Of a stretch of 64,000 nt of DNA, positions 1 through 64,000 are shown one piece after another (positions within the stretch are counted from its first letter, which is position 1; each line of letters begins with the position of its first letter). The stretch is taken from positions 79,696 through 143,695 of the forward strand of contig JAHBVE010000003.1 of assembly GCA_019637675.1 (NCBI GenBank). The letters run 5' to 3'. This DNA is from Anaerolineales bacterium. Its GTDB lineage: Bacteria; Chloroflexota; Anaerolineae; Anaerolineales; UBA11579. The notes under the pieces were generated by a model that was not told the origin of the DNA, searched no databases, and saw only the letters and a list, made by a program, of their open reading frames with translations. Made by a program: the position numbers and the translations under genes.

Positions 1-510
1 ATACGTGGTGAGCGGGTGCCCGTCCAGGCTGGCGCTCAAATGCACCGGGCGCACCACCCGGCCGCGGCCCACCATGGCCTCGTTTAGGGCATGCCAGCTG
101 CCCACCACGGTGTCACCGCGGCGCAGGTCCACCTGCAGCAACATGCGCTTTTCCATCGAATAATCGCCGCTCACCAAACGCGGCAGTTGCTGCTGCCATT
201 CATCCGGCCCCAGCTCAATAAGAAATCCAAAATTGCCGTGGTTGATCCCGATCAGCGGGATGCTCAACGGCGCACACACTTGCCCCGCCCGCAGCATGGT
301 GCCGTCGCCCCCCAGGGCGATCACCAGATCGCTGCCCTTTTCCTTCAGCTGCTGCTGGGTGGCCTGGCCCTGCAGCAGACCGCTATCCGCCGCCAGCCCC
401 AGGCCTTGCAAAAAGCGCACCACGTCCTCGCACAGGCTGACCGCCTGCGCATTGCTGGCGCTGGCCAGTACCGCCACATGCTTGAACTTGCTCGCGCGCG
501 TCTCACCCAT
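1..510 (-). CDS. nadK: NAD(+) kinase, C-terminal part cut off by the window edge
   Basis: Absent from the ORF track because it is open at the edge. My reverse-strand translation from the ATG (complement of 508-510) reads MGETRASKFKHVAVLASASNAQ...DLVIALGGDGTML...LIGINHGNFGFL, giving the GGDGT and NxG..GFL NAD-kinase motifs. Confidence 0.85.
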   Translation of the reverse strand, partial: MGETRASKFKHVAVLASASNAQAVSLCEDVVRFLQGLGLAADSGLLQGQATQQQLKEKGSDLVIALGGDGTMLRAGQVCAPLSIPLIGINHGNFGFLIELGPDEWQQQLPRLVSGDYSMEKRMLLQVDLRRGDTVVGSWHALNEAMVGRGRVVRPVHLSASLDGHPLTTY

Positions 511-514
511 AGGC

Positions 515-1030
515 TTAGTGTATCCGTTCACTACATACCTGGCGGTAACCGCAGGCGGCGCAGCGCGCCGCCGTGCTGTGCGAGCGGTGCAGCTCGCCCT
601 GCCGCAGCCCCTGGCGCATCGCCGCCAGCAGGCTCAGCACCTGCGCTTCCAGCGCCGCGCTGAACTCCACCCGGAAGCTGCGCTCCGGGTAGCGGATGAT
701 GCCGTAGGCTGGCCGCTGCTCGAACTGGCGCGCCACCAGCACGCAGTACGCCGCCAGCTGATAAATATGCGATTGGTATGGCTGCCGCGGTGTGCGCCCG
801 CTCTTGACTTCCACCGGCACCAGACCGTCCCCGTTCTGAACCAAATAATCGGGCCGGCCGATCAAACCCAGCGCTTCGTCCATCAACGGCTGCTCCAGCC
901 GCCGCTCGACGCCCGTGTCCGAGTACAGCACCTGCCCGCTCGGCAAGCCCAGCGCGCTGCGCTGGCGCGTGCTAACCCACAAGAGCACTACCGCCAACAC
1001 CAGCAGAACCAGAGCGACCGTGGCGTACAT
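515..1030 (-). CDS. Cas4/RecB-like PD-(D/E)XK nuclease, C-terminal core half with an N-terminal hydrophobic helix
   Basis: GRPDYLV...VPVEVKSG fits the D...ExK core and QSHIYQLAAY fits QxxxY. The C-terminal CAACGYRQVC is the Cx2Cx5C of the Cas4 Fe-S site. Residues 2-20 are hydrophobic. It lies in the same frame as ORF 1034..1267. Confidence 0.7.
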   Translation of the reverse strand: MYATVALVLLVLAVVLLWVSTRQRSALGLPSGQVLYSDTGVERRLEQPLMDEALGLIGRPDYLVQNGDGLVPVEVKSGRTPRQPYQSHIYQLAAYCVLVARQFEQRPAYGIIRYPERSFRVEFSAALEAQVLSLLAAMRQGLRQGELHRSHSTAARCAACGYRQVCSERIH

Positions 1031-1033
1031 ACA

Positions 1034-1267
1034 TCAGCCCAGGAATTGCGCACCCAGCAAGATCAACGCCACCAGCACCAGCCCGGCCGCCACGACCCGC
1101 AGCCCGCGGGCCATCTGCCAGCCACGCCCGTGCCGGGCGTGCTGGCGCGTGCCTTCGGCCAGCTCCTGCACGTTGGCGCTGGCTGCGCCTTGCAGGCGCA
1201 GCCACCAGGCGCGTTGGCAATACAAATACTCGCCGATCTCAGACGCTTTGATCCACTGCACGCTCAT
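1034..1267 (-). CDS. Cas4-like N-terminal fragment (first cluster cysteine) ending in a hydrophobic helix
   Basis: IKASEIGEYLYCQRAWWL resembles the Cas4/DUF83 N-terminus carrying the first Fe-S cysteine. A C-terminal helix LRVVAAGLVLVALILLGAQFLG follows. The ORF stops at TGA, then TGT, then the ATG of the next ORF, all in frame. Confidence 0.55.
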   Translation of the reverse strand: MSVQWIKASEIGEYLYCQRAWWLRLQGAASANVQELAEGTRQHARHGRGWQMARGLRVVAAGLVLVALILLGAQFLG

Positions 1268-1905
1268 GCGTCCTTCAGTTTGTCTTCCAGGCTCTGCAGG
1301 CTGGCTTCCAGCCGCTGCTGGCGCAGACTGATGGTCATATCGCCGCGCGTACGCTCCACCAGACTGCGACAGATGTCCGTCAGGCGGCGCAGCCCGCGCG
1401 TGACCGCGTCGGGATAATCCATCGTCACCAGCACCGCGTAAATATCATCCATCTGGCCCAGCAGGCGCTCGGCCTCTTCCGAATGGCCGTGGCGCAAAAT
1501 ATCCAGGCAGCGGCGGCGCAGTTCGCCCGCCGCTTCCGACAGGCCTTGCAGATACGTGGCCGATTCCACTTTCAGGTCTTGCGGGCTGGGCAAGCTGCCA
1601 TTGTTCACCAGCGCATGCACGATGTTGGCTTCGGCATACTCCTTCAGCGCGTCCTGCGTGTATCCGGCAAAGTACAGGTCGGGGAATTCTTTCAAACCGG
1701 CCCGCAACACGTCCGCCAGGTCGGCCGCCGCCTTCAGCTCAGCTGCGGCGGTGTCGTGCTCATCCCGGTGGATGGCGCGGATCGCCTGTGAGCAGTGGCG
1801 CGTCAACTGGCGCGCCTGGCCCAACGCCGCATCCCGCGCCGCGGTCTGGGCGTCAAAATCAGCGCGGATGCTATCGGCGATCTGTTCCAAGCGCTCCATG
1901 CTCAA
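1264..1905 (-). CDS. Translin/TRAX-family protein
   Basis: All-helical 213 aa with KEYAEA and YLQGLSEAAGELRRR, which match my recollection of translin/TRAX signature regions. It shares 4-nt ATGA-type overlaps with both neighbouring genes. Confidence 0.7.
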   Translation of the reverse strand: MSMERLEQIADSIRADFDAQTAARDAALGQARQLTRHCSQAIRAIHRDEHDTAAAELKAAADLADVLRAGLKEFPDLYFAGYTQDALKEYAEANIVHALVNNGSLPSPQDLKVESATYLQGLSEAAGELRRRCLDILRHGHSEEAERLLGQMDDIYAVLVTMDYPDAVTRGLRRLTDICRSLVERTRGDMTISLRQQRLEASLQSLEDKLKDA

Positions 1906-2270
1906 CTCTTCGGTTCTTCGCCGTCAGGCGACTGGATGGATTTGAACAGGTCGTCCGCCAGGCTCTTGCCCGCCGGCAGTTTGATCTCACCGAATTGCTT
2001 CTCGTACTTGGCAATGTTCTCGCTTAAAGCACGCTGCAACAGCTTGGCGCTCAGGGGCGACATGAGCACGCGCGATTTGATGATGATGTCCAGCTCACCC
2101 GGCAGTAAACGCCCAAAGTCGAACACCATCTCGGCCGGCGAGTGCGCCACGCGCACCACATTGCTGTACAGCACTTCGGTGCCGGGCGGGATCACCAGCC
2201 GCGGGCGGGCCTGGCCTGGGGCGGGTTGCCCCGCCCCAGGCGAATTCTTGGGATTGGTGGGCTCAGCCAT
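1902..2270 (-). CDS. DUF3467-like small protein
   Basis: YSNVVRVAHSPAEMVFDFG...VLMSPLSAKLLQRAL...YEKQFGEI matches the DUF3467 pattern as I recall it. It sits directly downstream of ssb. Confidence 0.6.
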   Translation of the reverse strand: MAEPTNPKNSPGAGQPAPGQARPRLVIPPGTEVLYSNVVRVAHSPAEMVFDFGRLLPGELDIIIKSRVLMSPLSAKLLQRALSENIAKYEKQFGEIKLPAGKSLADDLFKSIQSPDGEEPKS

Positions 2271-2276
2271 GGCTGC

Positions 2277-2732
2277 CTAGAACGGGATCTCGTCCTCGCT
2301 GCCGCCCATCATGCCGTCGGGCTCAGAGGGCAGGCCGCCGTACTCGCCGCCGCCCATGTCACCCCCGCCGCCGCCACCGCCGCCGCGCCCACCCAGGAAC
2401 ACGACCCGCTCGGCCGTCACCTCGTACGAGGCGGCCGGCGTGCCGTCCTGGCGGGTCCACACCCGCGGGCCGCCGCTGGCTTTGTCGGGCGTCATGCGCC
2501 CTTCGATCATCACCTGGCTGCCGGTCTTCAGGTACTGGTTGCAGATCTCGGCCTGGCGTCCCCACGCCGAAATGCGGAACCACACGGTTTCCTTGATCTT
2601 CTCGCCGTTCGAGCCGGTGTATTGGCGGTTGCTGGCCACATTGAAGTTGGTCACCGCCTGGCCGCCCGGGGTATAGCGCATTTCAGGGTCACGCCCCAAA
2701 TTGCCTACGATTGTGATCTTGTGATAAGACAT
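2277..2732 (-). CDS. ssb: Single-stranded DNA-binding protein
   Basis: OB-fold N-terminus ITIVGNLGRDPEMRYTPGG, a Gly-rich linker and an acidic tip DEIPF. Confidence 0.95.
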   Translation of the reverse strand: MSYHKITIVGNLGRDPEMRYTPGGQAVTNFNVASNRQYTGSNGEKIKETVWFRISAWGRQAEICNQYLKTGSQVMIEGRMTPDKASGGPRVWTRQDGTPAASYEVTAERVVFLGGRGGGGGGGGDMGGGEYGGLPSEPDGMMGGSEDEIPF

Positions 2733-2932
2733 GTTTCCTCCAGAAAAATAGGTATCAAAACAAACTCAGTCTGTTAGCCAATAGTTTGTGCATATTCAAT
2801 TTTGCGTCGGATGGGGCTCCTTTTCGTATGAGCGGCTGGGTAAGTTTCCCGGGCTGCTGCGCCCGGTGCTGGTCGAAGAATTCGCTCACCGACCCTGAAA
2901 TTATAGACCAAATGTGCGAACCGAGTCAATAT

Positions 2933-3697
2933 CTAGCGATCCACCTGCCATACCTTGAGGTTTGAGAAGCTCACCGAGACATCCCGGTCGCTGGAGGTGT
3001 GCACATACACGCCCACCGCACCCTGGAACAGCAGCGAGTCGGTCACGCTGAACAGGTAGATATCATTCACAAAAAAGTGCAGTTGGCTGCCCGCCGCCCA
3101 CACCCCCAGCCGGCTCGTGCCCGGCGCGATCGAGGGAATCGTGCCGCTGCTCACCCAGCCCGCCTGGCGGCTCAGGCTGCCGCTGTGGAAGCGGTCCACC
3201 TTGGCGCGCCCATCGCACGACAGCGCAAAGCGGAAGTGATTGCCATCCAGCGCCCGCACCAGCAGGCCGTACTCATCATCCACATTGCAAAAATTGGTCG
3301 TGGCGGTGATCTCGGCGTAAAAATCGCCGAAGATCGGGCTGTTGCGTGTGCTGAACAGATAGCTGCGCGTCGCATTCAGCACCAGGTTCATGCGCCCATT
3401 GCTGATCTGGGCGCTGCCGTCCGCGTTCGTGCTGGTTGGCCAGAACACGGCATCGCTGAAATCATCCTCCAGCAGCAGCTGGCCGATCCCCGGGCGCATG
3501 TCGGCGGTCGGGTTGACCACCGGCGTGGGGAACGGCGAGGGTGTCGGCGTCGCCGGGAACCACACCGGCGTCTCCGTGGCTGTCGCCGTTGGCTCCAGCT
3601 CCGGCTCCGCCGTGGGCTCCATCACCTGCGGCATGATGCAGCCCGCCAGTAAGGCGGCCGCCGCCAGCAACGTCAAAAAAGGACTACGCAACATCAC
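2933..3697 (-). CDS. Lipoprotein of unknown function, probably a ConA/LamG-like beta-sandwich
   Basis: Signal peptide with lipobox LLAGC, a Pro/Thr-rich linker, then a beta-rich domain. No catalytic motif recognised. Confidence 0.6.
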   Translation of the reverse strand: MMLRSPFLTLLAAAALLAGCIMPQVMEPTAEPELEPTATATETPVWFPATPTPSPFPTPVVNPTADMRPGIGQLLLEDDFSDAVFWPTSTNADGSAQISNGRMNLVLNATRSYLFSTRNSPIFGDFYAEITATTNFCNVDDEYGLLVRALDGNHFRFALSCDGRAKVDRFHSGSLSRQAGWVSSGTIPSIAPGTSRLGVWAAGSQLHFFVNDIYLFSVTDSLLFQGAVGVYVHTSSDRDVSVSFSNLKVWQVDR

Positions 3698-3741
3698 GGG
3701 CGCAATTATAGCCAGCGCTAAGCGAGTAGAATCTGAGACCT

Positions 3742-4083
3742 ATGCGCATCCTCATACGCTCCAAGATCCACAACGCCACCGTCACCGAGGCCAACCTGGC
3801 CTACATCGGCAGCATCACCATCGACGAAGAATTGGTGGAACGCGCCGGCCTGTGGCCCGGCGAAAAAGTGCTCGTGGTCAGCAACACCACCGGTGAACGG
3901 CTGGAGACCTACGTCATCGTCGGCCCGCGCGGCAGCGGCACCATCACCATGAACGGCGCCGCCGCGCATCTCATCAAAGCCGGCGAGCAGGTCATCATCA
4001 TGGCCTTCGAGATCAGCGCTGAGCCGGTCGAAGCGACTTTTATTCTGGTAGACGAGAACAATAAGTTCGTGCGCTATCTCTAG
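3742..4083 (+). CDS. panD: Aspartate 1-decarboxylase
   Basis: MRILIRSKIHNATVTEANLAYIGSITID includes the Gly-Ser self-processing site. The length of 113 aa is typical. Confidence 0.92.
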   Translation: MRILIRSKIHNATVTEANLAYIGSITIDEELVERAGLWPGEKVLVVSNTTGERLETYVIVGPRGSGTITMNGAAAHLIKAGEQVIIMAFEISAEPVEATFILVDENNKFVRYL

Positions 4084-4140
4084 GCGCACCGCCTAGTTCT
4101 TCCCCTCACGCTTTTGCGAATACTGAGGCGGTGCGCCACT

Positions 4141-5148
4141 TTACGCCTGATATCGCTGGCGAATGTTAGGCACCAGGTACTCATCAAAACAGCGCTGCAA
4201 GTCGTACTCCGGCGCCCAGCCCCAGTCAGCCCGCGCTGCGCTGTCATTGATCCCCATCGGCCAGCTATCCACAATGCCCTGGCGCTTCGCATCCGGCGCA
4301 AAGCTGATCTGCGCCTGCGGGAACGCCGCCAGCACCTGCTGTCGAAACTCCTCCGCAGACAAACTGAAACTGTTCACGTTATAGGCCGTGCGGCTCAGCG
4401 CCTGGCGTGGCGTCGCCGCCAGCGTCAGCATCGCCTTGACTCCATCCGGCATCGCCATGAACGCGATTGTGGTATCCGGGCGCACGAAGCAGGCATACGG
4501 CTTGTCCTGCGCCGCGGCATGCAGCATCTCCGGCCCATAGTCACTGGTGCCACCTGTCGGCAGCGTAAACGCGCTGATCAGCCCCGGAAAACGCAACGCC
4601 CGGAAATCCAGCAAAGCCGCCGGCGCATCCCCCAGCTGCTTATACCGGCGTGAGTAGTACGCGCCCAGCAACTCCACCGCCAACTTGTTGGCGCCGTACA
4701 CCGTATCCGGGTGCAGCCACTCATCCTCTTTCACGCGCGGGTGCGCCGCCTTCGTTTCGAGGTCCGGCATGCCGTAGATCGCCTTGGAGCTGGGGAAAAT
4801 GAACTTGACCGCCTGCCCCCGCGCCGCAGACTGGGCCGCAGCCAGCTCTAAAAGCAAAACGCTGGCATCCACGTTCACCTCGTGGGCCAGCGCCGGGGAA
4901 TGCTCCGCTCGCGTGGAGAGCAAAGCCGCCAGATGATAGATAGTGTCAAAGGTGTACTCCGCCCCCAGGCGCTCGATCAGCGCCTTGTCCGTGATGCTGC
5001 CGGTCACATGCGTGGTTTCGCCGGCCAGCTCTTCCGGCATCGCCGCCAGATCCAACGTGACGATGCGGGCATTGCCAGCCAGTTCGCGCACCAGGGCCTG
5101 GCCAATTTCGCCGGCTGCGCCAGTGATTAAGACAACGGGTTTGCTCAT
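4141..5148 (-). CDS. NAD-dependent epimerase/dehydratase family protein (extended SDR, L-threonine 3-dehydrogenase-like)
   Basis: Internal start MSKPVVLITGAAGEIG (GxxGxxG) is preceded by GAAAGAGG. The track ORF extends upstream to a GTG at 5280 through the lexA promoter region, which is unlikely. Confidence 0.75.
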   Translation of the reverse strand: MSKPVVLITGAAGEIGQALVRELAGNARIVTLDLAAMPEELAGETTHVTGSITDKALIERLGAEYTFDTIYHLAALLSTRAEHSPALAHEVNVDASVLLLELAAAQSAARGQAVKFIFPSSKAIYGMPDLETKAAHPRVKEDEWLHPDTVYGANKLAVELLGAYYSRRYKQLGDAPAALLDFRALRFPGLISAFTLPTGGTSDYGPEMLHAAAQDKPYACFVRPDTTIAFMAMPDGVKAMLTLAATPRQALSRTAYNVNSFSLSAEEFRQQVLAAFPQAQISFAPDAKRQGIVDSWPMGINDSAARADWGWAPEYDLQRCFDEYLVPNIRQRYQA

Positions 5149-5246
5149 GGGCCTCTTTCGGGGGCTAAGTGGCAGGCGCCGCTCAGGGCAGATTATAAAA
5201 CAATGCCTCGAGCCGCCCCATTTGCGGCCTTCATTTTCACTTGACG

Positions 5247-5262
5247 CAGAACGCCTGTTCAT
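5247..5262. promoter_or_regulatory. LexA (SOS) operator, GAAC-N4-GTTC type, inside the lexA promoter
   Basis: cAGAACgcctGTTCat has GAAC at 5249-5252 and GTTC at 5257-5260. It lies between a TTGACG (5241-5246) and a TATTCT (5265-5270), about 55 nt upstream of the lexA ATG. Confidence 0.7.
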
Positions 5263-5318
5263 GTTATTCTGGCATAGCACAAATGACCTAAGATCAGGCC
5301 AGGTGCAGGAGCAGGCAT

Positions 5319-6020
5319 ATGATGATGGCTAAAAGACGCAAAGGCTTGAGCGAGCGCCATAAGAAGATCCTCGACTTGCTTGAGCGCTATCAGGACGAGA
5401 ACGGCTACCCGCCCTCCATCCGTGAGATCGGCAAGCAGACCGGCATCTCTTCCACCTCGGTGGTCAACTACTACCTCAACCAGCTGGAAGAAGAAGGCTA
5501 CATCGAGCGCGACCGCAAGATTTCGCGCGGCGTGCGCCTCGTCAAGGGCGTCACCGCCGCCGCCAACGCGGTGCGTGAAACCATCGAAGAGCTCATCAAG
5601 GTGCCCGTGGTTGGCCGCATTGTCGCCGGCTCCCCCATGCCTGTCCCCGGCTCCGATTTCGCCTACTACGATCAGGACAGCGGTGTGGAGATCGCCCGCA
5701 GCCTGCTCGGCCCGGGCGACAAAGAGGAAGACCTCTTCGCCCTCGAAGTCCAGGGTGACTCCATGGTGGATGCCATGGTCAACGATGGCGACATCGTCGT
5801 CATGAAGAAGGCTCAGGACGCCCGCAACGGTGAAATGGTCGCCGTCTGGCTGACCGACCGTGACGAGACCACCCTCAAATACTTCTACAAAGAGAACGGC
5901 GGCATCCGCCTGCAGCCCGCCAACCCCACCATGCAACCCATCTTTGTCGATAACCCCCGCGCCGTCCAGGTGCAGGGCAAGGTGGTCATGGTCATTCGCC
6001 AGATGGGCGCGCCCAACTAA
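5319..6020 (+). CDS. lexA: LexA repressor
   Basis: wHTH region PSIREIGKQTGISSTSVVNYYLNQLEEEGYIER, Ala-Gly cleavage site VAGSP, and the GDSM / VVMKK Ser-Lys dyad. Confidence 0.95.
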   Translation: MMMAKRRKGLSERHKKILDLLERYQDENGYPPSIREIGKQTGISSTSVVNYYLNQLEEEGYIERDRKISRGVRLVKGVTAAANAVRETIEELIKVPVVGRIVAGSPMPVPGSDFAYYDQDSGVEIARSLLGPGDKEEDLFALEVQGDSMVDAMVNDGDIVVMKKAQDARNGEMVAVWLTDRDETTLKYFYKENGGIRLQPANPTMQPIFVDNPRAVQVQGKVVMVIRQMGAPN

Positions 6021-6045
6021 CGCCAGCTTCGTCATATAGATAAAT

Positions 6046-6073
6046 AAAAGCCGCTCAATTGAGCGGCTTTTTT
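6046..6073 (+). terminator. Rho-independent terminator after lexA
   Basis: aaaagccgctc-aatt-gagcggctttt followed by a T run. Confidence 0.8.
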
Positions 6074-6169
6074 GTTCAGTCAGGAGCTGACGGCTCGCCA
6101 AGGCGCTGCTCCAAAGACAGGGTGATTCTCATCAGCGCATCTATTCGTCTTGCGCTTAGAATACGGCCC

Positions 6170-7135
6170 ATGCCAATGCCAAGCCAAGAACGCATTTTTG
6201 TCACCCTCCTGCGCGAGATCGCCGCAGAGCAAGGCTACACCCTGACCCCCTTCTCGCAAGATTGGATCTTGCGCTTCGAAAAAGCGGGCCAGGCGCGTCA
6301 TACCTTTGGCTTCAACTTTGAGATCAATTCAACCACTGCTTACATGCTGGCCGGCGACAAGGCCGCCGTTGCCGCCGTGCTGCAACACCAGGCCGTCCCC
6401 CACATTGAACACCGCTTCTTCATCAACCCGAACCGCAGCACCTATGTGCCAGAGACTGGCCACTGGCCCGCCATCCTGGCTTACGCGCAGAAGCAGAACT
6501 ACAACCTGGTCGCCAAGCCCAACGAGGGCACCGGCGGGCTGGGCGTGGTGCGCGTCACCAACCAGGCCCAGCTTGAAAAGGCCGTTCTCAGCATTTTCCA
6601 AAAGGGCCAGTCACTCAGCCTGTCGCCATATTACGACATCCACAACGAATATCGCCTCATCATGCTCGACGGCGAGTGCCAGCTGGCCTACGCCAAACAG
6701 CGCCCGCAGGTCAGCGGAGACGCAACCGCCAGCCTGCGCGTCCTGATCGAGCGCCAGCTGCTGGCTGGCGCTATCACACAGGCCCAGGCCGCCGAAGCGC
6801 TGGAGCAGCACCGCGACCGGCTTGATGAGGTGCTGCCCGCCGGCCAGACCCTCACCATCGGCTGGAAGCACAACCTCGGCGCCGGCTCGGCCCCCCAGCT
6901 GCTCGATACCAACCCCCTGCTGGAGCTGCTGCTGCCGCTCGCCATCGCCGCCCAGCAAGCCATCAACATTCGCTTCGCTTCGATCGACATCGTCGAGATC
7001 GAAGGCAGCCTGCGCGTGCTCGAGGTCAACTCCGGCATCATGATGGAGCATTTCGTCCAGCACCAGCCCCAGCACCGCGACACCGCCAAGGCTATCTACG
7101 CCCGCGCCCTCGAAAAGATGTTCGCCTCGCGCTGA
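6170..7135 (+). CDS. ATP-grasp domain protein (RimK/CphA-N-like ligase)
   Basis: NLVAKPNEGTGGLGV, EYRLIMLDGE, WKHNLGAGS and LEVNSG are ATP-grasp-like segments. I chose the start at MPMPSQ because the track ORF begins inside the lexA terminator. Confidence 0.65.
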   Translation: MPMPSQERIFVTLLREIAAEQGYTLTPFSQDWILRFEKAGQARHTFGFNFEINSTTAYMLAGDKAAVAAVLQHQAVPHIEHRFFINPNRSTYVPETGHWPAILAYAQKQNYNLVAKPNEGTGGLGVVRVTNQAQLEKAVLSIFQKGQSLSLSPYYDIHNEYRLIMLDGECQLAYAKQRPQVSGDATASLRVLIERQLLAGAITQAQAAEALEQHRDRLDEVLPAGQTLTIGWKHNLGAGSAPQLLDTNPLLELLLPLAIAAQQAINIRFASIDIVEIEGSLRVLEVNSGIMMEHFVQHQPQHRDTAKAIYARALEKMFASR

Positions 7136-7147
7136 TAAAATCCTTGC

Positions 7148-7798
7148 GTGCCCGCGCGCGTTGCCATCCCCCGCTCCAAGCGCATCTTTGACCTTGTTCT
7201 GACCCTGCTGGCGCTGCCGCTGCTGCTGCCTCTGGTGCTGCTCATCGGTCTGCTGGTGCGCATATTCCTTGGCCGCCCGGTCCTGTTCCGCCAGCCGCGC
7301 CCGGGCATCGGTGGCCTGCCCTTCATGCTCTACAAGTTCCGCACCATGCAGGACGCCCTGGGGCCAGACGGCCAACCCCTGCCGGATGCCCAGCGCCTCA
7401 CCGGCTTCGGCCGCCTGCTGCGCGCCAGCAGCCTCGACGAGCTGCCCGAGCTCTGGAACGTGCTGCGCGGCGAGATGAGCCTCGTAGGTCCGCGCCCCCT
7501 CCTCATGAAATATCTCGACCGTTACACGCCCCAGCAGTTCCGCCGCCACCTCACCCTGCCCGGCATGACCGGCTGGGCTCAGATCAACGGCCGCAACAAC
7601 GTCTCGTGGGAAGACAAGTTCGCCCTGGATGTCTGGTACGTCGATAACTGGTCGCTGTGGCTCGACATCAAGGTCCTGCTCCTCACCCCGCTCAAAGTCC
7701 TGCGCCGCGAGGGCATCAACCAGCCCGGCAACGCCACCGCCATGGAATTCATGGGCAGCAACCCGCCAGCCCCGGGCGAAAAAGGCCGCCCGTTATAA
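7148..7798 (+). CDS. Small monotopic phosphoglycosyl transferase (bacterial sugar transferase, PglC/WbaP C-domain type)
   Basis: RIFDLVLTLLALPLLLPLVLLIGLLV re-entrant helix, then PVLFRQPRPG, YKFRTM and DELPELWNVLRGEMSLVGPRP. Confidence 0.85.
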   Translation: MPARVAIPRSKRIFDLVLTLLALPLLLPLVLLIGLLVRIFLGRPVLFRQPRPGIGGLPFMLYKFRTMQDALGPDGQPLPDAQRLTGFGRLLRASSLDELPELWNVLRGEMSLVGPRPLLMKYLDRYTPQQFRRHLTLPGMTGWAQINGRNNVSWEDKFALDVWYVDNWSLWLDIKVLLLTPLKVLRREGINQPGNATAMEFMGSNPPAPGEKGRPL

Positions 7799-7806
7799 TC
7801 CGCGCC

Positions 7807-8718
7807 ATGTCAGACGATGCCGCGCTGTACACCCAGCTCGCCACCATCCGCCGTTTTGAAGAAACCGTGCTGGATGCGTTCCCCAAAGGCGCCTTCTACG
7901 GCACCACCCACACCTACATCGGGCAGGAAGCCAATGCCGCCGGCGTCCTCGCTCACCTGCACGATGGCGATCTGGTCTTCAGCAATCACCGCTGCCACGG
8001 CCACTTCCTGGCCTACGGCGGCGATGCCCGCGCCCTCTTCGCCGAGCTGATGGGCAAGGCCACCGGCGTGTGCGGCGGCATCGGCGGCTCGCAGCACTTG
8101 CACTGGAAGAATTTCTACTCCAACGGAGTCCTCGGCAGCACCGCTCCCATCGCGGTCGGCGCTGCGCTTGCGGAGAAACGCAAGGGCAGCCAGGCTGTAA
8201 CCGTGCTCTTCCTCGGCGACGGCGCTATGGGCGAGGGCGTGGTCTACGAAAGCCTCAACATCGCCTCGCTGTGGGGCGCGCCGGTCCTCTTCGTCGTCGA
8301 AAACAATCACATCGCCCAAACCACACCCACTGAGCTGGCCATGGCGGGCAGCCTGGCCGGCCGCTTCGCCGCCTTTAACATCCCCGCCGTCGAGCTTGAC
8401 AGCAGCGACGCCCGCGAAATTTACGCTGCTGCCGGGCAGGAATTTGCCCAATTGCGCAGCACACCCGGCCCGCGTGCCCTGATCCTGCACACCGCCCGCT
8501 TTGGCCCGCACTCCAAGGGCGACGACACGCGCGACCCCGCCTTCATCGAAGAGTTGCGCGCCACGCGTGACCCGCTTACCATCCACGGCGCCCGCCTGGA
8601 AGAGAGCGAGCGCACCGCCATCGAAGCCGAAGTTGACTCCGCCATCGCCGCCGCCTACGCCCAAGCCGAAGCCGACCCGCTGCCAGAGCACGCTGCCTAC
8701 GTGAAGGCCGGCTACTAA
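7807..8718 (+). CDS. TPP-dependent 2-oxoacid dehydrogenase E1 component, alpha subunit
   Basis: TPP motif GDGAMGEGVVYESLNIASLWGAPVLFVVENNHIA (GDG...NN). Start at MSDDAALY; the upstream part of the track ORF overlaps the PglC-like gene. Confidence 0.85.
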   Translation: MSDDAALYTQLATIRRFEETVLDAFPKGAFYGTTHTYIGQEANAAGVLAHLHDGDLVFSNHRCHGHFLAYGGDARALFAELMGKATGVCGGIGGSQHLHWKNFYSNGVLGSTAPIAVGAALAEKRKGSQAVTVLFLGDGAMGEGVVYESLNIASLWGAPVLFVVENNHIAQTTPTELAMAGSLAGRFAAFNIPAVELDSSDAREIYAAAGQEFAQLRSTPGPRALILHTARFGPHSKGDDTRDPAFIEELRATRDPLTIHGARLEESERTAIEAEVDSAIAAAYAQAEADPLPEHAAYVKAGY

Positions 8719-8767
8719 TGACGTACCTGTTCACTCCTCACTCCTCACTCACCACTGGTCTTTATCC

Positions 8768-9784
8768 ATGACCAGCGTGCTCGAATCGCTCAACCAGGGG
8801 TTGCATGCTGCCTTCGCGCAGGATGCCCGCGTTTACCTCATCGGCGAAGACCTGCTCGATCCGTACGGAGGCGCCTTCAAGGTCAGCCGCAACCTCTCCA
8901 CCCAGTACCCTGACCGCGTCTGGACCAGCCCCGTATCCGAAGCCGCCATTGCCGGCGTGGGCGCCGGCATGGCGTTGCGCGGCCTGCGCCCCGTCGTGGA
9001 GCTGATGTTCGGCGACTTCAGCACCCTTGTCGCCGACCAGCTCATCAACAGCATCACCAAGTTCCCCGCCATGTACAACGGCGCCGCCCAGGTTCCGGTC
9101 GTGATCCGCACGCCCATGGGCGGGCGCCGTGGCTACGGCCCCACCCACAGCCAAACGTTGGAGAAGCTCTATCTCGGCGTGCCAGGCCTGCGCGTCCTCG
9201 CCCCCAACACCCTCAGCGACCCTGGCGATCTGCTGCGCCGCGCCATCCTGGAACAGAACGACCCGGTCCTCTTTGTCGAGAACAAGGTCTTGTATCCCAA
9301 ACAGGTTTTGGATAACGCCGCATTGGCCGATTTCGAGATCCAGGCCAGCACACAAGACTTTGCGCCCACGCACACGCTGCGCCTCAAAGGCGCGCCGCGC
9401 CCGGCGCTCACGCTGACCGCCTACGGCTACATGGCCGAGCTGGCCCGCGAGGCCCTGACCCGCCTGGCCTTCGAGCACGAGATCTTTTGCGAACTGGTCG
9501 TCCCCACCCAGCTGGCGCCGCTGCCGGCTGGCGGCGGGCTGCAGCCCGCCCTGCAGGCCTCGCTGCAGCACAGCGGGCGCCTGCTCACCATCGAGGAAGG
9601 CACCTACTCGCTGGGCTGGGGTGCCGAGCAGCTCGCCCGCGCCGCCCAGCACTTCGGCGGCCGCCTGCAGGCTGCCCGCCGCGTCGCCGCCGCCGAGGCG
9701 CCCATCCCGGCCGCCCGCAACCTGGAAGATGCGGCCCTGCCCACCCTCGAAGACATCATCTCCGCCGCGCGGGAAATGGTATAA
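8768..9784 (+). CDS. 2-oxoacid dehydrogenase E1 component, beta subunit (transketolase-like Pyr and C domains)
   Basis: IGEDLLDPYGGAFKVS, SPVSEAAIAGVGAGMALRG and RTPMGGRRGYGPTHSQ. Confidence 0.85.
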   Translation: MTSVLESLNQGLHAAFAQDARVYLIGEDLLDPYGGAFKVSRNLSTQYPDRVWTSPVSEAAIAGVGAGMALRGLRPVVELMFGDFSTLVADQLINSITKFPAMYNGAAQVPVVIRTPMGGRRGYGPTHSQTLEKLYLGVPGLRVLAPNTLSDPGDLLRRAILEQNDPVLFVENKVLYPKQVLDNAALADFEIQASTQDFAPTHTLRLKGAPRPALTLTAYGYMAELAREALTRLAFEHEIFCELVVPTQLAPLPAGGGLQPALQASLQHSGRLLTIEEGTYSLGWGAEQLARAAQHFGGRLQAARRVAAAEAPIPAARNLEDAALPTLEDIISAAREMV

Positions 9785-9791
9785 AGCCTTG

Positions 9792-10886
9792 ATGGCTGAA
9801 ACCACCGCGCAGGCTGTTCGCGTCCCGCTCATTAATCCCAACGAAACCGAAGCTCGCCTGGTGAGTTTGCCTGTTTCCAATGGCGACAAAATCGCCAAGG
9901 GCGATACCCTCGCCACCCTGGAAACCACCAAGTCGACCTTTGAACTGCTCTCGGATGCGGATGGCTTTGTAGCCGGGCTGCAAGCCAAGCAAGGCGATAT
10001 GCTGCCCGCCGGGCAGGTGTTCCTGTACCTGGCCCCCAGCAAAGAATGGCAAGCCCCTCAAAAACAATCCGAAACTAAATCAGGCGTCCCCGAAGGCCTG
10101 CGCATCACTCAGCCTGCCCTACAACTGGCAGAAAAACGCGGCATCGCCCTGGCAGCGTTGCCCATCGGCCCCATCATCACTGAAGACTACATCGCCAAAC
10201 TTTCGCCCACAGCTGGCGAAGCCTCCTTTACGATCCCTGACGCCGCCAGCCTGCCCAACTCCGTCATCGTCTACGGTGGCGGCGGCCACGGCAAAGCCGT
10301 GATCGATCTGCTGCGCGCCGCTGGCGGCTACACCCTGGCCGGCGTGGTGGATGACAGCCGCCAGCCCGGCGACCGCGTCCTGGATGCTGCCGTCATCGGC
10401 GGCGAAGCCGCGCTGGCAGCCCTGCACGCCGCCGGCTGCACCCGTGCGCTCAACGCCGTCGGCGGCATCGGTGCCATGAGCACCCGCATCGCCGTGTTCG
10501 ATCGCCTGGAAGCCGCCGGCTTCGAGCTGCCCACGCTGATCCACCCCAGCGCCGTTGTGGAGCCCAGCGCCCAGCTCGGCCCCGGCGTGCAGGTCTTCCC
10601 GCACGCCTACATCGGCTCAGATGCACGCATCGGCAAAGGCGTCATCGTCAACACCGGCGCCATCGTCTCGCATGATTGCGCGCTGGAAGATTACGCCAAC
10701 CTGGCCCCGGGCAGCATCCTGGCCGGCAATGTACAGATCGGCCGCGGCACCCTGATCGGCATGGGCGTCACCATCAACCTGAATGTCCACATTGGCAGCA
10801 TGGCCCGCATCGGCAACGGCGCCACCGTCAAAGACGCCGTCCCCGACGGCGGCGTAATCCGCGCCGGCGCAATCTGGCCCAGCTGA
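9792..10886 (+). CDS. Fusion protein: N-terminal lipoyl/biotinyl-carrier domain plus NeuD/PglD/VioB-type hexapeptide sugar N-acyltransferase
   Basis: N-terminus ...GDTLATLETTKSTFEL...GQVFLYL looks like a lipoyl-type hairpin lysine. C-terminus VIVYGGGGHGKAVIDLL..VVDD.., LIHPSAVV and IVSHDCALEDY with hexapeptide repeats. Start ATG at 9792, 7 nt after the E1 beta stop. Confidence 0.8.
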   Translation: MAETTAQAVRVPLINPNETEARLVSLPVSNGDKIAKGDTLATLETTKSTFELLSDADGFVAGLQAKQGDMLPAGQVFLYLAPSKEWQAPQKQSETKSGVPEGLRITQPALQLAEKRGIALAALPIGPIITEDYIAKLSPTAGEASFTIPDAASLPNSVIVYGGGGHGKAVIDLLRAAGGYTLAGVVDDSRQPGDRVLDAAVIGGEAALAALHAAGCTRALNAVGGIGAMSTRIAVFDRLEAAGFELPTLIHPSAVVEPSAQLGPGVQVFPHAYIGSDARIGKGVIVNTGAIVSHDCALEDYANLAPGSILAGNVQIGRGTLIGMGVTINLNVHIGSMARIGNGATVKDAVPDGGVIRAGAIWPS

Positions 10887-11048
10887 CACATGAGCTATAG
10901 AAGCGCAGGGCAAGAGAAATTACGCTCTGCTTAGCAGCAACTCCATCCCGACAGTCAAGTGTTCAAATCCACACATCTTCGCGGAATGTTCATGTTCAAC
11001 GCGGGTCACACTGAAGCCAAGTAGGGGTTGCATTTGCCACACGAACCG

Positions 11049-11306
11049 TCTGGAGGGGGTTCCTGCGCTGCTGCGCAGCGCTGGGGGAACTGGCAGTTCC
11101 CCCTTAGCGGGGTCAGGGGCAGGGCCCCCTGAAAAAGGAATGTTTTCGATTAGTGCAGTATCCAAAAACGCGCCTCCCATTACCATCTGGAGGGGGCCTC
11201 AGCGCTGCTGCGCAGCGCTGAGGCCCTGGCAGTTACTTTTAGTGGGTCAGGGGCAGGGCCTCTTAAAAAGGAATGTTTTTGATTCGTGCAATCCAAACGC
11301 GCCTGG
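11049..11306. repeat. Two tandem copies of a ~125-bp hairpin-containing element with a 137-bp period
   Basis: Copy A is 11049-11177 and copy B is 11186-11306. They share tctggaggggg..gcgctgctgcgcagcgctg..ctggcagtt..ggtcaggggcagggcc..aaaaaggaatgtttt.gatt.gtgca..atccaaa.cgcgcct. Copy B has a 12-bp-stem hairpin at 11194-11226 and copy A an 8-bp one at 11083-11103. Confidence 0.85.
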
Positions 11307-11358
11307 CCTTCATCCTCACCGCACCGACTGTTGATGCGTTTTCTGTTACATTTCCCCC

Positions 11359-12267
11359 ATGTCCACCGGCAAACGCAGCTCCAAAAAAGGCACGCGCAGC
11401 CGCGCCTTTGGCTCCTCCAGCCGAGAGAACCACGATGCCAGCGGCTTCTACAACAGCTCGCTATACGCCAAGCTCCCCGCTGAAAGCAACACCCCCTATA
11501 CCCAAACCGAGCTTCCCACCGACGCCCGCAACCGCATCTTCGCCCACAGCAGCGAAGACATGCACGAGCTGCCCGACAACAGCGTGCACCTCATGGTCAC
11601 CTCGCCGCCCTACAACGCCGGCAAGGAATACGACAAGGACCTCGACCTTGAGCAATACTTGGGGATGCTGCGCCGCGTCTGGGCTGAGACCCTGCGCGTG
11701 CTGGTGCCCGGCGGCCGCGCCTGCATCAACGTGGCCAACCTGGGCCGCAAGCCCTACATTCCCCTGCACGCCTTCATCATCCATGACATGCTTTCACTCG
11801 GCTACCTCATGCGCGGCGAGATCATCTGGGATAAGGCCAGCTCAGCCGGCGGCTCCACCGCCTGGGGTTCCTGGCGCAGCGCCAGCAACCCCACCCTGCG
11901 GGATGTGCACGAGTACATCCTCGTCTTCAGCAAAGACCGCTTCGGCCGCCCCGCGCCCAAAGACGCCAAGCGCTTCACCAGCGAACGGGATGACTTTTTG
12001 CAGAACACCAAGAGCGTATGGAGCTTCCCCACCGTCTCTGCCAAAAAGATCGGCCACCCCGCGCCCTTTCCCGAGGAGTTGCCCCGCCGTCTGATCGAGC
12101 TCTATACCTTTCCCGGCGAAGTGGTGCTCGATCCCTTCATGGGCAGCGGCACCAGCGCCATAGCTGCGCTCCGTACGGAGCGCAGCTATGTGGGTTACGA
12201 GATGGACAGGAAGTACGCCAAACTGGCCGAAAAGCGCATTGCCAGCTCCACGACTCAAGCCACTTAG
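11359..12267 (+). CDS. DNA methyltransferase, beta-class (motif IV before motif I), SPPY type, likely N4-cytosine or N6-adenine
   Basis: MVTSPPYNAGKEYD is motif IV; VLDPFMGSGTSAIAA is the FxGxG SAM motif. Confidence 0.85.
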   Translation: MSTGKRSSKKGTRSRAFGSSSRENHDASGFYNSSLYAKLPAESNTPYTQTELPTDARNRIFAHSSEDMHELPDNSVHLMVTSPPYNAGKEYDKDLDLEQYLGMLRRVWAETLRVLVPGGRACINVANLGRKPYIPLHAFIIHDMLSLGYLMRGEIIWDKASSAGGSTAWGSWRSASNPTLRDVHEYILVFSKDRFGRPAPKDAKRFTSERDDFLQNTKSVWSFPTVSAKKIGHPAPFPEELPRRLIELYTFPGEVVLDPFMGSGTSAIAALRTERSYVGYEMDRKYAKLAEKRIASSTTQAT

Positions 12268-12282
12268 CAGTACACTTTCCCC

Positions 12283-12933
12283 ATGGAAACCACCTGGCAA
12301 TCTGTAGACAAGTTCCTTGAAAGTCTGACCGCCCCTGACGACCCCGTGCTGGCCGCCGCCGTGCAGGCCGCCGAGCAAGCCGGCCTGCCCAGCATCCAGG
12401 TCTCGGCTATGCAGGGTCAGCTCCTGCACATCCTCGCCCGCGCCATCGGCGCCAAACGCATCCTCGAAGTCGGCACCCTGGCCGGCTACAGCGGCATCTG
12501 GCTCGCCCGTGCCCTGCCGGCCGATGGCTTGCTGGTCACGCTTGAAGCCGACCCCAAACACGCCGGCGTAGCCCAGGCCAACTTTGCCGCCGCCGGCCTC
12601 GCCGGGCAGGTGGACCTGCGCCAGGGCGCCGCCCTCGACACCCTGCCGACCCTGCTGCCGGAGTTCGCCGCCGGCTTCGATCTCTGTTTCCTCGACGCCG
12701 ACAAGCCCAACCTGCCGGCCTACTTCGAGTGGGCGCGCAAGCTCACCCGCAAAGGCGGCCTCATCATCAGCGACAATGTGGTGCGCAACGGCGAGGTAAT
12801 AGATGGGCAAGACGCCAACAGCACCGGCGCACGCAATCTATTGCAAACGTTGGGGAAGACAGGCAACAGCACGGTCATCCAAACCGTGGGCAGCAAGGGC
12901 TACGACGGTTTCGCGCTCACCATCGTGGAATAG
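12283..12933 (+). CDS. Class I SAM-dependent O-methyltransferase (family 3, caffeoyl-CoA OMT-like)
   Basis: ILEVGTLAGYSGIWLA and FDLCFLDADKPN..Y; typical length of 216 aa. Confidence 0.8.
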   Translation: METTWQSVDKFLESLTAPDDPVLAAAVQAAEQAGLPSIQVSAMQGQLLHILARAIGAKRILEVGTLAGYSGIWLARALPADGLLVTLEADPKHAGVAQANFAAAGLAGQVDLRQGAALDTLPTLLPEFAAGFDLCFLDADKPNLPAYFEWARKLTRKGGLIISDNVVRNGEVIDGQDANSTGARNLLQTLGKTGNSTVIQTVGSKGYDGFALTIVE

Positions 12934-12937
12934 CCTG

Positions 12938-13942
12938 CTAGTGTCCAGCGTCCTGGGTATAGAAATCAACCACCCGCGGCGGTGCCTTGGTTGCGATCAG
13001 GTCAAAGAAATATTGGGCTTCTTCGTATGAGCCATCATGCCCCTGATGTCCAATAGAGGGCTGCACCCGCAAGCCTAGCCAGCCCTTCTTCGCTTCATAT
13101 TGTTGCAGCAGCGGCAGTGTGTCAGTGCCAAACGGGTTTGAGCGGTCATACTGGTTCTGGATCAAGAAAAGTGGCGGCAGGCTTTCGGCCTTGCCCGCCT
13201 CGGCATAAATATCCGGCGCACCGGCTAACTCAATATCCTCTTTGGCCACCAGTTCGGTGTACACGGTCTGCACGCCGCGCTGGCGGTACTCTAAAATCTT
13301 GCTCTTCAAGTCAATGATGGGGGTCGTTACATACACCCCATCGGCAGCATGCTTGATCCCGTGGTACAGGGCTGCAAAGCCGCCCATCGAGGCGCCCATA
13401 CTGAACCACTGGCTGGTCCCGCGCTCACGCATCTTTTCGCGGATCAAGCCCTGGGTCATCGCTTCCACATAGTTCTTGCCATCCGTGCCCCAGAACCAAC
13501 TGCCCAATGACTTCCAGCCATAGTTGTCATACGGCAGCAGAAGATCAAAATGCTTCCAACCATAGCGCAATGGATAAACTTCAAAACCCAAGTATCCATG
13601 AAAGACCACGACCAGCCCCTTGGGTTGCTCCACCGCAGGGAAGAACACATAGCGCAAGCTTCCCCCATCGCCATGCTCATACTTATAAGGGAAGTGACTG
13701 CTCAGGTCCTTATTGGCTTCTTCTTTTTTGAGATGACTCTTGGTGCGCTTGCGGGCAAACTCCCGGATCGCGCCTACATCAGAGGCCAGGATCAGATCTC
13801 GGTCGGCATTGGCCAGCGGGAAACTGCTATGCACAGCAGGACGAAACATGGATGTGATACTTGCCCAGGCTTGGCGAAAGCCCAGAACACGTACCTTGTT
13901 GGCAAAGCGCTTAACCCTGTGCTGCAATGAAAGTTGGCTCAA
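12938..13942 (-). CDS. Alpha/beta hydrolase
   Basis: Nucleophile elbow GASMGG, plus a distal IGHQGHDGS region. GC is visibly lower than the flanks. Confidence 0.7.
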   Translation of the reverse strand: MSQLSLQHRVKRFANKVRVLGFRQAWASITSMFRPAVHSSFPLANADRDLILASDVGAIREFARKRTKSHLKKEEANKDLSSHFPYKYEHGDGGSLRYVFFPAVEQPKGLVVVFHGYLGFEVYPLRYGWKHFDLLLPYDNYGWKSLGSWFWGTDGKNYVEAMTQGLIREKMRERGTSQWFSMGASMGGFAALYHGIKHAADGVYVTTPIIDLKSKILEYRQRGVQTVYTELVAKEDIELAGAPDIYAEAGKAESLPPLFLIQNQYDRSNPFGTDTLPLLQQYEAKKGWLGLRVQPSIGHQGHDGSYEEAQYFFDLIATKAPPRVVDFYTQDAGH

Positions 13943-13975
13943 CGCATGCCTCCAAGGTCATTATACTTACGCACT

Positions 13976-14518
13976 ATGAACATCACCGTCTTCGGCTCCG
14001 CCTCCCCTCAACCCGGCCACTCCGCCTACGAAGAAGCGCGTCGTTTGGGTGAGCTGCTGGCCCGCGCCGGTCACACCGTGCTCACCGGCGGCTACATGGG
14101 CACTATGGAGGCCGCCTCACGCGGCGCCGCCGAAGCCGGCGGCCATGTGGTCGGCGTGACCTGCCAGCAGATCGAAGACTGGCGCGCCGCCAAACACAAC
14201 CCCTGGGTGCTCGAGGAACGCAAGTTCCCGACCCTGCGTGAGCGCCTATACTGCCTGGTGGACTCGTGCGATGCTGCCCTGGCGCTGCCCGGCGGCATCG
14301 GCACTCTGGATGAGATCGTCACCATGTGGAGCCAGATGCAAACCGCCGCCATGGCCGTCCGCCCCCTCATCTTGATCGGCGAGGGCTGGCGCCGCACCAT
14401 CACCGCACTGCTGGAAGCGCAAAACGAACATATCCGCCCGGCCCATCGTGACCTGCTCAGCTTTGCCGAGGATATTGATGGCGCGGTAGCCAAGCTGGCC
14501 GAGGCGCTGGCAGCCTGA
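13976..14518 (+). CDS. LOG/TIGR00730-family protein (putative nucleotide phosphoribohydrolase)
   Basis: VLTGGYMGTMEA and PGGIGTLDE motifs. Start at MNITVFG. Confidence 0.8.
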   Translation: MNITVFGSASPQPGHSAYEEARRLGELLARAGHTVLTGGYMGTMEAASRGAAEAGGHVVGVTCQQIEDWRAAKHNPWVLEERKFPTLRERLYCLVDSCDAALALPGGIGTLDEIVTMWSQMQTAAMAVRPLILIGEGWRRTITALLEAQNEHIRPAHRDLLSFAEDIDGAVAKLAEALAA

Positions 14519-15309
14519 TGCCCAGCGTCCAACTTGGGCAGCTGCAACAAGAAGCTGCCCAGCTTTCTGAGCATTTCACCGATCCAGCCGCCTATCTCAA
14601 GCAGCTTGAACGCCTGCTCCTAAGCTACTCCACCCCCATCCACCGCCAAGGCCGCATCAGCGGCTTGCGCCCGGTCATCTTCAGCTTTGAAGTTCCGCCG
14701 CCCGTCCTCAAACGGCTCGAGCTCGAGATGGCGCTGCAAGCTTCCCAGCAGCCCGCCGCCGCCCTGGCGGTCGCAGATGCCCTCTGGGAACGACGCAGCT
14801 ATGAGACCCGCCAGCTCGCCGTCCGCATGCTGGGCGCCACCCCCGCGCCCGCATCCGAGATCACCAGCCGGCTGGAAGCCTGGGCCAGCGAGAACCAGGA
14901 GGAACTCCTGGTAACTGAGCTCTATCAGCGCGGCCCACGCACCCTCATACAAAACGATCCGGACGGCGTGTTGCAGTTCGCCAGCCAGATCCTGGCCAGC
15001 CAGGATCACCGCAAGCAGGTCCTCAGCATCGGCAGCCTGGAAACGTTGATAACCACTGGCAATTTCACGAATCTGCCCGCCCTGTTCACCTTGCTCATGC
15101 CCGCCAGCCTGGACCCAGCCCGCAAGTTGCAACCCTTCCTCACTTCCGTGCTGAACGCCCTCGCCCAGCGCAGCCCTAAAGAAACCGTCTATTTTCTGGG
15201 CCAGCTGTTGAACAACCAGCCCAGCGAAGCTGCCCGCCGGATGGCACGCCAAGTGCTGCGCCAGCTGCCCGCCGATATGCAAGCCACCCTCCGCGATCTG
15301 GCCCGTTAG
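14518..15309 (+). CDS. Hypothetical alpha-helical repeat protein (possibly HEAT/AlkD-like)
   Basis: Its ATG overlaps the LOG stop codon (TGATG). Coding-like composition and Leu/Ala-rich helices. The functional guess is weak. Confidence 0.5.
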   Translation: MPSVQLGQLQQEAAQLSEHFTDPAAYLKQLERLLLSYSTPIHRQGRISGLRPVIFSFEVPPPVLKRLELEMALQASQQPAAALAVADALWERRSYETRQLAVRMLGATPAPASEITSRLEAWASENQEELLVTELYQRGPRTLIQNDPDGVLQFASQILASQDHRKQVLSIGSLETLITTGNFTNLPALFTLLMPASLDPARKLQPFLTSVLNALAQRSPKETVYFLGQLLNNQPSEAARRMARQVLRQLPADMQATLRDLAR

Positions 15310-15317
15310 GTATTCCG

Positions 15318-15490
15318 CCTTATCTGCTTTATCTGTGAAAGGTCTTTGATATTGGTTTTATCCGCGTAAATCAGCGGCGTGGCGTAGCCACGCACATCTG
15401 CGGCAAAGCCTTTGCTTTTGGTTTTATCCGCCTTTATCTGTGTTCATCTGTGGACGATCCTCGCCCTATCTGTGTTCATCTGTGGACACT
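15318..15490. repeat. Cluster of short direct repeats built on an ATCTG(T/C) core
   Basis: tatctgtgttcatctgtggac occurs at 15435-15455 and 15467-15487, and ggttttatccgc at 15354-15365 and 15420-15431. There is also ttatctgctttatctgtg at 15320-15337 and the hairpin gcgtggc-gta-gccacgc. Confidence 0.85.
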
Positions 15491-15518
15491 TTCCTCCCAT
15501 ACATAATCCTCCCTGACC

Positions 15519-15527
15519 TGATATAAT
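15519..15527 (+). promoter_or_regulatory. Extended -10 promoter element (TGaTATAAT) for rpsO
   Basis: A perfect TGnTATAAT about 90 nt upstream of the rpsO ATG. The leader contains cccc-attc-gggg and other pairings. Confidence 0.55.
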
Positions 15528-15617
15528 CCCGGCCTGACTCGACCAGTAGGCGGCAAACCCCATTCGGGGCCACCTGCCTGCTCGGAGACCTGCCAATACA
15601 AAGGAGATGCAGACGTC

Positions 15618-15896
15618 ATGCCGTTAGCAAAAGACAAGAAAGACCAGATCATTGGCGATTATCGCCGCGCCGAGGGCGACACCGGCTCCACTGAAGTACA
15701 GATCGCCCTCCTCACCAGCCGCATTGAGCAGCTCACCGCCCACGGGCAAACCCACAAGAAAGACGTGGCTTCCCGCCGTGGCCTGGTCAAGCTGGTCGGC
15801 CAACGCCGCCGCTTGCTCAACTACCTGCGCAACCGGGACTACGATGCCTACGTTGCGCTGGCGGATCGGCTCAGCATCCGCCGCAAGACCAAGTAG
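15618..15896 (+). CDS. rpsO: 30S ribosomal protein S15
   Basis: GDTGSTEVQIALLTSRIEQLTAH...HKKDVASRRGL..LVGQRRRLLNYL, with RBS AAGGAGA. Confidence 0.95.
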   Translation: MPLAKDKKDQIIGDYRRAEGDTGSTEVQIALLTSRIEQLTAHGQTHKKDVASRRGLVKLVGQRRRLLNYLRNRDYDAYVALADRLSIRRKTK

Positions 15897-15903
15897 CAAA
15901 CAC

Positions 15904-15940
15904 AAATAGTGGATATGCGCAGCATATCCACTATTTTGTT
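15904..15940 (+). terminator. Rho-independent terminator or attenuator between rpsO and pnp
   Basis: 15-bp stem aaatagtggatatgc / gcatatccactattt followed by ttgtt. Confidence 0.75.
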
Positions 15941-16038
15941 ATTTAGCCCGCCGACCACGGGGCAGGTGGGCGCATTTGCAGATACACTTAAGCCCCAAAC
16001 AACTAGTCACCCGCCCGTTAGGGGCATTGGTACTTGCT

Positions 16039-16062
16039 GGCAATTGTTCAACAACAATTGCC
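16039..16062 (+). promoter_or_regulatory. Stable hairpin in the pnp leader, a candidate processing or autoregulation site
   Basis: ggcaattgtt-caac-aacaattgcc is a perfect 10-bp stem about 95 nt upstream of the pnp start. Confidence 0.4.
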
Positions 16063-16155
16063 GGCAACTGCCAGTTCCTCAACAGGCGGGCCAGGTGCAT
16101 ATCGCCGTTCCCGCGCCCGCGCGGCCTATAGGTGAATTGCGCCTATAGGAGAGAA

Positions 16156-18396
16156 ATGAAACCAGAAGTACACAGCTACACCGCCACCGTTGGCAACCAA
16201 AGCATCACCCTGGAGACCGGCAAGCTGGCCCGTCTGGCCGGCGGCGCCGTCACCGCCCGCATCGGCGAATCGCTCATCCTGGCTACCGCCACCATGAGCG
16301 CCAACCCCCGCACTGGCATTGACTTCTTCCCGCTCAGCGTGGATTTCGAAGAGCGCATGTACGCCGGCGGCCGCATCCCCGGCTCCTTCTTCCGCCGGGA
16401 GGGCCGCCCCACCGAGGTCGCCATCCTGACCTCGCGCCTCACCGACCGCCCGCTGCGCCCGCTGTTCCCCAAAGACCTGCGCAATGACGTCCAGGTCATC
16501 ATGACCGCCCTGTCGGCCGACACCGAGAACGTCCTGGACGTGATCGCCGTCAACGCCGCCTCGGCCGCCATCATGATCTCAGACATCCCCTGGAACGGCC
16601 CGGTCGGCGCGGTACGCGTCGGCCGCATCAACGGCGAGTTCGTCGTCAACCCCACCTACAGCCAGCTGCCCGAGTCTGATCTCGACCTGCGCATCGCCGG
16701 CACGCGTGAAGCCATCCTCATGGTGGAATGCGGCGCCAACGAGGTGGACGAAGACGCCATGGCCGCCGCCCTCGTGCTCGGCCACCAGGCCCTTCAGCCG
16801 CTGATCGACATCCAGTTGGAGATGGCCGCCGCGGTGGGCAAACCCAAGCGCGACTACCAGAAGTTCAGCATCGACGAAGACCTCAAGAAGAAAGTGCTGG
16901 CCCGCGCCGAAAGCGAGCTGGAGAACATCCTCGAGAACACCGAGGGCAAGGCCGCCCAGTACGAGGCCATTGACCAGCTGCGCGACACCATCGTGGCGGA
17001 GCTTGGCGGCGACGACGCCGTCCTGGCCGGCCAGATCAAGGAAGCCTACACCTCGGCCGAGAAAGCCGTTGTGCGCCGCCGCATCATCAACGACGGCAAG
17101 CGTCCGGACGGCCGCAAGCCCACCGAGATCCGCCCCATCTGGGCCGAGGTAGACCTCAGCCCCCGCGCCCACGGCTCCGGCCTGTTCACCCGTGGCGAGA
17201 CCCAGGTGCTCACCCTGACCACCCTGGGCACGCCTAAGGAAGCCCAAGAGCTGGACAACCTGACCCCCATCAGCTCGAAGCGCTACATGCACCACTACAA
17301 CTTCCCGCCGTACTCCACCGGTGAGGCCCGCCCGCTGCGCGGCTCCTCCCGCCGTGAGATCGGCCACGGCGCCCTCGCCGAGCGCGCCTTGCTGGCCGTC
17401 ATTCCTGACGAGAAAGATTTCCCCTACACCCTGCGCCTGGTCTCCGAGTGCTTGTCCTCCAACGGCAGCACCTCCATGGGCTCCGTGTGCGGCAGCACCC
17501 TGGCGCTCATGGATGCGGGTGTGCCCATCAAGGCCCCCGTTTCCGGTATCGCCATGGGCCTCATCACCGATGGCAGCAAGTACCAGATCCTGAGCGATAT
17601 TCAGGGCATCGAAGACCACCTGGGCGATATGGACTTCAAGGTCGCCGGCACCGACAAGGGCATCACCGCCCTGCAGATGGATATCAAGATCTCCGGCCTG
17701 AACCCGCAAATGATGGCCGAAGCCCTGGCGCAGGCCAAGGAAGGCCGCAAGCACATCCTCAACAAGATGCTGGAGGCCCTGGCCGCCCCGCGTGCTGACC
17801 TGAAGGATCATGCCCCGCGTATCACCACCATCCAGGTCCCGGTCGAGAAGATCGGCGCGGTCATCGGCCCAGGCGGCAAGACCATCCGCGCCATTCAGGA
17901 GGAAAGCGGCGCCAAGATCGACATCGCTGACGATGGCACCGTGTTCATCGCCTCAGACGATGGCGAGAAGGCCCGCATCGCCCGTGAGCGCATCGAAGCC
18001 CTCACCGAGACCGCCGAGATCGGCAAGATCTACACCGGCAAGGTCGTCCGCACCACTGACTTCGGCGCCTTTGTCGAGATCCTGCCCAACATTGACGGCA
18101 TGGTCCACATCTCGCAGCTCGACAGCAATCACGTCGAGAGCGTCGAGAGCGTCGTGCAGGTCGGCGATGAGGTCTCCGTCATGGTGACCGACGTTGACCC
18201 CAGCGGCAAGATCCGCCTCAGCCGCCAGGCCGTGCTCGAAGGCTGGACTGCCGAAGAGGCCCGCGAGCGTGACAAGGGCGGCGCCAGCCGCCCCCGCAAC
18301 GGCGGCGGCGGTGACCGCGGCCGGGGTGGCCGCGATGGCGGCCGCGGCCGAGACGGTGGCCGTGACCGTGGCGGTTTCCGCGGCGGCCGCCGCTAA
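16156..18396 (+). CDS. pnp: Polyribonucleotide nucleotidyltransferase (PNPase) with a C-terminal Arg/Gly-rich tail
   Basis: Two RNase PH domains, KH and S1 (GKIYTGKVVRTTDFGAFVEI). Start ATG at 16156 after AGGAGA. Tail GGASRPRNGGGGDRGRGGRDGGRGRDGGRDRGGFRGGRR. Confidence 0.95.
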   Translation: MKPEVHSYTATVGNQSITLETGKLARLAGGAVTARIGESLILATATMSANPRTGIDFFPLSVDFEERMYAGGRIPGSFFRREGRPTEVAILTSRLTDRPLRPLFPKDLRNDVQVIMTALSADTENVLDVIAVNAASAAIMISDIPWNGPVGAVRVGRINGEFVVNPTYSQLPESDLDLRIAGTREAILMVECGANEVDEDAMAAALVLGHQALQPLIDIQLEMAAAVGKPKRDYQKFSIDEDLKKKVLARAESELENILENTEGKAAQYEAIDQLRDTIVAELGGDDAVLAGQIKEAYTSAEKAVVRRRIINDGKRPDGRKPTEIRPIWAEVDLSPRAHGSGLFTRGETQVLTLTTLGTPKEAQELDNLTPISSKRYMHHYNFPPYSTGEARPLRGSSRREIGHGALAERALLAVIPDEKDFPYTLRLVSECLSSNGSTSMGSVCGSTLALMDAGVPIKAPVSGIAMGLITDGSKYQILSDIQGIEDHLGDMDFKVAGTDKGITALQMDIKISGLNPQMMAEALAQAKEGRKHILNKMLEALAAPRADLKDHAPRITTIQVPVEKIGAVIGPGGKTIRAIQEESGAKIDIADDGTVFIASDDGEKARIARERIEALTETAEIGKIYTGKVVRTTDFGAFVEILPNIDGMVHISQLDSNHVESVESVVQVGDEVSVMVTDVDPSGKIRLSRQAVLEGWTAEEARERDKGGASRPRNGGGGDRGRGGRDGGRGRDGGRDRGGFRGGRR

Positions 18397-18425
18397 CCGC
18401 AGTCGCACTGCATCCAAGAATCAAA

Positions 18426-18456
18426 CAGCCCCGCCAGAATGGCGGGGCTGTTTTTT
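18426..18456 (+). terminator. Rho-independent terminator after pnp
   Basis: cagccccgcc-agaat-ggcggggctg followed by tttttt. Confidence 0.85.
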
Positions 18457-18510
18457 ATCTATGCATCCCAAGCGCAGCGAGGGATCCTCGCTGCCTATTT
18501 ATCCCATAAT

Positions 18511-19227
18511 CTATTTTATCTTTGTAAGCAGCTTCTTCTTTTGGTCTTCAAAATCATCGCTTGAAATAGCGCCAGAATCTCGCAACTTTGCCAACTTTTC
18601 TAACATAACAATGATTTCGTCATTTGTAGTGCTAGCGGTTTTACCAAAGCGACCATTGCGTCCCATAGAGATTGCAGTTTGAATAATTTCAAGGTCGCCA
18701 GAAAAGTGCTGAGTAATCTTCCAATCTCCCACAGCAGTCGCAATAAGTAAAACCCTGTCATCAACAGCTCGAATACCAGTGATTTCACTATAGCCAATCC
18801 GCCAAGTCTTATCCCCTTTGTAAGGCTTCCTGGCATCACGTTCACCACTCATTCCGCTCAGAACCTGATATGCAAGTCCGGTCGGTATTGGCGAATAGTT
18901 CTTCGATAAGTCATTAAAAACAGAAATGTAGAGCGCATCAGATGATGCAGCCAAGTAACCAGAGCCGTGAGAGCCATTTAACACCCGAGAAGATCTTCTT
19001 GAATAAGTCCTAAGCTGAGAAACTTCATCCCAGATAAATCCGGCAGGCCAATATTCAACAAACTCTTCACTGTTATCTTCTAAAAGAGGAAGTAGGTCCT
19101 TCTCGTAATGTTCTTGTATCTGTCCATACCAATCTTGCTTGGTACCTTCTGTATTAGAAACTTGCTCTTTAAGAAACTCTTTGTAATGGGCTAATAAATC
19201 GAGCAGCTTCCGCTCAAGATTTTTCAT
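18511..19227 (-). CDS. Hypothetical protein with a C-terminal SHOCT-like domain, in an AT-rich islet
   Basis: The C-terminus IVMLEKLAKLRDSGAISSDDFEDQKKKLLTKI fits SHOCT. A central beta-rich region may be PH-like. It has its own TAGAAT and GGAGGGA signals upstream, and its composition is clearly more AT-rich than the flanks. Confidence 0.7.
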   Translation of the reverse strand: MKNLERKLLDLLAHYKEFLKEQVSNTEGTKQDWYGQIQEHYEKDLLPLLEDNSEEFVEYWPAGFIWDEVSQLRTYSRRSSRVLNGSHGSGYLAASSDALYISVFNDLSKNYSPIPTGLAYQVLSGMSGERDARKPYKGDKTWRIGYSEITGIRAVDDRVLLIATAVGDWKITQHFSGDLEIIQTAISMGRNGRFGKTASTTNDEIIVMLEKLAKLRDSGAISSDDFEDQKKKLLTKIK

Positions 19228-19500
19228 ATAAACTCCCTCCGGCTATTTCTGAAATTCTAACAGTGTCTTCTCACGTCCTTCATAAACAATTACGCCCCAT
19301 GTATCTTGTCCTCATCCTTCTCCTCGTGTCCAGCGCCTTGATTTCGTCGCCACTTCCCAGCCATTCGCAGGATCGTGTGGCACTATCCTGCCACACGCGC
19401 ACGGGCCGCCCGCATGCGCCGCCAGTACAGCCTGCTACCTGCAGAATGCCGGCTGCTGAGCACAAAGGAGAACACAGTAGAAGGAAAAATTTGCCTGGCT

Positions 19501-19532
19501 GGCAAGCCAGCTGAGCGCTCAGCTGGCTTGCC
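19501..19532. repeat. 32-nt perfect palindrome
   Basis: ggcaagccagctgagc|gctcagctggcttgcc, in the non-coding gap between the SHOCT gene and murE. Confidence 0.9.
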
Positions 19533-19713
19533 GGGCTTCAAGCTCCATAGTGTCACCCTGAGCGTAGCGAAGGGCATTTTTCTGGCTTATGGAAACAAGA
19601 GTTTGGCTGAAACAATAGGGGTTTAAAAAATGCTAACAATCTGTCAAGTTGTATCGGAGGCCCCCACGCACCCATCACAACAACTACACGCAGGCGCGGC
19701 CGTCGCCACCCGC

Positions 19714-21249
19714 CTACCGTGCCGTCGGCAGGCTAGGCATCTCCGGCCCCGGCACGCCCAGCAGCTCCGCCAGCGCCGCCCGCGTCGCCACCCGATCGTC
19801 CCACGGGTACTCGGTCTCGCCGAAGCACATCGACTGCTCGTGCCCCTTGCCGAGCACGATCACCACATCGCCCGGCTGCGCCTGCAGCAAGGCGAACGAG
19901 ATCGCTGCCCCGCGGTCAGGCACGCGGAAGAAGCTGCGGCCCTCCACGCCGCCGCGGCTCTCGGCCGCGTGCGCCATCTCGGCCAGAATATCGTCCAGGC
20001 TCTCGGTGCGCGGGTCCTCCGCCGTCAGCACGCTGATGTCCGCCAGCTCGGCCGCGTGTTCCGGCATCATGCGCCGCTTGGCCTTGTCGCGCAACCCGGC
20101 CGATCCGAACACGGTGATCACGCGGCCCTGGGTGAATTGCCGCGCCGACTCGAGCGCCACTTTGAGCGCATTCGGCGTATGCGCAAAATCCACAATGGCC
20201 GTGAAGTCCTGGCCCATCTCGATCCGCTCCATGCGCCCGGGCACGCCTTCCAGCGCGGCGATGCCGGCCTGGGCTGCCTCCACCGGCAGGCCCAGGCCCA
20301 CCACCGTGGCGCCGATCGCCGCCAGCGAGTTGGATACGTTGTACGCGCCGAACATCTTGGTCTCCACCGGGAAGCTGAAGCCCGGCCCGTGCGCCACAAA
20401 GCTCAGCCTGCCGGGCTCGTTGCGAATGTCCGAAGCGCGCAGGTCAGCTTCGGGATGCAGCCCATACGAGATCTGCCTGGCCTTCGTACGCTTGGCCAGC
20501 CCCTCGTACGACTTGTCGTCTCGGTTCAACACCGCCAGACGCTCCACGGCCCGCGTCTTCTCGAACGGCTGGTCCAGCCCTTCGAACAGCAGGGCCTTGG
20601 CGTCAAAGTAGGCTTCATAGGTCCCGTGGTCGTTCAAATGCTCATGGGTGATGTTGGTGACGATGGCAATATCAAACTCACGCGGCCGCGCCCCGCGCTG
20701 CTGCACCAGCCCGATCGAGGTCATTTCCAGGATCGCATGCGTCAGCCCGCTATCCACCATCTGGCGCAAATAGCGCTGCGTGTCGAACGCTTCCGGCGTC
20801 GTAACGTGGAAGCCGGTATCCAGCACTTCTTCGCCAATCTGGGCGTTCACCGTGCTCACCATGCCGGTGTTCAGCCCGGCCGCCCGCAGGATCTGGTACA
20901 GAAAGTTAGACGTAGTGGTCTTGCCGTCCGTGCCGGTGATGCCCAACAGGGTCAGCTCGCGCCCCGGGTAGCCGTAAAAAGCGGCCGCCGCCTCGGCCAG
21001 CGCCGCCCGCGCATCCGGCACCGTGATATGCGGCAGAGGCGATTGCGCATCCTTGCGCTCGCCCACCACTGCTACCGCGCCCCGCGCCGCCACTTCGTCC
21101 AAATACTGATAGCGATCCACGCCGCGCACGATCGCGAAGAACAGGTCGCCGGGTTTCACCAGGCGCGAGTCGAGCGCAAGGCCGGTCACGTCCACATCCG
21201 GCACGGCCGTTTGCAGGTCAAGCGTGCGCAGCAAGTCAGCTAATTTCAT
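19714..21249 (-). CDS. murE: UDP-N-acetylmuramoyl-L-alanyl-D-glutamate--2,6-diaminopimelate ligase
   Basis: ITGTDGKTTT P-loop, Mur ligase middle and C-terminal domains, 511 aa. Confidence 0.9.
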   Translation of the reverse strand: MKLADLLRTLDLQTAVPDVDVTGLALDSRLVKPGDLFFAIVRGVDRYQYLDEVAARGAVAVVGERKDAQSPLPHITVPDARAALAEAAAAFYGYPGRELTLLGITGTDGKTTTSNFLYQILRAAGLNTGMVSTVNAQIGEEVLDTGFHVTTPEAFDTQRYLRQMVDSGLTHAILEMTSIGLVQQRGARPREFDIAIVTNITHEHLNDHGTYEAYFDAKALLFEGLDQPFEKTRAVERLAVLNRDDKSYEGLAKRTKARQISYGLHPEADLRASDIRNEPGRLSFVAHGPGFSFPVETKMFGAYNVSNSLAAIGATVVGLGLPVEAAQAGIAALEGVPGRMERIEMGQDFTAIVDFAHTPNALKVALESARQFTQGRVITVFGSAGLRDKAKRRMMPEHAAELADISVLTAEDPRTESLDDILAEMAHAAESRGGVEGRSFFRVPDRGAAISFALLQAQPGDVVIVLGKGHEQSMCFGETEYPWDDRVATRAALAELLGVPGPEMPSLPTAR

Positions 21250-21265
21250 GGCGGCTCATTGTATT

Positions 21266-21298
21266 GCAAAAAGAGACGCCCGTTTCCGGGCGTCTCTT
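21266..21298 (-). terminator. Rho-independent terminator after atpF (b/delta)
   Basis: Minus strand reads aagagacgcccg-gaaa-cgggcgtctctt followed by tttt. Confidence 0.8.
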
Positions 21299-21352
21299 GA
21301 TCGCAAGTCAACAGGAGAAGGCGGAGCCTCTCCCAGCTGCGCAGTTGCGCAG

Positions 21353-22090
21353 TTAGCGAATGCTCTGGCGCAGGGCGCCCAGCTGGCCGGATACAGAACC
21401 ATCCAGCACCTTGTCGCCCACACGCACCACCAGGCCGCCCAGGATGTTGGGGTCAACCTTGAAGGTGACCTCACCCTTGCCGCCCAGCGTCTTCAGCACC
21501 TGCTCCTGCACGGAGGATTGCTCCGTCGCGCTCAGCGGCAGGGCGCTGGTCACCACGGCGCTGCTGCCGGCCGCGTCCGCGCCTTCCAGCACGGTCACCT
21601 TGCCGGACTTCACGCCGGAGAAGAACTCGTCGATCAAGGCCTGTTGCTTCTTGGCGTCCAACGCCTCGCCGATCAGCTTCTGGGCCGCGGCAACCGCCAG
21701 CGCACCCACCTGGCCGCGCACCTCGCCCAGCACACGCACGCGCTCCTGGTCCACTTCGGCCAGAGCAGTTTCGCGCGCCTTGCCAGCCTTGGCTTCGGCG
21801 TCCTTGATGATCTCTTTGGCCTGCGCCTCGGCACGAGCGGTCAGCTCGCGCGCCTCGGTCGCAGCCTGTGCACGGGCTTCGCTCAGCAGTTTCTCGGCTT
21901 CCTTCTCGGCATTCTCGCGGGCTTCAGCAGCAATGCTGGCGTCCTCGAGGCCTTTGCTGATCGTCTCACGGCGTTTCTCAAGCATGTTCACGATCGGGGT
22001 GAACACAAACTTGCGCAGCAAGATCAACAACAACAGGAAGTTGAAGATCTGAACGAGCAGAAAACCCAGGTTAATACCTAAAGCTTCCAA
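21353..22090 (-). CDS. atpF: F-type ATP synthase subunit b fused to a delta (OSCP) C-terminal-like segment
   Basis: N-terminal TM plus a long Ala/Glu/Lys coiled coil (b). The C-terminus KVDPNILGGLVVRVGDKVLDGSVSGQLGALRQSI resembles the delta C-terminus. Confidence 0.8.
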   Translation of the reverse strand: MEALGINLGFLLVQIFNFLLLLILLRKFVFTPIVNMLEKRRETISKGLEDASIAAEARENAEKEAEKLLSEARAQAATEARELTARAEAQAKEIIKDAEAKAGKARETALAEVDQERVRVLGEVRGQVGALAVAAAQKLIGEALDAKKQQALIDEFFSGVKSGKVTVLEGADAAGSSAVVTSALPLSATEQSSVQEQVLKTLGGKGEVTFKVDPNILGGLVVRVGDKVLDGSVSGQLGALRQSIR

Positions 22091-22131
22091 TGTCGGGTCT
22101 CCTTTCTATCGTGTCCTATCAGTGTCTGTTC

Positions 22132-22356
22132 TTAGATGAACAGAATGAGCATCGCTACCACCAGACAATAAATGGCGATAGCTTCAGTGAACACGATACC
22201 CAGGATCATGCTGGTCTGGATAGTGCCTGCAGCATCCGGGTTGCGGGCGATACCCTGCACGCCACCCAGGGCGGCAAGGCCTACACCCAGACCGGCGCCC
22301 ATAGCACCGATCATCGCGATCCCAGCACCAATCATTTTTGCGGCTTCAGCTTCCAT
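22132..22356 (-). CDS. atpE: F-type ATP synthase subunit c
   Basis: Two-helix hairpin with the GIARNP loop and the carboxylate in FTEAIAIY. Confidence 0.95.
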   Translation of the reverse strand: MEAEAAKMIGAGIAMIGAMGAGLGVGLAALGGVQGIARNPDAAGTIQTSMILGIVFTEAIAIYCLVVAMLILFI

Positions 22357-22392
22357 GTTTCCTCAACCTCCATCAAAAGATGAGTCAGATTT

Positions 22393-23439
22393 TTAGTGGT
22401 GTTCTGCGTCGCCGTGATGCGACTGTGTTGCCTGGGCCATGAAGATCATGGTGAGCATGCCGAACACCAGAGCCTGGATCAGGCCCACGGCAAACTCCAG
22501 CATCAACACGCCGGTTTGGGCAGCCACAGGAATAAGCGTACCGATCACCAGCAGCAAGATCATGCCCGCAAAAATGTTACCGAAGAGACGGAACGAGAAC
22601 GAGATGATCTTGGAAAACTCAGAGACGATTTCGAAGATACCTACAATGAAATCGATCTTGCCCATGCCCGGCTTACCCAGGGCACGGATGTTGATGAACT
22701 TCTCAAAGTAGCTCAGACCCTGGGCGCGCACGCCAATGATCTGAATGGCCATGAAGGATACAAAGGCCAGGCCCAGCGTGAAGTTCAGGTCGGTCGCAGC
22801 GGCACGCACGAACGGAGCGATCGCCGCGGCACAATCCGGCTGACCGCCGATCGACACCACTTCGGTGCTGCCGATCGTGAACAGCGGGTCAATGTCACAG
22901 TCAGTTTCTACGTGCAGGTCCGGGTTCACATGGTGAGCGTGATCCAGGCTGACCGCATTGATAACGCCAATGCTGTCAACACCCGGGATCAACTCCATCC
23001 AGTTGACCGTCAGCACCAGAAAGGTGATCGTGGCAAAGATCGGCACGATCGTCTTGGTCCACTTGCCGGCCGTGCTGGAGGTCAGGTTGTAGATCACCTC
23101 CACCAAGGCTTCAACCACACCCACAATTCCCTTGAACACCTGCTTGCCGGATTTCAGCGCCGGGCGGATGACCAACAGCGCCAGGCCGATGAGAATCACA
23201 TCGGCGATCAGCACGGCCACCATGGTGTTGGTGAGGAAGAACTTCTCACCCGTCAGGGGGAAGTAAAACAGTGTGTCAGTGAGATGCTCCGCCGGAAGCG
23301 AAATGTACGGGCGCAACGGCGGATAGATCCCAGCCGCAATGACGCCAGCGACAATAATCGCCAGAGCGATCCAGCGATTTACACCGTACTTCCACTTGCG
23401 GGTAGCTTCTTGTTTAGCCACTAGCCGCGTCCTCCTCAT
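22393..23439 (-). CDS. atpB: F-type ATP synthase subunit a, unusually long
   Basis: SFSFRLFGNIFAG carries the conserved Arg. The more likely start is the GTG at 23421, 9 nt after GAGGAGG and overlapping the atpZ stop. Confidence 0.9.
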   Translation of the reverse strand: MRRTRLVAKQEATRKWKYGVNRWIALAIIVAGVIAAGIYPPLRPYISLPAEHLTDTLFYFPLTGEKFFLTNTMVAVLIADVILIGLALLVIRPALKSGKQVFKGIVGVVEALVEVIYNLTSSTAGKWTKTIVPIFATITFLVLTVNWMELIPGVDSIGVINAVSLDHAHHVNPDLHVETDCDIDPLFTIGSTEVVSIGGQPDCAAAIAPFVRAAATDLNFTLGLAFVSFMAIQIIGVRAQGLSYFEKFINIRALGKPGMGKIDFIVGIFEIVSEFSKIISFSFRLFGNIFAGMILLLVIGTLIPVAAQTGVLMLEFAVGLIQALVFGMLTMIFMAQATQSHHGDAEHH

Positions 23440-23704
23440 CTTTCGGTGAATTCACCGGCTTAATGCGAGAGGTTGCGAAGTTCACAACCCATAGCATAGC
23501 CAGCAATGTTACAGGCACACTCGCGCAGAGAAGACCGATCTTCCACACGTTGTTCTCAGTTGCAAAGTAGTTGTCGAGCCAAAAACCGGCGAACAAGGCT
23601 ACAAAAAGAATGGCAACTGTGATGAAACCAGCCAGAGAAGCCGCGCCTACCAATGCCATATTGGCAGCATAACGACGCGGGTTCTTCTTCGGTGGGCTGC
23701 CCAT
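23414..23704 (-). CDS. AtpZ/AtpI-like small membrane protein
   Basis: 96 aa with two hydrophobic helices, immediately upstream of atpB. Confidence 0.65.
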   Translation of the reverse strand: MGSPPKKNPRRYAANMALVGAASLAGFITVAILFVALFAGFWLDNYFATENNVWKIGLLCASVPVTLLAMLWVVNFATSRIKPVNSPKDEEDAASG

Positions 23705-23747
23705 CGTTAGAGAATTATATCACAATCCAAAGGGCTGTCAAACAAGC

Positions 23748-25196
23748 CTAGAACAGCGAGGCCGCCGCCGCGATCGCCCAGTTGTAGCCCGGCGCAATAA
23801 TCACGCCCAGGATCAGCACCAACAGCACACTCGCCACGATCGCCACCCCGTGTGCGCGCACCACCGGCACCGGCTCTTCGCTCTTGGGCTGGCCCAAATA
23901 GACCTCTTTCAGGACGATGAGGTAGTAGTACAAGCCAATGATCGAGGCCAGTACACCCACTACCGCCAGCCACACGAAGCCAGCCTCCACCGCCGCGGCG
24001 AACACCAGTACCTTGGCAATGAAGCCGCCCAGGGGTGGGATACCAGCCAGCGACAGGAACGCCAGCAGCAAGACCAACGCCAGCATCGGCGAGCGGCGGC
24101 TCAGGCCGGAAAAATCTTCGATCTCATCCGAGCCGACGATGCGCGAGACAATGATCACCACACCAAAGCTAGCCATGTTCGTAACCACGTACACCAGCAG
24201 GTAGTACATCACGCTGGCCACGCCCAACTCAGAGGCGGCCACCACGCCCAGCAGGGCATAGCCGGCATGTGCAATGCCAGAATACGCCAGCAGGCGCTTC
24301 AGGTTCTTCTGGGTCAGCGCCACCACGTTACCAATGAACATGGAAGCCACCGCCAGGATGCCCAGCATCAGCTGCCAGTCCGCCAGAATGTTCGGGAAGC
24401 TGGCCAGCATGACCCGCACCAACACCATGAAACCAGCCGCCTTGGACGCAGTGGAAAGGAACGCGGTCACCGGGGTAGGCGCTCCTTCGTACACATCCGG
24501 AGCCCAGAAGTGCATCGGCACGATCGCCACTTTGAAACCCAAGCCCAGCAGCACCAACACCAGCGTGCCCACCAGCACCGGGCCAGGCACCGCACCCGCG
24601 CTGATGGCACCCGCCATCGCATACAGGTTGCTGGTGCCGGCAAAGCCGAACAGCAGGCTGAAGCCGTACAGCATCACCGCCGTGGTCATGGCGCCGAACA
24701 GCAGGTACTTGAAACCCGCCTCAGTCGACTTATTGTCGCCGGTCATGAAGCCGGCCAGAATATATAGAGGGATGGAGGTCGTCTCGATCGCCAGGAACAG
24801 CATCACCAGATCGGCCGAGGCCGCCATCAGGGTCATACCAATTGTGGAGGTGAGTACCAGCAGGTAGTACTCGCCCTTCAGCCATACATCTTCCAGCTTC
24901 ACGCTCAACAACACCGTAATGAACGCCGCAAAGATGAACAGCAACTTGGCCACATACGCCAGCATGTCGTGGCGCAGCATGCCGCCCCACACCAGCTCGG
25001 CGCTGCCACCCGGGTTGGCGAAGAGCAGGGTCAGCACGAACGTAGCGGCCAAACCCACGCCGGTCAACACGGCCAGAATGCCGCGGCGCATATCCGGCAG
25101 CACCAGATCAACAATAAAGACGATCGCCAAAACCACCAGGAGAGCGATCTCCGGCAGAATGGCCAAAATCATGTCAGGGGTAATGGTGCCAAACAC
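23748..25196 (-). CDS. nuoN: NADH-quinone oxidoreductase subunit N
   Basis: A 482-aa antiporter-like polytopic protein in the last position of the nuo block. Confidence 0.85.
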   Translation of the reverse strand: MFGTITPDMILAILPEIALLVVLAIVFIVDLVLPDMRRGILAVLTGVGLAATFVLTLLFANPGGSAELVWGGMLRHDMLAYVAKLLFIFAAFITVLLSVKLEDVWLKGEYYLLVLTSTIGMTLMAASADLVMLFLAIETTSIPLYILAGFMTGDNKSTEAGFKYLLFGAMTTAVMLYGFSLLFGFAGTSNLYAMAGAISAGAVPGPVLVGTLVLVLLGLGFKVAIVPMHFWAPDVYEGAPTPVTAFLSTASKAAGFMVLVRVMLASFPNILADWQLMLGILAVASMFIGNVVALTQKNLKRLLAYSGIAHAGYALLGVVAASELGVASVMYYLLVYVVTNMASFGVVIIVSRIVGSDEIEDFSGLSRRSPMLALVLLLAFLSLAGIPPLGGFIAKVLVFAAAVEAGFVWLAVVGVLASIIGLYYYLIVLKEVYLGQPKSEEPVPVVRAHGVAIVASVLLVLILGVIIAPGYNWAIAAAASLF

Positions 25197-25198
25197 AG

Positions 25199-26674
25199 TT
25201 ACGCGCCTCCTACCAGGGCCAGCACAGCTTCTACACCATGCTCAACCATGGGAACAATCACACCCGGGAAGATACCAATTGCGATCATGATGACGCACAA
25301 AATGCCCAAGGCCAGTTTCTCAGAGATCTTGATGTCGTGCATGTGGCCTTCCAACGCGGCCGGCAGCTCACCGAAGAACACCTTGCCCACCGCCCGCAGA
25401 ATATAGGCCGCCGTCACCGCAATAGAGATCGCCGCTATGATGGCGATCCACGGCGTATCGCGCCACACCCCCATGAAGATGGGGAACTCAGCCACAAAGC
25501 CAGAGAAGCCCGGCATACCCATCGACACCAAACCGCCGATGATGAACGCAATGCCCGCGAACGGCATGATCTTCATCATGCCGCCCAGCTCGGGGATCTG
25601 GCGAGTGTGCGCCTGGTCATAGATCATGCCGACCACCGCGAAGAACAGCGCCGTCATCACACCGTGTGACACCATCTGGATGCTGGCGCCTACCAAACCG
25701 TCATGGTTGAGCGTCGCCAGACCCATTGCCACCAGACCCATATGCGAGACCGACGAATAGCCGATCATGAACTTGAAGTCGGTCTGCGTCATGGCGATGA
25801 AAGCGCCATAGACTACATTCACCAGCGTCAGCAGCAGGATCCACCACATGTGGAACTGGGCGCCCTCGGGCATCAGCATGATGCCCACCCGCAGCGCCGC
25901 AAACGCGCCCAGCTTCATCAGCACGCCGGCATGGAACATCGAGACCGCCGTGGGGGCGGCCACGTGGCCAACCGGGCTCCAGTTATGGAACGGGAAGATG
26001 CCGCCCAGCACCGCGAAGCCAAAGAACACGAACGGGAACCACAGCTTCTGGAACTCAGGCGAGAAGTTGGCGTTTTGCAGCGCCAGAAAGTCGAACGTGT
26101 TGAGCCCGGAGTTGAAGTACATCGCCAGCACACCCACCAGGGCGATCACCGAGCCAATGAACAAGTACAGGGTCAGCTTCATCGCCGCGTATTCACGCGC
26201 CTGCTTCCAACCCCATAGGGCGATCAGCAGGTACATCGGGAACACGGCGATCTCATAAAAGAAGAACAGGGCGAACAGGTCCAGCGCCACGAATACACCG
26301 AACACACCGCTCGCCAACAGGAACAGGAACGCGAAGAATTCACGCGGGCGGTCATCGATCCGCTGCGAAATGATCACGCCGGTAAAGATCACCACGCCGG
26401 TCAGCAGCACCAACGGGGCGGCGATGCCATCTACGCCCACGTGATAAGAGATGCCCAATTGCGGCAACCAGTCATACTTCTCAACGAACTGGAAGGTCTC
26501 CCCAGTGGCATCAAAGCCCACATACACCACAATCGACAGCAGGAACGTCACCAGGGCGATCGCCAGGGCGAAGCTGTAGATCAGTTTGTGATTCTTGGGC
26601 GGCAGGAACAACATCACCACGCCAGCCAGAATGGGGAGTAAGACGATTGCGCTTAGGATAGGAAAGCCCATCAA
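25199..26674 (-). CDS. nuoM: NADH-quinone oxidoreductase subunit M (copy 2 in operon order)
   Basis: GISYHVGVDGIAAPLVLLT and WLPDAH-type segments; 491 aa. Confidence 0.85.
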   Translation of the reverse strand: MMGFPILSAIVLLPILAGVVMLFLPPKNHKLIYSFALAIALVTFLLSIVVYVGFDATGETFQFVEKYDWLPQLGISYHVGVDGIAAPLVLLTGVVIFTGVIISQRIDDRPREFFAFLFLLASGVFGVFVALDLFALFFFYEIAVFPMYLLIALWGWKQAREYAAMKLTLYLFIGSVIALVGVLAMYFNSGLNTFDFLALQNANFSPEFQKLWFPFVFFGFAVLGGIFPFHNWSPVGHVAAPTAVSMFHAGVLMKLGAFAALRVGIMLMPEGAQFHMWWILLLTLVNVVYGAFIAMTQTDFKFMIGYSSVSHMGLVAMGLATLNHDGLVGASIQMVSHGVMTALFFAVVGMIYDQAHTRQIPELGGMMKIMPFAGIAFIIGGLVSMGMPGFSGFVAEFPIFMGVWRDTPWIAIIAAISIAVTAAYILRAVGKVFFGELPAALEGHMHDIKISEKLALGILCVIMIAIGIFPGVIVPMVEHGVEAVLALVGGA

Positions 26675-26681
26675 TTCACCT

Positions 26682-28238
26682 TTAGCCGAACAATGCTACG
26701 ACGGCTTGATTGATTACGTTGAGCAGCCAGGCCGGCCAAAAGCCCAGCCACAGCATCAGCACCACCAGCGGCGCCATCACCAACAGCTCGCGGCCGTTGA
26801 TCTCCGAAATATGGCCCTTCCATTCTTCGTTCAGCGGGCCGTGCAAAGTCTTGGCGATCCCTTTCAGGATATATGCGCCGGTGAAGAACAGACCGATCAT
26901 GCTGATGGCCGTGTACGCCGTAAAGATCGGCCAGGCGCCACGCACCACCAGGAACTCGGACACGAAGCCGTTCAAACCGGGCAAGCCCAGCGAGGCCATC
27001 GAGCTCAGGATCAGCAGTGCGCCATACAGCGGCACCAGCGGGAACAGGCCGCCGAACTTCTCGAGGTCTCGCGTATGCGTGCGCTCGTAGATCACGCCCA
27101 CCAAAAAGAACATGGCCGCCGCCGAAATGCCGTGGTTGAACATCTGCAGCACCGCGCCGTTCATGGCGATCGTGGCGCTCTCGGTGCCGGCCGCATAGGC
27201 CGCCGCGGCAATACCCAGCACCACAAATCCCATATGGTTCACGGAGGAATACGCCACCAGGCGCTTGAAGTCCGTCTGTGCCCAGGCCGAGAGGGCGCCG
27301 AACACGATCGCCGCCGTGGCCAACAGCGCCAGCACGCCCGCATACTGCTGGGCCTGCTCAGGGTACAGCGGCAGCACCAGGCGCAGGAAGCCATACGCGC
27401 CCAGCTTCAGCAGCACGCCGGCCAGGATCATGGAACCGGCCGTCGGCGCCTCAGTGTGCGCATCCGGCAGCCAGGTGTGGAACGGCCACACCGGCACCTT
27501 GATCGCGAACGCGATCGCGAAGGCCCAGAAGGCGATGCTCTTGACCGTGGCCACCGGCAGGCCGAACAGCGTGCCTTGCAGCGCCGGCCAGCTCTGGAAG
27601 ATGGCGATCAGGTCAAAGGTGCCCGAGACGACACCGATCATCTGAATGGCCAGCAGCAATCCCAACGAGCCGGCCATGGTGTAGATCATGAATTTGAACG
27701 AAGCGTAGCGGCGGGCCGGCACCTTCATGCCGTTCCACAACTCACGCTCGCCCTTGGCGCTGCCCCACTGGTCGATCAGGAAGAACATCGGCACCAGGCC
27801 GATCTCCCAGAACACAAAGAACAGCAGCAGGTCCAGCGAGAGGAACACGCCTAGCATGCCGGTCTCCAGCGCCAGGAACAAGGCCATATACGTCTTGACC
27901 TTCTCCTCAACGCTGAACGAAGCCAGAATGGCGATCGGCGTCAGGATCGTGGTCAGCAGCACCATGCTGAGCGAGAGACCATCGATGCCCAGGTGATAGT
28001 TGGAGTTGATCGCGCTGTACCAAACCGTCTGCTCCTGGAAGCGGAAGCCATCCACCACCGGGGCAGCTTCAAAGCCGAACCAGGCCAGCAGCGTCAGCGC
28101 CAACGGAACCAGGCTCAGCACGAACGCCACCCGCCGGGCAAGATTTTTGCTCTGGCCGGGCAACAGCAGCACGATCAGGGCCGCTGCCAGCGGGCTGAAC
28201 AAGATCAATGAGAGAAGATGCGAATTCAAAAAGTCCAT
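26682..28238 (-). CDS. nuoM: NADH-quinone oxidoreductase subunit M (copy 1 in operon order)
   Basis: NYHLGIDGLSLSMVLLT and HTWLPDAHTEAPTAGS. Start at MDFLNSHLL, 10 nt after the nuoL stop. Confidence 0.85.
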   Translation of the reverse strand: MDFLNSHLLSLILFSPLAAALIVLLLPGQSKNLARRVAFVLSLVPLALTLLAWFGFEAAPVVDGFRFQEQTVWYSAINSNYHLGIDGLSLSMVLLTTILTPIAILASFSVEEKVKTYMALFLALETGMLGVFLSLDLLLFFVFWEIGLVPMFFLIDQWGSAKGERELWNGMKVPARRYASFKFMIYTMAGSLGLLLAIQMIGVVSGTFDLIAIFQSWPALQGTLFGLPVATVKSIAFWAFAIAFAIKVPVWPFHTWLPDAHTEAPTAGSMILAGVLLKLGAYGFLRLVLPLYPEQAQQYAGVLALLATAAIVFGALSAWAQTDFKRLVAYSSVNHMGFVVLGIAAAAYAAGTESATIAMNGAVLQMFNHGISAAAMFFLVGVIYERTHTRDLEKFGGLFPLVPLYGALLILSSMASLGLPGLNGFVSEFLVVRGAWPIFTAYTAISMIGLFFTGAYILKGIAKTLHGPLNEEWKGHISEINGRELLVMAPLVVLMLWLGFWPAWLLNVINQAVVALFG

Positions 28239-28248
28239 GAGGTCCCGT

Positions 28249-30408
<2,160 letters not shown>

Positions 30409-30717
30409 TTACCACTTCATCAAGTTGATTTCGTCCGCAGCCACGGTCTTGCGGCGGCGATAGATGGAAATAACCAGGGCCAGACCCACCGCCACTTCAG
30501 CCGCGGCGATGGCGAATACGATCACCACAAACGCATGCGCAGCGATCAGGTCAGGCGTGAAATAGCGCCAGAAAGCCACCAGGTTGATGTTCACGGCGTT
30601 GAGCATCAGCTCCACGCCCATCAAAATAGCCACGGCGTTCTTGCGGGCCAGCACACCATACAGGCCGATGCAGAACAGCAGGGCGGCCAGCACCAGGTAC
30701 CAGGAAAGCGGGATCAT
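30409..30717 (-). CDS. nuoK: NADH-quinone oxidoreductase subunit K
   Basis: 102 aa with three TM helices and AAAEVAVGLAL. Confidence 0.9.
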   Translation of the reverse strand: MIPLSWYLVLAALLFCIGLYGVLARKNAVAILMGVELMLNAVNINLVAFWRYFTPDLIAAHAFVVIVFAIAAAEVAVGLALVISIYRRRKTVAADEINLMKW

Positions 30718-30725
30718 AGCGTCGC

Positions 30726-31241
30726 TTACTTACCTTTCTTCTGCGGGCGGGCCACCATCAGCGCGCCCACCAGGGCCGCCAACAGCAATACCGAAGCCAC
30801 TTCGAACGGAATAACAAAGCCTTCGGGGGAGACCAGGGCCACGCCCAGCTCAGCCGCCAGATCGCGGCTGGTGTCGATCTCGCCCGCCAGGCTGGCCACC
30901 GCCGGCCACTGGCCGATCAGGATGATCAGGCCAAAGGCGAACAGGGCCGCCAGCAGCAGCGCCCAGCCGTAGTTCTTGTTCACCGGCGCTTCTTCAATAA
31001 CATCGCCGCGGGTAAGCATTACGGCGAAGATCATGATGATCGAGATCGCGCCGATGTACACCAGCACCTGTACCACCGCCAGGAAACCTGCATCCAGCAG
31101 CACAAAGATGATCGAGACGCCGAACAGCGCCAGGATCAAATAAAAGGCGGCGTGCACCAGGTTCTGGCGTGTCACCATCATGAAAGCCGCCCATAAGATC
31201 AGGCCGGCCGTGAAAAGAAAAACACCTTGCATTGCAGTCAT
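30726..31241 (-). CDS. nuoJ: NADH-quinone oxidoreductase subunit J
   Basis: AVVQVLVYIGAISIIMIFAVML. Confidence 0.85.
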   Translation of the reverse strand: MTAMQGVFLFTAGLILWAAFMMVTRQNLVHAAFYLILALFGVSIIFVLLDAGFLAVVQVLVYIGAISIIMIFAVMLTRGDVIEEAPVNKNYGWALLLAALFAFGLIILIGQWPAVASLAGEIDTSRDLAAELGVALVSPEGFVIPFEVASVLLLAALVGALMVARPQKKGK

Positions 31242-31268
31242 GCGTTTGGCTCCATCACAAAAGGCACG

Positions 31269-32459
31269 TTACGGCTGGACCGCACGCGCCTCTGGGCGTT
31301 TCTTGAAGACTTGGCGCTCGCGGCGCGCCTTGCGAGACATGATCCGCACCAGCACCCAGCTCAGCGCCAGCACTGCCAGATTGCCTGCCAGCAGGGCAGG
31401 CACCCGCAGGGCCGTCTCGGCGAATAGCTTGTCCAGCACCGCCGTGGCGATCAGCAAAGCCAGCGAGATCGGCGTCAGCACCTTCCAGTTCAGGTCCAGC
31501 ATATGGTCAATGCGGATGCGCGGCAGCGTGCTGCGCACCCACATCACAATGAAATAGCCGATGCTCGACTTCGCCATCAGGTACACAACACCCAGGATCG
31601 GATACTGCTCCGCGCCCGGGCCGCGCCAGCCGCCCAGATACAGAATGGCGAACAGCACACCCACCGTGAAGGCATGCAGGAACTCAGCCGCGAAGAACAG
31701 GCCGAACTTCATGCCGGTGTATTCGGTGTGATAGCCGGCCACAATTTCGGACTCGGCTTCGATAAGGTCGAACGGGGTGCGGCCAACCTCAGCGATCGAG
31801 GACACCAGGAAGATGACGCCTGCCACCGGGGCCAGCACAATGAACCAGGTGCTTTGCATCTCCACCACGGTCATCATGCCCATGCTGCGCGCCAGCAACA
31901 CCGGCACCAGCAGGGTCAGCAGCATCGGCACTTCGTAAGAGATCAGCTGCGCCACGGCGCGGAAGGCGCCCAGCAGCGCGTATTTGTTATTAGAGGCCCA
32001 GCCGGCCATCAGGATCGAGAGAATGCCGAACGACCCCACCGCGGCGATGTACAGCACACCCACGTTCAGGTCCGTGCCGATCCACCCCGGGGCAAACGGG
32101 ATCACAGCCCAGATCAGCAGCACCGCGATCATCGAGACGATCGGGGCCAGGTTGAAGGTCAGCTTGTCCGCCTTCTCAGGGATGCTGTCTTCCTTAGTAA
32201 GTAGTTTTACGATGTCAGCGATGGTCTGCAGCAAGCCATACGGGCCGGCCCGGTTGGGGCCAATGCGGTCCTGGAAGCGGGCCGCCACTTTGCGCTCCAG
32301 CCAGATCAGGAAAATTACCAGGATCAAGCCGAAGGACGAGACCACCACCACGCCAATGATGGTGCTGATCAGGGTGGCCCACGCCTCGGGCAGCAGATCA
32401 GCCAGCAGGCCGGTCAGCCACTCGTTTGCTACAAGGATCGGGTTGCTCCAAAAAGACAT
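31269..32459 (-). CDS. nuoH: NADH-quinone oxidoreductase subunit H
   Basis: WLERKVAARFQDRIGPNRAGPYGLLQ and GRTPFDLIEAESEIVAGYHTEY. Confidence 0.92.
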   Translation of the reverse strand: MSFWSNPILVANEWLTGLLADLLPEAWATLISTIIGVVVVSSFGLILVIFLIWLERKVAARFQDRIGPNRAGPYGLLQTIADIVKLLTKEDSIPEKADKLTFNLAPIVSMIAVLLIWAVIPFAPGWIGTDLNVGVLYIAAVGSFGILSILMAGWASNNKYALLGAFRAVAQLISYEVPMLLTLLVPVLLARSMGMMTVVEMQSTWFIVLAPVAGVIFLVSSIAEVGRTPFDLIEAESEIVAGYHTEYTGMKFGLFFAAEFLHAFTVGVLFAILYLGGWRGPGAEQYPILGVVYLMAKSSIGYFIVMWVRSTLPRIRIDHMLDLNWKVLTPISLALLIATAVLDKLFAETALRVPALLAGNLAVLALSWVLVRIMSRKARRERQVFKKRPEARAVQP

Positions 32460-32516
32460 TCGTTATCCTCTATCTGTGCAATAAAAAAGGCTGTTAAGCA
32501 GAAGCTGCAGCAGCCT

Positions 32517-32873
32517 TTAGGACCATTCCAGGGCGCCCTTGCGCCAGGCGTAGAAAAGCCCCCCGGCCAGGATCAGGATGAAGATCACGCCTTCGATCAC
32601 CGCGAACATCGGCAGCACGCCGTAAGCCACCGCCCACGGGTACAGGAACGCAGTTTCAATATCAAAGATCAGGAAAACCAGGCCATAGATGTAGTACTGC
32701 ACCTTGAACTGCACCCAGGTGTCGCCCACGGTCTCCATACCGCACTCATACGTCTCAAGCTTGATGTGGTTGGGCTTGCTGGGGGCCAGGATCCGCGCAA
32801 TTACGATCGGCAAAAGAGGGAAAACTCCCGCAATTGCAACGAACACGCCAATAAAAAGCCAGTTTTGTTCCAT
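32517..32873 (-). CDS. nuoA: NADH-quinone oxidoreductase subunit A
   Basis: KLETYECG and [14 protein letters not shown]. Confidence 0.9.
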
Positions 32874-32944
32874 GCGTATTGGGTCTCTTTGTCCTGATTA
32901 CCGCAAAAAAGATTCAACTTGCGGCAGATTTACAGATAAACCGC

Positions 32945-32953
32945 ATTGTAACA
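32945..32953 (-). promoter_or_regulatory. Candidate extended -10 (TGtTACAAT) promoter for the nuo/atp membrane block
   Basis: The minus strand reads tgttacaat about 70 nt upstream of the nuoA ATG. It is immediately followed by ggtttatctgtaaatctgccgc, another ATCTG-type motif. Confidence 0.4.
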
Positions 32954-33088
32954 CAAGTGCACCGTTTGTGCATCTTTCCGCAATCAAACCTCAAATCATT
33001 GACAAGCAAACCCAGAATCCGCTCGTTTCGCTCAACTATGTATATTCAGCCTGAGGGCAATCTCACCCCATCCGTTAATCCAACGCTC

Positions 33089-33112
33089 CCCTCTCCCTTA
33101 TAAGGGAGAGGG
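33089..33112. repeat. 24-nt perfect palindrome
   Basis: ccctctccctta|taagggagaggg. Confidence 0.9.
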
Positions 33113-33353
33113 CCGAGGTAAGGGAGATAAAGGAGCAAGATGAAGATCAGCTACCCAGGTTTCTTTCAACCGGAGTTTGCGCAGCAAACTCCAAGCGCCG
33201 CAAAGCGGCGCAGCACCCCCCACCCCCACACATAAAACGAACAACATCTTTACCTTTGCCTGGGATACCGCGCCAGTTCGCAAACTCAGCCAGCTCGTCT
33301 TTGCGAGGCGCAGGCTTGCGCCGCAGGCGCAGCAAGCCAGTGCAGGCGCAAAG

Positions 33354-33377
33354 TTGTTAGTTGTTAGTAGTTGTTAG
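33354..33377. repeat. Three copies of TTGTTAG
   Basis: ttgttag ttgttag tag ttgttag, about 110 nt upstream of the ALDH gene. Confidence 0.85.
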
Positions 33378-33487
33378 TGAACACCCCCACCCCATCAAAA
33401 CATAATAACTTTTGGCGGGGGTGAAAGCGGCTGGGCTATACTTCCATTATCCGAAGTATCCCTAGAACGCATCAAGGAGCGAACAGA

Positions 33488-35068
33488 ATGTCAAAACCGG
33501 GCGAATTCAGACTCACCTATGCCACCATGTATGACCCCCCGGAGGATCTGCACACCCGCTTCGAGGCTGCCATTGCCAAAGTAAAAGGCAACCTGGGCCA
33601 GGAGCACCCCATGTTCATCAACGGCAAAGATGTGCGCGCCGCCGCCAAGTTCGAAGACCGCTCCCCCATCAACACTGACTGGCTGCTGGGCACCTTTCAG
33701 GAGGCCACCGCCGCCGAAGTCGCCCCCGCCATGGAGGCGGCCTACGCCGCCTCCAAAGACTGGGGCCGCCGCCCCTGGCAGGAGCGCGTCGCTCTCGTGC
33801 GCAAAGCAGCCGACCTCATCACCGAGCGCATCTTTGACCTCGCCGCCGTCGTCTCCATCGAGGTAGGCAAGAACCGCATGGAAGCCCTGGGTGACGTGTC
33901 CGAAGCGGCCGACTTCTTCTATTTCGCCTGTGACCAGATGGAAGCCAACAACGGCTACATCAAGCCCATGGGCGTAGACCCGCTCAAAGGCTACAAAGCC
34001 ACCAACACCAACCGCCTGCGCCCCTACGGCGTATGGGTCGTCATCAGCCCCTTCAACTTTCCCTTCGCCCTGACCGCCGGCCCGGCCGGCACCGCCCTGG
34101 TCGCCGGCAACACTGTGGTCATGAAGCCGGCCGAGGACACGCCCTGGGCCTCACGCCTGCTGGCCGAGGTCTTCCGTGATGCCGGCTTCCCGGATGGCGT
34201 GGTCAACTACGTCACCGGTGACGGCGCCGTCGCCGGCCAGGCCCTGGTGGATGATCCCCGCACGGCCGGGCTCACCTTCACCGGCTCCTACGATGTAGGC
34301 ATGCACATCTACCGCACCTTTGCCAACGGGCGTTACCCGCGCCCCATCCTGCTCGAGATGGGCGGCAAGAACCCCGTCATCATCTCCCGCAATGCCGACC
34401 TCGAGCGCGCCACTCAGGGCCTCTACCGCTCGGCCTTCGGCCTGCAGGGCCAAAAGTGCTCGGCCGGCTCGCGCATCTATATTGAAGAGCCGGTCTACGA
34501 TGCGCTGCTTGAGAAGCTGGTCTCCGTCACCAAAACCCTCAAGATCGGCGACCCCACCCTCAAAGACACCTTCATGGGTCCCGTCATCAACCAGGGTGCC
34601 TACAACAACTACAAGGGCTGGGCTGAGGATCTCTCCCAGAACGGCGCCATCGCCACCGGCGGCCGCGTCCTCACCGAGGGCGAGCTGGGCAAGGGCTACT
34701 TCTGCGAACCCACCATCGTCACCGATGTGCCCACCAGCCACAAGCTCTGGAAGCAGGAGATGTTCCTGCCCATCACCCTGGTGCACAAGATCAAAAGCCT
34801 GGACGAGGGCATGGCCCTCGCCAACGATGTCGACTTTGGCCTCACCGCCGGCTTCTACGGTAGCGCCGATGAATCCAAGTGGTTCTTCGAGAACATCGAG
34901 GCCGGCGTCACCTACGCCAACCGCCCGCAGGGTGCCAGCACCGGCGCCTGGCCCGGCTTCCAGCCCTTCGGCGGCTGGAAGGGCTCCGGCTCCTCCGGCA
35001 AGGGCGCCGGCGGCCACTACTACCTGCCGCTCTATATGCATGAGCAGACCAACACCGTCATCGAATAA
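33488..35068 (+). CDS. Aldehyde dehydrogenase family protein, likely L-glutamate gamma-semialdehyde (P5C) dehydrogenase
   Basis: LEMGGKNP (catalytic Glu) and GQKCSAGSR (catalytic Cys). The 526-aa length and N-terminus resemble single-domain P5CDH enzymes. Confidence 0.75.
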   Translation: MSKPGEFRLTYATMYDPPEDLHTRFEAAIAKVKGNLGQEHPMFINGKDVRAAAKFEDRSPINTDWLLGTFQEATAAEVAPAMEAAYAASKDWGRRPWQERVALVRKAADLITERIFDLAAVVSIEVGKNRMEALGDVSEAADFFYFACDQMEANNGYIKPMGVDPLKGYKATNTNRLRPYGVWVVISPFNFPFALTAGPAGTALVAGNTVVMKPAEDTPWASRLLAEVFRDAGFPDGVVNYVTGDGAVAGQALVDDPRTAGLTFTGSYDVGMHIYRTFANGRYPRPILLEMGGKNPVIISRNADLERATQGLYRSAFGLQGQKCSAGSRIYIEEPVYDALLEKLVSVTKTLKIGDPTLKDTFMGPVINQGAYNNYKGWAEDLSQNGAIATGGRVLTEGELGKGYFCEPTIVTDVPTSHKLWKQEMFLPITLVHKIKSLDEGMALANDVDFGLTAGFYGSADESKWFFENIEAGVTYANRPQGASTGAWPGFQPFGGWKGSGSSGKGAGGHYYLPLYMHEQTNTVIE

Positions 35069-35107
35069 CCCAGCGGGTTTCCCCCGCACTCAGCGATCGC
35101 ATTCATA

Positions 35108-35131
35108 CTGGCGCAGCCTAGGCTGCGCCAG
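35108..35131 (+). terminator. Palindromic hairpin after the ALDH gene, a probable terminator
   Basis: ctggcgcagcc ta ggctgcgccag followed by tacactttt. Confidence 0.5.
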
Positions 35132-35176
35132 TACACTTTTGCGCAACCCACCCTGCACAGAAAGCAAACCTCTGCG

Positions 35177-36658
35177 ATGTACAAGACCCCACGCGCCATA
35201 GCCTGGGCGCTGAGCGCCCTGCTGCTCAGCAGCCTGGCCTGCACGACCCTACTCGGCGAACCCGAAGCCGAGCGCGACTACGAGTTGGACCTGCGCCCCA
35301 CCCAGCCGCCAACCCAACCAGCGCCGGCCGTGCTGACCCAGCGCCTTGACGGCCTGCAGCTGCTGCCTGACCTGGCGCTCGCTCCGCCCGCGCGCAGCCC
35401 TAACGACTCCGACCGCCCGCGGCTTAGCGGCGTCATGTACGTCCTGGACACCCAGAACTTCCGCATCCACTACACCCGTGATGGCGAAGACGCCGTACCG
35501 CCCGCCCAAACCACAGATAGCGGCCATCCCGACTACGTCATCGAAGTGGCCCGCGCAATGGAATATTCCTGGTTCGCCTCCATCGACCATTTCGGCTGGG
35601 CGCCGCCCCCGCCAGACTTCGGCCTGGGTGGCGATGATCGCTACGACGTCTATCTCATGAACATCATGGACGAAGACTATGCCGGCTATACCGACTCGGA
35701 CTATGACAACCCGGTCATCGGCGATAACCCCAACAGCCCGCTGGTTGAGCTGGCCTCGACCCATACCCACCTCGTGCTCGACAATGACTATCTTGAGGAT
35801 TACGACTACAACGAAGATGGCACATACCCCACCGCCGGGTTGAATTACATGCGCAGCACCGCCGCCCACGAGTTCCATCACGCCATCCAGTTTGGCTACG
35901 ATGGCGAGGAGCCACACGATTGGGTTTGGGAAGCTACCTCCACCTGGATCGAAGAGGAATTGTTCGACAGCGTCAACGACCCGGTCTACACGCTCGACTC
36001 TGTAATGAAGTCGCCTGACTCGTGCCAGCTGGCCGAAGGCGGCGAAGTTCACGATGATGATCTCGACCGCTGGTATGGCATGTGGATCTTCATGCGCCAT
36101 CTCTCCGAGCAATATGGGCACGGCATTGTGTTGCGCCTGTGGGAGCACATCATCGAGCTGGACGGCTACAACGCCTGGGATGCGCTGCTGGCGGAGTACA
36201 ACACCACCTTCGAAGATGTCTTTCTCGATTACAGCATCGCCCTGTTGACCCGTGACTTTGAAGAGGGGTTGCGCTATCCCACCGTCGCGCTCGAAGGGAC
36301 TGCCAACCTGAATGAATGGTTCGTGCCAGCCAGCGGGGTTCACCAACTCGGGGCTGACTACGTATCCCTGCCCTTCCAAGAAACCATCACCGTCACGCTG
36401 GATGCCGAAGGCATGCTCGGCGCGGTCGTGGGCATTGCCGAAGGCCAGAGCTACGTCTACCCCTTGTGGGACGGCGAGCTCAGCCTCGACAGCAGTTGGC
36501 ATGAGCGCACCTACCTTGTTGTGATGAACATGGAGCGCGCCGTCAATGCCCGCAACTGTTTCAGCAGCGACTATTCCGTCTATGTTGCCGGCGGCGGAAA
36601 CGCGCAGGAGCCTGAATGGAGCCTGGCGGCCCCTAACTTTCAGCCGCCGCGGCCATAA
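35177..36658 (+). CDS. Secreted or lipoprotein zinc metalloprotease candidate (HExxH)
   Basis: Signal peptide ending LLSSLAC, and STAAHEFHHAIQFGYD containing HExxH. Confidence 0.65.
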   Translation: MYKTPRAIAWALSALLLSSLACTTLLGEPEAERDYELDLRPTQPPTQPAPAVLTQRLDGLQLLPDLALAPPARSPNDSDRPRLSGVMYVLDTQNFRIHYTRDGEDAVPPAQTTDSGHPDYVIEVARAMEYSWFASIDHFGWAPPPPDFGLGGDDRYDVYLMNIMDEDYAGYTDSDYDNPVIGDNPNSPLVELASTHTHLVLDNDYLEDYDYNEDGTYPTAGLNYMRSTAAHEFHHAIQFGYDGEEPHDWVWEATSTWIEEELFDSVNDPVYTLDSVMKSPDSCQLAEGGEVHDDDLDRWYGMWIFMRHLSEQYGHGIVLRLWEHIIELDGYNAWDALLAEYNTTFEDVFLDYSIALLTRDFEEGLRYPTVALEGTANLNEWFVPASGVHQLGADYVSLPFQETITVTLDAEGMLGAVVGIAEGQSYVYPLWDGELSLDSSWHERTYLVVMNMERAVNARNCFSSDYSVYVAGGGNAQEPEWSLAAPNFQPPRP

Positions 36659-36741
36659 ATGACCTGGGCATGAGAGAATCCTTAACTGCTTTTTACGGGC
36701 GATATAATCCCTGCCTTACGCCAAAAATTCGAGGTGCAGTT

Positions 36742-37407
36742 GTGAGAAATTCGAAACAAATTCTGGTCACGATGCTGTTGGCAGGCGCGGTTCTCCTCAG
36801 CGCATGCGGCGGCTCTGGCGCCAACACGGATGCCGTGCTGACCGAAGCCGCGCAGATCGCCTTCCAGGCGCTCACTGAGACCGCCGCGGCCGCACCCCCA
36901 ACCGCCACCTTCACACCCGTACCGCCCACCCCCACCTTCACACCTGAACCCCCCACGCCTACGGCTACGCCGGAAGGCGGCGTCACCCCGACCCCGTTCC
37001 CCACTCCTGCTCAGGAGCAACCCAGCACCTCGGGCATCCCCTGCCTGCGTGCCAACCTGGAATGGGAGTCCCACCCGGATGGCGTTGAGATCTATGCCAA
37101 GATCCCCTTCACTAAGATCTGGCGCTTGAAGAACACCGGCTCTTGCACCTGGAAGCGCGACTTTGCCGCCGTCTGGGTCCAGGGTGACCTGATCGGCGCC
37201 GAGACCGTCGTCGAATTCACCGACCGCGAGATCCCGCCTGGCGACTACGCCATGGTGGAGGTCAGCATGCGCGCCCCTGACCGCTCTGGCAACTACAAGG
37301 GCTACTGGATGCTGCGCGGCGATGGTGTCGTCTTCGGCATCGGCAACAACGCCCGCGAATGGTTCTGGGTCGACATCAAGGTTCTCCCCATCTCTGACGA
37401 GGACTAA
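36742..37407 (+). CDS. Lipoprotein with a Pro/Thr linker and a C-terminal NBR1-like Ig-fold domain
   Basis: GTG start after GAGGTG, lipobox LLSAC, and the C-terminus WRLKNTGSCTW...YKGYWMLR... Confidence 0.6.
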   Translation: MRNSKQILVTMLLAGAVLLSACGGSGANTDAVLTEAAQIAFQALTETAAAAPPTATFTPVPPTPTFTPEPPTPTATPEGGVTPTPFPTPAQEQPSTSGIPCLRANLEWESHPDGVEIYAKIPFTKIWRLKNTGSCTWKRDFAAVWVQGDLIGAETVVEFTDREIPPGDYAMVEVSMRAPDRSGNYKGYWMLRGDGVVFGIGNNAREWFWVDIKVLPISDED

Positions 37408-37425
37408 GCCTTGCAACAACAAAAA

Positions 37426-37458
37426 GTGCCCGCTGATATTCAGCGGGCACTTTTTTTT
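37426..37458 (+). terminator. Rho-independent terminator
   Basis: gtgcccgctg-atatt-cagcgggcac followed by tttttttt. Confidence 0.85.
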
Positions 37459-37518
37459 ATCTGTGCTGACACGAAACACTTGATAGGGGGTTATTCGTTA
37501 TAAGACGATGGGAAGCTC

Positions 37519-38289
37519 ATGAATGCACCACGGCCACTCAAAGCCATATTCTTTGACCTGGGCAATACGCTGCTCTACTTTGACGGCGCCTGGCCCGAGG
37601 TCCAGCGCCGGGCTGACGCCCAGCTGCTGGCCCACCTGCAAGACCAAGGGCTGACCCTGGATTCACCCAGCTTCCTGCAGGAGTTTCGTGCCCGCCTGAA
37701 TGCGTATTACGCCCAGCGCGAAGCTGAGTTTGTCGAGCAGACAACAGCCTATGTGCTCAAAACCTTGCTTGCCGACCTGGGGTACCCGGACATTGGCGCA
37801 GGCCAGCTCACCCCCGCCCTGCGCGCCTTGTACGCAGCCTCACAAGCCCACTGGCTACTCGAGGACGACACGCTGGCCACGCTGGAGGCGCTGAAGGCTG
37901 CCGGGTACAAGCTAGCCATCATCTCCAACGCCGGGGACGACGAGGATGTTCAAACCCTGGTTGATAAGGCTGCGTTGCGCCCCTACTTCGAGCTGGTCCT
38001 AAGCTCGGCAGCTTGTGGGGTGCGCAAGCCCAATCCGCGCATTTTTTCTATCGCCCTGGAGCAGCTAGCCGTCCAGGCTAGCGAAGCCGCAATGGTAGGC
38101 GACACCTTGGGGGCAGACATTCTGGGGGCCAACAACGCAGGCATCTTTAGTATCTGGCTCACCCGCCGCGCTGACACCCCCGCCAACCGCGAGCACGCCC
38201 AGACCATCACCCCAAATGCCCAAATCCCTTCTTTGGTGGAGCTTCCCTCCCTCATTAAAGAAATTGCCCAGCCCAAACTAAGTGGGTAG
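37519..38289 (+). CDS. HAD-superfamily hydrolase
   Basis: AIFFDLGNTLL (motif I), ISNAG, and the VGDTLGADI region. Confidence 0.75.
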   Translation: MNAPRPLKAIFFDLGNTLLYFDGAWPEVQRRADAQLLAHLQDQGLTLDSPSFLQEFRARLNAYYAQREAEFVEQTTAYVLKTLLADLGYPDIGAGQLTPALRALYAASQAHWLLEDDTLATLEALKAAGYKLAIISNAGDDEDVQTLVDKAALRPYFELVLSSAACGVRKPNPRIFSIALEQLAVQASEAAMVGDTLGADILGANNAGIFSIWLTRRADTPANREHAQTITPNAQIPSLVELPSLIKEIAQPKLSG

Positions 38290-38512
38290 ATTCTGGCGAA
38301 TCTGTGGCACAATTCGACAATTAAAGCCCTATAATGAATTTCTGTACTACCAGGGCTCGCAATTCGTTGCGGCAATAGCTGGCTGTGCTTTTTTTGTGTT
38401 TGTCAGCTAAAGGCGTAAGCCTAATCTTCAAACCAAAGGAGGTGGTACTCACCAGAAGCGCTGAATTACCTACCTAACCAATCCTTAGTCAAATTTTTAC
38501 GGAGGAGAACAC

Positions 38513-41074
38513 ATGCAACGCAATCGCATTTTGGCGCTGTTCAGCATCCTGCTAATCGCTAGCTTGGTGCTGGGCGCGTGCCAGCCGGCTGCTGAAGCCA
38601 CGGCCACTGAAGCCCCGGCCGAGGCCACGGCAGCCCCTGAAACTGAAGCACCTCCCGCTACCACCCGTGTGGGTGGCTGGCTGGACGAGATCGGCATGAA
38701 GATCGTGGGCGCCGACTCCGCAATCACCCAGATTGCGGCCGGCGACATCGACATCTACACGTCGAACCTCTCCCGCCCGCAGGATGTGCAGGCTGCTGAC
38801 GCAGCTGGCCTGGAGCGCTCGTTCCAGTACGGTATTTACTACGAGTTGACCTTCAACCCGGCCACTGCTGAGGTGGGTGGTGTAGAGTTCCTGAACGGCA
38901 CTCTGAACCCCTTCACCAACGCCACCATCCGCAAGGCGATGAACAACCTCATCGACCGTGACTACATCAACCAGGAAGTGTACGGCGGCCTGGGCACTCC
39001 GAAGTTCTTCTCGTTTGTGTCCGCGTTCCCTGACTACGCTCGCCACGTTGATGTGATCCGCGGCCTCGAGGCCCAGCTGTCCTACGACCCGGATGGCGCC
39101 TCAGCCACCATCTCTGCTGAGATGGAGGCCATGGGTGCCGAGCTGGTGGACGGCAAGTGGAGCTACAACGGTTCCCCTGTCAACATCATCTTCTTGATCC
39201 GCACTGACTCTGACGGCACCCGTGTTCCGGTTGGTGACTACATCTCCAACCAGCTCGAGTCCATCGGCTTCACTGTGACCCGCCAGTACGGCACCTCTTC
39301 TGAGTTGGCCGCCCTGTGGGTGAGCGGTAACGCTCCGGACGGTCTGTGGCACATCTACACCGGCGCCTGGGGCGTTGGTGGTATCACCCGTGATGACGCT
39401 GCTGACTTCCAGTTCTTTGACTCCCCGGACAGCGCCTACGGCTTCACCACGCTGTGGCAGTCCTTCGCCAACCAGATCGCTCCTGAGTACCGCGCTCTGG
39501 CTAACGACCTGGCCAATGCCAACTACTCCACTCTGGAAGAGCGCAAGGCCATGATCAGCGAAGCCCTGCAGTACGCTGCTGACAGCGCCCTGCACGTCTG
39601 GCTGATCGACGGTCAGGCCTTCAGCCCGTGGCAGCCCAACGTTTCCGTGGCCTTCGACTTGGCCGCTGGCGTTGACATCAACCCGCTGACCACCTTCACC
39701 CTGCGCTTCGACGACCAAGAGGGTGGCACCCTGCAATGGGGTACCCCTGACATCTTCGTCGAGCCCGCCAACCCGATCGGTGGTAGCAACTGGACGTACG
39801 ACAACCAGTGGCAGCTGCTGACCCGTGACTCCGCTGTGCTGCTGAACCCGCACACCGGTATCCCCCTGCCGCAGCGCCTCGAAAGCGCTGAAGTGTACGC
39901 GCAGGAAGGCCTGCCCATCGGCACCACCTACGACTGGGTTGACCTGAGCTTCGTTGCCAGCAACGACGTCCCGGCTGACGCCTGGATCGACTGGAACCCG
40001 GAGACCGAGACCTTCATCACCGTGGGCGAAGCTTACCCCGATGGTCTGAGCTCCCTGATCAAGACCGTTGTTCACTACCCCGCCGAGCTGTTCGACCGCA
40101 CTTGGCACGATGGCAGCCCGATGACCGCGGCTGACTTCATCATGCCGATGATCATGACGTTCGCCACTGGCACCGAGGGTAGCCCCATCTACGATGAGGC
40201 CGCCGCTGGTGGTTTGGCTGCGTTCAAGGGCGGCTTCAAGGGCTGGCGCGTAGTTTCCACCGACCCGCTGAGCATTGAGTACTACACCGATGTGTGGACT
40301 CAGGACGCTGAGCTGATCGCTGGCGCTGGCGCCGCTACCCTGTGGCCGGAGTACGGTTACGGTAACGCCGGCTGGCACGCCATTGCGGCTGCCAACTGGG
40401 CCGAGGCTGAAGGCGAACTCGCCTACACCCCGGACAAGGCCGTTCAAGCCGAGGTGGAGCAGACCAACTTCGTTGGTGGCCCCAGCCTGGAAGTCCTGGC
40501 CTCCTACCTGCAGCGTGGCGCCGATGAGGGTTACATCCCCTTCGCTGCCACCATGGGTAGCTACATCACCGCCGAAGAAGCCACTGCTCGCTACAACAAC
40601 CTGCTGGACTTCTACGGCACCTATGGTCACGTCTGGGCTGGTGTTGGTCCTTACATCCTGGAGCAGGCTCTGCTCGTGGAGAAGACCGCCGTTCTGGTGC
40701 ACAACCCGAACTTCACCGACCTGGCTGACAAGTGGTCCGCTTTCGCGGCTCCCAAGGTCGCCACTGCTGAGATCGATGGCTCCGCCCGCGTAACCGTGGG
40801 TGAAGAGGCCACCTTCGACGTTCTGGTGTCCTTCGATGGCGCGGCCTACCCGGCTGACGAGATCTCGAGCGTGAGCTACCTGCTGTACAACGCAGAAGGT
40901 GCTCTGGTTGAGACCGGCTCCGCCGAGTTGAGCGCTGACGGCCACTATGTGGTCACCCTGAGCGGCGAAACCACTGCCGCCCTGGGCGCTGGCTCCAACA
41001 AGCTGGAAGTTGCTGTTGTTGCCATCCCGGTCAGCATCCCGGCCTTCGCCACCTTCGACTTTGTGACCGAGTAA
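38513..41074 (+). CDS. ABC transporter substrate-binding lipoprotein, family 5 (peptide/nickel type), very long (853 aa)
   Basis: Lipobox LVLGAC, an Ala/Glu/Thr linker, a family-5-like core, and an extra beta-rich C-terminal ~120 aa. Confidence 0.8.
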   Translation: MQRNRILALFSILLIASLVLGACQPAAEATATEAPAEATAAPETEAPPATTRVGGWLDEIGMKIVGADSAITQIAAGDIDIYTSNLSRPQDVQAADAAGLERSFQYGIYYELTFNPATAEVGGVEFLNGTLNPFTNATIRKAMNNLIDRDYINQEVYGGLGTPKFFSFVSAFPDYARHVDVIRGLEAQLSYDPDGASATISAEMEAMGAELVDGKWSYNGSPVNIIFLIRTDSDGTRVPVGDYISNQLESIGFTVTRQYGTSSELAALWVSGNAPDGLWHIYTGAWGVGGITRDDAADFQFFDSPDSAYGFTTLWQSFANQIAPEYRALANDLANANYSTLEERKAMISEALQYAADSALHVWLIDGQAFSPWQPNVSVAFDLAAGVDINPLTTFTLRFDDQEGGTLQWGTPDIFVEPANPIGGSNWTYDNQWQLLTRDSAVLLNPHTGIPLPQRLESAEVYAQEGLPIGTTYDWVDLSFVASNDVPADAWIDWNPETETFITVGEAYPDGLSSLIKTVVHYPAELFDRTWHDGSPMTAADFIMPMIMTFATGTEGSPIYDEAAAGGLAAFKGGFKGWRVVSTDPLSIEYYTDVWTQDAELIAGAGAATLWPEYGYGNAGWHAIAAANWAEAEGELAYTPDKAVQAEVEQTNFVGGPSLEVLASYLQRGADEGYIPFAATMGSYITAEEATARYNNLLDFYGTYGHVWAGVGPYILEQALLVEKTAVLVHNPNFTDLADKWSAFAAPKVATAEIDGSARVTVGEEATFDVLVSFDGAAYPADEISSVSYLLYNAEGALVETGSAELSADGHYVVTLSGETTAALGAGSNKLEVAVVAIPVSIPAFATFDFVTE

Positions 41075-41107
41075 TCGGCCAACAAAGCGAAAGTAGCAAG
41101 AACTAAA

Positions 41108-41137
41108 ACAGCGGCAGGGCCTAGGCCCTGCCGCTGT
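41108..41137 (+). terminator. Strong palindromic hairpin between the SBP and permease genes, a likely partial terminator
   Basis: acagcggcagggcc ta ggccctgccgctgt followed by tgcttt. Confidence 0.55.
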
Positions 41138-41266
41138 TGCTTTAACTACCCTTGTTTCCCCTGCTCACCCTCGTTGTGAAAAGGATTCTCATTATAGGGA
41201 AAAGCGTTTTTTGGTATATTATTTGGGCGTTCCGCCCCGCTTCAACCGGAAGCAAGGAGAAATTGA

Positions 41267-42406
41267 ATGAGTGTTACTACGCCAGATCTTGAGGCTCCGC
41301 CAAGCGTACCTCAAGAGCAGACCACTAGTCCTAAGCGCAAGACCAGCACGTTTGCTCGTGTAGCTAAATACACCCTGCTCAAGATGGTTAGTATCTTCTT
41401 GAGTGTGATCATTGCCGTGTACCTAACGATCTTGATCGCTAACATGGGCGGCTATGTTGACCAGATCGTACGCGGCCAGATCCGCGAATTCATTGGCCAA
41501 CAGTTACGGGCTGATCAGAACTACCAGCAAATGGATCCCGCGGCCAAGAATGAGTTCTTTTTGGCCCAGGTTGAACGTGCCGAGAAGCGTTATGGCTTGG
41601 ATAAGCCGTTTGCCGTCCGCAGCCTGACCTTTCTGTGGAACGCGATCCGCATGGACTTTGGCACGGCGCAGTTAATGGCCAGTGATACCGGTTCCCGGCA
41701 AGTCAAGCTAATCATTCTTGACCGCCTGGGGCCAACGCTGTTACTCGTGGGCGCGTCCAATCTGCTGTTGTTCTTCGGCAGTATTGCCCTGGCGCTTATG
41801 TTGTCTCGCTCCTACGGCAATTTCTGGGACAAATTGATCATCGGTTTCTCGCCCACGTCTTCAGCTCCATCGTGGTTCTATGGCTTGTTCCTTATCCTCC
41901 TTTTCGCGGCGGTGCTGAGGTGGCTTCCCTTTGGCGGCATGATCGATTCGCCCCCGCCCCGCGACCAGCTAGGCTATATCCTGAATGTTGGCAAGCACTT
42001 GATCCTGCCTACCTTGGCCATCATTCTTAGCAACTTGTTCATCAGTATCTACAACTGGCGCACATTCTTCCTGATCTATTCCAGTGAAGACTATGTGGAA
42101 ATGGCCAAGGCCAAAGGCTTGAGCGACCGCGACATTCAGTATCGCTACATCTTGCGCCCCACCCTGCCAACCATCATTACCAGCTTCGCCTTGCTGGTGA
42201 TCGGCCTGTGGACTGGTTTGATCCTGACGGAAGGCGTGTTCCAATGGCCTGGCCTGGGGCGCACCTTCATCACCGCCATCGGTCTATATGACACTCCGGT
42301 AATTGTGGCGCTCACCATTATCTATGCCTATTTACTGGCGATTACGGTGTTTGTGCTTGACTTTGTTTACGCCCTGGTTGATCCGCGCGTAAAAATTGGC
42401 AGCTAA
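41267..42406 (+). CDS. ABC transporter permease (DppB/OppB-like)
   Basis: Polytopic, with the EAA-type loop EDYVEMAKAKGLSDR. Confidence 0.85.
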   Translation: MSVTTPDLEAPPSVPQEQTTSPKRKTSTFARVAKYTLLKMVSIFLSVIIAVYLTILIANMGGYVDQIVRGQIREFIGQQLRADQNYQQMDPAAKNEFFLAQVERAEKRYGLDKPFAVRSLTFLWNAIRMDFGTAQLMASDTGSRQVKLIILDRLGPTLLLVGASNLLLFFGSIALALMLSRSYGNFWDKLIIGFSPTSSAPSWFYGLFLILLFAAVLRWLPFGGMIDSPPPRDQLGYILNVGKHLILPTLAIILSNLFISIYNWRTFFLIYSSEDYVEMAKAKGLSDRDIQYRYILRPTLPTIITSFALLVIGLWTGLILTEGVFQWPGLGRTFITAIGLYDTPVIVALTIIYAYLLAITVFVLDFVYALVDPRVKIGS

Positions 42407-42433
42407 GAAACCAAAGAAACAGGTGAACTGAAG

Positions 42434-43780
42434 ATGCAAGGAATAATCAAGGGCTTTCAACAGCTCCTCAAGTATCCCAGCGCCGTGATTGGCCTGGCGC
42501 TCATCCTCATACTTTTCGTCGTGTCCATTCTCACGGTGGTCTTCATCCCGCGTGATGAAGCGATCCGCTTGTGGCGCGGCGGCGAAGCCATCTGGGGCCA
42601 GAACCCCAAGACCGTACCGCCGGCGTGGACCAATCTGTTCCGCTCCAAGAAGCTGCCCGAAACCATCGTGCTCACCCTGAACGATGAAGCTACGCAAACC
42701 GAAATCAACGAACGCAGTGAGGGCGAGAACCGCATCATCGTGTATAGCTTCAACTACACTGCGGACGAGGCCCCTCAGGACGTTGTGTTCAGCTTTACCT
42801 CCAGGTACGCTACGCGCAACCCCTTCGTAAGCATCTTCTGGATCACTCCGGATGGGCGAGAAATTCGCCTGATGGAGCAAGGCATCAACTACAACTTCAG
42901 CTATCGCGCCACGCAAGACACCAAGTTAAGCCGGCGCCTGGGGGGGTTGAGCCCTGAAATCGGCTTGTTTGACAACCCCGAAACCGAGGCGGTTGATATT
43001 CTGAAGGGCCAGTATCAGATCGTTGTTGACTATATAACCTTCGAAAACGACTCAAGCATCTCAAAGGCTGATGTGATTTTGCATGGCAAGGTGTATGGCC
43101 TGTTTGGCACTGACCACCAGCGCCGCGATCTTACGATCGGCATCCTGTGGGGCGTTCCCATTGCTCTGGCGTTTGGCTTGGTGGCATCTTTCGGCACCTC
43201 CATCGCTGCGATCATTTTTGCGGCTCTGGGCGTCTGGTACGGCGGCTGGGTTGATGAGTTGATCCAGCGCATTACGGAGATCAACTTGAACCTGCCGGTC
43301 TTGAGCATTTTGATCATGATCGGCACCTTCTACTCCAAGAGCATCACAACCATTCTTGGAGCCACCGTCTTGCTCAGCATCTTTAGTGGCGCCATCAAGA
43401 GCTACCGCGCCATCTTTATGCAAGTCAAAGAATCCCCATATATCGAGGCTGCTCGTTCCTACGGTGCTAGCAGCTCGCGCATCATCTTTAGCTACCTGAT
43501 CCCACGTGTCACCCCTCTGCTGATCCCGGGGCTGGTGCTGGGCGTGCCCTCCTTCGTGTTCCTGGAAGCCACGCTGGCTTCTCTGAACCTGGGTGACCCT
43601 GTGCTGCCTACCTGGGGCAAGATCATCTATGAGGCGTGGGGTACTGGCGGCGCTGTGTACAATGGCTTCTACTACTGGATCCTGGAGCCTGCGATCCTGC
43701 TGATCATCACCGGTTTGGGTTTTGCGCTGGTCGGCTTTGCGATGGACCGCATCTTCAACCCTCGCTTGCGCGACATCTAA
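42434..43780 (+). CDS. ABC transporter permease (DppC/OppC-like) with a large extracytoplasmic loop
   Basis: ESPYIEAARSYGASS loop, and about 200 aa inserted after TM1. Confidence 0.85.
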   Translation: MQGIIKGFQQLLKYPSAVIGLALILILFVVSILTVVFIPRDEAIRLWRGGEAIWGQNPKTVPPAWTNLFRSKKLPETIVLTLNDEATQTEINERSEGENRIIVYSFNYTADEAPQDVVFSFTSRYATRNPFVSIFWITPDGREIRLMEQGINYNFSYRATQDTKLSRRLGGLSPEIGLFDNPETEAVDILKGQYQIVVDYITFENDSSISKADVILHGKVYGLFGTDHQRRDLTIGILWGVPIALAFGLVASFGTSIAAIIFAALGVWYGGWVDELIQRITEINLNLPVLSILIMIGTFYSKSITTILGATVLLSIFSGAIKSYRAIFMQVKESPYIEAARSYGASSSRIIFSYLIPRVTPLLIPGLVLGVPSFVFLEATLASLNLGDPVLPTWGKIIYEAWGTGGAVYNGFYYWILEPAILLIITGLGFALVGFAMDRIFNPRLRDI

Positions 43781-43808
43781 ACCAAGAAGAAAGACGATTT
43801 CACTTCTC

Positions 43809-44789
43809 ATGACGAACAACACACTACTCAAAGTAGAAGACCTGACCCTGTCCTTTCGCACTTCCAAAGGGACCGTGCAGGCCGTGGACAAGGTTCATTT
43901 TGAAATGCCATCCAACCAGGCTGTGGTGGTGATCGGCGAATCAGGCTGTGGAAAGACCTCGTTTGCCAAAGCCCTGCTGCGCCTGCTGCCTCGCAACATC
44001 GAAGAGTACAGCGGCCGCGTCTATCTGGATGGGCAGGACACCATGGCGCTGGACGACGAGACCTACCGCCAGGACATTCGCTGGGCCAAGATCTCGATGG
44101 TGCCACAGGCGGCCATGAACTCGCTCAACCCTGTCCTGCGTGTAGGTGAGCAGGTAGCAGAACCGCTGATCGTCCACTACGGCATGACCCCTTCCGAGGC
44201 TCTTGAAAAGGCCAAGGAAATGTTCCGCAAAGTTGGCGTGCCGGTTGATTTCCTTGACCGTTACGCCTTTGAGCTCAGCGGTGGTATGCGCCAGCGCGTG
44301 GCGATCGCCATGGCCTTGGTCACCAACCCCAAGCTGATCACGCTGGATGAGCCCACCTCCGCCCTGGACTTGCTGACGCAGGCCAACATCATGAACCTGC
44401 TGAAGCGCGTCAAGAAGGAAACCGACGCCAGCTTCATTCTCATCACGCATGACATCGCCACCTCCAGTGAGTTGGCTGACCGCGTGGTGGTGATGTATGC
44501 CGGCCAGATCGTAGAAGATGCCGACTCGGCCCGCTTCTTCACTCAGCCGCTGCACCCGTACTCGCAGAAGCTGATGGCGAGCGTGCCCCGCCTGCGCGAG
44601 ACGGTAGAGCCGGAGTTCATTACCGGCCAGCCGCCCAGCTTGATCAACCCGCCTACGGGCTGCCGCTTCGCAGAGCGCTGCCCCAAGCGTTTCGATAAAT
44701 GCACGCAGGACCCTCCTCTCTTTGAAGTTGAGGGCCGCAAAGTGAAATGTTGGTTGTACGAACCCGGTAGCAAGGAGCGCAAAAACTAA
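43809..44789 (+). CDS. ABC transporter ATP-binding protein (OppD/DppD-like)
   Basis: Walker A GESGCGKTS, signature LSGGMRQR, Walker B LITLDEPTS, and a C-terminal oligopeptide-type Cys motif. Confidence 0.9.
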   Translation: MTNNTLLKVEDLTLSFRTSKGTVQAVDKVHFEMPSNQAVVVIGESGCGKTSFAKALLRLLPRNIEEYSGRVYLDGQDTMALDDETYRQDIRWAKISMVPQAAMNSLNPVLRVGEQVAEPLIVHYGMTPSEALEKAKEMFRKVGVPVDFLDRYAFELSGGMRQRVAIAMALVTNPKLITLDEPTSALDLLTQANIMNLLKRVKKETDASFILITHDIATSSELADRVVVMYAGQIVEDADSARFFTQPLHPYSQKLMASVPRLRETVEPEFITGQPPSLINPPTGCRFAERCPKRFDKCTQDPPLFEVEGRKVKCWLYEPGSKERKN

Positions 44790-45854
44790 ATGGCTACAAA
44801 GAATAAAACCACGGCTAAGGCCGCTGGCAACAACAGCGAAGATCCCAACGCTCCGTTGCTTTCCGTCAAGAACCTGCGCGTATGGTTCGAATTGCGCCGC
44901 TTTGGCTTTGGCAACGCTGGCTTTGTGCGCGCCGTAGATGGCGTGACCTTTGACCTGCACGAAGGCGAAGCGATTGCCATTGTGGGCGAAAGTGGCTGTG
45001 GCAAATCCAGCCTGATGAAGACCATCCTTGGACTGAACACCCCCACTGAAGGCTCGATCGTCTTCAAAGGGCGCGACATCAGCAACTTCAACCGCCAGGA
45101 TCTCGAGTGGTATCGCTCGCTGATCGGTTATGTCCAGCAGGACCCGTTTGGCTCCCTGGCTCCCTTCATGACCATTGAGCGCATCCTTGAGGAGCCGCTG
45201 ATCATCCACGGCATCAAGGACAAAGAAGAGCGCATGCGCCGCATCCACAAGGTGATGGAGGAGGTCAAGCTCACTCCGCAGGCCGAAGTGCTGCCCAAGT
45301 TCCCTCACCAGATCAGCGGTGGCCAGGCGCAGCGCGTGGTTATTGCGCGTGCCATGATCCTGGAGCCGAAGTTCATCGTAGCCGATGAGCCTGTCTCCAT
45401 GCTTGACGCTTCCGTGCGTGTAGAGATCCTGAAACTGCTGCGCGATCTGCAGTCCAGCCACAAACTGGCCGTGATCTACATCACGCATGACCTTTCCACG
45501 GTTCGCTACTTCTCGGAACGCATCTTTGTGATGTACGCCGGCCAGCTGATCGAAAAGGCCCCGATGGAAGCCCTCCTCAAGAGAGCCCGTCACCCTTACA
45601 CGCAAGCCCTGTTGGCCGCCACGTCTGACCCGGATGCCAACAACGCTTTGCACTACAAAGACGTCCCCCCCGGTGAGCCGCCCAGCTTGGTGAAGCCCCC
45701 AATGGGATGCCGCTTCCACCCCCGCTGCTCACACTTCATGGAAGGGTTGTGCACTCAAGATCCGCCCGAGGTTGCTCCTGAGGCAAACTACTTGACCTCA
45801 TGCTGGCTGTACGACCCGGAACTCGAGGTGAAACTTGCTGAGGCTCAGCGCTAA
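44790..45854 (+). CDS. ABC transporter ATP-binding protein (OppF/DppF-like)
   Basis: GESGCGKSS, ISGGQAQR and IVADEPVS. Confidence 0.9.
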   Translation: MATKNKTTAKAAGNNSEDPNAPLLSVKNLRVWFELRRFGFGNAGFVRAVDGVTFDLHEGEAIAIVGESGCGKSSLMKTILGLNTPTEGSIVFKGRDISNFNRQDLEWYRSLIGYVQQDPFGSLAPFMTIERILEEPLIIHGIKDKEERMRRIHKVMEEVKLTPQAEVLPKFPHQISGGQAQRVVIARAMILEPKFIVADEPVSMLDASVRVEILKLLRDLQSSHKLAVIYITHDLSTVRYFSERIFVMYAGQLIEKAPMEALLKRARHPYTQALLAATSDPDANNALHYKDVPPGEPPSLVKPPMGCRFHPRCSHFMEGLCTQDPPEVAPEANYLTSCWLYDPELEVKLAEAQR

Positions 45855-46077
45855 ACAATACCTGATCTACGGCTTCTTGATGGTCCTGTTCGGGTTCATC
45901 ATGCCGTGGCTGTTCATTCTGCGTATTGTGCAGATCAATTTCTTCCTTGCCTTCTTGAGCTATGCAGTCTCATTGGCGGGATTGCTCTTCGGGATCATCG
46001 GTATTGCCATGATCGGCCTAGAGCGACGCCACAAGGACAGACGGGCACGTGAAGAGTACGGAGAATACGATGAATAA
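45835..46077 (+). CDS. Small two-TM membrane protein (start uncertain)
   Basis: A TTG start overlaps the ATPase gene by 20 nt. There are two hydrophobic helices and a charged tail. An internal ATG (MVLFGF) is an alternative start. Confidence 0.4.
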   Translation: MLRLSAKQYLIYGFLMVLFGFIMPWLFILRIVQINFFLAFLSYAVSLAGLLFGIIGIAMIGLERRHKDRRAREEYGEYDE

Positions 46078-46083
46078 AAAAAA

Positions 46084-46108
46084 CCGCCTGCATTGCAGGC
46101 GGTTTTTT
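46084..46108. terminator. Bidirectional terminator between convergent genes
   Basis: aaaaaaaa-ccgcctgc-att-gcaggcgg-tttttt. Confidence 0.8.
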
Positions 46109-47015
46109 ATTCACTGTCTCCCAGTCTCAGCGCTCGATATGACTCATAGCGCTCTGGATGCACCTTGCCTTCATCGACAGCGGCTTTGACGGCACAATCA
46201 GGCTCCTCAAGGTGGCGGCAGCCGCGGTAGTGGCAGCCATGGATCAGCGGCTTGATCTCAGGAAAATAGCCATCCAATTCCTCTGGCTGAATATCCCACA
46301 ACGCCAATGCCTTGATGCCAGGCGTATCCGCCACATAGCCGCCCCCAACCAGCTTGTACATTAGCCGTTCAGCCGTAGTGTGCTTGCCTTTGCCCGAACT
46401 CTGCTGAACATCGCCCACGCGCAGATCAAGCCCGGGTTGGACTGCATTCATCAGGCTCGATTTGCCTGTGCCCGAAGGGCCGGCCAGCACCGAGATCTTG
46501 CCCAGGAGCAAGCTGCGCAACTCTTCGATACCCAGATCATCCGCAACCGAGGAGTAATGCACCGGATAGCCGATCTCAGCATAATGGCCAAAGATCTCTT
46601 GCGCCTGCTGCATGCCGACCAAGTCAACTTTGCTGGCAACGATATGTGCTGGGATCTCTTGTGCTTCGGCAATGATCAGGAAACGATCCAGCATGCGCAA
46701 ACGCGGCGCGGGGTCAGCACAAGCGAAAATGAACAGCGCCTGGTCAGGGTTGGCGATCAGCACCTGCTCATATTCACCGTTGGGACGCGGGTCACGGCGC
46801 ACCAGCGCCCGGCTGCGCGGCGCCACCGACTCGATCATCGGCTCGGCGCCCTCCTCGATACTTATCTCTACGCGGTCACCGATCGCAACGATATCGCCGG
46901 TGGGGCGGCCCTTTTTCAAGCGGCCGCGCAGGCGAGCTAAATATTCGCCCTGCGCAGTTTCCACCGCGTAGAAGCCAGACTGTGAGCGAAGTACCAGGCC
47001 GCTAAGCTGCATCAA
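46107..47015 (-). CDS. rsgA: Ribosome small-subunit-dependent GTPase A
   Basis: OB domain, circularly permuted GTPase (ASKVDLV ... GPSGTGKSSLMN), and the zinc knuckle CHYRGCRHLEEPDC. Confidence 0.92.
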   Translation of the reverse strand: MMQLSGLVLRSQSGFYAVETAQGEYLARLRGRLKKGRPTGDIVAIGDRVEISIEEGAEPMIESVAPRSRALVRRDPRPNGEYEQVLIANPDQALFIFACADPAPRLRMLDRFLIIAEAQEIPAHIVASKVDLVGMQQAQEIFGHYAEIGYPVHYSSVADDLGIEELRSLLLGKISVLAGPSGTGKSSLMNAVQPGLDLRVGDVQQSSGKGKHTTAERLMYKLVGGGYVADTPGIKALALWDIQPEELDGYFPEIKPLIHGCHYRGCRHLEEPDCAVKAAVDEGKVHPERYESYRALRLGDSE

Positions 47016-47019
47016 ACGG

Positions 47020-49275
47020 TTAGGGCTCCGGAGTTTCCTGAGCTTGCTCAGTCGCCAAGGCTTCAGCCGTTCCGGTAGCCTGTTGCTGCAAGATGGGGTT
47101 GAAGAACACCGGATTGACTACGCCGTAGTCGGTCTCCCAGGGATACAACGGCCCAGGGCTGGCGAAGAAGTAGTAGCCTGCCACACGGCGGAAGATCGGG
47201 GCGGCAAAGTCAGATCCATCGCCGACATTTTCAACCAGCACAGCAATGGCGATATCCGGCTGGTCTTCCCGGTTGGCGTCCGTGTAGCCAATGAACCATG
47301 CATGCGGCAGCAGGCCCGTGCCGGCGGTCGCTGTGCCGGTCTTGCCATACACGGGCAGACCGAAGCCGGTGAAGCGGCGGTAGGCGGTGCCGCGCGGGTC
47401 AGACACGACCAGGCGCATACCTGTTTGAAGGGTTTCGAGGGTGAGTTGACTTATCGGCAGCGTACCCTTGACTTGAGGTGTGAAGCTCAGAACCTCATCC
47501 CCATTGGCATTGACCACGCGGTCCACCAGGCTGGGAACGTAGAGGGTGCCGCCATTGCCCACGGCGGCCGTATACACAGCCGCCTGCAGCGGAGTGAGCA
47601 GCGTAGTACCCTGGCCAAAGGCCTGTTGCACGGCCTGGTTGCGGCCGGTGTCTTCATCAGTGGGTTCAGGATCGACAACCGAGCCGGCCACTTCGTTCAG
47701 GCTTTGAATGCCCGTGAGCGAGCCGAGGCCAAAGCCGCGGGCCATCTCCGCCACCGCGTTCTTGAAGCCGGCGTTATACAGGTCCATACCGATCTGGTAG
47801 AACCACGGATTGCACGAGCGCATAATGCCTTCAACCAAGGTCAGGCGGCCACTGCTGGGCAGCTCTTTGTCCAAGGTCCAGTCGATCAAGGTTTGCCCGG
47901 CCAGGCCATGCCACTCCTGCACACAATCCATCTGCTGGTCAGGCTGGAACTGGCCACTTTCCACGGCGGCGGCATATGTGATGACTTTGAAGATCGAACC
48001 CGGCGGATATTGCCCCTGAGTGGCCCGATTGAAGAAGACGTCATCTCCGCCAGTGAAATACGAGTTCCAGTCAGAGTTGTAGTTATTGAAATCTGCCCAG
48101 TTCTGATTAAACCCAGGCGAGGATGCCATGGCCAAAATGCGGCCTGTGTCACGCTCAAGCACTACGATAGCGCCGCGGAAGTCCTTGATGGCTTCTTGAG
48201 CGCGGCGCTGCAATTCACTGTCTAGAGACGTATAGATGGAATCCGAAGGCTGAGACGCACTTTGGGCCAGCTGGGTCACTACTTCCCCGGCCGGATTAAG
48301 CACGTACAGCGTGCCGCCGCGTGTGCCGGCCAGGTACTCCTCGCCCCAGGCTTCCAGCCCTAGCCGGCCGATGCGGTCGTCGCTCTGATAACCACGCGGA
48401 ATGAATTCCTGAACCTGCTCTGCCGGAATTGAGGCAAAGTAACCCACGGTCTGCGGGGCCAGGCCGCCGTTGTAGTACAGGCGGGTGTTGTATTGAGTGG
48501 AACGGATACCAGACAGGCCACTCCAATCCCCGGCACGAGCTTGGAATTCTTCTTCGGAGACCTCAGCGATCGAGACGTAGTAAGGCGGCTCGGTGTCTTC
48601 AGGGAACAGCAAGTTGCTGATCTCAGAAGCGGGCCGGCGGCTGACGCGGGCCAGTTCGCTGATCACGCGGTTGGCATCCTCTTCTTCGATCAAGCTGGGG
48701 AAGGCACCTACCGCCACCGCAGCCGTGCCGCCGGCGATCACATTCCCGTTACGGTCATAGATGAACCCGCGGGCGGGCACAGAACGCTGCATGCTGAGGC
48801 GGTTACCGCCCGCCAGCTCCGGCAAAATGATGCGGTCATCCCAGGTGATGCGCCAATTGTTGCCTTCTAGTTTAAGATCAATAGCGGTATCGCGCGTAAT
48901 AGGGCCGATAACAGCCGAATTCAGCGTTACCCGGTAGCCAACCTGTGCCGTTTGTGGGTTGATTAGGGATTGCAAGATCTCATAATCAACCCGGAACAGA
49001 TTGGCCTGAGTAGCCACATCCGCATAGCGGGCCACAAAGTCCTCTTCAGTGATCTGGCTGCGGCTCTCTGCGGTCAGCATGGTGTACATGCTGGGGTAGT
49101 CGCCCGCGTTCCATGCATCCAGGTAGGAGCGCACGGCCAACTCGGCATCTGGAGCAGCGCTGACGTTGATCTGCGGCGTGGGCAATGCCTGGCTTTGGCC
49201 AAGCCCGCACGCACTGAGTACGATCGAGAGGAGTGCCAAACTGAGAATGACGCGACGCATGGAGTTGTCGTGCAT
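47020..49275 (-). CDS. Class B penicillin-binding protein (transpeptidase) with an N-terminal NTF2-like domain
   Basis: SIFK (SxxK), SCN (SxN) and KTGTA (KTG). The start ATG overlaps the maf stop (TAATG). Lipoprotein-like LSAC. Confidence 0.88.
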   Translation of the reverse strand: MHDNSMRRVILSLALLSIVLSACGLGQSQALPTPQINVSAAPDAELAVRSYLDAWNAGDYPSMYTMLTAESRSQITEEDFVARYADVATQANLFRVDYEILQSLINPQTAQVGYRVTLNSAVIGPITRDTAIDLKLEGNNWRITWDDRIILPELAGGNRLSMQRSVPARGFIYDRNGNVIAGGTAAVAVGAFPSLIEEEDANRVISELARVSRRPASEISNLLFPEDTEPPYYVSIAEVSEEEFQARAGDWSGLSGIRSTQYNTRLYYNGGLAPQTVGYFASIPAEQVQEFIPRGYQSDDRIGRLGLEAWGEEYLAGTRGGTLYVLNPAGEVVTQLAQSASQPSDSIYTSLDSELQRRAQEAIKDFRGAIVVLERDTGRILAMASSPGFNQNWADFNNYNSDWNSYFTGGDDVFFNRATQGQYPPGSIFKVITYAAAVESGQFQPDQQMDCVQEWHGLAGQTLIDWTLDKELPSSGRLTLVEGIMRSCNPWFYQIGMDLYNAGFKNAVAEMARGFGLGSLTGIQSLNEVAGSVVDPEPTDEDTGRNQAVQQAFGQGTTLLTPLQAAVYTAAVGNGGTLYVPSLVDRVVNANGDEVLSFTPQVKGTLPISQLTLETLQTGMRLVVSDPRGTAYRRFTGFGLPVYGKTGTATAGTGLLPHAWFIGYTDANREDQPDIAIAVLVENVGDGSDFAAPIFRRVAGYYFFASPGPLYPWETDYGVVNPVFFNPILQQQATGTAEALATEQAQETPEP

Positions 49276-49940
49276 TAGTGCTCCCATTGAAGGACGAGAT
49301 GGCTTACTGGGCAATCATAGTTCAGATGTTGCTGGCAGGCCGCCGGCAGATCCACCGCAAGCGGCAAGCCCCAACGCCGCCAGTTACGCAGCAGGTGGCA
49401 CAAGGGCAGGCCAGCCACATTGGCGAAGCACCCGGCAAAATTCTCTACCGGGTGAAAGCTGGTATTTTGTATCCCATAGGCGCCGGCTTTGTCCAGAGGC
49501 TGGCCGCTGGCGATGTAGGCGCTCATCTCGCTATCAGAATAGTTGCGCATCGGCACCTGGCTGAGCGCCAGATCGGTCACCTGGCGGCCAGCCGCCGTGT
49601 CCCATAGGCACAGGCCGCTGTAGACCTGGTGGGTGCGGCCGCGCAGCATGCGCAGGATGCGCTCGGCGTCGGCCGCATCGAGCGGCTTGCCGATGATCTC
49701 GCCCTCGTGCACAACTGTGGTATCGGCGGCTACCACCACCGCGGCCTCCCCATCCAACCGCTCAGCGATCACCTGCGCCTTGCCTCGGGCGAGGCGCATG
49801 ACGTATTCGGTTGGAGCTTCGCCCGGCAGCACATCCTCATTGATGTCGGCGGGCATCACCTCGAACGGCAAGCCCAGCAGCGAGAGCAGCTCTTTGCGGC
49901 GTGGCGAGGTGGAGGCGAGGATCAGTTTGGGTGAATCCAT
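49275..49940 (-). CDS. maf: Maf-like nucleoside triphosphate pyrophosphatase with a Cys-containing C-terminal extension
   Basis: LILASTSPRRKELL, VVAADTTV and DKAGAYGIQ. Start at MDSPKL; the upstream part of the track ORF is antisense to xpt. Confidence 0.88.
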   Translation of the reverse strand: MDSPKLILASTSPRRKELLSLLGLPFEVMPADINEDVLPGEAPTEYVMRLARGKAQVIAERLDGEAAVVVAADTTVVHEGEIIGKPLDAADAERILRMLRGRTHQVYSGLCLWDTAAGRQVTDLALSQVPMRNYSDSEMSAYIASGQPLDKAGAYGIQNTSFHPVENFAGCFANVAGLPLCHLLRNWRRWGLPLAVDLPAACQQHLNYDCPVSHLVLQWEH

Positions 49941-50000
49941 AAGCCTTAATTTTAGCTGGCGAAGCGGGAACTTACCAAACTTGTGGTTAAATGCTGCGAT

Positions 50001-50570
50001 ATGCAGGCGCTGAAAGAACGCATCCGCAAAGATGGCCGCAACCTGGGCGGGGGCATCCTCAAAGTGGACGGCTTCATCAACCACCAGGTAGACCCTGGCC
50101 TGATGGAAGCCTGCGGTCGCGAATTTGCCCAGCATTTCAAGGACAGCGGCGCCACCAAGATCCTCACCGCCGAAATTTCTGGCATTGCCCCCGCCGTCAC
50201 CACCGGCATCCACCTCAACCTGCCCGTGGTGTACGCCCGCAAGAACAAGCCCATCACCATGCCTGACCAGGTGTTCCTGACCCTGGCGCCCTCGCACACC
50301 AAGGGCCGCATGGTGGAGCTGATCGTCTCGCCCGAATACCTGGCCGATGGCGAGAAAGTGCTGATCATTGACGACTTCCTGGCCAGCGGCGCCACCATCC
50401 TGGGCCTGGCGCGGCTGGCGCAGACCGCTGGCGCCCAAATCGTTGGCATCGGCGCCCTCGTCGAAAAAACATTCGAGCAGGGCCGCACGGCCCTGGAAGT
50501 GCTGGGCGTGCCCATCGTCTCTCTGGTTGCCATCACCAACATGAATGGCGACGCCATCGAATTCGCCTAG
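50001..50570 (+). CDS. xpt: Xanthine phosphoribosyltransferase
   Basis: [14 protein letters not shown] and the PRPP motif [13 protein letters not shown]. Confidence 0.88.
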
Positions 50571-50575
50571 ATGCC

Positions 50576-52111
50576 ATGATCGTCATTCTGGACTTCGGCT
50601 CGCAAACATCTCAACTGATCGCCCGCCGTTTGCGCGAAGCCCAGGTATATTGCCAGCTCTTCCCTTGTGACACACCCGCAGACGAGATCCTGGCGCTGAA
50701 GCCTGAAGGCTTTGTGCTCTCGGGTGGGCCGGCGTCGGTGTATGCCGAGGGGTCGCCCCAACTCCCGGAGTATGTGATCGAAAGCGGCAAGCCGATCCTG
50801 GGCATCTGCTACGGTATGCAAGCCATGACGCATGCGCTGGGCGGCCAGGTGGCCGCCAGCCTGCAGCGTGAGTATGGCTCGGCCCAGGTGCGCACCCTCA
50901 GCCCCAACGCCCTGCTGGGCGAGGGCGAGCAAACCGTGTGGATGTCGCACGGCGACCGCATCGAGCAGGCGCCGCCCGGCTTCACGCCGATCGCAGCCAG
51001 CAGCAACGCCCCAGTGGCGGCGATGGCGGATGCCAGCCGCGGCTACTACGGCGTCCAGTTCCACCCGGAGGTGCATCACACCCCCGGTGGGGCCGAGATC
51101 CTGCGCCGCTTCGCCATCGAAGTATGCGGCGCACCGGCCACCTGGTCACCAGGCGCGATTGTCGAGCAATCCATTGAAGCGATCCGCGCCCAGGTCGGGG
51201 GCGCCACAGCGCTCTCCGCCATCAGCGGCGGCTTGGACTCCAGCGTGGCCTCCGCTCTGGTGCACGCCGCGATCGGTGACCAGCTGGTCGCCATGTTCGT
51301 GGATACTGGCCTGTTGCGCCTGGGCGAGCGCGAAGAGGTCATCCAAGCCCTGCAAAGCGGGCTTGGGATCGAACTGGTGGTGGTGGACGCCGCGGCCATG
51401 TTCCTGGCCGATCTCAAAGGTGTGACCGACCCCGAAGAAAAGCGCCGCCGCATCGGTGAACGCTTTATCCGCGTCTTTGAAGCCCAGGCCCAGCAACTAG
51501 GGCTGCCGCCTTTCCTGGTGCAAGGCACCATTTACCCAGACGTTATCGAATCGCGCGCCCCGGAACGCCAGCACGCCGAACGCATCAAAACGCACCACAA
51601 CGTGGGCGGCCTGCCCAAGAACATGAACTTCGAACTGGTGGAGCCTCTACGCTATCTGTTCAAAGATGAAGTCCGCAAAGTTGGCGAGAGCCTGGGGCTG
51701 CCTGACCATCTGCTGTGGCGCCAGCCCTTCCCCGGGCCTGGCCTGGCGGTGCGCTGCCTGGGCGAAGTGACCGGCCCGCGCCTGGCCGCCCTGCGCGCCG
51801 CGGACGCCATCTTCACTGGCGAACTAAAAGAGGCTGGGCTGGTGAACCGCCCCAACGCGCCGCTGGCCCAGGCTTTTGCCGTGCTGCTGCCGGTGCGCAG
51901 CGTAGGCGTAATGGGTGACCAGCGCACCTATCAGGAGACGGTGGCGCTGCGCGCCGTCGCCAGCCAGGATTTCATGACGGCTGACTGGGCTGCCCTGCCA
52001 GACGAACTGCTGCGCAAAGCCTCAAGCCGCATCGTGAACGAGGTCGCCGGCGTGAACCGCGTCGTATACGACATCAGCAGTAAGCCTCCGGCCACCATTG
52101 AGTGGGAATAA
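50576..52111 (+). CDS. guaA: GMP synthase (glutamine-hydrolysing)
   Basis: GATase [12 protein letters not shown]-PPase SGGLDSSV, and the C-terminal PPATIEWE. Confidence 0.97.
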
Positions 52112-52256
52112 GCCAGAGTCGCTTTCTAAGCAAGTAGCATCTGCTCGCTTCACCCCGTTTACGGCAATAGACCGAGCATAACTCAAATCTATTTGAGAAA
52201 CGCGCGCCCAAAGCAGGCTCAGCGCGTGTATCATCTTTGTAAGGAGACACAGCCCA

Positions 52257-53165
52257 ATGGAAATCGGCAACATACTCTCGCGTGCTTGGAAGATCATCTG
52301 GAAGCACAAAGTTTTGTGGATCTTTGGCATTTTGGCTTCCTGCGGCTCCCGCAGTGGCGGGGGAGGCGGGGGTAACAACTTCAGCACCGATAGCGGTCAA
52401 AACTTCAACCCGCCGCCCGAGCTGCAACAGTTCTTCACCAATCTCGAGCGCAGTATGCGCACCATTTCTGAAGAGCAGATCATTATGTTCGTGGCGATCT
52501 TCTTTGCCGCGATCTGCTTGCTGGTTGTCATCACCTGGCTGGTTGGCCTGTTCGGCAAGACCGGCGTAACGGTAGGCGCCCTGCGCGCCGAAGCCGGCAG
52601 CGCTGTGACCTTCCGCTCTATCTGGAGTGAAAGCTGGCCTGTCTTTGACCGCATTGTGGGGCTCAATTTCCTTCTGGCTCTGCCTCCCATTCTGCTCGGC
52701 GTTGTGCTCGCGGTAGGCTTCGCCGCGATCGGCGTGCTCACCATGGGCATCGGCGCATTGTGCCTGCTGCCCTTGCTGTGCCTGTTCATCCCCATCGGCA
52801 TTGCTTATGGCGTCTTCACTGACTTTGCCAGCATTGCCGTGATCAAAGAGAACCTGGGCATCAGCGCCGCCATTCAGCGCAGCTGGGATGTGCTATCCAA
52901 GAACGTCGGCAGCCTGGCCCTGCTTGCGCTGGTACTGATCCTGGGCAGCTTCTTCATCAGCATCCTGCTCGCCCTGCCGTTCTTCCTGGCGCTCCTGCCC
53001 CTGATCCTGGGCGCGGCCAATGGCGGCGCCATGCAAAACATGACCGTCACGCTCGTCTGTTTTGCGGCCCTCATCCCGGTCATACTGGTCGCCAGCGGCA
53101 TTCTGTACAGCTATCTGCAGACCGCCTGGACCCTGGCCTACGCGGAGCTCACCGCGGCGAAATAA
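52257..53165 (+). CDS. Polytopic membrane protein of unknown function
   Basis: N-terminal helix, a Gly-rich loop, then at least five hydrophobic helices. RBS AAGGAGA. Confidence 0.6.
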   Translation: MEIGNILSRAWKIIWKHKVLWIFGILASCGSRSGGGGGGNNFSTDSGQNFNPPPELQQFFTNLERSMRTISEEQIIMFVAIFFAAICLLVVITWLVGLFGKTGVTVGALRAEAGSAVTFRSIWSESWPVFDRIVGLNFLLALPPILLGVVLAVGFAAIGVLTMGIGALCLLPLLCLFIPIGIAYGVFTDFASIAVIKENLGISAAIQRSWDVLSKNVGSLALLALVLILGSFFISILLALPFFLALLPLILGAANGGAMQNMTVTLVCFAALIPVILVASGILYSYLQTAWTLAYAELTAAK

Positions 53166-53167
53166 GC

Positions 53168-53671
53168 ATGGGCCTGCTGGATACCAACGCCTTCTCGCGC
53201 CTGCGGCGCAACCACGGGCTGGAGCATGCCACCATCCATGTGATCAGCCGCACCCACCCGCGCATATCCACCGCCGGTCACTCTGACCCCGGTGGCTTCT
53301 GGCTGCTGGGTGACCTGAGCACTGAGGCCGTGTACGCCGCGGTCGAGGAAGCGTTAGCGCGCCTGAATGCGGGGGAGCGCAACCTGGCCATTCACCCAAA
53401 CTGTGGCACCAATCTGGTCACGGCCAGCGTCACCGCTGGCCTGGCCGGCGCGTTTGCCTTCGGCACGGCACGCAATGACCGCGAGCGCCTGGAGCGGCTG
53501 CCGCTGGCGATCCTCATGTCGCTGGGCGGCCTGCTGCTGGCGCGGCCGCTCGGCGCGCGCATCCAGCAGCGCGTCACCACCTCAGGCGATCCTGGCAGCT
53601 TGCACGTTGTCGAGATCCGCCGCACCCAACGCGGGCGTTTCACCGCCCACCGCGTCAGTACAGCAGACTAG
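53168..53671 (+). CDS. Conserved-looking hypothetical protein with a His/Cys motif
   Basis: NHGLEHATIH ... LAIHPNCGTN followed by hydrophobic segments. It is tightly packed between its neighbours, with 2-nt and 1-nt gaps. Confidence 0.55.
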   Translation: MGLLDTNAFSRLRRNHGLEHATIHVISRTHPRISTAGHSDPGGFWLLGDLSTEAVYAAVEEALARLNAGERNLAIHPNCGTNLVTASVTAGLAGAFAFGTARNDRERLERLPLAILMSLGGLLLARPLGARIQQRVTTSGDPGSLHVVEIRRTQRGRFTAHRVSTAD

Positions 53672-53672
53672 T

Positions 53673-54653
53673 ATGGCCGCCAAGCCCAGCGTCTATATCT
53701 TCATGGGGGAGGATGACACCGCCATCCGTGAAGAGATCGCCAAACTCGCACGGAAGCTCGGCGACCCGGCCACGGCGGAAATGAACACATCCCGGCTGGA
53801 ACCGGGTGCCAACCTGGACGCGTTACGCCGCGCCGCGCTGGCCGCGCCCTTTCTGGCCGAGCGCAGGCTCGTCATTGCTCAGCAAACTGTGAAGACATTC
53901 AATGCCGCAGACGCACGCGGCCGCTTTACCGAATTCCTAAACGAAGTGCCTGCCAGCACCGCGCTGGTACTGCTCGAAACCACAGTCTTCGAAGATAAAC
54001 ATTGGCTGATGAAATGGGCCGATGCCGCCGAGGGCCGCGCCTTTGTGCGCGAGTTCAATCTGCCGCAGGGCGCCCAACTGGCCAGCTGGTTGAGCCAGCG
54101 GGCGAAGGAGCTGGGCGGCGAGCTGCAGCCGCAGGCCGCCGCGGCGCTGGCGCAGATGCAGGCCACCGACAAGGCCGCCGCCGAGCAAGAGCTGGACAAG
54201 CTGCTAGCCTACGTCAATTACAACCGCCCCATCACCGCCGCCGATGTACAGGCGGTCAGCCTGCCTAGCGGCGAACACGGTGACTTCTTCGCGCTGGCCG
54301 ATGCGCTGAGCGCCGCCAACGGGCAGCGCGCTATGCAAGCCCTGTTACCCCTGTTGGAGGAGCGTGATCTGATCCTGCTCTACTTCAGTATGGTAGGGCA
54401 CTTCAGGGGGCTCTTACAAAGCCGGGACCTGCTGGATGCAGGCCTGGGCGAAGCAGATATCGCCAAGCAACTCGGGATGCACCCCTATCGCGCCAAGAAG
54501 CTATCCGCCCAGGCGCGCCAGTTCAGCGCCATCAGCCTGCAGCGCATTTATGCACGACTTTTGGAATACGATGAGCAAATCAAGACCGGCGAGATGGAGC
54601 CTCGCCTGGCCATGCAAGCCTTTGTAGCAGAGCTCAGCGTGCAAGCGGCTTAG
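53673..54653 (+). CDS. holA: DNA polymerase III subunit delta
   Basis: VYIFMGEDDTAIREEI, APFLAERRLVI and helical C-terminal domains. Start ATG at 53673. Confidence 0.75.
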   Translation: MAAKPSVYIFMGEDDTAIREEIAKLARKLGDPATAEMNTSRLEPGANLDALRRAALAAPFLAERRLVIAQQTVKTFNAADARGRFTEFLNEVPASTALVLLETTVFEDKHWLMKWADAAEGRAFVREFNLPQGAQLASWLSQRAKELGGELQPQAAAALAQMQATDKAAAEQELDKLLAYVNYNRPITAADVQAVSLPSGEHGDFFALADALSAANGQRAMQALLPLLEERDLILLYFSMVGHFRGLLQSRDLLDAGLGEADIAKQLGMHPYRAKKLSAQARQFSAISLQRIYARLLEYDEQIKTGEMEPRLAMQAFVAELSVQAA

Positions 54654-54867
54654 TAGCCACGTCTTCCCCCACCCATAGATAGCTCGGCAACACCGTCTTG
54701 CGCGGCTGCAGACGCAACGCGCCGAATTGGCGTTCGTTTTGCAGCAGGCTGGGGTGCAGCATCACCAAATTGGCTGCCCGTCCGTATTTGCGGCGATAGC
54801 GCTCAGCCGCCCACAGGATCTTGCCCTCCAGCTGGTTGGCATCGTCAATAAAGAATAGTTCTCCCAT
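54634..54867 (-). CDS. Small hypothetical protein
   Basis: 77 aa with GGGGGAGA 9 nt upstream of the ATG and coding-like codon usage. It lies 46 nt downstream of the PLD gene, and its 3' end overlaps the holA end by 20 nt. Confidence 0.4.
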   Translation of the reverse strand: MGELFFIDDANQLEGKILWAAERYRRKYGRAANLVMLHPSLLQNERQFGALRLQPRKTVLPSYLWVGEDVATKPLAR

Positions 54868-54913
54868 ACATTAGATTCTCCCCCGCAAATATTGGAGATT
54901 AATTAATGAGTGG

Positions 54914-55981
54914 TTATTTCTCTGTTAGCGCCCACAACAGGCGGAAATGGTCCAGATATTCCGCTGCCAGGCTGGCGCTATAAATGATCAAGGTATTCTC
55001 ATCATTGCGGCGCTCAGCGTTGGAGCTGAAGTTGTAAGAGCCGGTAACCACAATGGCCCCATCCACGATCAGCACTTTGTCATGCAGGTTAACGCCGGGC
55101 TCATCCTTATGCACTTGCACGCCGTTCTGGCGCAAGAAGCCATACTCGCCGCCCTGGTTTCCAATTTGAGCATCGTCCATGATGCCAAGCACCTCCACAC
55201 CTCGCTGCTGGGCGCGCACCAGCGCATCCCCCAGCTCATCCAGCGTCAGTGAAAAGGCCAGGAAATACACACTCTCCTCAGCCGCGTCCAGCACATCAAC
55301 CAGCGCAGCCGCCACAGAGTCATCCGGCGAGAAGTAGGTATGCACTTCTACATCGCCAAGATAGATCTCCTGGTGTGGCGTGTTATCAAAAGTGATCTCG
55401 CCGAAATACCCCCGCGTGAACATCTCATCGAACTCATTGGCGTAGTTGGCCGCCAATTCGCTGGATCGGATGCGCAAGAGGTTATTGCGGTTGCCATACA
55501 TATCGCTGACTGTGTAGTTGGTGGAGCCGGTCCAGACCTCATAGCCATCGATCACGACAAATTTGTTGTGCATGAAGTTGGGGTTGGTATCCGCGACCAG
55601 CGGAATACCGGCCTGTGCCAGCTGCTGCAGCTCGCGGCGATCCATGTTGTCCGCCTCCACCACCAGGCGCACATCCACCCCGCGCGCGTGGGCGTCCAGC
55701 AAGGCATCCCGAATGCTCCACAGGTTCAAGTCGTAGATCGCCATGTGCACACTGGTGCGGGCCTGGTCAATGGCGGCGGCGATCGCCTCGTCCGGCCCAC
55801 CCTCCACATCACGCGCCCGGGGTGCATAAGGATCCGTGAAATAGACCTGCACCCAGTCGGTTGCCGCCGTATAGGCTGGAGAAGAGGATGGAGCTGTCTG
55901 CGGAGTACACGCGCCAAGCAGTAAGACGAGACATGGAAGGAGTGAACGCATCGGCAACATTATAATGAGCCGCATGGACAA
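54914..55981 (-). CDS. Secreted or lipoprotein phospholipase D-family protein (two HKD motifs; Nuc-like nuclease or phospholipase)
   Basis: HNKFVVIDGYEVWTGSTNYT and LHDKVLIVDGAIVVTGSYNFS; lipobox LLLGAC. The true start is probably an internal ATG (55960 or 55951). Confidence 0.8.
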   Translation of the reverse strand: MSMRLIIMLPMRSLLPCLVLLLGACTPQTAPSSSPAYTAATDWVQVYFTDPYAPRARDVEGGPDEAIAAAIDQARTSVHMAIYDLNLWSIRDALLDAHARGVDVRLVVEADNMDRRELQQLAQAGIPLVADTNPNFMHNKFVVIDGYEVWTGSTNYTVSDMYGNRNNLLRIRSSELAANYANEFDEMFTRGYFGEITFDNTPHQEIYLGDVEVHTYFSPDDSVAAALVDVLDAAEESVYFLAFSLTLDELGDALVRAQQRGVEVLGIMDDAQIGNQGGEYGFLRQNGVQVHKDEPGVNLHDKVLIVDGAIVVTGSYNFSSNAERRNDENTLIIYSASLAAEYLDHFRLLWALTEK

Positions 55982-56519
55982 GACCTATCAAGTTCAGGTT
56001 GCTGGGCTCACCCGCGAGTTGCCGCTCTTCGAGGTGGCCCCAGGCGTCACCATTGCCATCCTCAACATCCTGGGCGATGTAGAGCTGGTACGCGCCTGCG
56101 CCAAAGCATTGGCGCACAAACTTGCCCAAACCGAATATGACGTGCTGCTCAGTGCAGAAGCCAAGAGCATTCCGCTCATTCACACTCTGGCCGAAGAAGC
56201 CAACAAACCTTACGTGGTGCTGCGCAAGAACTATAAGTCCTATATGGGTGATGTCATCTCGGCCGAAACGGTGTCCATCACCACCAACTCCACCCAAACC
56301 CTGTACCTTGATGCCAAGGATCTGCCGCTGGTCGCCGGCCGCCGCGTCGTACTACTAGACGACGTGGTAAGCACCGGTTCAACTCAGCAAGGGATGCGCG
56401 CTGTCGTCGAGAAAGCGGGCGGCAGCGTTGTCGCCGAGGCTGCCATCTTCACAGAAGGCGACCGCGCCAAATGGGTTCACATCATTTCCCTCGGGCATCT
56501 ACCTGTATTTACTTCGTAA
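55965..56519 (+). CDS. Type I phosphoribosyltransferase (purine/adenine PRT-like)
   Basis: PRPP loop VVLLDDVVSTGST. The start may be the second ATG at 55974. Confidence 0.75.
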   Translation: MSRMDKTYQVQVAGLTRELPLFEVAPGVTIAILNILGDVELVRACAKALAHKLAQTEYDVLLSAEAKSIPLIHTLAEEANKPYVVLRKNYKSYMGDVISAETVSITTNSTQTLYLDAKDLPLVAGRRVVLLDDVVSTGSTQQGMRAVVEKAGGSVVAEAAIFTEGDRAKWVHIISLGHLPVFTS

Positions 56520-56690
56520 AGGTTTTGTTATCGCTGTGCCACTTTGTGTGAGCTCTCCACATAAAGTGCTATACTTTTTGTGAAATCCAATGCCCCTTTG
56601 AAATAACTAGGGCATTTCCCACTCTGACGTATCTCGTTGTTGTTCTCTGCGCAGTTGGCGCGGGACTGCCCAACTGGGCACTTGTTTATC

Positions 56691-57911
56691 ATGAGTACTG
56701 TTGCCATCCTCCACTATTCTGGGCCGCCGATCGTTGGCGGCGTTGAAAGCGTGATCGATCATCATGCTCGCATGCTGGTTGCCGCGGGCCATTCCGTGCG
56801 CATCATCGCGGGGCGCGGCCAGGCTACCGACCGCCGGATCGCTTTCACCAAGATCCCTCTGCTTGACTCTCGCCATTCACGCGTCCTGGCCGCCAAGCAG
56901 GCCCTGGATTCCGGCCGGGTGCCGGACACTTGGCCCGGTTTGGTCTCTGATATCTCCTCTCGTTTACACAACGCCTTATCGGGCGTAGATGTGGTCATTG
57001 CTCACAACGTGGCCTCGCTCCACAAAAACTTGGCGTTGACCACGGCGCTGTATGAGCTCTCGCTCCAGCCCAGCTTCCCACGCCTGATCCTTTGGAACCA
57101 TGACCTGGCTTGGGGCTCCGACCGCTACGGGCACGAGCTTCACGCCGGCCAGCCCTGGGATCTACTGCGCATACCCTGGCCGGCAGCGACCCAGGTAACC
57201 ATTTCCAGCGCCAGGCAGGTAGAGCTCGCAAACCTGCTTCAGATCCCTGCTGGGCAGATCCTTGTTGTTCCCAATGGTGTTAGCCCACGCCTATTCTTCA
57301 AGTTAGGCCGTCTCTCGATCGAGTTGGTCAACTCACTGGATCTATTGTCTGCCAGCCCGCTGCTCTTAATGCCCGTGCGCCTGACCAGCCGCAAGAATAT
57401 TGAGCTGGCCTTGGAAACATTATCCATATTGCGCAAGCGTCTCCCTGAGGCGCGGCTGGTGATTACAGGCCCATTGGGTCCGCACAACCCAGCCAATCAA
57501 AGCTACTTCGATAAGCTATTGCAGTTGCGCAGCAAACTTGGTTTGGAATCTCATGCGCACTTCCTGGCTGAGCATGTATCTGGTTTCATCCCAGATGAGG
57601 TTATCAGTGATCTCTATCAGCTGGCCGATGCGCTTTTCCTGCCCAGCAAAGATGAAGGGTTTGGCATCCCCGTGCTGGAAGCTGGTCTGGCGGGACTGCC
57701 GGTATTCTGCTCAAGCATCCCGGCCCTGGAAGAGCTGGCGGGCGAGGAAGCCCATTACTTCGCGCCAGATTCCGGGCCGGAGCCCATAGCCGACTTGATA
57801 AGCGACGCGCTGCAGTCTGACCCAACATGGCGCCTGCGGGCACGCGTGCGCAGCCAATACACCTGGCAGCAGATCTACAACCAGTATTTAGCGCCTCTGG
57901 TGGCAGCATGA
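56691..57911 (+). CDS. GT4-family (GT-B) glycosyltransferase
   Basis: VGGVESVI N-terminus and the C-terminal EGFGIPVLEAGLAGLPV (E-x7-E region). Start at MSTVAILH. Confidence 0.8.
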   Translation: MSTVAILHYSGPPIVGGVESVIDHHARMLVAAGHSVRIIAGRGQATDRRIAFTKIPLLDSRHSRVLAAKQALDSGRVPDTWPGLVSDISSRLHNALSGVDVVIAHNVASLHKNLALTTALYELSLQPSFPRLILWNHDLAWGSDRYGHELHAGQPWDLLRIPWPAATQVTISSARQVELANLLQIPAGQILVVPNGVSPRLFFKLGRLSIELVNSLDLLSASPLLLMPVRLTSRKNIELALETLSILRKRLPEARLVITGPLGPHNPANQSYFDKLLQLRSKLGLESHAHFLAEHVSGFIPDEVISDLYQLADALFLPSKDEGFGIPVLEAGLAGLPVFCSSIPALEELAGEEAHYFAPDSGPEPIADLISDALQSDPTWRLRARVRSQYTWQQIYNQYLAPLVAA

Positions 57912-59749
57912 AGCTCAACCGCAAATCTGACCTGCTGCGCCATATCCTTGTACCCGTTATCGACGGCTGCGATATGGAGTTGCCGCGCACGCTGGGCCAC
58001 CTGCTTGCGGGCGAGCAACCGCAACTCTTAGGCATTGTGCCGGTAGACCAAAACGAATCGTTGAGCACCGGCACCGCCCCTGCCCGTCAACTGCGCGCCG
58101 TGATACGTAGCGTGCCGGGCGTACAGCCTCTGCGCACCATGGTTTCGCACCAACCCTGGCAGGAATTGCTGGCAGTGGTGGCGGACGAGGAGCCAGACCT
58201 GCTGATCCTCGAATACCCGACCGCGCTCAAAAAGCTCGGCGTGTCGCTTGACACTCTGCTGCGCGAACTCCCGTGTGACGTAGCCCTCATCCGCGGCCCC
58301 TTACCGCGCAAGCTCAGCAAGATCCTGGTCGCCCTACGCGGTGGCCCCTTTGCCGAACTTGCCCTGCGCTTGGCACTGACGCTTTCCCGCGCCAGTGGCG
58401 CCCGCGTACAGTCCCTGCATGTGCGCTCCACGCGCAAGCCAGACATCCCCTCCGCCAAGCGGGTGGCCGCCCAACGTGATGCTGCGTTCCGCGGCCTGCA
58501 ACGCGTACTGCAAAACCTTCCTGAGGTCGAGCAGCTCCAGCTTCAAAGCAGCGACCCGGCCTTATCCATCATTCGGGCTTCGCGCCGCAGCAGCCTTACC
58601 ATCCTGGGCGTCGCGGCCCACTTCCCCGCCACCGGCCCCAGCTTTGGCCGCACGGTCCAACGCGTACTCAGCGAGAGCGCCGGCAGCGTCATCTTGGTGC
58701 GCTCCAGCCAGCCCCTGCCCAAGGGCGCGCTGACCGAAAGTGCGGGAAGCAAGGCCATCTCCGTACTGGTGGACAAGTGGTTCGCAGAGAACACGTACCA
58801 TGCTGATGAGTTTTCAGACCTGAAGCAGCTGGTAGCACTCAAAGAACAGCAGGGGCTGACCATCAGCCTGGCCATGCCATCTTTGAACGAAGAGGCCACC
58901 GTTGGCAAGGTGATCCGCACGGTCAAGACCGCCCTCATGGAACGCGTCCCGCTGGTCGACGAGATTGTCTTGATTGATTCAGGTTCCACGGATCGCACCC
59001 GCGCCATCGCCGAGAATCTCGGCGTACCCTCCTACGTGCATCAAGACCTGCTGCCCGAACATGGAGCACGCCGCGGCAAAGGGGAGGCGCTGTGGAAGAG
59101 CCTGCATGTCACCCGCGGCGATATCCTGGCCTGGATCGACACCGATATCGTCAACATCCACCCGCGTTTCGTCTACGGGCTGCTTGGCCCGTTGCTGGTC
59201 AATCCCAAATTGCAATTCATCAAGGGCTTCTACCGTCGCCCGCTGCGGGTCGGCCGCCAGCTGACCGCCGGCGGCGGCGGCCGCGTGACCGAGCTCACCG
59301 CCCGCCCCATGCTCAACCTGTTTTATCCGGAGCTCTCGGGGGTCGTGCAGCCGCTCTCTGGCGAATACGGCGGCCGTCGCTCGGCGCTGGAGAAACTGAC
59401 TTTCTACTCAGGTTACGGGGTCGAAACCGGCTTGCTGATCGACATGCTCGAAAAATTCGGCCTCTCCGCCATCGGCCAGACCGATCTGATGGAGCGCATC
59501 CACCACAATCAAAGCCTGGAAGCATTGAGCATGATGTCGTTCGCCATCATCCAGGTGGTCATTCACAAGCTGGAAGCTCGCAAAGGGATCGAACTGATCG
59601 AAGAGGTCAACAAGACCATGAAGCTGATCCACTACACGGACGAGCGCTTCTCGCTCGATGTGCAGGAGATCAACGAGCAGTCCCGCCCGCCGATGATCAC
59701 GCTGCCGGAGTACAAGAAAGCCCAGCCGCGCCCACGCAAACGCCGTTAG
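57908..59749 (+). CDS. gpgS: Tandem USP-like domains fused to glucosyl-3-phosphoglycerate synthase (GT81)
   Basis: The C-terminal ~320 aa carry SLNEEATVG, IDSGSTD, WIDTDI and GGGRVTELTARP as in GpgS. The N-terminal ~290 aa are two USP-like alpha/beta units. ATGA overlap with the GT4 gene. Confidence 0.8.
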   Translation: MKLNRKSDLLRHILVPVIDGCDMELPRTLGHLLAGEQPQLLGIVPVDQNESLSTGTAPARQLRAVIRSVPGVQPLRTMVSHQPWQELLAVVADEEPDLLILEYPTALKKLGVSLDTLLRELPCDVALIRGPLPRKLSKILVALRGGPFAELALRLALTLSRASGARVQSLHVRSTRKPDIPSAKRVAAQRDAAFRGLQRVLQNLPEVEQLQLQSSDPALSIIRASRRSSLTILGVAAHFPATGPSFGRTVQRVLSESAGSVILVRSSQPLPKGALTESAGSKAISVLVDKWFAENTYHADEFSDLKQLVALKEQQGLTISLAMPSLNEEATVGKVIRTVKTALMERVPLVDEIVLIDSGSTDRTRAIAENLGVPSYVHQDLLPEHGARRGKGEALWKSLHVTRGDILAWIDTDIVNIHPRFVYGLLGPLLVNPKLQFIKGFYRRPLRVGRQLTAGGGGRVTELTARPMLNLFYPELSGVVQPLSGEYGGRRSALEKLTFYSGYGVETGLLIDMLEKFGLSAIGQTDLMERIHHNQSLEALSMMSFAIIQVVIHKLEARKGIELIEEVNKTMKLIHYTDERFSLDVQEINEQSRPPMITLPEYKKAQPRPRKRR

Positions 59750-61068
59750 TCAGTTGCGCTTGCAACCTCATCCATATACGCCTTGATGCTGGGAACCCCG
59801 CTCATGCGGGCGTAGTAGAAATTATTGACCAGGTTTATCACCTCAGCCCGTGCCGCCTCGGCCCGGCCGGAGAGCGGCTCACCCTGATGCTCCCGAGAGA
59901 GAATATCGCGTAGTTGCAGCAGCTCGCGCACGATCTCCTGCTCCTCTGTTCCTTCCAACACCTTGACCACCGCCAGGATCAACTGGTCAGTCTGTGCCAG
60001 CATGTGATCTATCTCCACAGAAGAGTCCGGGTGAAAACAATCATCGATGGTGCGGATGAGCGACCAGACTTGATAGAGCACCGTAGCCGGCTCATCGAAC
60101 AGTTCCCGCAGGAACGCCGCGTCGCCATAGCGCCCCGTCAGGCGGAAGATGTTGTACATGCGCTTGGCCGCCTTGCCAAAATTGCGGTCCTTGGTCACAT
60201 AGGTGCGCACTTGCTTTTCCAGTTGGCGCACATATTCATCCAATGCGTCACCATCCACCTGCTTAGCCAGCTTGGTGAACAGCGGGATCGACTCAGCTTC
60301 CAAATACACTTCCTGAAAGTACGGATCTAAGTAGCCGTCCAGCGGCGTCAGCGTGCCGTCCGGCGCCTGCCAGGTCACATCCAGCATGTTACTGGCGTTC
60401 ACCAGTTGTTTGCGCACTGGATCCACCACCACCCAATCCAGCTTGCACCAGCCCGGTTCAGCCGCCACATCCTCCCAGGTGAGGGTAAGTGGCTGGCCGC
60501 TGCTGTCCTGCAGATCCAGCTTGCCAGCCTGCACCTCGGCCGCGCTCCAGGAGACAGAGGAGCCCATGCTCAACTCACGTCCTTCGCGTTGAACCGGCTG
60601 TGGGTAGTTGCCATACTTGACCTCCATCAACTGGAATGTCGGCCCGCGCAGCGTGGATAACGCCTTGTCGCGGATCAGCTGGGCCAGCACGTTGCAGGCC
60701 TCCTCGCGCGTATCGGCAATGATATTCACGCGCTCAAAGTAGTCTGCATCGCCCGGGTAAGTCTGGATCTTCGATTGGGCTGCCGAGCCGGAGAGCGCCA
60801 GCGCGGTCTCCACTTTGCCGGGCACATCATAGAACTCCACCAGCTTGCCCAGCTTACGGAAATGCTCCAGATCCTCTGAACTAAAATCCAGCATGCTTAG
60901 GCGGTGGCCAAACACACCGGCTTTGACATCCACCACCACATCGTCTTGCCCACTGTCCACCGCCGCGGCGGTCAACCATTGCAGGGCTTCAGTTTCATTA
61001 ATCTGCACGCCCAAACGGTTAGCCGATTCAATGATGCGTTGCAGATCTTGTTTAGCCTGGCTGTCCAT
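59746..61068 (-). CDS. Uncharacterised Pol-beta-fold nucleotidyltransferase-like protein
   Basis: LSGSAAQSKIQTYPGDADYFERV is a GS-x11-DxD motif, and KLDWVVVD is a candidate third acidic strand. The rest is helical. Start ATG at 61068, 4 nt after GAGGAGA. Confidence 0.6.
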   Translation of the reverse strand: MDSQAKQDLQRIIESANRLGVQINETEALQWLTAAAVDSGQDDVVVDVKAGVFGHRLSMLDFSSEDLEHFRKLGKLVEFYDVPGKVETALALSGSAAQSKIQTYPGDADYFERVNIIADTREEACNVLAQLIRDKALSTLRGPTFQLMEVKYGNYPQPVQREGRELSMGSSVSWSAAEVQAGKLDLQDSSGQPLTLTWEDVAAEPGWCKLDWVVVDPVRKQLVNASNMLDVTWQAPDGTLTPLDGYLDPYFQEVYLEAESIPLFTKLAKQVDGDALDEYVRQLEKQVRTYVTKDRNFGKAAKRMYNIFRLTGRYGDAAFLRELFDEPATVLYQVWSLIRTIDDCFHPDSSVEIDHMLAQTDQLILAVVKVLEGTEEQEIVRELLQLRDILSREHQGEPLSGRAEAARAEVINLVNNFYYARMSGVPSIKAYMDEVASATD

Positions 61069-61657
61069 AGGTCTCCTCAAGGTCTTTCAATATGGCGGCG
61101 AATAATGCCGCTCCTTGGCGGGCATCTTGCTCTGCATTATGGTCCAGCACTTCATGCTGGCCATAATAGCTGCTTACATGCTGAAAAGCGGTCTCGCTCC
61201 AGGGTACGCCGCGCAAGCCAAAGAAAACTGCTTTGATATCCAAGGCGCGGTGCCCAAAAGGATTATGGCCCAAATAATGGTGCAAATAGTCGTTGATATA
61301 CATCCAATCAAAGGGGGCATTAAAGGCCACGAACACCGGGGCACTACTCCCCGCCTGTGCCTGCACCCAATCCACAAATTGCTGCAGCCCCTCTTTGACC
61401 GGTAGGCCTGTTTGCGCTAAATGGTCCAGGTTCAGCTTATGAATGCGCGCCGCTTCTTCAGTTTGGCCAGGCTTGTCTGGCTGCAATTCAACATAGAACG
61501 AGGTCTGCGGGTCGCTCACCAGCGCGGCCCCGATCGATAGCAGGGCATAATCTGCTGGGTTCGGGCCGGCAGTTTCCACATCGATGCATATGTACGTTGG
61601 TTTGGTTTGGCTCACCCGCGGGATTGTAGCATGCACCCATTCAGCAGCACTAACCAC
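61052..61657 (-). CDS. DEDDh-family 3'-5' exonuclease (DnaQ/RNase T-like)
   Basis: ExoI ICIDVETAG, ExoII FNAPFDWMY, ExoIII HNAEQDA. The start is uncertain (GTG at 61657 or GTG at 61615). Confidence 0.8.
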   Translation of the reverse strand: MVSAAEWVHATIPRVSQTKPTYICIDVETAGPNPADYALLSIGAALVSDPQTSFYVELQPDKPGQTEEAARIHKLNLDHLAQTGLPVKEGLQQFVDWVQAQAGSSAPVFVAFNAPFDWMYINDYLHHYLGHNPFGHRALDIKAVFFGLRGVPWSETAFQHVSSYYGQHEVLDHNAEQDARQGAALFAAILKDLEETYGQPG

Positions 61658-61676
61658 ACGCCAATCATGCGCCTTG

Positions 61677-61682
61677 TATAAT
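61677..61682 (+). promoter_or_regulatory. Consensus -10 box (TATAAT) placed 6 nt before an ATG, a candidate leaderless promoter
   Basis: ttgTATAATctccgaATG, with the ATG at 61689. Confidence 0.4.
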
Positions 61683-61688
61683 CTCCGA

Positions 61689-63545
61689 ATGCCCCGAACC
61701 TTTTACATGACCGCCGCCTTGCTGCTTGCTATCATCCTGAGCGCGTGCGGCCAGGCTGGCGATGCCAGCACTCCCACGCCAGAAGCCACCTCCACGCCAA
61801 ACGTACCTCAAGTCCTGAACATCTGCATGGCCAGTGAGCCAAGCTCGCTGTATATCTATGCCGATAGCTCCAGCAGCGCGGCCGCGGTGCGCCAGGCCAT
61901 TTACGACGGCCCCTTTGACCTGCAAAACTATGTCGCCGAAGGCGTGATCTTTGAAACCCAGCCCGCGCCGACTGTGCAAGCTGTCACCGTTCGCCAGGGC
62001 GACCTGATCGTCGATGCCTACGGACGCGTCGCCACTTTGGGGCCTGGCGTAATGGTGCGCCCCGCCGGCTGCCAAAGCGGCGATTGTATGCAGGCCTATA
62101 CGGAAGGCGAGATCCAGCTCGACCAGGTGTCCACCACCTTCGTCTTGCAGTCAGGCCTGCGTTGGTCGGATGGCACGGCACTCACCGCCAACGATTCGGT
62201 GTTCTCGTTCCAGATCGTCTCCGCTGACGAGACCCCCAGCAACAAAGACATCATTGCAAAAACCGCCAGCTACACCGCCGCGGACGAACGCACCGTCACC
62301 TGGGTCGGCCTGCCCGGCTTTGTGGACGCACATGCAGCGACGCGCTTCTGGCATCCCTTGCCCCAGCACACCCTCGGCGGTATTTCTCCCGCAGACCTGC
62401 TGACCAATGAGCAGGCAGCCCGCAGCCCGCTGGGCTGGGGGCCGTACACGATCACCGAATGGCTCGCCGGAGAGCGCATTCAGCTGGCGCGCAACACCAA
62501 CTACGCCGGCAGCCCCGCCAAACTTGCCGAGCTCAACTTTGTTTTCATCGGCAGTAACGCTGCAACCAGCGCGGCCGCATTGGCGGATGGCCGCTGTGAT
62601 CTACTGCTACCCTCCACAGGTTTGCAAACGCTCGAGGCGGCCGGCATGCAAGGCAGCCTTGTCCCGCAAGACCAATGGCTGCACCTCGTCTTCGGTATTG
62701 AGCCGCGCACCTATGATGATGGCTTCAACCCCTATTCAGATCGTGCTGATTATTTTGGAGACGTAGCCATGCGCCAGGCCTTGGCCCAGTGCATTGACCG
62801 CGGCGCCATTGCGAATGCGGTCAATGGCGCGCTGGCGACCGGTTACCTGCCCGCCAGCAGCCCGTACGCCAACCCCGGCGCCGCCTTACCCGCCTATGAC
62901 CCCGCCGCGGCCAATGGCAGCCTGGATGCGCTCGGCTGGATCAGTAGCGAAGACGGCCTGCGCCGCAGCCAAAGCTTCGCCGGGGCGCTGTTCGGCCAGG
63001 CGCTGGAGCTGCGCCTGGCGGCCAGCGATGATCCGCAGGAGCTGGCCGTGGCCGAGCTCATCCGCGCCAACCTGGCAGACTGCGGCGCGGCCGTGACCAT
63101 CGAGAGCTTGCCGGCCGCCGAGCTGTTTGCTACCGGGCCGGAAAGCCCCGTCTTCGGGCGCAACTTTGACTTGGCGCTGTTCGCCTGGCCCTTTGGCGAG
63201 CAGCCAGCCTGCTATCTTTTCCTGAGCGAAACTGTGCCCGGCTCCAACTCGAACATCCAACGCTATGGCTGGGGCGGCTGGAACGTGAGCGGCTGGCAGA
63301 ACGCTGAATTCGATGCGGCTTGCCACACCGCCCTCAACACGCTAGTAAGCGACCCTGCCCACACGCAAGCCCACCAGGCTGCGCACGCCATCTTTGCCGA
63401 ACAGTTGCCCGCTTTGCCGCTGGCCGTTCCGTTTGGCGTGGTGGCCGCCCGCCCAGACTTCTGCGGGCTGGAGGCCGACACCCAGCCCGGGGCGCGGCTG
63501 CTGCAAAGCATCGCTACCTACGGCTACGGCAGCCTGTGCCCGTAG
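61689..63545 (+). CDS. ABC transporter substrate-binding lipoprotein, family 5 (orphan copy)
   Basis: Lipobox ILSACG and a family-5-like core (WSDG, GWGPY segments). Start at MPRTFYM. Confidence 0.75.
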   Translation: MPRTFYMTAALLLAIILSACGQAGDASTPTPEATSTPNVPQVLNICMASEPSSLYIYADSSSSAAAVRQAIYDGPFDLQNYVAEGVIFETQPAPTVQAVTVRQGDLIVDAYGRVATLGPGVMVRPAGCQSGDCMQAYTEGEIQLDQVSTTFVLQSGLRWSDGTALTANDSVFSFQIVSADETPSNKDIIAKTASYTAADERTVTWVGLPGFVDAHAATRFWHPLPQHTLGGISPADLLTNEQAARSPLGWGPYTITEWLAGERIQLARNTNYAGSPAKLAELNFVFIGSNAATSAAALADGRCDLLLPSTGLQTLEAAGMQGSLVPQDQWLHLVFGIEPRTYDDGFNPYSDRADYFGDVAMRQALAQCIDRGAIANAVNGALATGYLPASSPYANPGAALPAYDPAAANGSLDALGWISSEDGLRRSQSFAGALFGQALELRLAASDDPQELAVAELIRANLADCGAAVTIESLPAAELFATGPESPVFGRNFDLALFAWPFGEQPACYLFLSETVPGSNSNIQRYGWGGWNVSGWQNAEFDAACHTALNTLVSDPAHTQAHQAAHAIFAEQLPALPLAVPFGVVAARPDFCGLEADTQPGARLLQSIATYGYGSLCP

Positions 63546-63546
63546 C

Positions 63547-64000
63547 CTAGCCGGCTTCTTGCATCAAGGCCGCAGCCTTGCGGCCGATCTCCACCGCAAA
63601 ATTGGTGCCGCGGTCCCACGGGTAGACCTGGCTCATGCTGGCAAAGTACAGACCCGGCATAGGGGTACGGATGGCGGGGATATTGCGGGAATGATCCACC
63701 AGCGGCACGGGCTGGGCATAGTTGGTCTTGTGCACCCATAACTTCTTGACCCAGCTGCGATCGAAGGCCGGGTTCACCCGCTGGATACCAGGCATGAAGC
63801 GATCCAGCAGTTCCTCATCGTTCAGCGAGAAGTATTCGTGCCCCAACTCCAAATAATCACCGCAGTACACAATATGGTCGCCGCCAAAGTGCTCTGACGA
63901 AACATAGTTGGTGTGTTCCACCAGGGCCAGGAAGGGGAAACCCGCGCTCTTGGGGATGTTGTACCAATAGTAGCCTTGCTCCGAGAGCTGGCGGTCGAGC
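63547..64000 (-). CDS. FAD-dependent oxidoreductase (amine oxidase/desaturase-like), N-terminal part beyond the window
   Basis: The frame stays open to the window edge (..LDRQLSEQGYYWYNIPKSAGFPFLALVEHTNYV..). The C-terminus GLYFASMSQVYPWDRGTN is typical of this fold. Confidence 0.6.
   Translation of the reverse strand, partial: LDRQLSEQGYYWYNIPKSAGFPFLALVEHTNYVSSEHFGGDHIVYCGDYLELGHEYFSLNDEELLDRFMPGIQRVNPAFDRSWVKKLWVHKTNYAQPVPLVDHSRNIPAIRTPMPGLYFASMSQVYPWDRGTNFAVEIGRKAAALMQEAG

Follow-up and report, generated by a model that had tools for sequence, protein, structure and literature searches.

The window analysed here, a 64-kb stretch of an Anaerolineales genome, carries on its forward strand an operon in which genes resembling the two E1 subunits of a 2-oxoacid dehydrogenase directly precede a gene for a fusion protein. 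The features of the operon and of the fusion protein are as follows.

6046–6071: terminator-like palindrome upstream of the first gene
6122–7135, forward strand: ATP-grasp ligase, first gene of the operon, with its start at 6122 (GTG) or 6170 (ATG); weak ATP-grasp and RimK matches
7148–7798, forward strand: small (PglC-size) polyprenyl-phosphate phosphoglycosyl transferase, 216 aa; Bac_transf, E = 2e-60
7807–8718, forward strand: E1 alpha, 303 aa, TPP-binding; E1_dh, E = 2.6e-56
8768–9784, forward strand: E1 beta, 338 aa; Transket_pyr and Transketolase_C
9792–10886, forward strand: fusion protein, 364 aa, comprising lipoyl domain, peripheral-subunit-binding domain (PSBD), PglD_N and left-handed beta-helix acyltransferase; translation, Pfam, NCBIfam, AF2 and Foldseek
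9810–10034, forward strand: lipoyl domain, aa 7–81, with the presumed lipoyl-lysine K47 at codon 9930–9932; Biotin_lipoyl, alignment and conservation
10092–10202, forward strand: PSBD, aa ~101–137, GLRITQPALQLAEKRGIALAALPIGPIITEDYIAKL; diverse-family profile, hhalign and AF2 helices
10260–10514, forward strand: PglD-type N-terminal nucleotide-sugar-binding domain, aa 157–241, with a GGGGHGK motif; PglD_N match
10527–10883, forward strand: left-handed beta-helix acyltransferase domain, with the catalytic His294 at codon 10671–10673; Hexapep and PerB alignment

A scan for promoters and terminators returned nothing above chance except the one palindrome, which is strong, and the ATP-grasp gene behind it is syntenic in the window's close clade only. 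The fusion gene is a stop-free reading frame whose ATG at 9792 follows the E1beta stop codon by 7 nt, and its product is in line with the 360–370 aa of its homologues. Databases name it solely as a NeuD/PglB/VioB acetyltransferase. A preliminary description, made from the sequence, had read it instead as a lipoyl carrier fused to a NeuD/PglD-type acyltransferase, a reading confirmed by Pfam, NCBIfam and AF2/Foldseek. The AF2 model of the fusion alone (mean pLDDT 89.9) displays a lipoyl barrel, a helix-loop-helix and a PerB-like core, the same parts that the profile searches identify.

The N-terminal barrel is matched by Pfam Biotin_lipoyl over residues 8–78 (E = 6.9e-11), and E2 lipoyl domains head the list of its solved matches (7b9k, E = 9e-12). 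Foldseek places it with the L2 lipoyl domain of human E2 (3crk_C, TM 0.82). Lys47, within ETTKS, falls in alignment on the DKA lipoyl-lysine found in E2 lipoyl domains from E. coli, human and Neisseria, and sits in the AF2 model in the turn between strands 39–44 and 49–53, as expected from the preliminary description, which had put a modifiable lysine at the hairpin tip of a lipoyl/biotinyl barrel. Conservation is near-complete among 241 diverse homologues spanning 30–100% identity, with K47 kept in 240 and E44 in 238. GCV_H-type (lipoyl) matches were further obtained in 20 of 111 family members.

The segment that follows had been taken for a flexible linker of ~60 aa. It is not just a linker: the family profile reveals a conserved helix-loop-helix PSBD at residues ~101–137, with a loop three residues shorter than in canonical PSBDs. 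A profile built from 53 diverse family members retrieved the E2 PSBD structures 2eq9_C (E = 4.9e-9) and 1w4i (E = 1.5e-8). Direct hhalign comparison of the family profile with six PSBDs gave a probability of 97.8% (E = 8e-13); the reference sequences in that alignment were written out by hand, and it is the independent PDB matches that bear the weight. AF2 helices span residues 107–115 and 131–136. The assignment is decisive only when the profile draws on phylogenetically diverse members: a clade-restricted profile reached a PSBD structure at E = 0.33 and an hhalign probability of 48%, Pfam E3_binding matched one of 111 members individually, and a Pfam search of the linker in four close relatives gave a single, sub-threshold E3_binding match. 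Lipoyl domain and PSBD together supply both N-terminal hallmarks of an E2.

The remainder of the protein is a complete sugar N-acyltransferase of the NeuD/PglD/VioB type that takes the place of the E2 core, and on both counts the earlier reading stands. No CAT-fold 2-oxoacid_dh core was detected in the fusion by Pfam or NCBIfam, residues 157–364 being accounted for by PglD_N (aa 158–239, E = 9.9e-11) and Hexapep (E = 7e-15). The NCBIfam model TIGR03570 (NeuD/PglB/VioB) scores 183.7 bits over residues 158–356, above its cut-off of 160.8. In the PglD_N domain, G162, G165 and H166 are conserved family-wide. The beta-helix part matches PerB (4ea7, E = 1.4e-29; Foldseek TM 0.91, rmsd 1.3 Å), and His294, in an SHDC motif, aligns with the residue replaced in the PerB mutant entries H141N and H141A and is retained in 240 of 241 diverse homologues.

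The two preceding genes, previously described as TPP-dependent E1 alpha and beta, are upheld as such by their domain matches and by motifs aligned with human PDH. E1alpha aligns with human PDHA1 (E = 1.8e-39) through a GDG...ENN stretch, which we take to be the TPP motif, and a conserved His-Ser pair (PHS) whose histidine is presumably the active-site His. The best solved relative of E1beta is human PDHB (E = 5e-43), with identical SE and HSQ motifs; we assume that the Glu of SE activates the cofactor and that the His of HSQ is an active-site residue. Judged by these motifs, both subunits look catalytically intact. E1alpha scores 229 bits against an NCBIfam cut-off of 394 for PDH E1alpha, which marks it as belonging to a divergent E1 subfamily. 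A Pfam scan of about 30 ORFs found neither E3 nor lipoate ligase in the window, in agreement with the preliminary description, and neither was present among the neighbouring genes of any related locus examined.

The pairing of E1 and fusion was then followed through the loci of homologues. Relatives of the fusion are encoded in 321 Anaerolineae species genomes. A survey of E1 and fusion genes together with PglC-type genes, proposed at the outset, showed for this class that E1beta precedes the fusion in 77 of 78 species genomes and E1alpha at 64 of 69 loci, and that a phosphoglycosyl transferase lies upstream of the E1 genes at 51 of 65 loci. Of the 61 more distant loci in Anaerolineae, 39 have a DegT aminotransferase directly downstream. 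Outside Anaerolineae, seven distinct loci were checked, from Omnitrophota, Eremiobacterota, Bacteroidota, Gemmatimonadota, a cultured Pseudomonas and two further contigs. E1 is immediately upstream of the fusion at every one of them, and six carry E1alpha-beta as a single fused gene. E1 thus accompanies the fusion in five phyla or more, whether its two subunits are encoded by split genes or by a fused one. Fusion-linked E1s score 194–266 bits against the window E1, compared with 139–151 bits for human PDH E1, indicating a co-inherited subfamily.

Several of these contexts point to glycan biosynthesis. In Bacteroidota (locus L090), the module lies between dehydratase/DegT genes and NeuB in a legionaminic-acid-type cluster, a position where we would expect a LegH-type N-acetyltransferase; no other beta-helix gene is in view there. 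In Omnitrophota (L088), it stands alongside an ordinary PglD-like enzyme of 205 aa, and this coexistence implies a non-redundant role. Two observations count against the mechanism proposed below. First, in Pseudomonas and Gemmatimonadota the two-gene module is found alone, with sugar genes absent nearby. Second, the window and its close clade have no nearby DegT aminotransferase: tblastn (E ≤ 1) found none in the 64 kb, so the clade's aminotransferase must be encoded elsewhere in the genome.

Based on these features, we propose that E1alpha, E1beta and the fusion would probably operate as a miniature 2-oxoacid-dehydrogenase-type machine that delivers a nucleotide sugar bearing an N-acyl group, and not acyl-CoA. 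E1, with its TPP, would decarboxylate a small 2-oxoacid; the closest solved E1 relatives are pyruvate E1s, which makes acetyl from pyruvate the default cargo, and a hydroxylated acyl such as glycolyl would be an alternative. The lipoyl group on Lys47 would be reductively acylated by E1, while the PSBD would tether E1, and probably also the general E3 of the cell, to the trimeric beta-helix core. The acyl-dihydrolipoyl arm would then enter the cleft between subunits, where the pantetheine arm of acyl-CoA is normally accommodated. There, His294 would activate the amine at C4 of a 4-amino-4,6-dideoxyhexose, linked to UDP or GDP and supplied by a DegT aminotransferase, yielding the N-acyl sugar. 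Re-oxidation of the dihydrolipoyl arm would fall to an E3 encoded elsewhere, and in the window the adjacent small phosphoglycosyl transferase would start a lipid-linked glycan with the N-acyl sugar. The central mechanistic step, passage of the acyl group from lipoyl arm to amino sugar without free acyl-CoA, is one that we infer. For a plain acetyl group the benefit over acetyl-CoA is not evident, which counts against the mechanism. A tentative extension, possible though doubtful in our estimate, is that the module is a general CoA-independent installer of non-acetyl N-acyl groups (e.g., glycolyl or glyceroyl-type) on bacterial amino sugars and nonulosonic acids, drawing on hydroxypyruvate-like 2-oxoacids or ketose phosphates, with the groups often O-methylated afterwards.

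The beta-helix domain itself bears on how directly the acyl group would travel. It is ~50% identical to stand-alone PglD-like proteins and close to the CoA-dependent PerB (E = 1e-29, TM 0.91). In related enzymes the CoA phosphates are presumably bound by basic residues near the C-terminus. Comparison of the fused proteins with 13 stand-alone relatives disclosed no clear loss of such residues, and basic residues at 348 and 357 are kept in many fusion members; the domain may therefore still bind acyl-CoA. An E1-loaded lipoyl arm could accordingly pass its acyl group to CoA bound at the beta-helix site, in the manner of a classical E2, and from there to the sugar, making the module a private, channelled acyl-CoA generator. 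We regard this relay as unlikely, since it adds a step with no obvious benefit and we know of no beta-helix acyltransferase that performs thiol-to-thiol acyl transfer. With or without a CoA relay, strict conservation of the nucleotide-sugar domain and the catalytic His argues that sugar is the end acceptor.

Less probable still is that the barrel is decorative or serves docking on an ordinary acetyl-CoA-dependent PglD-type enzyme, with lipoylation absent or irrelevant. E1 would then do something separate, for example attach a two-carbon branch to a keto-sugar, as has reportedly been proposed for the E1-like pair AviB1/AviB2 of avilamycin biosynthesis. Such a reading fits the database names and the absence of lipoylation genes nearby, and TPP enzymes do occur in sugar clusters for other reasons, as the split pair next to DegT genes at locus L092 illustrates. 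It does not account for a lysine kept, with its flanking Glu, in 240 of 241 homologues down to 30% identity, nor for the PSBD, whose sole known role is docking of E1 or E3. E1 adjacency, moreover, persists across phyla and through gene fusion, and the L090 pathway has no other acyltransferase available. Finally, a biotinylated barrel with a carboxyl-transfer role is very improbable: Pfam Biotin_lipoyl spans both cofactors and there are weak matches to biotin carriers (1z6h, E = 3e-6; NF004547), yet E2 lipoyl domains match best, GCV_H-type matches recur in the family, the motif is ETTKS and not the Met-Lys-Met (MKM) of biotin carriers, the barrel is partnered by E1 subunits and a PSBD, and genes for biotin carboxylase and carboxyltransferase are absent from every locus examined.

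The proposed sugar-acylating machine can be set against known systems, of which the E2 of 2-oxoacid dehydrogenase complexes is the nearest in layout. Like the fusion, E2 presents a lipoyl domain followed by a PSBD and is encoded after heterotetramer-type E1alpha/E1beta genes, and both core types, the CAT fold of E2 and the beta-helix, are built on a trimer. The fusion differs in lacking the CAT fold, in carrying a PglD-type beta-helix with a nucleotide-sugar domain, and in having no E3 gene in its operon. Given a beta-helix core with a nucleotide-sugar-binding domain, the acyl group should end up on an amino sugar and not on CoA. From the other side, the C-terminal 210 aa match PglD, PerB, the acetyltransferase domain of PglB, VioB and LegH over their full length and share the catalytic His and GGGGHxK. 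TIGR03570 enzymes are ~200-aa proteins, stand-alone or fused to a phosphoglycosyl transferase, that take acetyl from free acetyl-CoA, whereas the fusion adds a lipoyl domain and a PSBD and has a private E1 adjacent to it.

Two further systems share single elements of this arrangement. LpxA and LpxD, which give weaker structural and sequence matches to the fusion, are left-handed beta-helix trimers whose acyl thioester donors are tethered on a carrier protein (acyl-ACP), a precedent for the proposed mechanism. Their carrier is a separate phosphopantetheine ACP bearing long acyl chains, whereas in the fusion the carrier is built in, the arm is a lipoyl-lysine and loading is proposed to occur by oxidative decarboxylation. 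AcoC, the acetoin dehydrogenase E2, is likewise a lipoyl-domain protein partnered with E1alpha/beta, and NF011457 matches the window's lipoyl domain. The catalytic part of AcoC has an alpha/beta-hydrolase fold instead of the CAT fold and would be a precedent for core replacement; 7qjm_A, an alpha/beta-hydrolase with a PSBD-like segment, is among the PSBD profile matches. AcoC is understood still to deliver acetyl to CoA, is named a dihydrolipoyllysine-residue acetyltransferase subunit and belongs to a catabolic complex. The fusion has a different replacement fold and occurs in glycan-biosynthesis contexts.

The preliminary description knew of no characterised example of this architecture, and the literature searched likewise yielded no description of it; relevant returns were confined to the Qnc/Scl precedent and the question of N-acyl groups in Tannerella. 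QncN/QncL/QncM and SclQ1–4 combine an E1-like ThDP enzyme with a lipoyl-domain acyltransferase to make a glycolicacyl unit for non-ribosomal peptides, so that a lipoyl acyltransferase is diverted from CoA to a biosynthetic acceptor (PMC6335953). The Scl acyltransferase is described as a homologue of QncL's acyltransferase catalytic domain, with an acyl carrier protein as its acceptor (PMC6335953). SclQ2 (305 aa) and SclQ3 (338 aa) compare in size with the window's E1alpha (303 aa) and E1beta (338 aa). The QncL acyltransferase domain is taken to be of the classical E2 type. By contrast, the fusion has a beta-helix core and presumably a sugar amine as acceptor, and no ACP gene adjoins the operon in the window or at the homologues' loci.

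Collectively, a lipoyl/PSBD arm on an amino-sugar N-acyltransferase with a neighbouring E1 suggests an undescribed route for acylating bacterial surface sugars. If it is true, the swinging-arm logic of 2-oxoacid dehydrogenases would reach from central metabolism into surface-glycan tailoring, with the lipoyl arm and not acyl-CoA as the immediate donor. Should the CoA-independent, non-acetyl reading hold as well, a lipoyl swinging arm would for the first time be seen to donate acyl groups directly in glycan biosynthesis. Orphan N-acyl decorations, among them those reported on Tannerella nonulosonic acids, would also gain the genetic basis that they lack. The module is a testable candidate for how bacillosamine-type sugars, legionaminic acids and pseudaminic acids come by unusual N-acyl groups; the genetic basis of such groups was called a major challenge in a study of Tannerella (PMC5378307). 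In Anaerolineae it lies in a housekeeping neighbourhood and therefore probably builds a core envelope glycan of this abundant, poorly understood group. The resemblance of its E1 genes to "pyruvate dehydrogenase E1" also calls for care in annotation, as metabolic reconstructions of anaerobic Chloroflexota could mistake them for evidence of an aerobic-type PDH complex.

Some features of individual loci stand apart from this scheme. The pair at L092 is a separate, split transketolase-like pair adjoining the DegT genes. In Pseudomonas and Gemmatimonadota the module forms an isolated unit of two genes, with toxin or antitoxin genes close by; a phage-defence role was considered for this reason and discarded, PADLOC giving no matches. 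The occurrence of the two-gene version in a cultured Pseudomonas strain makes experiments feasible.

The fusion gene is an uninterrupted ORF of 364 codons in translation, with its ATG 7 nt past the point where the preceding gene stops and a length that agrees with more than 100 homologues of 360–370 aa. It unites a lipoyl-type carrier, a peripheral-subunit-binding domain (PSBD) and a sugar N-acyltransferase in one chain:

9792–10886, + strand: fusion gene
aa 8–78: Biotin_lipoyl (Pfam, E = 6.9e-11)
10092–10202, + strand, aa 101–137: PSBD (diverse-member profile, helices in model)
aa 158–239: PglD_N (Pfam, E = 9.9e-11)
beta-helix: Hexapep (Pfam, E = 7e-15)

The preliminary description had proposed a lipoyl-type domain, with its lysine at the modification position, followed by a PglD-type acyltransferase; domain profile searches and structure prediction of the fusion alone both confirm this architecture. 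As sole query, the N-terminal 86 aa match E2 lipoyl domains (E. coli E2p, E = 9.4e-12), and aa 6–95 give sub-threshold matches to the lipoyl regions of several NCBIfam E2 models. Lys47 (ETTKS) aligns with the lysine of the DKA motif in E2 of E. coli, human and Neisseria. The C-terminal part (aa 158–356) reaches 183.7 bits against TIGR03570 (NeuD/PglB/VioB sugar acetyltransferases; NCBIfam), above the curated cut-off of 160.8. Among solved structures it matches PglD, VioB, the acetyltransferase domain of PglB and, with E = 1.4e-29, the perosamine N-acetyltransferase PerB; His294 (SHDC motif) aligns with the residue changed in the PerB mutant entries H141N and H141A. In an AlphaFold2 model computed with 77 homologues (mean pLDDT 89.9), Lys47 lies in the turn linking strands 39–44 and 49–53. 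Foldseek comparison of this predicted model matched the core to PerB (TM 0.91, rmsd 1.3 Å) and the N-terminus to the human E2 L2 lipoyl domain (TM 0.82).

The stretch between these domains had been taken for a flexible linker of ~60 aa. This does not fit the strong conservation of aa 101–137, whose pattern GLRITQPALxLAQxxxLDLxxLPIGPIITE is among the best-conserved fusion segments in 77 close homologues; by profile and model, the segment is instead a docking domain (PSBD). Pfam's PSBD model, E3_binding, gave one sub-threshold match on the segment in close relatives. In a separate scan of 111 family members it matched 1 and missed 110, and a clade-restricted segment profile reached E = 0.33 against a PSBD structure (hhalign probability 48%). 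The decisive result came from a segment profile that drew on 53 members of diverse phylogeny: it matches E2 PSBDs, including those of Thermus (2eq9_C, E = 4.9e-9), Pyrobaculum (1w4i, E = 1.5e-8) and others; hhalign against six manually entered PSBD sequences gave a probability of 97.8%. The model contains two short helices, 107–115 and 131–136, as expected of a PSBD, and the loop is 3 residues shorter than canonical. With a PSBD identified, the fusion has the complete N-terminal machinery of an E2, beyond the lipoyl domain.

Four same-strand genes lie upstream of the fusion, with gaps of 7–49 nt:

~6122–7135, + strand: ATP-grasp ligase gene
7148–7798, + strand: small, PglC-size phosphoglycosyl transferase gene (Bac_transf, E = 2e-60)
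7807–8718, + strand: E1alpha gene (E1_dh, E = 2.6e-56)
8768–9784, + strand: E1beta gene

The E1 assignments of the preliminary description are borne out by alignment to human PDHA1, the nearest solved relative of E1alpha (E = 1.8e-39), and of E1beta to PDHB (E = 5e-43). E1alpha conserves a GDG...ENN stretch, which we take to be the TPP motif, and a His-Ser, presumably the active-site His; E1beta retains SE and HSQ motifs. Both subunits score far under the NCBIfam cut-offs for true PDH E1 (alpha, 229 versus 394 bits) and thus represent a divergent E1 subfamily. Neither E3 nor lipoate ligase was found among about 30 ORFs of the window scanned with Pfam, as previously noted.

The fusion is a real, widely conserved enzyme architecture. 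Word-indexed searching of proteins retrieved at least 120 clusters, every one with this architecture, at identities down to 54%; all organism-named ones are from Anaerolineales, Anaerolineae or Chloroflexi. Exhaustive search of 50%-identity representatives, with a threshold of E ≤ 1e-30, returned 485 proteins; among the 150 best, over 100 are full-length matches at 30–55% identity. Across 241 aligned members, Lys47 (240/241), Glu44 (238/241), His294 (240/241) and the PSBD positions Ser/Thr106 (240/241) and Ala109 (239/241) are nearly invariant. Scanning one genome per species identified a fusion relative in 321 genomes. Each of the 80 best belongs to Anaerolineae or Chloroflexota, one Anaerolinea thermophila MAG and one Bellilinea MAG among them; in these genomes E1beta lies upstream of the fusion in 77/78 loci, E1alpha in 64/69 and a phosphoglycosyl transferase in 51/65. 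Two loci depart from this synteny: L082 (5458–9517) has E1beta, no detected E1alpha and a 640-nt ORF-free gap upstream, and in L025 the 10 kb upstream contain no E1; these may be assembly or pseudogene problems in MAGs.

Neighbours were compared by clustering all adjoining ORFs. Of the 61 more distant Anaerolineae loci (L023–L083), 39 have a DegT aminotransferase directly after the fusion, versus 0 of 20 in the window's own clade, where methyltransferase genes hold that slot; tblastn of the 64-kb window gave no DegT match at E ≤ 1. The operon setting of this clade is conserved housekeeping: panD, SDR epimerase/dehydratase and lexA, then rpsO and pnp. Two of these genes immediately precede the operon in all of the clade:

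4141–5280, − strand: SDR epimerase/dehydratase-family gene
5319–6020, + strand: lexA

The SDR gene could supply a sugar dehydratase or epimerase that the pathway otherwise lacks. A glycan operon with an adjoining LexA repressor gene is unusual.

Named homologues outside Anaerolineae come from Omnitrophota, Eremiobacterota, Gemmatimonadota, Bacteroidota, Bradymonadaceae and the cultured Pseudomonas sp. CCI3.2. E1 lies directly upstream of the fusion in 7/7 distinct loci examined there, as a single fused E1alpha-beta gene (640–672 aa) in six and as two split genes in the Bacteroidota locus. A dedicated, apparently competent E1 consistently accompanies the fusion. These E1s are closer to the window E1 (38–46% identity, 194–266 bits) than human PDH E1 is (139–151 bits), indicating co-inheritance of E1 and fusion. 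Most loci of this module lie in an amino-sugar or nonulosonic-acid biosynthesis context:

L090, Bacteroidota: dehydratase, DegT, E1alpha, E1beta, fusion, NeuB, ..., NeuC-like epimerase, NTP-transferase, GFO oxidoreductase, CMP-transferase
L088, Omnitrophota: nonulosonic-acid cluster with the module and an ordinary 205-aa PglD-like gene
L086/L087, Eremiobacterota: GT4 glycosyltransferase gene, fused E1, fusion
L092, L093: polysaccharide clusters with glycosyltransferases and DegT genes
L089 (8031–11071), Pseudomonas sp. CCI3.2: isolated two-gene unit, fused E1 and lipoyl–beta-helix fusion
L091 (5514–8635), Gemmatimonadota: the same isolated two-gene unit

By gene content, L090 is a legionaminic-acid-type cluster; the module sits where we would expect a LegH-type acetyltransferase, and no second beta-helix gene is visible there. 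No sugar-biosynthesis genes lie near the module in L089 and L091. Toxin/antitoxin-type genes (ToxA_N, VapB, ParE) adjoin both units, and PADLOC returned no defence-system match. The polysaccharide cluster of L092 holds, besides the module, a second, split transketolase-like pair (18674–20397; 268 and 306 aa), which comes after two DegT genes and may perform a separate TPP-dependent sugar-modifying step.

In the proposed mechanism, E1 would decarboxylate a 2-oxoacid and reductively acylate lipoyl-Lys47, with E1 and/or the cell's E3 docked by the PSBD. The acyl-dihydrolipoyl arm would then bring its acyl group into the active site of the beta-helix, where His294 would activate the sugar 4-amine. 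We consider it reasonably likely that the sugar acyltransferase receives an acyl group from E1 by way of the lipoyl arm. LpxA and LpxD set an established precedent as beta-helix acyltransferases acting on protein-tethered thioesters (acyl-ACP). The fusion beta-helix domain is ~50% identical to stand-alone relatives and, in a comparison with 13 stand-alone sequences, shows no clear loss of C-terminal basic residues; it may still bind acyl-CoA. Judged by E1 similarity, acetyl from pyruvate would be the default. Three circumstantial hints suggest that the group may be hydroxylated and later O-methylated: methyltransferases often adjoin the module (window 12283–12933; L088, L092, L093), L092 has a D-2-hydroxyacid dehydrogenase gene, and L088 has an AP_endonuc_2 gene. 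The window holds methyltransferase-type genes at 11359–12267 and 12283–12933, and across unrelated phyla the types beside the module are N6_N4_Mtase, Methyltransf_3, Methyltransf_23 and TylF.

The system shares the lipoyl domain, PSBD and E1 partner with classical E2 but lacks its defining CAT-fold core. It falls within the sequence definition of the NeuD/PglB/VioB family, yet differs in architecture and, presumably, acyl donor. We read the module as a swinging-arm system of the 2-oxoacid-dehydrogenase kind whose catalytic core and presumed acceptor are new. In AcoC of acetoin dehydrogenase, an alpha/beta-hydrolase fold replaces the E2 core. The nearest functional precedent is QncN/L/M and SclQ1–4, in which a ThDP E1 and a lipoyl-domain acyltransferase supply ACP, not CoA (PMC6335953). 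Neither Qnc/Scl nor AcoC has a beta-helix core or sugar acceptor.

A full-text literature search found no paper tying lipoyl domains or E1 to PglD/NeuD-type enzymes, bacillosamine or nonulosonic acids, in line with the earlier statement that no characterised example was known; the architecture is apparently uncharacterised so far. Databases name the homologues NeuD/PglB/VioB family sugar acetyltransferase, NeuD-family O-acyltransferase, EpsM, UDP-N-acetylbacillosamine N-acetyltransferase or hypothetical protein. A Tannerella study (PMC5378307) states that it is unknown which genes underlie the N-glyceroyl, and possibly the N-glycolyl, groups of nonulosonic acids. The module could be one answer to N-acyl questions of this kind.

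Several further features were observed in the window. A perfect palindrome with an 11-bp stem, AAAAGCCGCTCAATTGAGCGGCTTTT, at 6046–6071 separates lexA from the ATP-grasp gene. It probably acts as a terminator in both directions, which would put the ATP-grasp start at ~6122–6170 rather than at the TTG at 6059. A 334-aa ORF (12938–13942, − strand), weakly similar to XcbB/CpsF capsule-biosynthesis proteins and Hydrolase_4, occupies this position only in the window and L006/L007. In a 640-aa ORF (57827–59749, + strand), a universal stress protein domain is joined to a glycosyltransferase domain of family 2.
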